Shown piece by piece: positions 1 to 31,524 of a DNA stretch of 31,524 nt. Position 1 is the stretch's first letter. Each line of letters starts with the position of its first letter. The position numbers were made by a program, and so were the translations under genes. The notes beneath the pieces are model-generated. The model was not told the origin of the DNA, ran no database searches, and worked only from the letters and a program-made list of their open reading frames with translations. Origin of the DNA: an uncultured Candidatus Saccharibacteria bacterium (lineage in GTDB: Bacteria > Patescibacteriota > Andersenbacteria > UBA10190); assembly GCA_964622915.1 (NCBI GenBank), contig CAZUSC010000021.1, positions 1-31,524 on the forward strand, written 5' to 3'.

Positions 1-15
1 AACGTTACCGCTCTA

Positions 16-47
16 TTTACTACCATATATCAATATATGGTAGTAAA
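16..47. repeat. Perfect 15-bp inverted repeat with 2-nt spacer (operator-like palindrome)
   Basis: TTTACTACCATATAT (16-30) - CA - ATATATGGTAGTAAA (33-47), read directly; the arms are exact reverse complements. Confidence 0.9.
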
Positions 48-93
48 AATGGATGTACTTATTTGTCGGTCAGCAATTTGCCGGCATTCAAAT

Positions 94-507
94 CTAATTT
101 AGAAAGCGAAAGATTATTTCTATCGCCAGAAGACCCGTCACAGCAATTTCCAGAAGCGGCGTGATGCCGACCCCACCTACAGTGGGCATGATGTTGGCAT
201 ACGTCCAGCGTTTGAGGCGGGCGGATATTTTTTCATTAATGAAAGCAAAGCCCAGCGCTAGTATCAAAAAGAAAGCAACGGCGTAAGTGTTCGATAGAAT
301 ATCTGCCTGCCTAAATATCAAAGCAGTTAGTGAATAAAATAAAACAATAAACAAGCCATCCTTTAACGACATTTTTATCAGAAGCGGCGCATTTTGCGCC
401 CAAGTCTGCCGCCGACAAGTTTCGTACAGCTGGCAGTGAGCGAACTCCCAGATCAAATTGAGTAGAAATCCAACAACAAAAATTTGAAGTAAAAGAACTG
501 CCGTCAT
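94..507 (-). CDS. Hypothetical integral membrane protein (about 137 aa, about 4 TM)
   Basis: ORF track gives 94..552. ATG at 507 (MTAVLLL...) avoids overlap with atpC. Hydrophobic helices with conserved-looking motifs LIWEFAH and RWTY..IMPTVGGVGITPLLE. Confidence 0.7.
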   Translation of the reverse strand: MTAVLLLQIFVVGFLLNLIWEFAHCQLYETCRRQTWAQNAPLLIKMSLKDGLFIVLFYSLTALIFRQADILSNTYAVAFFLILALGFAFINEKISARLKRWTYANIMPTVGGVGITPLLEIAVTGLLAIEIIFRFLN

Positions 508-517
508 CAGCGAGGAT

Positions 518-955
518 TTAAGCAAACTTTTTATGGCGGCGACGCAGCTCACTCACTTTGAGGCGAGCCATATTTTGTTCAATAACCGACAGAGCTTCAG
601 CCAGTGAAACTTTGGTGCGGGCGTTTTTCAACAACTGGCGGGCTTCTTCGAGCGCTTCTTTTGCTTTCAATTCATCAATATCCTCGGCGCGCTCGGCGGT
701 ATCGGCCAGCAGGCGGACACGGCGGCCATCAATCTCCACAAATCCTCCAGCCGTTGCCAAGTGTTCAAATTCGCCCTGGGTTTTTCCTTCGTGATGTTTA
801 ATAGAAATAACGCCGGGCGAAACCACTGAAATTAGCGGAATATGATGCGGCAAAATACCAACCTCGCCGTCGGGAGTCGGCAGTTGGACTTGTGCCACTT
901 CGGACTGAAAAGTTTGCCCGTGCGGCGTAACTATTTCGAAAGAAAGTGAAGCCAT
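518..955 (-). CDS. atpC: F1 ATP synthase epsilon subunit
   Basis: FEIVTP...LPT.DGEVGILPHH.PL beta-sandwich, GGFVEI..VRLLADTAE, C-terminal helical hairpin; last gene of the atp operon. Confidence 0.97.
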   Translation of the reverse strand: MASLSFEIVTPHGQTFQSEVAQVQLPTPDGEVGILPHHIPLISVVSPGVISIKHHEGKTQGEFEHLATAGGFVEIDGRRVRLLADTAERAEDIDELKAKEALEEARQLLKNARTKVSLAEALSVIEQNMARLKVSELRRRHKKFA

Positions 956-970
956 AGTATTAATACAATC

Positions 971-1136
971 TTGGCTTAATGAAAAAATATTGAGCGGGTC
1001 CTGTCTTCGCGGCTTCCCGCCCTTCGCATAAAGCTTCGGCAGGGCAAGGCACCCTTTAGGTCACGCTGCGCCCAGCGAAGCTTTAGCGTAGTTGGGCCGC
1101 TAACCACCCGTTTATTAAAAAAATTCATTAAGCCAA
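971..1136. mobile_element. 166-bp foldback (MITE/REP-like) element between atpD and atpC
   Basis: Perfect 13-bp terminal inverted repeat TTGGCTTAATGAA (971-983) / TTCATTAAGCCAA (1124-1136). Nested stems GCGGGT/ACCCGT and GCGGC/GCCGC. Two internal hairpins (about 1019-1045 and 1071-1096) are inverted variants of a CGC(A)TAAAGCTTCG core. No clean target-site duplication. Confidence 0.6.
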
Positions 1137-1139
1137 ATA

Positions 1140-2555
<1,416 letters not shown>

Positions 2556-2562
2556 TTATGTG

Positions 2563-2583
2563 AATTTCTAATTTCTAATTTCT
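2563..2583. repeat. Heptamer tandem repeat (AATTTCT)x3
   Basis: Three exact copies fill most of the atpG-atpD spacer. Confidence 0.85.
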
Positions 2584-2589
2584 AAAAAA

Positions 2590-3480
2590 TTATATGGTTG
2601 CCTGCGCTCCGGCAGAAATTTCTGCCAACTCCTGGGTAATTACCGCCTGTCGGGCGCCGTTATAAGTTAAAGTTAAATCGGAGGTTATCTCTTCGGCATT
2701 ATCAGAAGCATTTTTCATCGCCATCATGCGCATGACTTGTTCGCTGGCATTGGCTTCCAGGGCGGCTTGGTATATTTGCGTATCAATAAATCGCGGAATG
2801 ATAAACTGGAGAACGGCGGCCGGTGAAGGCTCAAAGATGGATTCCGCCACAGTGGTACTAATTTCGGCTGCCTCTGGCAGCAGCTTGGCCGGATCAATGG
2901 GTAGTATATCGCGGCGAACTACCGCTTGGCGCACCATAGAAACAAAATCAGTATAGATAAGACTTACGGAATCAATTTTCTCCTGTTTAAATAAATTAAG
3001 TGCCGTCACAGCAATGGGTTGGACGTCCGTTACCTGGACCTTCGCCGGCCAATCCGTGTAAGTGCCCACCAGTTCAATTCTGCCTGATAACTTGGCAGCA
3101 AGCTGCGCTCCTTTTCGTCCAATGACAATGAGTTTGGTGGAAATGGCCAGTGCGCTATTCTCGGCCACTGTAAGTTCGGATAACAAGACCTTAAAAATAT
3201 TACTGTTATAAGCCCCGGCCAAACCGCGGTCTCCGCTAAAGAGCACAAATAGCTGGCTTTTCACCGGACGCTGGATAAAAAGATCATGGTCTTCCGCTTT
3301 AAGCCGTTGGCGCAGATGTGCAATAGCCTCGCGTATAGCAATAGCGTAAACGCGCGAACGCAATGTTGCTTCCTGCGCCCGGCGCAGCTTGCTGGCTGCC
3401 ACCATTTCCATTGCTTTGGTGATTTGATTGACGTTCTTTACCGACTTGATGCGCCGGCGAATTTGTTGAATTTTAGCCAC
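2590..3480 (-). CDS. atpG: F1 ATP synthase gamma subunit
   Basis: ITKAMEMVAASKLRRAQ, SGDRGLAGAYNSN, MMAMKNASDNA, YNGARQAVITQELAEI. Confidence 0.99.
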   Translation of the reverse strand: MAKIQQIRRRIKSVKNVNQITKAMEMVAASKLRRAQEATLRSRVYAIAIREAIAHLRQRLKAEDHDLFIQRPVKSQLFVLFSGDRGLAGAYNSNIFKVLLSELTVAENSALAISTKLIVIGRKGAQLAAKLSGRIELVGTYTDWPAKVQVTDVQPIAVTALNLFKQEKIDSVSLIYTDFVSMVRQAVVRRDILPIDPAKLLPEAAEISTTVAESIFEPSPAAVLQFIIPRFIDTQIYQAALEANASEQVMRMMAMKNASDNAEEITSDLTLTYNGARQAVITQELAEISAGAQATI

Positions 3481-3489
3481 AGGATTACT

Positions 3490-5031
3490 CTAAGCCAGAT
3501 TATTAGTAAGGCTGGCGACCGCCTGCCGGCCAATGGCTAACATTTTCTCTTTTGCTTCATCGGACAGTTGTCCTGTTTCCTCTATTTCTTTTAACTCATC
3601 CACTGCCTCCCGCCTTACCGCTTCCACCATTAGATCGGCTGCTTCACGGACTTTCTCCGGCGCGATACTGTCAAAAATTCCGCTAGTAGCTCCCAGTAGT
3701 ACAGCTACTTGGTCACTCAAACTAACCGGCTGATATAGACCTTGCTTTAGGACTTCCGTTAAACGCCGGCCGCGCTCAATGCGCTGCTTGGTATCCGGAT
3801 CAAGATCGGTAGAAAGTTGAGCAAAGGCTGCCAGCTTGCGGTATTGGGCCAACTCCAAACGTAACCGACCGGCTACTGACTTCATAGCTTTAGTCTGGGC
3901 GGAACCTCCTACGCGTGAGACCGACAAACCAACGTTGATAGCCGGGCGAATACCTTGGTAGAACAAGTCGCTTTCTAAATAAATCTGACCATCAGTTATC
4001 GAAATTACGTTAGTGGGAATATAAGCCGAAACGTCATTGGATTGCGTTTCAATAATAGGTAAGGCCGTTAACGATCCCCCGCCCTGTTCAGCTGATAGTT
4101 TAGCCGCTCGCTCTAGTAACCGGGAATGCAAATAAAATACGTCACCTGGATATGCTTCACGTCCCGGCGGCCGGCGCAGAAGCAAGGACATTTGCCGGTA
4201 AGCCCAAGCATGCTTAGACAAATCATCATAAACAATTAAAGCGTCTTTACCTTTATCGCGGAAATATTCTCCCATCGCGCAGCCGGCATAGGGCGCGATG
4301 TATTGCAGTGAAGCCGGGTCAGCAGCGGAAGTCATGACCACAATTGTCGATGCCAACGCTCCTTCTTGACGCAGCCGGTCCACAATTCGCGCCACCGTGC
4401 TTTGTTTCTGGCCGATGGAAACATAAATGGAAATTACTCCCGTATTTTGCCGATGCTGATTAATAATTGTATCAATCGCCACCGCCGTTTTGCCGGTTTG
4501 CCTGTCGCCAATGATTAACTCGCGCTGGCCGCGGCCGATGGGGATCATGGCATCAATGGCTTTAATGCCGGTCGGTAAAGGCTGTTTAACAGACTGTCTA
4601 GCAATAACACCGGGCGCAATTTTTTCCACCGCGCTAAATTCCGTTGTCTTAATGGGACCCAGTCCATCTAATGGATTCCCTAATGGATCAACTACCCTTC
4701 CCACCATTGCCTCGCCCACCGGCACTTCCAGAATTTTACCCGTGAGGTGTGCGCCAGCTCCGGCGCGAACCAGTCGATCATCGCCCAAAAGCACTGCTCC
4801 CACTTGATCCTCTTCTAAGTTCAAAGCAAAAGCAAAAACGTCTTGCTGGGCGTCCTCGCTATCCAGCTGAATCATTTCGTTGTATCCGCACCGGCGCAGG
4901 CCGTAAACCCAGACAATGCCGTCGCTAACCTTAGTGACAATACCAACTTCTTCAATGGCCGGAGTTGTTTTAAGGTCAGCAATTGCTGCCTTTAGTTCTT
5001 GCGATAATTCTTGTAATGAAATTCTAGCCAT
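3490..5031 (-). CDS. atpA: F1 ATP synthase alpha subunit
   Basis: Walker [48 protein letters not shown]. Confidence 0.99.
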
Positions 5032-5419
5032 TCGTTTTTTTTCTAATCAGATTAAGTAAGGTAGCAATCGATATATCAAGCTGACCCATTGGCGTCTCCG
5101 CTACCAGGCCGCCTTTCAGGGCTGGGGTAATGGCTGCTTGCAGGTGGCTGGTATTAGCCCCGCTGCTTGCCTGGAATAGACTAGCCAGACGGTCAGCTAG
5201 CTTGGGCGGCAAAGGACGGGCACTGCGCACCTGGATCTCTACCTGTCCGTCTGTCTGCAGACGTAATTTGGCCGCTTCTTTCATCAACACATCCACCTCG
5301 CCGCTCCAGCCGCGAGCAACTACTTCCCTAGCCAACAGAGGTAAAACTTGCTCCCGCGGATATTTTTCCAGTAGTACCAGCATGCCGCGGACAAACTTTT
5401 TACGAGAAACTTTCTCCAT
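5024..5419 (-). CDS. atpH: ATP synthase delta subunit, short form (about 131 aa)
   Basis: Lies between atpF and atpA; C-terminal OSCP-like VRSARPL...[11 protein letters not shown]...LDISI. ATG 5419 preferred over TTG 5431. Confidence 0.85.
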
Positions 5420-5434
5420 ACCCAGTAACAACTA

Positions 5435-5992
5435 TTAAGAAATTCTAGCGGCTGCTTCCTGCAACGCCCGGGCCAATAGTTCAGCGTCTTTTTTTTCATC
5501 CAGCTTGACATCAATAATCTTCTCCGTCGCTGCCACCACCAAGCTTCCTAATTCTCCCTTTATTTGCTGGCGGGCAATGCTGACTTCTTGCTCAATTTTT
5601 GATTTTCCCTGCTTGATAATCTGGTCGGCCCGCGACTGTGCTTCTTCTTCTGCCGCGGACTTAAGCGCCGTAGCTTGTTGCTTGCTTTGCTGCATAATCT
5701 TATGCGCCTGGCCTTCCGCCTGTTTGATAATTTGGTGGCGCTGCCCTTCCGTCTTCTTTTTGGCCTCCTCCACCTCGGCTGCCGTACGGAGGCTTTCTTC
5801 AATCACGGCTTGGCGCTGGGACAGAATGCTCATGATGGGCTTGTAAGCAAACTTCTTCAGCAGCCAAAGTAAAATTGCGAAGTTGACCACTTGCCAAATC
5901 AAGGCACGGACATCCAAGCCAATAGCAGAGATACCGCCAGCCTCTACGGCAAGCGGCGCCTCTTCGGCGGCTAAGGCGACAAGCGTCCACAT
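5435..5992 (-). CDS. atpF: F0 ATP synthase b subunit
   Basis: LIWQVVNFAILLWLLKKFAYKPI membrane anchor followed by a long charged coiled coil. Confidence 0.97.
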   Translation of the reverse strand: MWTLVALAAEEAPLAVEAGGISAIGLDVRALIWQVVNFAILLWLLKKFAYKPIMSILSQRQAVIEESLRTAAEVEEAKKKTEGQRHQIIKQAEGQAHKIMQQSKQQATALKSAAEEEAQSRADQIIKQGKSKIEQEVSIARQQIKGELGSLVVAATEKIIDVKLDEKKDAELLARALQEAAARIS

Positions 5993-6016
5993 ACTCTAAG
6001 TTAACTCCCAATTATA

Positions 6017-6051
6017 AATTTCCATTTTCTATTTTCCAATTTCTAATTTCT
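6017..6051. repeat. Degenerate heptamer tandem repeat x5 (AATTTCC ATTTTCT ATTTTCC AATTTCT AATTTCT)
   Basis: Read directly in the atpE-atpF spacer; same unit as at 2563-2583. Confidence 0.8.
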
Positions 6052-6052
6052 T

Positions 6053-6280
6053 TTACACGAACTTTAGAATCAAAGCCACGACCAGTGAATAGATGGCGAT
6101 GGCTTCGGCAAAAGCCACGACCAGAATCAGAATAGTCTGCAATTTACCGGCCGCCTCCGGATTACGGCCGATTGCTTCCATTGCTTTGGCGCCCATCCAG
6201 CCAATCGCTAGAGCGGGGAAAACGCCGCCCAAGGCGATGGTTAAGCCAGGCATGATAGTTTTTATTGTTTCTGGTTCCAT
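6053..6280 (-). CDS. atpE: F0 ATP synthase c subunit (H+-type)
   Basis: Loop GRNPEA and ion-binding Glu in FAEAIAIY. Lacks the Gln and E-S/T ligands of Na+-binding c subunits. Confidence 0.98.
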
Positions 6281-6308
6281 AGATTTTTATTTATTAACTT
6301 ATTAATTA

Positions 6309-7121
6309 TTAAGTACTAGCACGGTGATGACCTAAACCGTGATTCTCGATAGACAATTGCTCCGGCGCCGCTTCATGCTCGGCGTGCTCGCCGTGTTCGG
6401 AAGTAGCAATTTCCAAAAACACCAGTGTCAGCATGGTAAAGACTAGCGCCTGCACCAACCCAACAAATAATTCTAGACCAAAGAAGGGCAGTGGCGCTAG
6501 CGCTGGCGCCAGATAGGCAATAACCACCAGCAAGACCTCGCCGGCAAAGATGTTGCCAAACAACCGGAAGGAAAAAGAAATCATTTTGGAAAACTCTGAT
6601 ACCAACTCCAGCAGCCCGACAAACAGCAATACTGGGTTAAGACTGAAATACTTGCTCAAATGCTTAAACAGTCCCAGCTCCCGAATAGCATAGACCTGTG
6701 TCATGACGACCGAAATCATAGCCAGCGCTAAAGTGGTATTTAAATCAGCCGTCGCTCCTCGAAAAAGAGGGACCACTCCGTGCTCGGTGGCAATAGTAAT
6801 GGAGCCAAAACCGGGCAGCAGCCCCAACCAGTTATTAACCAAAATGAACGTAAACAGTGTCATTAATAGTGGAAAAAATCGCGCGGCTTTGGCAGAGTCT
6901 TGGGTTACTTGCTCGATCAAATTTAAAATTGCCTCGCTGACTGCTTCCACGGCGTTGGCTAACTTACTAGCAGGCTGAAGGCGGACACTGCGGGCCGCCA
7001 AGTAGAAAAGAGTGAAGATAATAATACTGCCCACCAGACCGGCTAACAAGGAGTTATTAACGGACAGACCGCCTATGTTAAAGACTTCTTCCGCTGCCAA
7101 TGAAATGTGTAAATTAGCCAT
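6309..7121 (-). CDS. atpB: F0 ATP synthase a subunit with His/Glu-rich C-terminal tail
   Basis: FILVNNWLGLLPG, TADLNTTLALA, SFSFRLFGNIFAGE (conserved Arg), ELFVGLVQALVFTML. Confidence 0.98.
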   Translation of the reverse strand: MANLHISLAAEEVFNIGGLSVNNSLLAGLVGSIIIFTLFYLAARSVRLQPASKLANAVEAVSEAILNLIEQVTQDSAKAARFFPLLMTLFTFILVNNWLGLLPGFGSITIATEHGVVPLFRGATADLNTTLALAMISVVMTQVYAIRELGLFKHLSKYFSLNPVLLFVGLLELVSEFSKMISFSFRLFGNIFAGEVLLVVIAYLAPALAPLPFFGLELFVGLVQALVFTMLTLVFLEIATSEHGEHAEHEAAPEQLSIENHGLGHHRAST

Positions 7122-7126
7122 GATTC

Positions 7127-7363
7127 TTAAGATAGTCTTTTAATCTTGCGAGCGATGGCGATAGTAGAAATCACCATGGAGAAAACGAGCGCAACAATGA
7201 TAAATAACGGGGTCGTACCTAAGGTCTTATCTAATTTAATGCCGCCCAAAATTAGTAACACTAAGGGGAGGGCAATAATAAGACCTATTTCTCCCGCCAC
7301 AGCCCACACATTAATAATGGGAGGCGGAGACGAGGGAGGTTTTTGAGAATTTGTCGATTGCAT
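7127..7363 (-). CDS. atpI: AtpZ/AtpI family (ATPase gene 1) small membrane protein
   Basis: First gene of the atp operon; two TM helices with G..LD...GT.PLF motif. Confidence 0.85.
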   Translation of the reverse strand: MQSTNSQKPPSSPPPIINVWAVAGEIGLIIALPLVLLILGGIKLDKTLGTTPLFIIVALVFSMVISTIAIARKIKRLS

Positions 7364-7416
7364 CAGCTAAATTGATTATAACAACAAAAGCGGCAATGAC
7401 TGCCTGCTTTCGCCCG

Positions 7417-7444
7417 ATGATAGTAACCAAAGCCGTTCTGTCAA
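7417..7444 (-). promoter_or_regulatory. Candidate sigma70 promoter of the atp operon
   Basis: Minus strand TTGACA-16 nt-TATCAT. A second exact TATAAT lies at 7375-7380, 11 nt before the atpI ATG. Confidence 0.5.
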
Positions 7445-7484
7445 GGGGTACTATTATTGACACAATACACGCAATATTTCTTAA

Positions 7485-7518
7485 TTAAAACAATTAAAGG
7501 GCAGTACTTTTTTGCCCT
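7485..7518 (-). terminator. Candidate intrinsic terminator downstream of hppA
   Basis: Minus strand AGGGCA-9 nt-TGCCCT followed by TTAATTGTTTT; preceded by a second hairpin GCCGCC/GGCGGC (7527-7547). Confidence 0.45.
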
Positions 7519-7552
7519 CTTGACCTGCCGCCGCTCGCATAGGCGGCTTTCG

Positions 7553-9601
7553 TTACTTAACTAGCAGCGGCGCCAAAGCCAACGTCAAAGTTGCCAGTAA
7601 TTTGATCAAAACGTGAAGGGAAGGTCCGGCGGTGTCTTTGAAAGGATCGCCCACAGTATCTCCAGTGACTGCCGCTTGATGTGTTGGCGATTTTTTACCG
7701 CCGTATTGTCCGGTTTCAATCCATTTCTTGGCATTGTCCCAAGCTCCGCCAGCGTTGTTCATCAAAGTCGCCATCAAAATACCAGCAATGGTACCAACCA
7801 TAATCAACCCTGCTTCTGCTTCTGCTCCCAAAGTTAGCCCAACAATAACAGGCACGGCTACCGCTAGCACACCCGGCGCTATCATCTGACGCAAAGCACC
7901 CCGGGTAGTAATATCAACTGCTTTCGAATAATCAGGTTTAACTTTACCGGTCATGATGCCCGGATTGTCTTTGAACTGTCGTCGTACTTCATTGATAATA
8001 GCGTAAGCTGCCTTGCTAACCGCCCGTATAGCTAAAGAAGAAAATACAAACACTAGCGTGGCTCCAATTAAGGCGCCCACGAATACTTCTACTTTAGCCA
8101 AATCAACAGTTTCGATACGCACTTCTTCTAAGTAAGCAGTAAACAGTAAGAAAGCGGCCAGCGCCGCTGAACCAATGGCATAACCCTTTGTTAATGCTTT
8201 GGTGGTATTACCAGCCGAATCCAGCTTATCCATAACGGCGCGCGATTTTTCGCCCTCACCAGACATTTCCGCAATACCGGCTCCGTTATCAACAATCGGG
8301 CCGAACGTATCCATCGCTAGCACATAAGCAGCGGTTGCCAACATGCCCATGGTAGCAACGGCAGTGCCATATAATCCGCCACCATCAATTCCCGACTGCA
8401 GGCCGAGACGATAAGCAATCAATAACGCGGCAGAAATAGTTAGAACGGTTAAGCCAGTTGATTCCAAACCGACAGCGTAACCCGAAATAATATTAGTAGC
8501 ATGTCCCGTCTGGGAAGATTCGGCGATCTCTTTCACTGGACGATACTTAGCTTCGGTGTAGTACTGCGTAATGTAAATAAAGATAATGCTGGTTATGATA
8601 CCGACTAATCCCGCCCAGAAAAACCACATATTGCCCAGCATGTATTTGGTAACAAAGTAAAAAGAAATGGTCGCCAGAATGGAAGTGATGTAATAACCCC
8701 TGTTCAATGCTTTCATTGGATCTTCGTCTTCCTTGGGTTGCGCTAGCAGCACTCCTATCACTGAAGATACTAGACCAAAGGCCCGTAGTACCAACGGGAA
8801 CACGATGCCAGCCACTCCAAAGACGGGAAAAAGAGCCGCCCCTAAAATCATTGCTCCAATATTTTCTGCGGCAGTTGATTCAAACAAATCCGCTCCGCGA
8901 CCGGCGCAATCCCCCACGTTATCTCCTACTAAATCCGCAATCACGGCTGGGTTACGAGGATCGTCTTCCGGAATACCCGCCTCTATTTTACCGACTAAGT
9001 CAGCGCCGACGTCCGCTGCCTTGGTATAGATTCCGCCGCCTAGCTGGGCGAATAACGCAACAAGGGAAGCGCCAAAGCCATAGCCGACGATCAAAGTTGG
9101 GATTTCTGTTGGCTGATAACCAAGCTGGCGGTAAATTACGAATAAACCGGCAATACCGATTAGGCTTAAGGAAACGATCGTCACCCCGGAAACGGCGCCA
9201 CCGCGCAGCGCAATAGTGAGTGCTGCCGAAAAACTATTCTTGGCCGCGGCGGCCGAGCGCACATTAGCACGCACCGCTACCCACATGCCAATAATTCCGG
9301 AAACTCCCGAGGAAATAGCCCCCAGCAGTAAAGAAATGGCAGTATGCCAGCCGACATCCGCTTTGCCCACCGCCATATACGCAAACAGGAAGCCCAGCGC
9401 TATTACAAATCCAATCAAAGTTATGGTTCGGTATTGGCGTCTTAAGAAAGCATAAGCGCCTTCTTGAATAGCTGCCGCCACCTCTTGCATTGCCGCTGTA
9501 CCTTGGTTCTTACTCATGATCCATGAGTACAGCCAGTAGGCAAAAACCAGCGATCCGGCTGGAAAAGCGAGAGAAATAGCCATGGCGTTAAAATAAGTCA
9601 T
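7553..9601 (-). CDS. hppA: Membrane-bound K+-independent H+-translocating pyrophosphatase
   Basis: GGGIYTKAADVGADLVGK, EDDPRNPAVIADLVGDNVGD, GGAWDNAKK, GDTVGDPFKDTAGP. GNTTKA (Lys) marks the K+-independent class. Confidence 0.97.
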   Translation of the reverse strand: MTYFNAMAISLAFPAGSLVFAYWLYSWIMSKNQGTAAMQEVAAAIQEGAYAFLRRQYRTITLIGFVIALGFLFAYMAVGKADVGWHTAISLLLGAISSGVSGIIGMWVAVRANVRSAAAAKNSFSAALTIALRGGAVSGVTIVSLSLIGIAGLFVIYRQLGYQPTEIPTLIVGYGFGASLVALFAQLGGGIYTKAADVGADLVGKIEAGIPEDDPRNPAVIADLVGDNVGDCAGRGADLFESTAAENIGAMILGAALFPVFGVAGIVFPLVLRAFGLVSSVIGVLLAQPKEDEDPMKALNRGYYITSILATISFYFVTKYMLGNMWFFWAGLVGIITSIIFIYITQYYTEAKYRPVKEIAESSQTGHATNIISGYAVGLESTGLTVLTISAALLIAYRLGLQSGIDGGGLYGTAVATMGMLATAAYVLAMDTFGPIVDNGAGIAEMSGEGEKSRAVMDKLDSAGNTTKALTKGYAIGSAALAAFLLFTAYLEEVRIETVDLAKVEVFVGALIGATLVFVFSSLAIRAVSKAAYAIINEVRRQFKDNPGIMTGKVKPDYSKAVDITTRGALRQMIAPGVLAVAVPVIVGLTLGAEAEAGLIMVGTIAGILMATLMNNAGGAWDNAKKWIETGQYGGKKSPTHQAAVTGDTVGDPFKDTAGPSLHVLIKLLATLTLALAPLLVK

Positions 9602-9607
9602 CTAGGC

Positions 9608-9636
9608 ATGATGAGTACCTGGTCTAATAAAGTCAA
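9608..9636 (-). promoter_or_regulatory. Candidate promoter of hppA (would give a leaderless mRNA)
   Basis: Minus strand TTGACT-17 nt-CATCAT, ending 6 nt before the ATG at 9601. Confidence 0.35.
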
Positions 9637-9698
9637 CTAGAATATTTCCACAATAAAGAAACTGCCTCGGCCACAGCCTGATGCTTTATTGCTAATTC

Positions 9699-10289
9699 CT
9701 ACTGCATTAACTCCAGCGTCGAAAACATCTGTTCAACTGTCTGTGCGTATCCGCGATTATCTGGATCAGCGGCAAGATAGGAGATCATAAGCACACGGTC
9801 GTTGTCCTGCGGCAGAATGATTATTTTATAGCGTCCTTGTCCCTCCAACGTGTACGTCAGTCCCTGGTACCCATTAATTGATATGGGTGTCACTGGTTGG
9901 GCTATATTCCCATTTTCCGAATCACCCTGCAGCTGTTGCTCCACAAAAGCTTTTAGTGACTCATTGCCCCCTGGATATGCTTGGCTCATGATATTGACTA
10001 TCAGCCCATCGTGCACGGCTGATCCCATGGTTTGAGTGGATCCGTACTGAAAAAAAGACACAAAGGCGCCATCCTGATTAAGTTTGACAGAGGACGGATA
10101 ACTTATGGCAAATTTCATTTGATCGTGGCGAAAAGTTTGCCAGTCAGATGGAACCACTGTGGCGGGCGCGGCTGAAGTATTCTCTGCTGATGGTTTGCCC
10201 TGTCGTAAGTCGCGCTGGCTGGCAGCAACGCCTACCAGCAACAAGGCGATAACCACGCTCCAACCGATTAATACATTTTTATTTACCAT
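9699..10289 (-). CDS. Membrane-anchored/exported protein, PsbP-like fold likely
   Basis: N-terminal hydrophobic anchor and low-complexity linker, then W.TF....KFAISYP ... ISINGYQG ... VLMISY, a pattern typical of PsbP/Mog1-like domains. Confidence 0.55.
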   Translation of the reverse strand: MVNKNVLIGWSVVIALLLVGVAASQRDLRQGKPSAENTSAAPATVVPSDWQTFRHDQMKFAISYPSSVKLNQDGAFVSFFQYGSTQTMGSAVHDGLIVNIMSQAYPGGNESLKAFVEQQLQGDSENGNIAQPVTPISINGYQGLTYTLEGQGRYKIIILPQDNDRVLMISYLAADPDNRGYAQTVEQMFSTLELMQ

Positions 10290-10324
10290 GTCTTAATTGT
10301 ACTCCGCTCAAGTGCGAAGTCGAT

Positions 10325-11683
10325 CTACAGTGCAAACTTTTCATAATGTATTTTTGCTAAAGGTACGCCCAAACTTACCAACGCTGCTCTTAACCTATCC
10401 ATCATCGGTACCGGGCCACATAAATATACCTCGCGTGAGGGCAAATCAGGCACCAGGCGCTTAATGCTTTGAGCGTCTAGCAATCCTTTTTCGCCGGTAT
10501 AGTTAGGCTCATTGCTTAAAATATTAACTATCGGGGCTCCATAGCGGCTGGATAATTCTTCAAGTTCAGTTTTAAAAACAATATCCCGGGCAGTTTTGTT
10601 GGCATAAAGCAAAACAGCATCTTTTTTCTTTTTCAATACCTGCTCCATTAGTGAACGAATAGGAGTAATGCCGATTCCTCCCGCAATAAAAAGTACTTTG
10701 GGCGAAACACTCACTGCCTCCGTGAAAATACCGTAGGGTCCATCAATCAGAACTTTGGTGCCGACCGGCACGTTGCGGACAGTAGCTGTAAAATTCCCGA
10801 CCGCTTTAATAGTTACTCGTAATTCATCACTAGTTGGCACCAACGACAAGGAGAAAGGATGGGCCTGCCACCACATCCCTTTAGTTAGAAATCGCAGAAT
10901 CATGAACTGGCCTGGTTCAATCGCGAACTTATGTAAATTGCGCCCACGAATATAAATAGAAACAGTGTTATGTGTTTCGTTGACTAGGCGACTAATCGTA
11001 AATTGATGCCGGTCAAACAAATACAAGGGCCGCAAAAATCTAAACAGTAAATGATTTGTTAGTACAACCGCATACAGTACGATCCAGTAAGTGTAAAAAA
11101 CGCGGCTGCTTAATAAATCGCTGCCGATGCGAATTTGATGCCAGAATGCCAAAAACACGGCCAAGTAGACTAATAGGTGGACAAAATACCACGATTCGTA
11201 TCGGAGTTTGCCGCGCACAATCACAAGCGATGTCGTTATTACTAAGATAAAGAGCACCCAACCAATAGCGGCAAGCCAGACGTGCTGATAATTCAGGAGA
11301 AAGCTGAAGAATTGCGGGATAAGACCTAGCCCGCTGCGCCAACTGTAGCCCACCGTAAGGAGCAGCGGGTGCAGCGCTAGGAATATCAGACTAAGCTTGC
11401 CATGCCGCCGGTGAATACGCGCTATTTTGTCCAGCCCAAACGACCGCTCCAGCAGGGGAGTACGGCTCATAAAGATGAACTGCAATAGCACAAACCCGGC
11501 CGCGAGGAGGCCAGATAGTCGACCGAGGGCAACCGCCGAACCCGCCGCGCCCTGGCTAAAAAGCGCGCCTGATCCCTGCCACCAATACGCTAATATAAAA
11601 GCCCCATTCCCCGCTAAGAGCCATTTCCAGACGGTTTTACTAATGCGCTTTTTCACTCGATAATCTTGTGGCGCTGCTACCAA
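10325..11683 (-). CDS. NOX/ferric-reductase-like flavocytochrome (di-heme TM domain + FAD- and NAD(P)H-binding domains)
   Basis: His pairs spaced 14 (RIH...LHP) and 13 (FVH...FWH) residues in TM helices; HPFS, IDGPYG, FIAGGIGITP, YLCGP, terminal EKF. Start is TTG 11683 or GTG 11656. Confidence 0.9.
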   Translation of the reverse strand: MVAAPQDYRVKKRISKTVWKWLLAGNGAFILAYWWQGSGALFSQGAAGSAVALGRLSGLLAAGFVLLQFIFMSRTPLLERSFGLDKIARIHRRHGKLSLIFLALHPLLLTVGYSWRSGLGLIPQFFSFLLNYQHVWLAAIGWVLFILVITTSLVIVRGKLRYESWYFVHLLVYLAVFLAFWHQIRIGSDLLSSRVFYTYWIVLYAVVLTNHLLFRFLRPLYLFDRHQFTISRLVNETHNTVSIYIRGRNLHKFAIEPGQFMILRFLTKGMWWQAHPFSLSLVPTSDELRVTIKAVGNFTATVRNVPVGTKVLIDGPYGIFTEAVSVSPKVLFIAGGIGITPIRSLMEQVLKKKKDAVLLYANKTARDIVFKTELEELSSRYGAPIVNILSNEPNYTGEKGLLDAQSIKRLVPDLPSREVYLCGPVPMMDRLRAALVSLGVPLAKIHYEKFAL

Positions 11684-12112
11684 TTATTTCCAGAGCGACA
11701 AGATAACGCCCATGATTAATAGCAGCAGGAGATAATAGCCGTTATTCAAAACCCACAACTTCCAGGATTTGTTTTCCCACAGCACGCTCCCCACGGTCAC
11801 TGGAGCAACGAAACCCAGCCAGCTCCAAAAACCAACCATCAGACCAGCCGGCACGCCGCTCGTTGCCGTATAAGCGCTGGCAAAAACAAGCGAATGGGCT
11901 AGTACGTACGCCATCACGAGGGATCCCACCAAAGCCAGCGCATATAACTTTGCCATCCCTTGCTTCTTGGCAGAATCAAGCTGCTGGCTGCTCAGGCCGA
12001 TCATCGCCATCCACTGTTTGCCAAACAGCGGCCCATACCAAAGATACCCTAAGACCATGCTAGCTATCCCCGCCGCCAGCACAGCCACATAATTAATAGG
12101 AACCTGCACCAT
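11684..12112 (-). CDS. DUF1761-like membrane protein
   Basis: INYVAVLAAGIASMVLGYLWYGPLFGKQWM ... G...GFWSWLGF ... W.LW.LN.GY pattern. Confidence 0.85.
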   Translation of the reverse strand: MVQVPINYVAVLAAGIASMVLGYLWYGPLFGKQWMAMIGLSSQQLDSAKKQGMAKLYALALVGSLVMAYVLAHSLVFASAYTATSGVPAGLMVGFWSWLGFVAPVTVGSVLWENKSWKLWVLNNGYYLLLLLIMGVILSLWK

Positions 12113-12130
12113 ATAATTGATTTAAGTTTA

Positions 12131-12514
12131 TCATTTTTTCTTCTTTGACAGCAACTCCGCTTTAAGAATGGCTTGTTCTTGCGCCAGCTCCTTAATGCGC
12201 CGGTCGTAGCGGGTCACCAACACCGAAAAATGCAACGACAATAAAAACAATCCGCCCATTAATAAAAGAAACAGCGCCGCCGGGGCGTAGGAAATTCCTA
12301 CCAAACGTGCAAACCAACTAAGGACAGCGGCAAAGATAGAAAAAATGACGACGGAAATGCTGATTAAAAACCAGATAATCGAATAACCTTCTTTGAGCCG
12401 GTTGTGACGGATTAAATCAATAATCCCCCAAAAAAGCAGAACGCTGCTGCCAATGGCAATGAGCTGAATACGAACGGGAATTTGGCCGGTAATGATGAAC
12501 GAGACAATATCCAT
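12131..12514 (-). CDS. DUF2304-like membrane protein
   Basis: LIR..RLKEGYSIIW, ARLVGISYAPAALF, IKELAQEQAIL; directly downstream of a GT2, the usual pairing. Confidence 0.85.
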   Translation of the reverse strand: MDIVSFIITGQIPVRIQLIAIGSSVLLFWGIIDLIRHNRLKEGYSIIWFLISISVVIFSIFAAVLSWFARLVGISYAPAALFLLLMGGLFLLSLHFSVLVTRYDRRIKELAQEQAILKAELLSKKKK

Positions 12515-12517
12515 AAA

Positions 12518-13228
12518 TTACCGGGCGCGCCGTTTAAAGCCGCTTAAGACAATGGCAATGGCATTGGAGAAAACAAAATAGGTGCCCTTCATCGGCCGGA
12601 CCGATGAGCGGCCGCCGAGGCGCGGCTTCATGACCACCGATATTTCTTTAATCCGAAAACCATTACGCAAAAAAGCCACAATCGATTCTGGCTCGGGAAA
12701 ATCTGACGGGTAATGACGTGCCGCGAAAGTGAGGGCGGCCCGGTTGTAGGCCCGATAACCAGAAGTAGAATCAAAAATGCGCCGGTTAGTAACCAGCCCA
12801 ATAAGATAGGCAAATAAGCGTATGCCGAAAAGCCTGACCACCGATGAGGTATATCCAATGGGTTTTAGAAAACGGCTGCCGATTACCACGTCGGCTTTGT
12901 CTTGTTCCAGAACTTCCAAGAGACGGGGAATAAATTGCGGATCGTGCTGGCCATCGCCGTCAACTTGCATGGCTATGTCATAACCGTTCCTGCTAGCATA
13001 CTTAAAGCCGGTCTGCATCGCTCCGCCGATGCCCAGGTTGATAGGCAGATTAAGCACTACCACCTTGGCTGCCGCCGCTTGGTGTGCTGTAGAATCATAG
13101 GAAGCATCGTTAACCACTACAATATCGGCGGCTGGACAATGGCGGCGAACTTGCTTGATAACACCGCTTACCGACTCTTCCTCGTTATAAGCTGGGATAA
13201 TAATACAAATTTTGGTGTGCCTCAACAT
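12518..13228 (-). CDS. Glycosyltransferase family 2 (DPM1-like, polyprenol-phosphate type)
   Basis: IIIPAYNEEES, VVVNDASYD, NLGIGGAMQTG, QVDGDGQHDP, VIGSRF, DSTSGYRAY. Confidence 0.93.
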   Translation of the reverse strand: MLRHTKICIIIPAYNEEESVSGVIKQVRRHCPAADIVVVNDASYDSTAHQAAAAKVVVLNLPINLGIGGAMQTGFKYASRNGYDIAMQVDGDGQHDPQFIPRLLEVLEQDKADVVIGSRFLKPIGYTSSVVRLFGIRLFAYLIGLVTNRRIFDSTSGYRAYNRAALTFAARHYPSDFPEPESIVAFLRNGFRIKEISVVMKPRLGGRSSVRPMKGTYFVFSNAIAIVLSGFKRRAR

Positions 13229-13276
13229 AAATTAACTAATCAGCATACACAATCCCGAGCGGGGTACCAAGCCGAC

Positions 13277-14509
13277 CTGCGCCTGTTAGTCGTTTGCCCC
13301 TTATATCCTCCTCACACCGGCGGTCTAGAAAACCATGCTAAGCAATTTAATCTAGCCCTGACCAAGGCGGGCTGCAAGATTCTCACTTGGACTCCTCTTA
13401 TTACTAAGGACACACTCACTTACGAAGAAAGTGGCGGAATAACCATAATCCGCTTTCCCGCCTGGGAAATTATCCCGAATTATCCTATACCAAAATTCTG
13501 GCATCCCCTTTTTTGGAAGCAGTGGCGTCTGGTTAGTAAGTTCCTACAACCCTACGACGAACTCAGGGCAAGCCCTATAACCCTGCCTGACCGGCAAGCA
13601 GGCTACAACCTACAACCCATAGTTATATCCCGCACCCGCTTTTTTATAACATCGCCCATGGCCGGCATACTTGCCCGTTTTAAACATTGCCGGTGGGTAC
13701 ATATCGAGCATGGATCAGATTACGTACAAACTTCTAACATATTAGTATCCGCCGTAGCGCGCTTGTACGATCTCACGTTCGGTCGAGCGATATTCTTGGT
13801 GGCAGATGTTTTAGTGGCAAATTCTAAAGCCTCGGCTGCTTTTATTAGGAAGTTGGCTCCCCACCGACAGGTTCGGGTCATCTACCGCGGCGTCGAAGCA
13901 GACCGTATCGCCGCCATTCCACCCGCCAATCTTTCTACAGCCTACAACCTCCAACCTCCAACCTCGATTATCTACGTCGGCCGCCTAATCGCCGGCAAAG
14001 GCGTGTCAGATTTGATTCGCGCCTTCGCCCGCCTCACTGATAAACGCGTGCGCTTGAGTATCGTTGGCAGCGGACCGAAAAAGAAACAGTTGGAGCGTTT
14101 AGCTCAATCACTGCGCGTTTACGAGCGCATTACTTGGCATGGCGATACCGACTGGCCTTCTGTTATCAGTCTGCTTAAAAGTTCCGACATCGCCGTTAAC
14201 CCCAGCTACACCGAGGGCCTGCCCACCGCCGTCATCGAAGCCGCCTTGTGCCGCCGCGCCATCATTGCCACTGACGTCGGCGGCACCGCCGAAGTTATCA
14301 AACATAATACCAGCGGCCTTTTGATTGCGCCGCACGATATTAATGCCTTAGTAAAGAGCCTGAAGGAATTGATTAACGATAGAGTGCAACGCCAACAGTT
14401 AGGCGCCGCTGCTTACCAACAAGTCCAACATCGTTTTAGCTGGGTGAACGCCGCGGCCGAATATCAACAGCTCTTTGGCACTCTGCTTCAAAATAGCGAG
14501 CGGAAGTAG
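13277..14509 (+). CDS. Glycosyltransferase family 4 (GT-B), start uncertain (CTG at 13277), with internal repeat insertions
   Basis: LRLLVVCPLYPPHTGGLENH N-terminus, YVGRLIAGKG, IVGSGP, NPSYTEGLPTAVIEAA, IATDVGG. The ORF-track start (12902) lies inside the antisense GT2. Confidence 0.85.
   Translation: MRLLVVCPLYPPHTGGLENHAKQFNLALTKAGCKILTWTPLITKDTLTYEESGGITIIRFPAWEIIPNYPIPKFWHPLFWKQWRLVSKFLQPYDELRASPITLPDRQAGYNLQPIVISRTRFFITSPMAGILARFKHCRWVHIEHGSDYVQTSNILVSAVARLYDLTFGRAIFLVADVLVANSKASAAFIRKLAPHRQVRVIYRGVEADRIAAIPPANLSTAYNLQPPTSIIYVGRLIAGKGVSDLIRAFARLTDKRVRLSIVGSGPKKKQLERLAQSLRVYERITWHGDTDWPSVISLLKSSDIAVNPSYTEGLPTAVIEAALCRRAIIATDVGGTAEVIKHNTSGLLIAPHDINALVKSLKELINDRVQRQQLGAAAYQQVQHRFSWVNAAAEYQQLFGTLLQNSERK
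13544..13616 (+). repeat. Intragenic heptamer array (CTACAAC/CTATAAC x4) interrupted by 24-nt and 21-nt palindromic inserts
   Basis: CTACAAC | CCTACGACGAACTCAGGGCAAGCC | CTATAAC | CCTGCCTGACCGGCAAGCAGG | CTACAAC CTACAAC; translates as LQPYDELRASPITLPDRQAGYNLQP. Confidence 0.85.
13935..13962 (+). repeat. Second intragenic heptamer array (CTACAGC CTACAAC CTCCAAC CTCCAAC)
   Basis: Read directly; encodes STAYNLQPPT in the linker between the GT-B domains. Confidence 0.75.
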
Positions 14510-14548
14510 AGTGTGGCTCTTTTTGAGCAGCCAGCCTACTTTAATTAC

Positions 14549-14702
14549 GTGTGCCCCGTTACAAAACTTCACCAAATCTCGCCGGCAGCGCTTTCTCTAG
14601 TGCCAGCCCATAATTACTATGAAATCATTTAATCTCTTTATATTTAAGCAACTACTCGGCTCGCTTAGAGCTGCCGGGTGAAGTTGTTGTAACGGGGTGT
14701 GC
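14549..14702. mobile_element. MITE-like insertion (about 142 bp) with target-site duplication at the asnB start codon
   Basis: Direct repeat GTGTGC at 14549-14554 and 14697-14702 flanks terminal inverted repeats CCCGTTACAA-AACTTCACC (14555-14573) / GGTGAAGTTGTTGTAACGGG (14677-14696), with one bulge. Inner stem CCGGCAGC/GCTGCCGG. Confidence 0.75.
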
Positions 14703-16586
14703 GGCATAGCGGGAAAAATTAACTTGGCCGGTAATCCGGTCAAACAAGCAGATATCGTGCGTATGCGCGATGTCCTCGTTCACCGCGGGCCGGACGACCA
14801 GGGTACTTACTTATCACCAAATAAAGCAGTTGGTTTGGGGCACCGGCGCTTGAGTATTATTGATCTTTCGCCCGCCGGTCACCAGCCCATGTCCTATCAA
14901 GACCGCTATTGGATTGTTTATAACGGGGAACTCTATAACTTTCAGACACTGCGATCCTCTCTGGAAAAGAAAGGCCACCGTTTTCACTCCCACACCGATA
15001 CCGAAGTAATTTTGGCGATGTATGCCGAGTATGGCGCCAAATGCCTTCAACATTTCCGGGGCATGTTTGCCTTTGCTATTTATGACGAGCGCGAAGAAAT
15101 ATTGTTCTGTGCCCGCGACCGCACGGGACAGAAGCCATTCAAATATTTCTTTGACGGAAACGTCTTCCTGTTCGCATCGGAGCTAAAAGCCATTTTGACG
15201 CAGAGTGAATACCATAAAGCACCGGATCAACTAGCCATACATCACTATTTGACTTATCAATATGTGCCGGCTCCTCGGACAGGATTTGAGGGTATAAAAA
15301 AATTAGAGCCAGCCCATTACTTGATACTAGACATTAGAAAAAAGAAAATAGAAATTAGTTGCTATTGGAAGCCCGATTTTATTAATAAAGAGGATCGATC
15401 GGAAAAAGAGTGGAGCCGCCTGATCATTGATCAACTAAGCGAGTCCGTTGCGATGCATATGGTATCAGATGTGCCGCTGGGCGCCTTTTTATCGGGTGGT
15501 ATTGACTCCAGCGCTATTGTGGCATTAATGGCCCGTCATTCGGCGCGGCCGGTTAAGACATTCTCGATTGGCTTTCCCGATCAAGAATATAGTGAGCTAA
15601 AATATGCCCGCCTGGTTGCCAAAAAATTCAAGACAGATCATGAGGAATTTATTGTAAAACCTAATGCCCTCGACATACTACCGCAGCTGGCGGCAATTTT
15701 TGAAGAGCCTTATGCCGATAGTAGCGCTGTCCCCACTTACTATCTAAGTCAACTGACCCACCAGCATGTGACGGTTGCCCTTAATGGAGATGGCGGCGAT
15801 GAAAATTTCGCTGGCTATGCCCGCTACTCATGGCACAAAGCTGCTCTGGCACTAGACCGGTGGGGAATTTCGGGATTACCCATGTGGACAGGGCTGGCGA
15901 GCCTGCTGAAAAAAAATATCACAACAACATTAAATTTGCGTGCCCATCGTTTTTTGGAATCCTTATCCGAGCCGACCATGCGGCGTTACGTTACCTACTT
16001 ATGTTATTTCACCAATGCTATGAAAGAGGAGCTCTACCAACCCGCTTTTGCGGCTAGCGTATTTCACCATGACTCGTATGAAATAATGAATACTTTGAGT
16101 AATCAATGGCGAGCAGATCAAGTTGAGAAATCCCTGACGGCTGATTGTTTGTCCTACTTGCCTGACGATTTGCTTGTGAAGGTGGATATGACATCCATGG
16201 CTTCAGCCTTAGAGGTGCGCTCGCCTTTTCTCGACCGAAAATTCATCGAACTTATTGCACGCATTCCCTTTCCTCTTAAACTCCGAGGATTCAACAGACG
16301 TAAATACATCTTTAAAAAAGCCTGCTCATCTTTATTGCCTCATGAAATTACTGCCCGCAAAAAAATGGGGTTTGTGCTGCCGATTGAAAAATGGTTGCGG
16401 GGCGATATGAAGTCCTACGTATATTCGCTGTTAGTCTCCGACAATACTCTAATCACCCAACACTATTTCAGGCCCGCCGCTGTGAAAAAATTACTGGATG
16501 GGCACGTAAACACTGCGGCTAACCTGGCGCCGCCGATTTGGGCATTACTGCAATTGGAATTATGGATGCGCCATTACTTCCCATGA
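14697..16586 (+). CDS. asnB: Asparagine synthase (glutamine-hydrolysing)-like amidotransferase, glycan-locus type
   Basis: N-terminal (M)CGIAG Ntn nucleophile, HRGPD, GHRRLSIIDL..GHQPM, NGELYN, SDTE-like TDTEV, FLSGGIDSS, NGDGGDE, LEVRSPFLD. Confidence 0.95.
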   Translation: MCGIAGKINLAGNPVKQADIVRMRDVLVHRGPDDQGTYLSPNKAVGLGHRRLSIIDLSPAGHQPMSYQDRYWIVYNGELYNFQTLRSSLEKKGHRFHSHTDTEVILAMYAEYGAKCLQHFRGMFAFAIYDEREEILFCARDRTGQKPFKYFFDGNVFLFASELKAILTQSEYHKAPDQLAIHHYLTYQYVPAPRTGFEGIKKLEPAHYLILDIRKKKIEISCYWKPDFINKEDRSEKEWSRLIIDQLSESVAMHMVSDVPLGAFLSGGIDSSAIVALMARHSARPVKTFSIGFPDQEYSELKYARLVAKKFKTDHEEFIVKPNALDILPQLAAIFEEPYADSSAVPTYYLSQLTHQHVTVALNGDGGDENFAGYARYSWHKAALALDRWGISGLPMWTGLASLLKKNITTTLNLRAHRFLESLSEPTMRRYVTYLCYFTNAMKEELYQPAFAASVFHHDSYEIMNTLSNQWRADQVEKSLTADCLSYLPDDLLVKVDMTSMASALEVRSPFLDRKFIELIARIPFPLKLRGFNRRKYIFKKACSSLLPHEITARKKMGFVLPIEKWLRGDMKSYVYSLLVSDNTLITQHYFRPAAVKKLLDGHVNTAANLAPPIWALLQLELWMRHYFP

Positions 16587-17674
16587 GCAAGAAGGTTCTC
16601 CATCTTATTACAGAGCTGGACTTGGGTGGCACAGAAAAACAACTGGCCATGATTTTGCCCCCCCTACAAGCTTCTTTTGATAATGAAGTACTGTGCTTAA
16701 GTGGGCGAGGACCGGTTGGAAAAATTCTGGCCGACAAGGGAGTCCCAGTGCACTACGCCGGCGCCGCTGCCTGGTACGATCCGCGGGTTATTATTAATAC
16801 CGGCCGGATTATCAGCAAGATGAGGCCTGACATTCTTGTGACTTACCTATTTCATGCCGATATGATCGGCCGGTTTATCGGCCGGTTGCTGGGAGTGCGA
16901 CAGATAATCTGCAGCCAGCGCACTAATCTGATGCGCTACGGCTCGAGTTGGAGCTTGCTGGAAAAGCATAGTCAGCGTTTGGTGGATGCCTACGTGGTGC
17001 AAACTAATGTCATGAAGGGAATTTTAATGTCCGGTCTTAAAATACATCCGCTTCTTCTCAATATCATTCCTAATGCGGTGATTTTACCTCCCCTAAAAGA
17101 TCGCTCCATCCTTAAAGCCAAGCTAAGTTTTGATGACAGCGCGCTCCTTATTACCTGTGTCGCTAACCTCAAGCCGGGCAAAGGCCATCAGATTCTTCTT
17201 AAAGCCTTTGCGCAACTCCATGGGCGATATCCTTCTATTCACTTGCTACTGGTAGGATCGGGTCCGGATAAACCAGCTATTAAAAGACAGCTCGGGCAAA
17301 TGGCCAGTGGATCGGCCGTTCATCTGTTGGGTTATCGGCCGGACATAGCCGATATATTGGGTGCCAGTGATATCTTTGTTCTGCCGACCGAACGGGAGGG
17401 CATGAGTAATGCCATTCTAGAGGCTATGGCAGCCGGGCTGCCTTGTGTGATCACAGACATTCCGGTAAACCGAGAGCTCATCAGCAATAACAAAACTGGT
17501 CTGCTCTCTGATTACGACGATGCGCACGACCTGCAAAGCCAGTTAGAGCGTTTAATTAAAGATGAAGATTTGCGCCGACAGCTGGGCCAGGCTGCTCGTC
17601 AGTATGTTCGGGACCACCATTCATTGCCTTACGTCGTTAGAGGTTGGCGGAATTTACTCAACAAAGAAAAATGA
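16583..17674 (+). CDS. Glycosyltransferase family 4 (GT-B)
   Basis: ATG 16583 overlaps the asnB TGA (ATGA). LDLGGTEKQL, VANLKPGKG, FVLPTEREGMSNAILEAMAAGLP. Confidence 0.92.
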   Translation: MSKKVLHLITELDLGGTEKQLAMILPPLQASFDNEVLCLSGRGPVGKILADKGVPVHYAGAAAWYDPRVIINTGRIISKMRPDILVTYLFHADMIGRFIGRLLGVRQIICSQRTNLMRYGSSWSLLEKHSQRLVDAYVVQTNVMKGILMSGLKIHPLLLNIIPNAVILPPLKDRSILKAKLSFDDSALLITCVANLKPGKGHQILLKAFAQLHGRYPSIHLLLVGSGPDKPAIKRQLGQMASGSAVHLLGYRPDIADILGASDIFVLPTEREGMSNAILEAMAAGLPCVITDIPVNRELISNNKTGLLSDYDDAHDLQSQLERLIKDEDLRRQLGQAARQYVRDHHSLPYVVRGWRNLLNKEK

Positions 17675-18462
17675 AAGACGGGCCGCAAGTTTCGATAATC
17701 ATGGCGGTCCACAACGGTGCGGCTACGGTAACCAAGTGCCTGAATAGTGTTGCCCAACAAACATACTCCCGATGGGAAATTATTTGCATTAACGATGCCT
17801 CAACCGACAACAGCGCAACTATTCTAGAACAATGGCGTTCCGCTCACCCAAATGTTTCTTTAGATATCCGGACCCACCAGAACAACATGGGGCTCACAAA
17901 GTCATTAAACGAAGGTATCAAAATATCCCGAGGCAGCTTAATCGCGCGTCTCGATGATGACGATTGGTGGATGGCTGACAAGCTATCCAAACAAGTGGAA
18001 TATTTATCCTCGCATCCCCACTGCGGCATTGTGGGCTGCTGGTATATTAATCAGCGCGGCCCGCGCGCCTTTCCCGTAAGGCTGCCTGTCTCGCCTGCTC
18101 GGATCAAGCACGATATATTTAGGCGTAATCCCTTTGGTCACAGCTGCGTTGTAATTCGGCGTCAGCTATTGATAAAACATGGCCTTTATAATGAAAGCCT
18201 CCAATATGGCCAAGACCGCGAATTATGGTTTAGGCTGTTGCCGAACACGCAGCTGGCCAATATTCCGGAATTTCTCTGTCACCGAAGCGTCGGCCAGCCG
18301 CGTAACTACTTAAAGCAAAGGCAACAAATTCAGCAGCAAATTTTAACCACCCATCAATACATTCAAAAATACCACGCCCCCTGGCATAACTATCTCTATT
18401 TACTTGTACCGATCTTAATTTGGCTAACGCCGCTGTCACTAAAAAAGTTGCTTTATCGATGA
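17671..18462 (+). CDS. Glycosyltransferase family 2 (GT-A)
   Basis: ATG 17671 (ATGA overlap). VSIIMAVHNG, INDASTD, NMGLTKSLN, ARLDDDD, QDRELW. Confidence 0.92.
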   Translation: MKDGPQVSIIMAVHNGAATVTKCLNSVAQQTYSRWEIICINDASTDNSATILEQWRSAHPNVSLDIRTHQNNMGLTKSLNEGIKISRGSLIARLDDDDWWMADKLSKQVEYLSSHPHCGIVGCWYINQRGPRAFPVRLPVSPARIKHDIFRRNPFGHSCVVIRRQLLIKHGLYNESLQYGQDRELWFRLLPNTQLANIPEFLCHRSVGQPRNYLKQRQQIQQQILTTHQYIQKYHAPWHNYLYLLVPILIWLTPLSLKKLLYR

Positions 18463-18487
18463 TAGAGACGGCTGGTATGATCATATC

Positions 18488-19924
18488 GTGTCTATAAGCT
18501 CATACACATATCGCCAACTGCCAAAAATAACTTTTATGGCTGCTTTGTTATTTTCGGCTGTCTTATTGGCACAATATCCCTCCACCACTACTTTTCCCAT
18601 CGGCGGTGATGCCGCACGCTATATTCAGAAATTAGTTGATGTGTATGTTAGCGCCAGTAATGGAAATTATTACGAGAGCCTCCGCTTGCTCGCCACCAAC
18701 ACCCGCTACCCTGGCGCGCAGATAATTTTTTCTGCATTTTCTCTGCTGCCGCTCTCCTGGCCGGATCGATTTATCTGGTGGCTCACTGCTGGTCATCTGT
18801 TTACCAGCCTGGCGCTCGGATTACTCCTTAAAAGAATCGCTGGCTGGCCATCAGCAGTGATCGCCATTGCTGCCTGGTCGCTCGTTACCATTGGACTCAC
18901 TCCTCACACCGAAGCGGGTACGGCCGCGCAGCTTTGGTCGCTGCCGCTGGTTCCTCTTTTTTTCTATATGATCGCACGCCAATCATATGCCGGAGTAATC
19001 GCCATAGTGGCTGCCAGTTTTTTTGTTCATCCATTTACCGCTGTTGTGTTAATGTTAGCGACGGTTTTGTCGCTACCCGCTTTGCTATTGTTGCATCAGC
19101 GTATACCCGTCGACCAAAAAAGGTTTTATATTTTTTGGATTGGGGTCGGCCTAAGCATGATAGCGGCCGGCCTTCTGGCAACGATCCGCTATTATTTAGC
19201 GGTGGCAGACCTAGTGGATGATTATTACAGTGTGTCCATCACTGATTGGCTGCGTTCACCCTTAGGTCCTTTTATTATTTGTGCTCCCTTTGGATTTTAT
19301 ATTTTATTCCAGCGAACCAGACATCAGCTCATAACATTTAGTACACTTGCCGTTTTTCTCTTTCTATCCATTCTACTAACCTTCAACGATGTCTTCGGCG
19401 TTCATCTTATGGTCGATCGCTGGCAGTCTTATGGAGTGATGAGCCTTGTTACCTTAGCCGCTTTGGCTCTGCCAAAACTATTGTCAGTCGTGTTTAATAA
19501 AATTTGGATTCGCGCGGCATTTGCCGTCCTGTTATTCCTGGCACTGGGACTACAGACTTGGCAGAACAACAGCCGGATATTTGCCTACTACGAATCCCCC
19601 GGCCGCTATGCCCGTCTACACCCGGAAGAAAGACAAGCAATTGAATGGTTAAAAAATAACACACCGTCCAGTTCCGTAATCGTTTCGACGCGGGCTAACC
19701 GTCACAGTGACTGGATACCTATTCTTGGCGATCGCCAGTGGCAAGGACTAACGGAGAGTGATCAATTTTGGCAGACTTTTCCCCCGCCCTCGAGTCCTTA
19801 CACTCATGCTGTTTTTTTTCTCCACCGGGAAAAACCAGCGGATGTTTTTCCTGCCGCCGACACTCTGCCAGTAGTGTATCAAAACGATAGTGCTGTAATT
19901 TATGATCTCCAGAACAACAACTAG
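18488..19924 (+). CDS. Polytopic membrane protein, probable GT-C-fold glycosyltransferase
   Basis: About 10-11 TM helices; first-loop acidic motif IGGDAARY; soluble C-terminus AIEWLKNNTP...IVS...W...VVYQND..VIY typical of GT-C-like proteins. Confidence 0.6.
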   Translation: MSISSYTYRQLPKITFMAALLFSAVLLAQYPSTTTFPIGGDAARYIQKLVDVYVSASNGNYYESLRLLATNTRYPGAQIIFSAFSLLPLSWPDRFIWWLTAGHLFTSLALGLLLKRIAGWPSAVIAIAAWSLVTIGLTPHTEAGTAAQLWSLPLVPLFFYMIARQSYAGVIAIVAASFFVHPFTAVVLMLATVLSLPALLLLHQRIPVDQKRFYIFWIGVGLSMIAAGLLATIRYYLAVADLVDDYYSVSITDWLRSPLGPFIICAPFGFYILFQRTRHQLITFSTLAVFLFLSILLTFNDVFGVHLMVDRWQSYGVMSLVTLAALALPKLLSVVFNKIWIRAAFAVLLFLALGLQTWQNNSRIFAYYESPGRYARLHPEERQAIEWLKNNTPSSSVIVSTRANRHSDWIPILGDRQWQGLTESDQFWQTFPPPSSPYTHAVFFLHREKPADVFPAADTLPVVYQNDSAVIYDLQNNN

Positions 19925-20240
19925 AAACATCTTTGCCTGGCTTCTGCTCGCCTCGGCTGTCTTATCACAAACACCCGTGCCTTTAATCATTGTTCTGGTG
20001 GTAGGGGCTGTAGCCACCATAGGCTTACTATTGGCTCTGGCGGCGGTTAGAGCCGTTTTATTGCTACTTTTGCCTGCTTGGCTACTAATCATAGGGATAT
20101 ACCTTCACTTACCTCTTACCGCCAACTTACCCCTGTTCGTTCGACTAATGAGTGTTTGTCTTGTTTTAGGAGGCCTTTTCTCGGTGGGTGTTGGCTTGAT
20201 CATAGTTTGGCGCACTACCCAAAAAACAAATTCTGTTTAG
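19902..20240 (+). CDS. Small hypothetical membrane protein (3-4 TM)
   Basis: Almost entirely hydrophobic 112-aa ORF; overlaps the upstream gene by 23 nt and ends 11 nt before the next. Confidence 0.6.
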   Translation: MISRTTTRNIFAWLLLASAVLSQTPVPLIIVLVVGAVATIGLLLALAAVRAVLLLLLPAWLLIIGIYLHLPLTANLPLFVRLMSVCLVLGGLFSVGVGLIIVWRTTQKTNSV

Positions 20241-20251
20241 ACTTATAAGTT

Positions 20252-21166
20252 ATGAACAAATATGATCAAGCAGAGATTGACCTAACGTCTCTGCTTCAAA
20301 GGGCACTAAAGACTCGGCCGCGGCAAGGGCCGGCCATCACCCCTCTTGATATATTTGGTCAAAAAATAAAATTTTACGGCCAAGCTGTCCTTTATCGGCT
20401 GGGAATCTGGCAGCGACTTGTATCATCAAACCTAGCCATCGGCTGGTTTGATGATTTTCGTCATTACTGGATGCATGAGCTGGACATGCGGCGAATTGAC
20501 CTGCCAGATTTTTTTTACTTAAGAGGAGTTTATCGCTCCCGCTTTCAGGCTGTCGCCGTCAGCCAGACCCAGGAAGAGGACGCCGCTTTTCTCACGCCCT
20601 GGCAGCGTGCAGCCACCCTTTATCTGCTGTTTTCGTACGTCTATAAGCTAGCACTACATCCTATTTATATTTGGCAAATTAAGAATTTTATTAAGCGCGG
20701 TAACGCTGTCTGTGAATACGGCTGCGGTGTTGCTCCGGTCCTCGGCAATCTAGCCCATTTCTACCCGGACCGGCGGCTCACACTAACTGGTGCTGATATT
20801 CCGACCATCATGCTTCACTATGCCCGTTGGCGCCTGCAGAATTTTAAAAACGTAACCATCCAACAAATCGACCCCAATAATGACGCCCCGCTTACTGATC
20901 AATATAATCTAATTACTTGCCTGACTGTTTTCGAGCATTTGCCCCGCCCGCTGGCAATTGTTAAACACTTGCATGACCATCTAAAACCGCGCGGATATTT
21001 TGTTTTTGACTACATCAAAGCCGCCGGCACAGGGCTGGACACGGCTGGGGCGGTGCGGGAACGCCAACAGGTCCTAGACTTTGTTCGCAGTAACTTTGCT
21101 GTGGTGAAAGGCAAGATACCCGACGAGAACGTAAACATTAAAATGGTAATCTGCCGAAAGATTTAA
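20252..21166 (+). CDS. Class I SAM-dependent methyltransferase
   Basis: VCEYGCG motif I, GADI, YNLITCLTVFEHL, LKPRGYFVFD; unassigned N-terminal region of about 140 aa. Confidence 0.85.
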   Translation: MNKYDQAEIDLTSLLQRALKTRPRQGPAITPLDIFGQKIKFYGQAVLYRLGIWQRLVSSNLAIGWFDDFRHYWMHELDMRRIDLPDFFYLRGVYRSRFQAVAVSQTQEEDAAFLTPWQRAATLYLLFSYVYKLALHPIYIWQIKNFIKRGNAVCEYGCGVAPVLGNLAHFYPDRRLTLTGADIPTIMLHYARWRLQNFKNVTIQQIDPNNDAPLTDQYNLITCLTVFEHLPRPLAIVKHLHDHLKPRGYFVFDYIKAAGTGLDTAGAVRERQQVLDFVRSNFAVVKGKIPDENVNIKMVICRKI

Positions 21167-21183
21167 TAAGCCTAGATTTACAA

Positions 21184-22335
21184 TCAGTGTGCTTTTTCGA
21201 CATGCACCGGTAAGTAACCATTTGACCCGTATTGTCTGACTATTTCCTGAAATAGCTTATAAGGAATTCCTGTCGAGCCCGCCTTAGTGGCAGTTGTGGC
21301 AATATTGAGAATTAGATCAAATTTATCAAAGAGCAGTTTGTGGCGTGCCAAATTGCGGACATCATCCATAATAATCTGCGTTTCACAATCGGCGCAGAAG
21401 CGCGCTATATACCGACGTGCTCCTTGTAAATATAATTGTCGTTGGCGCAGATCGAATAAATCGACACCAACAAATTTTCTAAATCCATACTCGCGAAGAA
21501 TCGGCCAGTACATGCCAAAGCCGCTGCCCAAATCAAGAATGCGCATTGCTTGTGCTTTGTTGTAGCAATCCGGCTGCGTTAGAAATGCCTGTAAGGCGGG
21601 GCTGCCTTGCAAGACAAGTTGCCAGCGATGATACAAAGGTACCCTCGTCTGCCAAAGCCATAAATTAAGTATCGGCATGGCCAGGGCTTTTGGTACCAAT
21701 GCCCGCCAGGTGCGCTGCAGTGATTCGTCATGCAGCTGCCGCAAAAAGGCATGTGATTTTTCTTCAATTTCTTTTATACGCAGACTTTCGAGATTAGCCA
21801 CATCACTCGCTGTATGCACATCGATGTAATCCGTCTGGATAATACCTTTGTAGACACTTAAGGCTTCTTGCCAAACTACCTGGCGCCGCATGACGTGAAT
21901 GGCCGCATCCTCCAAGCCATTTTGGTCCACGCTAAAAATTTCCCAGCGGTCATGCTTAATCAATTTGGCAATGGCCTCATCAATTTTGGCCGCTTTTATT
22001 TGGGGAGAATTAGCTTGGATACGTGCCACAATTTCAATTTTTTCACCCCGCTTTTCCAGTTGGCTTACGGCGTGCTTTAAAACCTCTTGCGTCCAGACAT
22101 TATCCGCAGCGAGCTCCCGCGGCCGATCAATTACTTTGACTCCCAATTGAAGAGCCAACTTTTTTATTTCCCCATCTTCCGTTGAAACGTAAATAGCTGC
22201 AATGTATTTGGACTGCTGGCAGGCTTCTATTACCCATTGGAGCAAAGGCCGGCCAAAATAGGGATAAATGTTTTTGCGCGGCAAGCGCTTGCTCCCCCCG
22301 CGCGCCGGAATAATGGCTATAACTTTATCTTTCAT
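21184..22335 (-). CDS. NeuA/CMP-synthetase-like cytidylyltransferase fused to a C-terminal methyltransferase-like domain
   Basis: N-term IIPARGGSKRLPRKNI, VSTED, RPRELAAD, QANSP, IDVHTASD; C-term RILDLGSGFG, FVGVDLF, FDLIL. Confidence 0.85.
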   Translation of the reverse strand: MKDKVIAIIPARGGSKRLPRKNIYPYFGRPLLQWVIEACQQSKYIAAIYVSTEDGEIKKLALQLGVKVIDRPRELAADNVWTQEVLKHAVSQLEKRGEKIEIVARIQANSPQIKAAKIDEAIAKLIKHDRWEIFSVDQNGLEDAAIHVMRRQVVWQEALSVYKGIIQTDYIDVHTASDVANLESLRIKEIEEKSHAFLRQLHDESLQRTWRALVPKALAMPILNLWLWQTRVPLYHRWQLVLQGSPALQAFLTQPDCYNKAQAMRILDLGSGFGMYWPILREYGFRKFVGVDLFDLRQRQLYLQGARRYIARFCADCETQIIMDDVRNLARHKLLFDKFDLILNIATTATKAGSTGIPYKLFQEIVRQYGSNGYLPVHVEKAH

Positions 22336-23492
22336 AACTTGATGGACTGAATAAATTTATCACCGCTTAGGGAAGTACCGCCAACAACAACCTTTTTAAC
22401 CCCGGCCGGCAGCTCCACCACAGCGCGCAGCCGACCCTGCCACTGCGCCGCCAGCCAAGACAATGATCCGTCGGAGGCACGCATTCCAATAAAAGGACTC
22501 TTTTGATAAGTTGGCTGACTAAATTTTAAGCGAAGTTTATTGCCTTGAGTCGTCCAATTAACTTTTACCTTTACCGGCTTTAGTTGGGCACAAATTTGCA
22601 GCGCCTCCAGCGCGCGGCTGGATCGCCAGCGAATACCGGTTTCTTTAGCCACCTGCTTTACCATGGCCACTACGTAGACGGTCTCATCAAACATCTCCCG
22701 ATGGTCGTGGCTGAAATAAGATAAAATAACTGGCCGCTTATTTTTTTGCGCGTCTGTAAACGCTTGGCGCACATCTGCCGGTGTTAATACGTTGATCCGC
22801 GACCACAAATCAACACTGCGCACAATAAATCGGCGCATTTTTCCTGTTTTAAGAAAATTCTTGTGATGGGGATGATAGTAACCCCACGCGGCCGGCGCCC
22901 CATGCCAGTTAAAATCAAAAATATTCTTGGTCGGATACGATTGATCAGAAACGCGATTAGAGTAGTCAACCATCACATTGTCTTCCAGCCACTGCGAGGC
23001 TTTATTATCTTCAATAGTGCCGCCGGCGCGGTATGCTTCGGGCCAATCTTCCCGCTCGACGAGGCGATGCAAGAGAATATTTAAGTATTCCTGACTAGAG
23101 TCCCAGTCGTCACTCCACCCGTCTCCTGCGCCATCAGCGGGAGGATGATGATAGTGCCAATAAAATCCATCGGGCTGTGTGGGAAGGTGCTTAAAATGAT
23201 CATACGTATCATTATATTTAGCGATCCGCTGCTTCGGATTGGTTCGAAAGCCGGTGAAGTCCATAATGAACCAGTTATAAATATAGGGGCGGCCGAAGGA
23301 ATCAGCTTGGGCCCGGCGGAACTCCGGGTTGGTCAACCGCCTGATGCTTTTGCCAATATCGCGCCAATTAGCCATAAATTCGGCCGACCCGTCAGGCCGG
23401 CGCCGTACATCGCCGCCAATCGGGCCCTCGGTGTCCACACAATGTACGACCAGTACTTCCGCTCTACCCCTATTTGTTGAGGAACCAGCCAT
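22332..23492 (-). CDS. CE4/polysaccharide-deacetylase-like (WalW/WbmS-like) protein
   Basis: CVDTEG, WHYHH and YRAGG match the D.E / H.H / RAG pattern of WalW-type NodB-homology barrels. Assignment by motif recall only. Confidence 0.55.
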   Translation of the reverse strand: MAGSSTNRGRAEVLVVHCVDTEGPIGGDVRRRPDGSAEFMANWRDIGKSIRRLTNPEFRRAQADSFGRPYIYNWFIMDFTGFRTNPKQRIAKYNDTYDHFKHLPTQPDGFYWHYHHPPADGAGDGWSDDWDSSQEYLNILLHRLVEREDWPEAYRAGGTIEDNKASQWLEDNVMVDYSNRVSDQSYPTKNIFDFNWHGAPAAWGYYHPHHKNFLKTGKMRRFIVRSVDLWSRINVLTPADVRQAFTDAQKNKRPVILSYFSHDHREMFDETVYVVAMVKQVAKETGIRWRSSRALEALQICAQLKPVKVKVNWTTQGNKLRLKFSQPTYQKSPFIGMRASDGSLSWLAAQWQGRLRAVVELPAGVKKVVVGGTSLSGDKFIQSIKL

Positions 23493-24474
23493 ATTTAAGC
23501 AAGCCGCGTGTCAGGTCGTTGGCCCGGAAAAACGCCGCTAGCGACTCAACGTAATTCATGCGAGCTAAAATCGTCTGCCGTAAATCAGAATTAACCTGGC
23601 ATGACGACAGGGGGATGGGCGCGCTAAAACATCGGCCGATATTTTGGGTGATAAATCCCCGGCCGTTGCCAGCTTGAGTAGTTAAAAAAGCCGCCACGGT
23701 CCACGGCACAACTACATTGTCGCCATTGGGTTTAGCGATGCTGCCAAATACAAAGGAGGGGCCGCGCGGTATAGAAAAACCCATTTTTTTATCAGGCGCC
23801 TCAATAGCAATAAAATTGTTGTCACCGAGCCAGCGGTCAAAATCATTAAGCGCCTGGGCGGCGATTTCTCTGGCGCTATTCCAGAGTTGAGAAAAAGCAT
23901 CGGTATCGGGTTTTGTAAACCATCGGTCACGCAAGGTGGCCAGCGAATTCATAAATTGGTCATACTGTGTATCACCGGTAATTTGTTTCAGAAAATTCAA
24001 ACTGACGGAAAAAGATTTTAGTATGCGCAGGCCATGCAAAATGTCTGCTTCACTCTCCCACTGAAAGCGATTCAGCACAAAAAACCGCTCCGGCAGCCAA
24101 TCAAGTACCCGACAAATCAAATAGGTTAAATCATTATATTGATTGAATTGATACTGCTCACCGTACAGAAGACGCAAAGGAAACTCGTCAATAATACCGA
24201 TGTCCGCGATCGCCGATTCGTTCACTTTTAGGATTGAGCCGGTAGTGATTAAGCTGGCGACATCAGCCGGCAAACGATTCTCCAGATCAAGCGGGCTGGT
24301 CAGCCTATCTTTTAAGCAGACGACAAAATCCAGATCAGAAATGCCCGGGTGCTTAATAGTGCCGGCGCTGTAGACGGCCAAAATATCCGGATATGTTTTA
24401 GCCAGGTCAACAAATTTTTGCTGACTTTTAACATAAAAAGTTCGATCCAACGGTTTTGTATTAGTTGCGCTCAT
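23470..24474 (-). CDS. Pol-beta-superfamily nucleotidyltransferase-fold protein
   Basis: N-terminal AVYSAGTIKHPGISDLDFVV (hG..DxD signature) followed by a helical domain. Confidence 0.7.
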   Translation of the reverse strand: MSATNTKPLDRTFYVKSQQKFVDLAKTYPDILAVYSAGTIKHPGISDLDFVVCLKDRLTSPLDLENRLPADVASLITTGSILKVNESAIADIGIIDEFPLRLLYGEQYQFNQYNDLTYLICRVLDWLPERFFVLNRFQWESEADILHGLRILKSFSVSLNFLKQITGDTQYDQFMNSLATLRDRWFTKPDTDAFSQLWNSAREIAAQALNDFDRWLGDNNFIAIEAPDKKMGFSIPRGPSFVFGSIAKPNGDNVVVPWTVAAFLTTQAGNGRGFITQNIGRCFSAPIPLSSCQVNSDLRQTILARMNYVESLAAFFRANDLTRGLLKYGWFLNK

Positions 24475-25360
24475 ACACCTTAATCATAGTATTGATTAAG
24501 CGGCGAGCCCGCTCGAAATACTTCTCCCCCAGAACGGATTTTACTTCTTCAGGCACTGCGTTTGCCTTAACCCTAATCCCAGTAAATAGACTACGCACCG
24601 CTTCACAGCAAGTAACTAATTCTAATTCTTCGGCCGAAAAATATTCCTTTATTTTGATGAAGGATTCTCTCTTATATATCGGCTTATCAACTAGTCCAAT
24701 GAACAAGCTAGGCAGCAGAAGAACCAACGACACAAAATACTTCAACTGATAAAAATTATCGGCGGCCCGCTCAAAGTTATTCTGCAAATAAACGCCGTTT
24801 TTGCCGTGATGTGGTAGCTCGCCCTCGGCAGCCGCTCGTGCTAATAGGGCCCGCAAGTTATAGAAGTAGGCGATCTGCTCTGGGCGGGAATCGCGTCTGA
24901 AAAAATTTAGTTCAAGGCTGCCTAGCAAGGATTTGCCCAAGGCGATGGTGCTAATCGGTAAAAATGTTTCCGGGTAAAAATTAAGATCGGCCTGCGTAAT
25001 AAATTGGATGCCATGATGCTGGTGCGGATCGAATTGGTAAAGAAACTTCTCCAAGTCTAAAGCGGCCAGGCGGAATTTTTTAAACCTCCCCTCGTCTTGC
25101 AATGCAGCATCCTTAACAATGACCATTACGTCTAAGTCGCTCCAGTGGGCAATTATATCGCCCGTAGCCACGCTGGAATAAACTACTGCCCCCAATAAAT
25201 CCGCCGACATTTTTTTGAGTCCAGACGCCAGCTCTCGTACCGGGTCATATTTAGTTGAGGGAGGAGTTGCAAATTTGTCTAGCCTAATAGTAATAGGCTC
25301 GCTCGACTCCGGATATAACTGCACAGCCGAAAAAACCTGACCACGCAGCAGGTCTATCAC
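24461..25360 (-). CDS. Pol-beta-superfamily nucleotidyltransferase-fold protein (start uncertain)
   Basis: GAVVYSSVATGD....WSDLDVMVIV. Frame is open to 25540, but the upstream gene runs to 25377; GTG 25360 is the first non-overlapping start. Confidence 0.7.
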   Translation of the reverse strand: MIDLLRGQVFSAVQLYPESSEPITIRLDKFATPPSTKYDPVRELASGLKKMSADLLGAVVYSSVATGDIIAHWSDLDVMVIVKDAALQDEGRFKKFRLAALDLEKFLYQFDPHQHHGIQFITQADLNFYPETFLPISTIALGKSLLGSLELNFFRRDSRPEQIAYFYNLRALLARAAAEGELPHHGKNGVYLQNNFERAADNFYQLKYFVSLVLLLPSLFIGLVDKPIYKRESFIKIKEYFSAEELELVTCCEAVRSLFTGIRVKANAVPEEVKSVLGEKYFERARRLINTMIKVYERN

Positions 25361-25376
25361 ATAGTCAGGTTGGTCG

Positions 25377-26638
25377 TTAAGAACGGCGGATTTGTCCTGC
25401 AGCAGCCAATTCAGCAACTGGTTGGCGGCGGTCTGGAGCCCGGAAATCTTTGATATAGGCCAAGATTCGTTGCGCCGCCGGGTGGCCGTCGGTCCAACCG
25501 GAATAAGTTTCGTTAAAGGCATTGTAGTCCCCTGGCGCATCTGGTAAAGAATCTAGCATGGCATCCGCAACGCCCGCAAACCGGCCGGTAATAAGTGATA
25601 AAGGAAGGCTTTGGCTAACGAATCGGAAATTAAACAACGAATTCGGGCGTGTTGATAACACTTGCTCCGCTACGACCCGGCGCGGTTCGCTGCGCATATA
25701 GCCATGAAGTTTATCTACTGCCTGGGGAGCAAGGGCGATTGACGGCACGCCCGCGCCGGCCGCTTCCAAAACCATCATCGAGCCAAAATGTACGGCTAGG
25801 TGGCTTGCCTTCATTAATAAAGCGGAGGTGGAAGGATGTATTTGATCTGGCAGATCTTGCACATAGTAATCCGCCACTTTCAGAAAAGGTGATGCATCCC
25901 ATTGTTTGGCCCGCGACTTTACGACTAATTGCCAGCCACGCTCATTACAATATTGACGTAAGACATTGGCCCAGCGGCTTAGTTTATACTTGGTAGATAG
26001 CCCATAAAAAAGTAGGCTTGGTGATCGCGAATATTAGGTGTAAAGACAGACAACACTGGCTTGTTGGGGGATAAATTTAGCTGACGTGCTGCTTGCTCGC
26101 CATCAATTTCTCCAAAAACATCAATTAACGGACTGCCTAGAGACACAAAACGATCAGCCCATTTTTTATGATTGGGCTGCACGGCAAATTCCAGGTCGCG
26201 CCAGAAGTCGCTGGCGACGACTCTGCCGGCTAATAAAGACAGGCTGCGCTGGATCGGCGCCGGATCATCGTTGGAGGCCGGGACATAGATGGAATTAACA
26301 AAATAATCCAGTCCAAATACAGCGACGCCATCAGCGGCGAGAGCGGCAACATCCACCGCGAAATTTCGGTAGGGGTTGAGCAGGCAAAGGCGGTCGATGT
26401 GGCTGCCGCGGACAGACTGGGCCAGCTTACCGGATTTATAGACGTGGATATCGGACGGCGCCACCAACTGAAAAGTCTGCGCCAGCTGCGGCGGCGTAAT
26501 GGCATCGTATGGTTTGATCCGGTTGCTGGCATGCGGCACAAAGACGACCGGCTGAATTGCCTGTGGCGGCGCCCCAGACAACAGTGGTCCCAAAACTTTT
26601 AGGCTGCTGATTGTTTCAACAACAAAACCAACTCGCAT
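25377..26638 (-). pseudogene. Frameshifted GT-B-like gene (TagF/CDP-polyol phosphotransferase- or Kdo/sialyltransferase-like), about 420 aa if repaired
   Basis: 5' part 26638-25979 stops early. The -1 frame is open from 26033 to 25377 with LVVKSRAK, FGSMMVLEAAGAGVP and TDGHPAAQRI. One extra T in the T6 run (26006-26011) joins the two parts. Confidence 0.75.
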
Positions 26639-27516
26639 TATATTTGGCTGGCCGACTGCCTGACGGTGGCTTTACCTAGTTCCTGTGCTATGAGCCGATC
26701 AAGAAATGGCCCATGATACCCCAGCTCGGCGCACAACTTGGCCTGCCAACTCATGTCATGTGAACGGAGTAGCCCAGTGGGCTTATGGTAGTTATAAGGC
26801 TGGACGCGGCGCTGGTCAGCCTCGGCTGGATAAATATATTCTTCTGGTCGAGAAAAATCTTCGTAAAAATAAACTTGGTCGTCACCACACAGTTCGTAGA
26901 CACGCCGGGCCAGGCGGCCTTCATTACCGATGCGGTCCGCGTCGCACGCCGCGTCAAAATCCCAAAAATTGGTCTGGTGAGCAAAAGAATTATTTATCAG
27001 AAAAAAATTATCATCAATGTCTCCGTCCGGATGCTTGCCGTCAACATATTTCTGGCCGTAGCCGCGCGCAGCAAAGAGATAATTTTTCCTAGTCATCTTG
27101 GCTAGAATGTCATAAATAACATTTTCTAAGAGCGGCCAGGCAGCGGCATGCAGATGCAGGGTATAGTCCTGGCCAGAGGCAGCAGCTACCCGACAACCCC
27201 GGCTGATGCTGTCTAAAGTACGAGTACGCAGCTGCTGCTTAAAAAAACCGTAACGGCGATCGTGCAGGGGCCGCAAGCGAGAGGATCGGCGGGCGGGCAG
27301 AGAGTACCGACTGCCCCATAAAAAATTATCTACATAGCTTCGCTCCACCCAAGCAGGCAGCGCCACTTCCTCGGCTGTGCTCGATACTATTACTTTTAAG
27401 TTTGGACCGGTTGGCCAGTTGAGACGAAGAAGTTCTAATAATCCCTGCAACTCATCCCAGCGATCATACAAACTAATGGCTACCGCCAAAGAAGGTCGCT
27501 GCTGTCTCGCCGTCAT
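26638..27516 (-). CDS. GT-A-like putative glycosyltransferase
   Basis: AVAISLYDR..L..LL N-terminal strand/helix, KVIVSS, YTLHLHAAAW at the DxD position; overlaps both neighbours in the operon. Confidence 0.5.
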   Translation of the reverse strand: MTARQQRPSLAVAISLYDRWDELQGLLELLRLNWPTGPNLKVIVSSTAEEVALPAWVERSYVDNFLWGSRYSLPARRSSRLRPLHDRRYGFFKQQLRTRTLDSISRGCRVAAASGQDYTLHLHAAAWPLLENVIYDILAKMTRKNYLFAARGYGQKYVDGKHPDGDIDDNFFLINNSFAHQTNFWDFDAACDADRIGNEGRLARRVYELCGDDQVYFYEDFSRPEEYIYPAEADQRRVQPYNYHKPTGLLRSHDMSWQAKLCAELGYHGPFLDRLIAQELGKATVRQSASQI

Positions 27517-28247
27517 CGTACGCGCTGCTGCTGTCTGGCTAAATAAACAACGAGATCTTCCGGTGTCCCCAGACCATGCATTTGGGCCTCGGCTATTTCA
27601 TATATTCCTATCTTGGCTCCGGCGGCGATCGCATAGTTATAGGCCGGTGCAGTATAAAATTCATTGTTAGTCCGATCATTGTGTGAAATCATTTCGGCAG
27701 CCGCTTCCACAAAATCCTGGCCGCGCTGCCAGTAGTAAATTCCCACCGTCGCGTGACTACTGATAGCCTGCTTTTCCGCTACCAGATCAACTACTCCCAA
27801 GGAGTTAGTTCGAGCATAGCTCCACTTCGGATCAGCGCAAGGGAAAGTCAAAATAGATCCGTCCTTATTATTACTTTGGCTGTGATTCATGAATTCGGCC
27901 ATTGAAATATCGACCAGCTGGTCGCTGTTAGCGATGAGTAAGGGTTGGTCATTATTCAGTTGGCGTACTGCCCGTAAAACGGTGCAGGCCGCCCCTTCGG
28001 TGAGCCCTTCTATCTCTACTACGCTGGCATTAAATTGCTCCTTTAATTTAGTGAAAAAATCAGCATAGTCGCTGACATGTTGTTTTTGCGCAATCAAAAC
28101 AAACCGGGCATTAGGTGCTTGCAAATTATCTAACACCAGTTCAATCATTGGTCGGCCCATGACTTCAATGAAGGGTTTGGGAACAGTATAGCCCGCCTCC
28201 GCGAAGCGCTGTCCCGCGCCAGCCATTGGTACAACTATATTTATCAT
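27513..28247 (-). CDS. BcbE-like NTP transferase (sugar/polyol-phosphate nucleotidyltransferase)
   Basis: VVPMAGAGQRF..AGY..PKPFI, TEGAACTVL, LLIANSDQ, KWSY, AEKQAIS..ATVGIYY, NNEFY.AP.YN, GLGTPEDL. Confidence 0.88.
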   Translation of the reverse strand: MINIVVPMAGAGQRFAEAGYTVPKPFIEVMGRPMIELVLDNLQAPNARFVLIAQKQHVSDYADFFTKLKEQFNASVVEIEGLTEGAACTVLRAVRQLNNDQPLLIANSDQLVDISMAEFMNHSQSNNKDGSILTFPCADPKWSYARTNSLGVVDLVAEKQAISSHATVGIYYWQRGQDFVEAAAEMISHNDRTNNEFYTAPAYNYAIAAGAKIGIYEIAEAQMHGLGTPEDLVVYLARQQQRVR

Positions 28248-29698
28248 ATATTTTTTACAATCGTTACTGGGCTAACCACATTGGCAATGGAAGTCGGCCG
28301 AATCAATCGAGCAGCCTCCTGGGTATTATCATAATGCTGCAGAAAGAATTCAAGGTCCTCGGGAGTGGAAAAGCTCCACATTTTATTGATAGGAAAAGCG
28401 CGAATACGCGCTCCTGTCCGTACATATTGGTTGTAGACGGGGCAAACGAAATATTCTCCATTGGTGGATATCTTGGCCGCAATCATGTCTCGCGTATGCT
28501 GAAGATACTGATCTCCGCGGGCGAAATAATATATGCCGGCGGTAGCCTGGTTGCTAATTGGCTTCTTTTCGGCCGCTTCTGTTACCAAGCCGCTGTCTGC
28601 GGTTTTAACATAGCTCCATTTAGGATGAGTGGAAGTAAAGGTAACCAGTCCGCCATCGCACTCATCAGCCGACATAGCGTAGAAAAACTCATTACTGTTC
28701 CATTCTAGCAACTGATCGCAATTGACGATGGCCAATGGATCGGGCCCACTAATAAATTCCTCGGCTGCCAACACGGATAAAGCTGCTCCTTGCGTCGGCT
28801 GAGCCAGCTGAACAATGAAGCAACCCGGCGCAATTAGATTAAGTAAGTATTGTAGGTTGTATTTTTCATAATGCTCCCGCAATACTACAAAAATATACTG
28901 GGCTTCCGCGTTCATATTCTCCACTACCCACTGCACCATCGGCTTGCCTAAAACGTCTGCCAAGGGCTTAGGAAAGGTGTAGCCGGCGCGTTCAAAACTT
29001 CGGCCGGCACCGGCCATCGGAATTACAATACGCAAGCGCCGACCTTGCCATTTAGGAATAATCCGCCGGCGGGCCGCACTACCCGAGGCCAAGTCGATTG
29101 CCTCCTTGATTCGCTCATAGGTAACTTCGGCTGTTCCCGCCACGCCGCACAGCTGGGCCCCCGCGCCGTGCGCTGCCGCACGACCATGATGTGAGTCTTC
29201 GACCACCAAGCATTCGGCAGGAGCAGCGCCTAATTGCAAAAATGCTCGCAGATATACTTCCGGATGAGGCTTGGGATGACTGACATCTTCGTTGGATAAG
29301 AAAAATTTAACCCTTGACATTAACCCTTTCTTCTTAAGCATAAGCTGAACGGTTTCTCGCACCGCGTTAGAACAAACAGAAATTGTATAGCCTTCTTGGG
29401 ACAGCCGATCGAGCAGCGCCATTAATTTTTGATCCGGGACAAATTTTTCTTTAATTACCAGCTGGGTTTGCCGCTGCTTTTCCTGCCATATTTCCTTATG
29501 CAGCCGCCTGGGCAACCCCTTTTTAGCCGAAAGTAGTTCCAGTTTACGGCGCGTTGGCAAGCCGTCATACACGGCTAGGTGTTCATCGCGTTCAATGGCG
29601 TAGCCATGCTTGCTTAAGGCACGATTCAGCGCCTCATAATGCAGTTCGCGGGCATCTACCAATACGCCATCCAAGTCAAAAATAATATGCTTAATCAT
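28244..29698 (-). CDS. HAD phosphatase fused to a BcbE-like NTP transferase
   Basis: N-term IIFDLDGVL, CSNA, KPHPEVY, VEDSHHG; C-term IPMAGAGRSF..AGYTFPKPL, NCDQ, KWSY, AEKKPIS, FSTPEDL. Confidence 0.9.
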   Translation of the reverse strand: MIKHIIFDLDGVLVDARELHYEALNRALSKHGYAIERDEHLAVYDGLPTRRKLELLSAKKGLPRRLHKEIWQEKQRQTQLVIKEKFVPDQKLMALLDRLSQEGYTISVCSNAVRETVQLMLKKKGLMSRVKFFLSNEDVSHPKPHPEVYLRAFLQLGAAPAECLVVEDSHHGRAAAHGAGAQLCGVAGTAEVTYERIKEAIDLASGSAARRRIIPKWQGRRLRIVIPMAGAGRSFERAGYTFPKPLADVLGKPMVQWVVENMNAEAQYIFVVLREHYEKYNLQYLLNLIAPGCFIVQLAQPTQGAALSVLAAEEFISGPDPLAIVNCDQLLEWNSNEFFYAMSADECDGGLVTFTSTHPKWSYVKTADSGLVTEAAEKKPISNQATAGIYYFARGDQYLQHTRDMIAAKISTNGEYFVCPVYNQYVRTGARIRAFPINKMWSFSTPEDLEFFLQHYDNTQEAARLIRPTSIANVVSPVTIVKNI

Positions 29699-30438
29699 AC
29701 CAGGCTCTTAACTACTTTATACAGTTCCTGAAAATTATCCACCGTGGCCTCCGGAATAATCTGTTGCTCGTATGGGCGGTTATCAGAGTGCCGGTCAGCC
29801 GCAAATAATACTCCGGCAATCCCCAAGGCCTTGGCGCTGCCAATATCATCATAAAGCCTGTCGCCAATCAAAACAGTGGCTTGGCGGTCAAAGGCAATCT
29901 TTTTCTGTACATACTCCAGAAAGTTGGGGTGGGGTTTGCGGTATCCCACCTGGGCGGAGATAATTACTTCATCAAATAAATCAGACATCTTATAGCGCTT
30001 CAGGGAAGTTAAGACAAACTCCTCCGCCGGTGTATTGGATAAAAGGACTAATTTAAAACCTTCTTGCTTAAACCGCTTTAATATACGAAATGCCTCACTA
30101 AATGGCCGGGTCAACGCCAATTCCGGGCCTAAATAGATAAGTTCGGCTTGCTTGAACTTTTTTTTGTCCAGCGTATGTCCAAACCGGGCCAGAACTTTTT
30201 TAAGTAAGTCCGACAGTTTATACTCAACACGCTCCTGCTTTGCCCGGCTTCTTAATTTCCTGCCCTCGGCTAAAAGTCCTTCCACTAAAGCTGCTTCGTC
30301 TTTAACAACTCGTCCCTGATCCTTTAACCAATCTACTAAAGAAACAGCCCCGGCGCGGTTTTCCCTTTCCCAATCTATGGAACTGGCAAAGACCGTCCCA
30401 GCCATATCAAATAGCAAGTATCTTTTTCTCTGTTTCAT
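29695..30438 (-). CDS. HAD-superfamily hydrolase with DxA motif I
   Basis: LLFDMAGT, LLSNT, RKPHP, IGDRLYDDI. Confidence 0.88.
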   Translation of the reverse strand: MKQRKRYLLFDMAGTVFASSIDWERENRAGAVSLVDWLKDQGRVVKDEAALVEGLLAEGRKLRSRAKQERVEYKLSDLLKKVLARFGHTLDKKKFKQAELIYLGPELALTRPFSEAFRILKRFKQEGFKLVLLSNTPAEEFVLTSLKRYKMSDLFDEVIISAQVGYRKPHPNFLEYVQKKIAFDRQATVLIGDRLYDDIGSAKALGIAGVLFAADRHSDNRPYEQQIIPEATVDNFQELYKVVKSLV

Positions 30439-30450
30439 CTAAACTCCCAA

Positions 30451-31386
30451 TTAATAGTGACGGACTAATACGCCCAGCCCGTTGCCATTGGTGCGAACTT
30501 CATATGAATATTGATAGCCACGCTTAGCTGCTTCCTGATGGCTGATCGGCAAGCGGGGCACTAGAAAATGAGCTTCTTGATGTGGTGGTTCTTCTGGTTT
30601 GGGAACCTGGCGGAATGGGCGGCTAGTGTCGATGTTTAAGTTAACTCTGTGCCCATCATTATGCACTTGGGCAAATAATTCCGCATCGGGTTTTAGCCAG
30701 CCATCAGTTTCGATCCAACAAACTTTCTTGTCTTTCAGCCAATCGCTGATGGCAGCCTGATTATTATCGGCACAGTGGATTACATCATGAAAAACTATCG
30801 CCCCTCCTTTGCGCAGTAGCGGCAGCCACAAATCTATTTCTTTCCGTTTTAAGCTATAAGTATGCTGCGAATCAACCATTATTAGATCTAAAGGCTGATC
30901 ATTATATTTTCTCCGCCAATCCTCTCTAAATGCCACGCTATCACTATGGATGCGCTTGAACGAATCAGTTAGACCATAGTAAGCAATATTATAAGCAACG
31001 AAATCAGCAAAACTATTACTGGGGTCAATAGAATACAGTTTGCCTCCGGCAGCTTGGGCAGCCGCCGCTAACACTACCGTAGATATACCTTCACAAATTC
31101 CAAATTCTATAATGTTTTTCGCATTTATCGCGCGGCATAACTTGAATAAGTACCAGGCATGCGGTTCAAAACCGCGCGGATATTGGGATTTATGCTGCCA
31201 AGAAACCTTCGGAGCAAAGCGGTGGATAGCGGCCAAATTGCCCTGTTCAATATCATTGACGGCTATTAGTCTCTTAATTTGCTGGTGTTTTTCAGGGTGC
31301 TTATCATAACGTAAAACATGCCAGACCAGTAAGTAGCCTCGATGAGCCAAGCGCTGCCAATCATACTTTATACGGTCCCAAATCAT
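30451..31386 (-). CDS. Class I SAM-dependent methyltransferase (Methyltransf_24-like)
   Basis: IIEFGICEGIST, LYSIDP, IHSDS, DLIMVDSQHTY, LRKGGAIVFHD; GGGAG-type Shine-Dalgarno before the next gene. Confidence 0.85.
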   Translation of the reverse strand: MIWDRIKYDWQRLAHRGYLLVWHVLRYDKHPEKHQQIKRLIAVNDIEQGNLAAIHRFAPKVSWQHKSQYPRGFEPHAWYLFKLCRAINAKNIIEFGICEGISTVVLAAAAQAAGGKLYSIDPSNSFADFVAYNIAYYGLTDSFKRIHSDSVAFREDWRRKYNDQPLDLIMVDSQHTYSLKRKEIDLWLPLLRKGGAIVFHDVIHCADNNQAAISDWLKDKKVCWIETDGWLKPDAELFAQVHNDGHRVNLNIDTSRPFRQVPKPEEPPHQEAHFLVPRLPISHQEAAKRGYQYSYEVRTNGNGLGVLVRHY

Positions 31387-31401
31387 GAATGACGCCTCGC
31401 T

Positions 31402-31524
31402 CTAACCCAAAACTGACTGGCGCTGACTGATGGCTGAAAAAATCTCTTTAAAACTTTCCAATTCTTCGGGCGTTCCCAAACTGTAGTGAAAATCAACCGG
31501 CATGACTTTAATCTTTTTTCCTTT
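31402..31524 (-). CDS. 3' end of a third BcbE-like NTP transferase (truncated by the window edge)
   Basis: Hand translation KGKKIKVMPVDFHYSLGTPEELESFKEIF...VLG*. SLGTPEEL parallels GLGTPEDL and SFSTPEDL of the two upstream paralogues. Confidence 0.7.
   Translation of the reverse strand, partial: KGKKIKVMPVDFHYSLGTPEELESFKEIFSAISQRQSVLG

Follow-up and report, generated by a model that had tools for sequence, protein, structure and literature searches.

A small mobile hairpin inserted exactly on the start codon of an asnB-type amidotransferase gene, and its predicted effect on translation

Introduction

The locus described here raises a simple question. The hexamer GTGTGC, which spells the start codon and the catalytic cysteine codon of an asnB-type amidotransferase gene, occurs twice, on either side of a short segment with inverted repeats at its ends: is this the mark of an insertion and, if so, what would become of the gene whose start it occupies? 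The locus lies in the glycosyltransferase-rich polysaccharide cluster of a 31,524-nt stretch of DNA (hereafter the window, meaning the whole stretch that was analysed), which also carries an F-type ATP synthase operon and an H+-pyrophosphatase gene. Bacterial MITEs typically fold into long, stable stem-loops (PMC3184786, PMC10969869), and sequestration of a host start codon by the stem formed from the terminal inverted repeats (TIRs) is not among the modes of action given for them in a 2024 review (PMC10969869). A sequence-only reading of the window had taken the segment for a recent MITE-like insertion that buries the asnB start in a hairpin.

Results

Architecture of the element

Along the window the order is TTTAATTAC GTGTGC CCCGTTACAAAACTTCACC, then an AT-rich core, then GGTGAAGTTGTTGTAACGGG GTGTGC GGCATAGCG; within 14540-14710 the left copy is preceded by tttaattac and the right copy is followed by ggcatagcg (Table 1). 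The left GTGTGC retains its native AT-rich upstream context (ctttaattac). The sequence-only reading had described GTGTGC on both sides of a 142-bp segment with TIRs, and this is confirmed, with TIRs of 20 and 21 nt whose arms can pair at 20/20 positions; a 1-nt indel accounts for the extra base of the right arm, and the outer 11 nt are perfect. Its equivalent reading of the ends also holds: the boundaries may be drawn at 14554-14697, giving a 144-bp element with CCCCG/CGGGG ends and a 4-bp TGTG duplication in place of the 6-bp duplication with CCCG/CGGG ends, and the two are equally compatible with the sequence.

Table 1. Coordinates of the element, the asnB gene and their neighbours in the window
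Feature	Position	Strand	Remarks
Upstream GT4 glycosyltransferase	12944..14509 (also given as 12902-14509)	+	Stop 39 nt before old asnB start
Left target-site duplication copy, GTGTGC	14549..14554	+	Old asnB start and Cys codon
uORF1	14549..14632	+	Created by insertion; old start, 27 codons into left arm, TAA 14630-14632
Left TIR, CCCCGTTACAAAACTTCACC	14554..14573	+	20 nt
Inserted non-autonomous element, AT-rich core	14555..14696	.	142 bp with 6-bp duplication; absent from L007
Inner inverted-repeat arm	14582..14592	+	Pairs with 14667-14677; lengthens hairpin
uORF2	14619..14681	+	Inside element; ATG and 20 codons, MKSFNLFIFKQLLGSLRAAG followed by stop
Inner inverted-repeat arm	14667..14677	+	Partner of 14582-14592
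Right TIR, GGTGAAGTTGTTGTAACGGGG	14677..14697	+	21 nt; one base more than left arm
Right target-site duplication copy, GTGTGC	14697..14702	+	Functional GTG start and catalytic Cys codon of asnB
asnB-type glutamine-hydrolysing amidotransferase	14697..16586	+	629 aa, N-terminal Cys; begins (M)CGIAGK
Downstream GT4 glycosyltransferase	16583..17674	+	Start overlaps asnB stop (ATGA)
Downstream GT2 glycosyltransferase	17671..18462	+	Start overlaps GT4 stop (ATGA)

The element encodes no transposase and contains no ORF of more than 27 codons (the longest internal ones have 20-27), and no transposase was found in the 31.5-kb window with Pfam. A consensus scan of the element found neither a sigma-70-type promoter nor an intrinsic terminator, and thus supports an effect on transcription neither way. 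None of the Rfam 15 families matched the element at gathering thresholds; by E-value the only match, generic to hairpins, was with a plant miRNA precursor and scored 25.8 bits, the threshold being 140.

A different reading of the ends starts from the TTAC that lies directly 5' of the left GTGTGC (14545-14548). IS608 inserts 3' of TTAC, and the segment could be a derivative of an IS200/IS605-type, single-strand-transposing element that entered there without duplicating its target, the second GTGTGC being a coincidence. This is very unlikely: a 6/6 flanking direct repeat would arise by chance in about 1/4096 cases, no TnpA/TnpB gene is present in the window, and the ends pair mutually as TIRs instead of forming the separate subterminal hairpins of IS200/IS605 palindromic elements, with which only the TTAC 5' flank agrees.

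Filled and empty alleles

The insertion is absent from a near-identical strain represented by a public Logan contig from sample ERR3478687 (L007). In DNA alignments, positions 1-2406 of this contig correspond to window 12149-14554 at 100% and positions 2401-8145 to window 14697-20441 at 99.93%. Exactly 6 nt, GTGTGC, are common to both blocks, and the contig has a single GTGTGC, no element and no footprint. It reads TTAATTAC-GTG-TGC-GGC, an empty site, and this is exactly the sequence that, in the sequence-only reading, removal of the element restores; that reading had also proposed looking for strains with an empty site. A second Logan contig, from sample ERR3478686 (L001), begins inside the element at window 14669, with the right TIR at its start, and continues across the right junction, so that it shows the right end alone. 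Five SNPs separate this contig from the window, one of them common to L007, and between the two filled haplotypes asnB has two nonsynonymous and two synonymous differences, with its reading frame intact.

At least three haplotypes are therefore represented, two filled (window and L001) and one empty (L007), and because of this distribution the locus is an insertion/absence polymorphism within one population, among strains that are >99.8% identical, with a 6-bp or 4-bp target-site duplication. The same three sources make up the 90% protein cluster of AsnB, namely P0122 (window), a 607-aa protein (L001) and P0121 (L007), and an exact look-up of the upstream GT4 protein matched L007 only. The source is a metagenome, and assemblies can go wrong at palindromes, but a chimeric or mis-joined contig is scarcely credible, since the existence of at least three haplotypes, two filled and one empty, rules out an assembly artefact; in addition, the right junction was recovered independently in L001, from another run and with another assembler, and L007 is collinear with the window to the left and to the right of the element. 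The insertion is thus genuine and recent and lies exactly on the asnB start codon, and the empty allele bears out what had been proposed from the TIRs and the target-site duplication.

In distant relatives (61% amino-acid identity) the gene order DUF2304, GT2 / GT4-asnB-GT4-GT2 is conserved, and the asnB ATG-TGC lies 5 nt past the upstream GT4 or overlaps it, with no element between. Because these syntenic relatives lack the element between GT4 and asnB, insertion in the lineage of the window is the parsimonious direction of change. The opposite course, in which the filled state is older and L007 was emptied by precise excision (by a transposase, or by palindrome-stimulated slippage between the 6-bp repeats), is improbable. 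Recombination between the 6-mers would leave just such an exact empty site, with a single GTGTGC and no footprint, and the element is present on two haplotypes and absent from one; a never-occupied site, however, looks equally exact, three haplotypes cannot polarise the event, and the distant relatives are without the element at this position. Were the filled state nevertheless the older one, the locus would be a reversible switch.

The same relatives, in which GT4 and asnB abut or overlap, bear on the idea that the hairpin is a native regulatory leader of asnB (an attenuator or riboswitch-like structure) that was deleted in L007. A strong, statistically unusual hairpin right on the start codon speaks for such a leader, but the relatives do not have it, no Rfam family matches it, its loop is unrelated AT-rich sequence, and TIRs together with an exact 6-bp direct repeat are the signature of transposition, which makes a native leader very unlikely indeed.

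The asnB gene and its neighbourhood

The AsnB protein scores 489 bits against NCBIfam TIGR01536, asparagine synthase (glutamine-hydrolysing), for a cutoff of 267; the nearest model is TIGR03108, the EPS-locus amidotransferase, and its cluster has Pfam GATase_6/7 and Asn_synthase domains. Judged by these profiles it is a member of the class II (Ntn) glutamine amidotransferase / asparagine synthase B family. In class II (Ntn) amidotransferases the Cys is the mature N-terminus. The best 120 database relatives are 625-632 aa long at 100% query coverage, and among the relatives inspected the homologues begin MCGI[AVT]GK. Because the homologues begin MCGI and cover the whole query, GTG 14697 is, by this comparison, the true asnB start, and the Cys that follows it the mature N-terminus. 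The upstream in-frame GTG 14513, which would add an N-terminal propeptide, is not taken for the normal start, as the homologues begin MCG and the upstream frame is closed in the relatives. All of the named relatives come from metagenome genomes of the CPR (Moranbacteria/Patescibacteria), at 56-61% identity, and for this reason a CPR/Patescibacteria origin of the window appears likely.

The sequence-only reading had gone further and held that only an insertion that regenerates the start-Cys junction could be tolerated. No special regeneration is needed, because any target-site duplication that spans GTG-TGC leaves the right junction intact automatically; selection need only tolerate an insertion, provided that its duplication takes in the complete start codon.

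Both public asnB gene calls appear to be wrong because of the element. The protein deposited for the window (P0122) has 607 aa and starts at Met23, having lost the catalytic Cys because of the insertion. Its counterpart from the empty allele (P0121, L007 2365-4290) has 641 aa and begins MALFEQPAYFNYVCGIAGK, which is window upstream sequence read into asnB; called from GTG 14513, it is 12 codons too long.

The coupling of asnB with the following GT4 and GT2 genes, which had also been proposed, is plausible given the ATGA overlaps at 16583 and 17671. On the other side, the true start of the upstream GT4 is probably later than 12944. Near the expected start there is no ATG, and a candidate GTG at about 13216 overlaps the start of a divergent GT2 (window 12518-13228, minus strand) that lies opposite the upstream GT4, with promoter positions that are not obvious. 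In relatives the divergent GT2 and GT4 genes adjoin with essentially no spacer (L010 8091-8807 / 8808-9995). The stop of the upstream GT4 is straddled by an 11-bp imperfect inverted repeat, CACTCTGCTTC / GAAGTAGAGTG, at 14479-14513, before the old asnB leader.

Predicted folding of the transcript

A pairing of 14548-14573 with 14677-14703 over about 26 bp, covering the start codon, had been read from the sequence. RNAfold returns the same pairing, as 26 bp interrupted by one bulge; the GUGUGC copies pair with each other, four of the pairs there being G-U, and the inner repeat adds further pairs. The predicted hairpin has a free energy of -57.2 kcal/mol, the bases of the asnB start codon are unpaired with a probability of 0.00-0.35, and the shuffle z-score of the fold is -3.35 as RNA and -5.07 as DNA. 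Opening the region from -15 to +12 around the asnB start, within a -200/+100 context, is predicted to cost 31.4 kcal/mol in the filled allele as against 12.6 in the empty allele; for 27 other starts in the window the cost is 8.8 +/- 3.2 kcal/mol with a maximum of 16.2, which places the filled allele at z = 7.1.

Shine-Dalgarno motifs are rare in the window, with GGAG upstream of 3/28 starts. The starts are instead preceded by AT-rich sequence (mean GC 0.37) with TTAGA/TAATT motifs; TTAGA is about 14-fold enriched in the 20 nt upstream of the 28 gene starts (6/28, where 0.42 are expected), and many of these starts follow TAATT-like AT-rich sequence. These motifs suggest that the lineage has a non-Shine-Dalgarno signal for initiation, or else a promoter-proximal motif. 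The upstream context of asnB is ctttaattacGTG in the empty allele and gttgtaacgggGTG in the filled allele.

Two short ORFs precede asnB in the filled allele (Table 1), of which uORF2 is in frame with asnB. They enter the main rival to a simple off-switch, in which the insertion is real and functionally near-neutral: ribosomes that end at the upstream GT4, or that initiate at uORF1 and then at uORF2, would unwind the stem, and asnB would be translated by termination-reinitiation at close to the normal level. Thus uORF1 keeps the native start context and its start, the old asnB start, is locally easy to open (about 5 kcal/mol for -5 to +5), uORF2 has a start context (cataattact) typical of the window and a stop 15 nt ahead of the asnB GTG, and two haplotypes still carry the filled allele with the ORF intact. 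On the other hand, chance often produces ORFs of 20-27 codons where sequence is AT-rich, and the start of uORF1 itself sits in the base of the stem, where opening -15 to +12 costs 17.6 kcal/mol. Near-neutrality is therefore possible, though we think it rather unlikely. Ribosomal bypassing between the two GTG-TGC copies, in the style of T4 gene 60, was rejected as a further route, since the ribosome would have to cross 148 nt and carries no nascent peptide when it is at a start codon.

Search for related copies

No second copy of either TIR arm was found in the 31.5-kb window with up to 3 mismatches (0 matches in 100 shuffles). Exact TIR scans with CCCCGTTACAA N0-1 AACTTCACC were run over collections that exclude the source genome and did not return the window itself. 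Among GTDB species representatives there was one match, in a 72% GC Embleya replicon, which is attributed to chance (about 2 expected), and the JGI metagenomes gave four contigs representing three independent loci, the number expected by chance for a 20-nt pattern. One of these (L005) was rejected as a sibling because it is a chance match in a high-GC CDS. A second (L003, 331-373) lies in a SusC/TonB-receptor-like CDS, where it encodes GEVIVTG; it also shares a collinear 13-mer, AGCGCTTTCTCTA, with window 14587-14599 (shuffle P about 0.004), and is probably a chance match as well. The remaining two contigs (L004 10945-10977 and L006 693-725) show the same locus of a 36-38% GC organism, in which CCCCGTTA-gaaag-GGTGAAGTTTTGTAACGGGG, an exact 20-nt TIR copy with an 8-nt inverted partner, forms a 33-nt hairpin at the 3' end of a gene and supplies its last codons and stop; the gene appears MGMT-like from a reading of its translation. 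This mini-hairpin could be what is left of an element of the same family, or could have arisen by chance.

Six-frame peptides of the element had no match at E <= 10 among 5.8 billion proteins. In IMG/VR a 17-nt pattern gave two solo matches without a partner arm (17-19 nt, in viral contigs) and the paired-ends pattern none, and blastn against PLSDB plasmids and INPHARED phages returned nothing relevant. An autonomous IS with matching ends was found neither in the window (Pfam) nor in the TIR scans. The search for sibling MITEs and an autonomous IS that the sequence-only reading had proposed thus found none in these collections, from which the source genome is absent, and a multi-copy family with a parent IS is therefore putative. 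The contig L001 may carry a hint of further copies. Its position 1 is 29 nt inside the right end of the element and its first 31-mer corresponds to window 14669-14699; the Logan assemblies presumably used a de Bruijn graph with k = 31, and a break at this point is weakly suggestive of a right end that is repeated elsewhere in the sample, although falling coverage at the palindrome would have this effect too.

Discussion

A MITE-type insertion at GTGTGC, together with hairpin-reduced initiation at asnB, is the joint best explanation of the locus, to which we assign a probability of roughly 0.6. A small, non-autonomous TIR element of 142-144 bp transposed into the GTGTGC of the asnB start and Cys codons and duplicated its target (6 bp, or 4 bp TGTG), so that the right copy preserves the asnB reading frame and the left copy remains with the native upstream context. 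On the GT4-asnB-GT4-GT2 transcript the arms would then form a hairpin of about 37 bp, within which lie the asnB GTG and the preceding 20 nt, and the insertion also swaps out the AT-rich, unstructured context typical of starts in this genome. Independent initiation at asnB is predicted to be strongly reduced because the hairpin covers the start and the native context is replaced, and because of the ATGA overlaps the next two glycosyltransferases would probably be reduced as well, through coupling and possibly Rho polarity. The filled allele would then be hypomorphic or off for a portion of the surface-polysaccharide cluster, with residual expression supplied by ribosomes that melt the stem as they translate uORF1/uORF2. 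As modelled from the folds, the insertion probably throttles asnB translation; asnB in the filled allele does not obviously look like a dead gene, however, because that allele is found on at least two haplotypes with an intact asnB frame. The off-switch, and its reversal by excision, that the sequence-only reading had put forward are both hypotheses, and the empty allele may simply be the ancestral one.

A more ambitious proposal would make the locus a reversible, heritable, MITE-based phase-variation switch acting on surface-glycan amidation and glycosylation genes, with excision restoring the start. Here, sequestration of the start codon would silence asnB-GT4-GT2, the duplicated GTGTGC and the palindrome would serve as a substrate for precise excision, and uORF2, a mini-ORF ending just before the start, would possibly tune the switch. 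Such a switch is a long shot.

In structure, the element is a bacterial MITE-like element, because it combines TIRs, a direct target duplication, a length below 200 bp, a core without transposase, a long, stable stem-loop and the existence of both occupied and empty sites. These features, together with a position next to or in a gene, are those of bacterial MITEs (Delihas 2011, PMC3184786; 2024 review, PMC10969869). It differs from them in that one copy has been found so far, with no parent IS in the collections scanned, and its position is unlike the usual one in that the target duplication consists of the start codon and codon 2. The Correia repeat-enclosed elements of Neisseria (CREE, about 100-155 bp) are similar in size, likewise lie directly upstream of genes and are strain-polymorphic. 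Correia elements duplicate TA, unlike the 4-6 bp (GTGTGC or TGTG) duplicated here, and they carry promoters and an IHF site, whereas no promoter consensus was found in the present element; the host phylum is also another one, and the sequences appear to be unrelated. In read-through transcripts of Correia elements the TIR stem is bound or cleaved by RNase III and expression of the adjacent gene is changed (PMC10969869); by analogy, RNase III cleavage of the long stem could be a further route of down-regulation at asnB.

Two further comparisons concern the position of the element and the hiding of the start. Like the Rickettsia palindromic elements (RPE; PMC3184786), the element is small, palindromic, mobile and tolerated in or at the edge of a coding sequence. 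The RPEs are in frame and translated within the protein, whereas the present element lies outside the asnB ORF, whose start is re-created by the duplication. Fold-back inhibition of IS10 and IS50 offers the nearest parallel to the proposed hiding of the start: on transcripts entering from outside, sequence near the end of the IS pairs with the initiation region of the transposase gene and hides it. In both cases pairing by an element end would keep ribosomes from an initiation region, but the hidden start of IS10 and IS50 is that of their own transposase and the one hidden here would be that of a host gene, asnB.

The event is of an ordinary kind in an unusually neat position; what stands out is the exact placement on a start codon, the public availability of both alleles and the size of the predicted initiation penalty. 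The two alleles form a natural pair that differ by one small mobile hairpin on the start codon; one flank is identical over 2.4 kb, and the other flank is 99.93% identical. They provide a ready-made experiment on what it costs to have a TIR stem lying across the initiation region when a genome does not depend on Shine-Dalgarno sequences. The pair also points to active or recently active DNA transposition in a probable CPR/Patescibacteria lineage, and to our knowledge few mobile elements have been described in the CPR/Patescibacteria. Furthermore, the insertion lies inside a surface-polysaccharide cluster, and on/off variation there would alter the cell surface seen by hosts and phages. For annotation, start prediction that is aware of such elements would mend both asnB calls.

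Another inverted repeat is found at a distance from asnB, at the very start of the contig. There, window 16-47 forms a perfect 15-bp hairpin with a 2-nt loop (TTTACTACCATATAT/ATATATGGTAGTAAA) downstream of a minus-strand gene ending at 94, and it is likely to be a terminator or a contig-end feature.

What the first reader, a model, noticed from the sequence alone, without database searches (positions are those of the whole stretch)
21184..31524. Nucleotidyltransferase-dense operon: candidate undescribed pathway for activating and attaching phospho-substituents to a surface glycan
Seen: one overlapped operon with at least six nucleotidyl-handling domains of three folds (3 BcbE-like, 1 NeuA-like, 2 Pol-beta-like), two HADs, two methyltransferase domains, a CE4-like enzyme and only two GT-like genes. 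No sugar epimerase, dehydratase or NeuB-type synthase is in view. Established: BcbE-like proteins occur in capsule loci, and NDP-activated polyol or sugar phosphates are donors for phosphodiester decoration. Inference: several small phosphorylated metabolites are trimmed (HAD), activated (BcbE/NeuA-like), transferred (Pol-beta-fold, GT-B), then methylated or deacylated. I do not recognise this combination as a characterised pathway.
Basis: partly seen in the sequence, partly recalled or inferred. Interest (0 to 1): 0.72.

Follow-up and report, generated by a model that had tools for sequence, protein, structure and literature searches.

The report
Rare nucleotide-sugar and glycan-tailoring operon
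This is a real, tightly packed operon of sugar-activating and tailoring enzymes, the visible part of a rare ~20-gene cluster seen in only a handful of uncultured bacteria; several of its enzymes belong to families nobody has described, so its product cannot yet be named.

Summary
Eleven co-directional minus-strand genes (21184-31524), mostly with overlapping stop and start codons, encode three BcbE-type sugar-phosphate nucleotidyltransferases (one cut by the contig end), two HAD domains, a NeuA-like cytidylyltransferase fused to a methyltransferase-like domain, a Methyltransf_24 enzyme, two Pol-beta-type nucleotidyltransferases, a GT-B-fold protein and two unknowns.

The set recurs gene for gene (44-85% identity) in five other lineages. 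These show what the window lacks: upstream, a divergent RuBisCO-like protein, a GatZ-like protein and an MsbA/PglK-like ABC exporter; downstream, NeuB and a KdsC-like phosphatase.

So the "no NeuB" argument fails. Part of the cluster looks like a Kdn/sialic-acid-type CMP-ulosonate branch. The GT-B protein matches UDP-GlcNAc 2-epimerases best by fold.

"CE4-like" is not supported. "Three folds" is really two. Here the GT-B gene carries a 1-nt frameshift in a T tract, and NeuB/KdsC are absent.

The phospho-substituent reading is neither shown nor excluded. The GT-B family (9 proteins found) and one Pol-beta family (18 found) are very rare. The Pol-beta pair recurs, tandem or fused, in polysaccharide loci of many phyla.

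Verdict: an undescribed variant of a nucleotide-sugar/glycan-tailoring locus, of moderate interest.

The parts
31402..31524 (-). NT1: last 40 aa of a BcbE-type sugar-phosphate nucleotidyltransferase. The gene is cut by the end of the window, which is also the contig end.
   Evidence: 75% identical to the C-terminus of the 247-aa NTP_transferase of L001. Stop codon at 31402-31404. The contig length equals the window length (row P0001).
30451..31386 (-). Class I SAM methyltransferase (Methyltransf_24 / O-methyltransferase-like), 311 aa
   Evidence: PF13578, E=1.8e-20, 74 bits. Intact here. L002, the relative's second contig covering the same locus as L001, keeps only an 82-aa remnant (L002 2756-3001, 68% identical).
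29695..30438 (-). Stand-alone HAD-IA hydrolase, 247 aa (TIGR02253/CTE7-like)
   Evidence: PF13419, 60 bits; TIGR02253 E=8e-27 but below its cut-off. Orthologs in L001 (60%) and L007 (50%).
28244..29698 (-). Fusion of a beta-phosphoglucomutase-like HAD domain (aa 1-190) with a BcbE-type nucleotidyltransferase (NT2, aa 222-450), 484 aa
   Evidence: HAD_2, 108 bits; NTP_transferase, 33 bits. 7,893 of 8,000 scored candidates have E<=1e-5; the best 120 are full-length relatives at 53-85% identity, from bacteria and archaea.
27513..28247 (-). NT3: BcbE-type sugar-phosphate nucleotidyltransferase, 244 aa
   Evidence: PF00483, 42 bits. PDB 4EVW 'nucleoside-diphosphate-sugar pyrophosphorylase', E=6e-21. 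The GxGxR, PKP, D and EK signature residues are kept in all three paralog groups.
26638..27516 (-). u292: unknown protein, 292 aa, with invariant HLHAAAWP and GDIDDNFF motifs. Possibly a GT-A-like transferase, by motif only.
   Evidence: No Pfam, NCBIfam or PDB hit. Orthologs at 48-70% in L001, L007, L008, L010. Not found in the JGI metagenome scan.
25377..26638 (-). GT-B-fold protein (about 420 aa) split into two ORFs by a 1-nt deletion in a T tract (T6 at 26006-26011; orthologs imply T7)
   Evidence: tblastn with the 419-aa L001 ortholog covers both ORFs in two frames; sequence. Only 9 family members were found among 5.8e9 proteins. AF2 model of ortholog P0139: pLDDT 87. Best Foldseek matches are UDP-GlcNAc 2-epimerases, E=7e-12, TM 0.55-0.66, then the GT4 enzyme MshA.
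24461..25360 (-). PolbA: Pol-beta-superfamily nucleotidyltransferase, about 299 aa. Likely GTG start at 25360; the longer ORF from 25540 overlaps the upstream gene.
   Evidence: Invariant GS...WSDxD...D motif. The family profile hits CdnD at E=4.6e-4 and ANT(3''). The L023 homolog passes Pfam NTP_transf_2. Start inferred from the 302-aa L001 ortholog.
23470..24474 (-). PolbB: second Pol-beta-motif protein, 334 aa, with an invariant C-terminal GLLKYGW motif
   Evidence: Only 18 proteins found among 5.8e9. Invariant G38, G44, S46, D47, D49. AF2 pLDDT 91, but no PDB fold match better than E=0.6. hhalign to PolbA aligns the catalytic motifs, E=3.3e-4.
22332..23492 (-). u386: unknown enzyme-like protein, 386 aa, with conserved DTEGP, WHYHHP, RAGG and HD.R motifs
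   Evidence: 326 cluster representatives in 1.84e9 proteins. No Pfam family for the core domain in 39 members. No PDB sequence hit. No hhalign match to one CE4 protein.
21184..22335 (-). NeuA-like CMP-ulosonate synthetase domain (aa 1 to about 185) fused to a methyltransferase-like domain (aa ~230-383)
   Evidence: PF02348, 87 bits; PseF model E=3e-30, below its cut-off. CMP-NeuAc synthetases in PDB, E=5e-24. Methyltransf_23 reaches only 18.7 bits. In L006 the two halves are separate genes or are fused differently.
20252..21166 (+). Convergent class I methyltransferase (304 aa), a conserved neighbour of the cluster
   Evidence: Methyltransf_23, E=8e-17. Orthologs in the same convergent position in L001 (46%) and L006 (47%).

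Best explanation
The region is the distal two-thirds of a rare, conserved cluster of about 20 genes. The cluster makes several nucleotide-activated sugars or sugar-like units and tailors or transfers them onto a cell-surface glycan. That glycan is assembled by the neighbouring GT4, AsnB, GT2 and membrane-protein genes.

Shown:
- Three paralogous BcbE-type NTases keep all catalytic signature residues, so up to three NDP-activated donors could be made.
- One NTase is fused to a beta-PGM-like HAD domain, and a second HAD stands alone.
- A NeuA-like cytidylyltransferase is fused to a methyltransferase-like domain.
- In relatives this gene is followed by NeuB and a KdsC-family phosphatase. The cluster there starts with a divergent RuBisCO-like protein and a GatZ-like protein, and includes an MsbA/PglK-like ABC exporter.

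Inferred:
1. Sugar phosphates are prepared upstream.
2. The HAD domains act as mutase or bisphosphate phosphatase, to give the monophosphate that each NTase activates.
3. A second branch condenses a sugar (or sugar phosphate) with PEP (NeuB), dephosphorylates it (KdsC-like), CMP-activates it and methylates it (NeuA-like/MT fusion). This gives a Kdn/sialic-acid-like ulosonate.
4. The GT-B-fold protein is either a NeuC-like hydrolysing 2-epimerase that feeds NeuB, or a transferase.
5. The PolbA/PolbB pair, u292, u386 and the Methyltransf_24 enzyme transfer or tailor the units.
6. The lipid-linked product is flipped by the ABC exporter.

In this window the ulosonate branch is incomplete: there is no NeuB or KdsC. 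The GT-B gene is frameshifted in a homopolymer tract.
For: - Domain calls.
- Gene-for-gene collinearity with L001/L002 (a MAG labelled Candidatus Saccharibacteria), L007, L008/L009 and L010, and partly L006.
- Upstream RLP, GatZ-like protein and ABC exporter, and downstream NeuB and KdsC-like phosphatase, in relatives. Typing: NeuB_NnaB 258 bits, below its 399.65-bit cut-off; the KdsC subfamily cut-off is passed; MsbA/PglK-like ABC; RLP only 74 bits to rubisco_III.
- GT-B fold with 2-epimerases as best matches.
- NTase signature residues conserved in all three paralog groups.
- Adjacent GT4, AsnB, GT4, GT2 and polytopic membrane protein.
- The HAD-NTase fusion and its partner NTase lie in polysaccharide loci elsewhere.
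- bcbE is genetically required for a capsule side-chain sugar: PMC13552107.
Against: - No substrate is identified for any enzyme. No dehydratase, aminotransferase, kinase or reductase is in the window.
- The window itself has no NeuB or KdsC: tblastn finds none, and only 17 nt (21167-21183) separate the stop codons of the two convergent genes. The ulosonate branch here rests on relatives.
- The GT-B gene is frameshifted.
- The 2-epimerase similarity is by fold only. No sequence-level hit to PDB epimerases was found, and GT4 enzymes follow closely in the fold ranking.
- BcbE homology was not tested directly, because no BcbE sequence was available.
- The upstream genes of this very genome cannot be seen, because the contig ends at 31524.
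Confidence: 0.5

Rival explanations
1. The NTases make NDP-activated polyol or sugar phosphates with a non-anomeric phosphate, as in CDP-ribitol, CDP-glycerol or CDP-6-fructose. The HADs trim bisphosphates. The Pol-beta-fold pair acts like LicD or fukutin, transferring the phospho-unit to a glycan hydroxyl and releasing NMP. The result is phosphodiester decoration.
For: - Two Pol-beta NTase-motif proteins are always paired.
- LicD and fukutin/FKRP use this fold for phospho-substituent transfer (established knowledge, not tested here).
- Phosphodiester-handling genes recur beside the same HAD-NTase module: GDPD in L008, L010 and L031, a gene annotated 'phosphodiesterase' in L005, and Exo_endo_phos in L031.
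- An AAA_28 kinase-like gene sits next to an NTase in L008 and L031.
- A GatZ-like protein (ketose-bisphosphate family) lies upstream in relatives.
Against: - Neither Pol-beta protein gives a LicD or any other Pfam hit.
- The PolbB model has no significant PDB fold match.
- In distant loci the Pol-beta pair occurs without BcbE-type NTases, next to Wzx/Wzt and a B12 radical-SAM enzyme.
- bcbE genetics concern a glycosidic fructose branch.
- No reductase or kinase is in the window.
Confidence: 0.25
2. In this particular genome the operon is a decaying remnant. It has lost NeuB and the KdsC-like phosphatase and carries a frameshifted GT-B gene, so it no longer makes its original product.
For: - NeuB and KdsC are present in L001, L006 and L010 (NeuB also in L007) but absent here, with only 17 nt (21167-21183) left between the convergent stop codons.
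- A 1-nt deletion sits in a T tract of the GT-B gene.
- Gene content is fluid: there is a Methyltransf_24 remnant in L002.
Against: - All other genes are intact, with overlapping, translationally coupled junctions, and 48-85% identity to orthologs.
- A single homopolymer indel is a typical assembly error or phase-variation switch.
- NeuB could lie elsewhere: the contig is only 31.5 kb.
Confidence: 0.15
3. The cluster does not decorate a surface glycan. Instead it makes an exported small molecule or a lipid head group, such as a nucleotide-sugar-derived metabolite or a phosphoglycolipid, secreted by the MsbA-like ABC exporter.
For: - An MsbA/HepA/PglK-like half-transporter is the most constant partner of the HAD-NTase fusion.
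- Sugar-phosphate carbon-skeleton enzymes (RLP, GatZ-like, transketolase) recur nearby.
- Few canonical glycosyltransferases lie inside the operon.
Against: - The cluster is flanked by GT4/GT2 genes here and in L001 and L006.
- The Pol-beta pair lies in Wzx or Wzm/Wzt polysaccharide loci elsewhere.
- NeuB/NeuA-type branches normally feed glycoconjugates (established knowledge).
Confidence: 0.1

Closest known systems
Kdn / sialic-acid-type CMP-ulosonate pathways (NeuC-NeuB-NeuA; Kdn-9-P synthase, Kdn-9-P phosphatase and CMP-Kdn synthetase of Bacteroides thetaiotaomicron)
   Same: - A NeuA-like cytidylyltransferase domain is in the window.
- In relatives it is followed by a NeuB+SAF synthase and a KdsC/YrbI-family phosphatase that also hits the Kdn-9-P phosphatase model.
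- A GT-B-fold protein has NeuC/WecB 2-epimerases as its best structural matches.
   Different: - The window has no NeuB or phosphatase.
- The NeuA-like domain is shortened and fused to a methyltransferase-like domain.
- All equivalog models score below their cut-offs.
- There is no sequence-level relation of the GT-B protein to epimerases.
- There are no Leg/Pse-type dehydratase, aminotransferase or acetyltransferase genes.
- About ten further genes have no counterpart in these pathways.
BcbE/BcbF/BcbG side-chain module of the Pasteurella multocida type B capsule (fructose branch)
   Same: - Small GT-A-fold NTase of the type that PGAP names 'glycosyltransferase family 2 protein'.
- It sits in a polysaccharide locus and is needed for a side-chain sugar, not for the backbone (PMC13552107).
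   Different: - Sequence relatedness to BcbE itself could not be tested here.
- The biochemistry of BcbE is unknown.
- Here there are three paralogs, one fused to a HAD domain, plus an ABC exporter and RLP in relatives.
- No kps-type capsule export genes are present.
LicD / fukutin-FKRP phospho-substituent transferases and aminoglycoside nucleotidyltransferases (Pol-beta fold)
   Same: - hG[GS]...DxD catalytic motif.
- An N-terminal NTase core followed by a helical domain.
- The profile hits ANT(3'') and CdnD.
- Located in glycan loci.
   Different: - No Pfam LicD or NTP_transf_2 hit for the window proteins.
- No significant PDB fold match for PolbB.
- They always come as an A+B pair, or as an ~815-aa protein matching both, or at least the PolbA half.
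- PolbB has a unique invariant GLLKYGW C-terminus.
Sugar-phosphate mutase/phosphatase plus nucleotidyltransferase routes (ManB-ManC; GmhB-HddC in GDP-heptose synthesis)
   Same: - A HAD enzyme paired with an NTP_transferase-family enzyme, here covalently fused.
- A PMI-like cupin lies nearby in relatives.
   Different: - The HAD domain is beta-PGM-like (HAD-IA), not the GmhB type. It scores below the beta-PGM and subfamily cut-offs.
- The NTases score far below every equivalog cut-off.
- The substrate is unknown.

Membership tests
Sugar-1-phosphate nucleotidyltransferase (Pfam NTP_transferase PF00483) | Score above the Pfam gathering cut-off | tested here: met
   NT3: 42.4 bits against a 21.2-bit cut-off. 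NT2 domain: 32.9 bits against 21.2. NT1 is seen only as 40 aa, but its L001 ortholog carries PF00483.
Sugar-1-phosphate nucleotidyltransferase (Pfam NTP_transferase PF00483) | N-terminal G-x-G-x-R loop, P-K-P lysine, Mg-binding Asp and E-K motif | tested here: met
   G9, G11, K23, D109, E157 and K158 are invariant or nearly invariant across the NT1, NT2 and NT3 groups.
Sugar-1-phosphate nucleotidyltransferase (Pfam NTP_transferase PF00483) | Membership of a named equivalog (RmlA, GalU, GlmU, HddC, MurU and others) | tested here: not met
   The best hit, rmlA_long, scores 52 bits against a 320-bit cut-off. All others are lower.
BcbE-like NTase (CDD GT2_BcE_like, recalled from memory) | Direct sequence similarity to P. 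multocida BcbE | not testable with these tools
   No BcbE sequence was reachable. Indirect evidence only: homologs are annotated 'glycosyltransferase family 2 protein' by PGAP, and the nearest structure is 4EVW.
HAD superfamily, subfamily IA | Pfam HAD_2 above cut-off, with DxDGxxxD motif I | tested here: met
   108 bits (fusion protein) and 60 bits (stand-alone HAD) against a 23.8-bit cut-off. 'FDLDGVLVD' is at residues 7-15 of the fusion.
Beta-phosphoglucomutase (TIGR01990) / PGMB-YQAB subfamily (TIGR02009) | Score above the curated cut-off | tested here: not met
   78 bits against 189, and 105 bits against 153. The domain is beta-PGM-like, but no mutase versus phosphatase call is possible.
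CMP-ulosonate synthetase (CTP_transf_3; NeuA/KdsB/PseF) | Pfam PF02348 above cut-off and similarity to solved CMP-NeuAc synthetases | tested here: met
   86.8 bits against 22.6, but only profile positions 1-121 of 217 are matched. PDB 6IFD E=5e-24 over residues 2-124.
CMP-ulosonate synthetase (CTP_transf_3; NeuA/KdsB/PseF) | Equivalog-level match (PseF, KdsB) | tested here: not met
   PseF: 105 bits against 206. KdsB models: 66 bits or less against 155-281.
Nonulosonate/Kdn biosynthesis locus | NeuB-type PEP-condensing synthase in the locus | tested here: not met
   Absent from the window (tblastn; ORFs). Present next to the NeuA-like gene in L001, L006, L007 and L010.
Nonulosonate/Kdn biosynthesis locus | NeuC-type hydrolysing 2-epimerase | tested here: inconclusive
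   The top 33 Foldseek hits of the GT-B ortholog model are UDP-GlcNAc 2-epimerases (E=7e-12 to 6.5e-10). TM is only 0.55-0.66, and the GT4 enzyme MshA follows at E=7e-10. No Pfam Epimerase_2 hit and no PDB sequence hit.
Pol-beta superfamily nucleotidyltransferase | hG[GS] x(9-13) D-h-[DE] catalytic motif conserved across the family | tested here: met
   PolbA: S63, S74, D75 invariant and D77 nearly invariant. PolbB: G38, G44, S46, D47, D49 invariant. The two motifs align with each other.
Pol-beta superfamily nucleotidyltransferase | Significant profile or fold match to known members | tested here: inconclusive
   PolbA: CdnD E=4.6e-4, and its L023 homolog scores 22.3 bits on NTP_transf_2 against a 21-bit cut-off. 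PolbB: no Pfam hit. Foldseek gives only weak hits (MNT, 3C18; E>1).
LicD / fukutin phosphotransferases | Pfam LicD match | tested here: not met
   No Pfam family at E<=0.01 for either Pol-beta protein, nor among 18 PolbB relatives at E<=1.
Carbohydrate esterase family 4 (NodB / Polysacc_deac_1) | Pfam/NCBIfam match, or profile similarity to a CE4 domain | tested here: not met
   No family for u386 or for 39 relatives. The profile finds no PDB CE4. hhalign against one CE4 protein gives probability 0.06%, which is a weak test. Motif resemblance only.
TagF-like CDP-glycerol glycerophosphotransferase / GT-B glycosyltransferases | Pfam Glyphos_transf or Glycos_transf_1 match | tested here: not met
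   No Pfam hit for either half of the GT-B gene. Only the GT-B fold itself is supported.
Class I SAM methyltransferase | Pfam methyltransferase domain above cut-off | tested here: met
   Met for 30451-31386: Methyltransf_24, 74 bits against 26.3. The C-terminal domain of 21184-22335 is inconclusive: Methyltransf_23 scores 18.7 bits against 27, but a SAM motif I 'ILDLGSGFG' is present.

The most novel reading that the evidence does not exclude
PolbA/PolbB is a previously unrecognised two-subunit enzyme, sometimes fused, with a nucleotidyltransferase fold. It is found in polysaccharide loci of bacteria and archaea. It would install a new kind of non-glycosidic (phosphodiester or nucleotidyl) modification on glycans. 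The very widespread, highly conserved HAD-NTase fusion and its paralogs would supply a still unknown class of NDP-activated donors, for example NDP-ketoses or NDP-sugar phosphates, built from skeletons made by a RuBisCO-like protein.
Probability: 0.25. Interest if true: 0.75.

Novelty: new variant of a known kind. Interest (0 to 1): 0.55.

Why it matters
If the reading is right, the locus gives access to three things.

1. A highly conserved bifunctional HAD-nucleotidyltransferase with no known substrate. Of 8,000 candidates scored, 7,893 have E<=1e-5, and the best 120 are 53-85% identical across bacteria and archaea. It probably makes an uncharacterised nucleotide-activated sugar.

2. A paired Pol-beta-fold enzyme that recurs in O-antigen and capsule-type loci of many phyla. 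It has no described function.

3. An unusual link between a RuBisCO-like protein and glycan precursor synthesis, in uncultured, probably episymbiotic, bacteria. The cell surfaces of such bacteria are central to their lifestyle.

Each enzyme is small and soluble, and can be tested directly in vitro.

Tried and rejected
- Exact-sequence look-ups of two window proteins found nothing. The window is the entire contig, so the upstream part of this genome's operon could not be retrieved.
- Two JGI metagenome scans found no relatives: the Methyltransf_24 protein and the u292 profile.
- PDB sequence searches were empty for PolbB and gave no significant hit for u292, u386 or the GT-B profile.
- The Foldseek search of the high-confidence PolbB model gave no significant match.
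- The Pfam scan of 39 u386 relatives found only accessory domains. hhalign of u386 against one CE4 protein was negative.
- Literature searches found no description of this cluster or of the biochemistry of BcbE-type enzymes. Terms tried: RuBisCO-like protein + nucleotidyltransferase + polysaccharide; HAD/beta-PGM-NTase fusions; kfoD/kfoE; CDP-2-glycerol Gtp2/3; Saccharibacteria + nonulosonic/NeuB. The C. jejuni HS1 paper was not informative for this module.
- Rejected: a teichoic-acid (TagF/TagD/TarI), LicC/LicD, heptose (GmhB/HddC) or Leg/Pse pathway as a gene-for-gene match. Their defining families or equivalog scores are absent.
- Rejected: the 359-aa ORF from 25540 as the PolbA gene. Orthologs start about 60 codons later.

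Full report
**Setting.** The window is a bacterial chromosome fragment, and it is a whole contig: the window's own protein is listed on one contig of 31,524 bases. It carries:
- an F-type ATP synthase operon and an H+-pyrophosphatase;
- a plus-strand glycan-assembly operon. Its genes are GT4 (12902-14509), an asparagine-synthase-type amidotransferase, GT4, GT2, a 478-aa polytopic membrane protein and a methyltransferase. A GT2 gene (12518-13228) lies on the minus strand at its 5' end;
- converging on that operon, the minus-strand operon of the finding.

**Observation.** From 31524 down to 21184 there are ten complete genes and one gene cut by the contig end. Junctions range from a 23-nt overlap to a 16-nt gap, and most are 4-nt ATGA-type overlaps. 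Domain calls are as follows.
- *Cut NTase.* The last 40 aa of a nucleotidyltransferase lie at 31402-31524. They are 75% identical to the 247-aa NTP_transferase of a related locus.
- *Methyltransferase.* A Methyltransf_24 enzyme.
- *HAD.* A stand-alone HAD-IA hydrolase.
- *HAD-NTase fusion.* A 484-aa fusion of a beta-phosphoglucomutase-like HAD domain with an NTP_transferase domain.
- *Free NTase.* A 244-aa NTP_transferase. Its nearest solved structure is the uncharacterised 'nucleoside-diphosphate-sugar pyrophosphorylase' 4EVW.
- *Five proteins with no Pfam or NCBIfam match*.
- *NeuA-like fusion.* A NeuA-like cytidylyltransferase domain (PF02348, 87 bits; CMP-NeuAc synthetases, E=5e-24) is fused to a domain with a SAM-binding motif. 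That domain gives only a sub-threshold methyltransferase score.

- The two ORFs 25979-26638 and 25377-25877 are one gene. The 419-aa ortholog aligns across both in two frames. The break is a T6 run at 26006-26011, where orthologs' protein sequence requires T7.
- The 359-aa ORF starting at 25540 probably starts at the GTG at 25360.
- 'CE4-like' for the 386-aa protein finds no support.
- NTP_transferase and CTP_transf_3 belong to one fold class (Pfam GT-A clan; my knowledge). The operon therefore has two nucleotidyl-handling folds, not three.

**Related loci.** The HAD-NTase fusion has a very large, conserved family. Of 8,000 candidates scored, 7,893 have E<=1e-5, and the best 120 are full-length proteins 53-85% identical, from bacteria and archaea.

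Its closest relative (85%) lies in a MAG labelled Candidatus Saccharibacteria. That locus is collinear with the window gene for gene. The same order recurs in four further lineages: L007, L008/L009, L010 and, in part, L006.

The relatives show what the window cannot.
- *Upstream:* two unknown proteins, a GatZ/KbaZ-like protein, a very divergent RuBisCO-like protein (74 bits to the form III model, whose cut-off is 497), the first NTase, and an MsbA/PglK-like ABC exporter.
- *Downstream of the NeuA-like gene:* a NeuB+SAF synthase and a KdsC/YrbI-family phosphatase. The phosphatase also hits the Kdn-9-phosphate phosphatase model.

The window differs from them in three ways.
- It lacks NeuB and the phosphatase. 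Only 17 nt (21167-21183) separate the stop codons of the convergent genes.
- It has an intact Methyltransf_24 gene where L002 keeps only an 82-aa remnant.
- It carries the frameshift described above.

The argument that no NeuB-type synthase belongs to the system is an artefact of this copy.

**The unknown proteins.**
- *PolbB (334 aa).* Only 18 relatives were found among 5.8 billion proteins. G38, G44, S46, D47 and D49 ('G..PGISDLDF') and a C-terminal GLLKYGW are invariant. The AlphaFold model is confident (pLDDT 91). It has no PDB match better than E=0.6; only small NTase-fold proteins appear, weakly.
- *PolbA.* It has the classic GS...SDxD...D pattern. Its profile hits the CD-NTase CdnD (E=4.6e-4) and, sub-threshold (E=0.024-0.12), two putative nucleotidyltransferases and streptomycin adenylyltransferase. 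A Methanosarcinales homolog passes Pfam NTP_transf_2. The two families align at the catalytic motif.
- *The pair.* Matches to both are adjacent in 13 of 17 distant MAG loci (tandem in 12, divergent in L022); four show only one. One ~815-aa ORF holds the PolbA match in L025, L027 and L029 and the PolbB match in L029. The MAGs span Nitrospirae, Desulfobacterales, Anaerolineae, Nitrospinota, WOR-3, Bacteroidetes, Planctomycetia, Spirochaetales, Woesearchaeota and Methanosarcinales.
- *Context of the pair.* The order is Wzx flippase, PolbA, PolbB, then a B12-binding radical-SAM enzyme (convergent in L023), then GT4 or GT9 genes in L014 and L015; in L023 the GT2/GT4 genes lie upstream of Wzx. Alternatively the order is Wzm, Wzt, PolbA, PolbB, GT4. 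The pair is thus a general module of polysaccharide loci. It is not tied to BcbE-type NTases.
- *GT-B protein.* Nine relatives were found. A model of the ortholog (pLDDT 87) has a GT-B fold. Its 33 best PDB matches are UDP-GlcNAc 2-epimerases (WecB/MnaA; NeuC ranks lower), E down to 7e-12, TM 0.55-0.66. The GT4 enzyme MshA follows. There is no sequence-level link.
- *u386.* It has 326 cluster representatives but no family assignment.
- *u292.* It is known only from these clusters.

**The NTases.** The three paralog groups are about 35-38% identical to one another. Each is conserved as its own lineage, and all keep the G-x-G-x-R, P-K-P, Asp and E-K signature residues. None looks like a dead subunit.

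Outside this cluster, the module 'HAD plus two such NTases' is common. On plasmids PGAP annotates it as 'HAD family phosphatase' plus 'glycosyltransferase family 2 protein'. Its recurring neighbours are:
- an MsbA-like ABC exporter;
- phosphodiesterases (GDPD, Exo_endo_phos);
- an AAA_28 kinase-like protein;
- WavE;
- a PMI-like cupin;
- sugar-phosphate carbon-skeleton enzymes (transketolase; RLP).

The only functional datum I found for the name-giving protein is genetic. bcbE and bcbG mutants of P. multocida type B lose the fructose side chain of the capsule (PMC13552107). I could not align the window proteins with BcbE itself.

**Mechanism.**
- *Shown:* domain identities, conserved catalytic motifs, operon structure, conserved synteny, and a glycan-locus context.
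- *Inferred:* the cluster is a multi-branch factory for activated sugars.

In one branch, HAD enzymes (mutase or bisphosphate phosphatase) deliver monophosphates to three NTases, giving NDP-activated units. These units may derive from ketose phosphates handled by the GatZ-like and RuBisCO-like proteins.

In the other branch, NeuB, the KdsC-like phosphatase and the NeuA-like/methyltransferase fusion make a methylated CMP-ulosonate of the Kdn/sialic-acid kind. The GT-B protein is either a NeuC-like hydrolysing epimerase or a transferase.

PolbA/B, u292, u386 and Methyltransf_24 transfer or tailor the units. The ABC exporter flips the lipid-linked product.

Whether the NDP units are transferred as glycosyl residues or as phospho-substituents is unresolved. 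Phosphodiesterase neighbours and the Pol-beta fold favour phospho-substituents. The BcbE genetics, and the independence of the Pol-beta pair from these NTases, favour glycosyl transfer.

**Novelty and verdict.** This is a nucleotide-sugar/glycan-tailoring locus, which is a known kind. Its combination of genes was not found described in the literature searched. At least five of its protein families are unannotated, and two are extremely rare. I rate it a new variant of a known kind, interest 0.55.

Noticed in passing
window 26006-26011 (minus-strand T6 tract inside the GT-B-fold gene 25377-26638): A single-base deletion in a homopolymer splits the gene into 219-aa and 166-aa ORFs. Both halves are still 55% identical to the intact ortholog. 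It could be an assembly error, phase variation or a recent pseudogene.
   Followed up: partly
L014, L015, L017, L023 (Wzx-PolbA-PolbB-B12 radical SAM); L016 (Wzm-Wzt-PolbA-PolbB); L025, L027, L029 (~815-aa ORFs): The two Pol-beta-motif proteins form a conserved pair: adjacent in 13 of 17 distant loci, and inside one 814-823-aa ORF in three (both halves matched only in L029). It sits in polysaccharide loci of at least ten bacterial and archaeal phyla, usually right after the flippase or ABC exporter and often before a B12-binding radical-SAM enzyme. No function is described.
   Followed up: partly
L001 6925-8238, L007 347-1660, L010 2998-4308 (upstream of the part seen in the window): A very divergent RuBisCO-large-subunit-like protein (74 bits to the form III model; a similar score to the OiaX decarboxylase model) is embedded in the cluster, next to a GatZ/KbaZ-like protein and an NTase. 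This is an unusual link between an RLP and glycan precursor genes.
   Followed up: partly
L002 2756-3001 compared with window 30451-31386: The Methyltransf_24 gene is intact in the window but reduced to an 82-aa remnant (68% identical) in the closest relative. Conversely, NeuB and the KdsC-like phosphatase are present there and absent here. Gene content in this cluster turns over quickly.
   Followed up: yes
window 28244-29698 and its relatives; L003, L005, L030, L031: The HAD-NTase fusion is a huge family, conserved at 53-60% identity across bacteria and archaea, with only generic names ('HAD-IA family hydrolase'). It recurs with an MsbA-like ABC exporter, a second NTase, GDPD or other phosphodiesterases, AAA_28 and WavE.
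   Followed up: partly
window 18488-19924 (+): A 478-aa ORF with no Pfam hit and at least six distinct hydrophobic segments. It is probably a GT-C-like, polymerase or ligase-type membrane protein of the adjacent glycan operon.
   Followed up: partly
window 12518-13228 (-) and 12902-14509 (+): The listed TTG start of the GT4 ORF overlaps the divergent GT2 gene by about 330 nt. The GT4 Pfam domains begin only at residue 140, so the true start is probably further downstream.
   Followed up: no
L004 (Rhizobium rosettiformans plasmid p1), 15703-19337: About 5 kb from the HAD/'GT2' pair lies a set annotated as a RuBisCO large-subunit-like protein, a split transketolase/DXP-synthase-like protein and MtnA. 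The link to the NTase module is uncertain.
   Followed up: no
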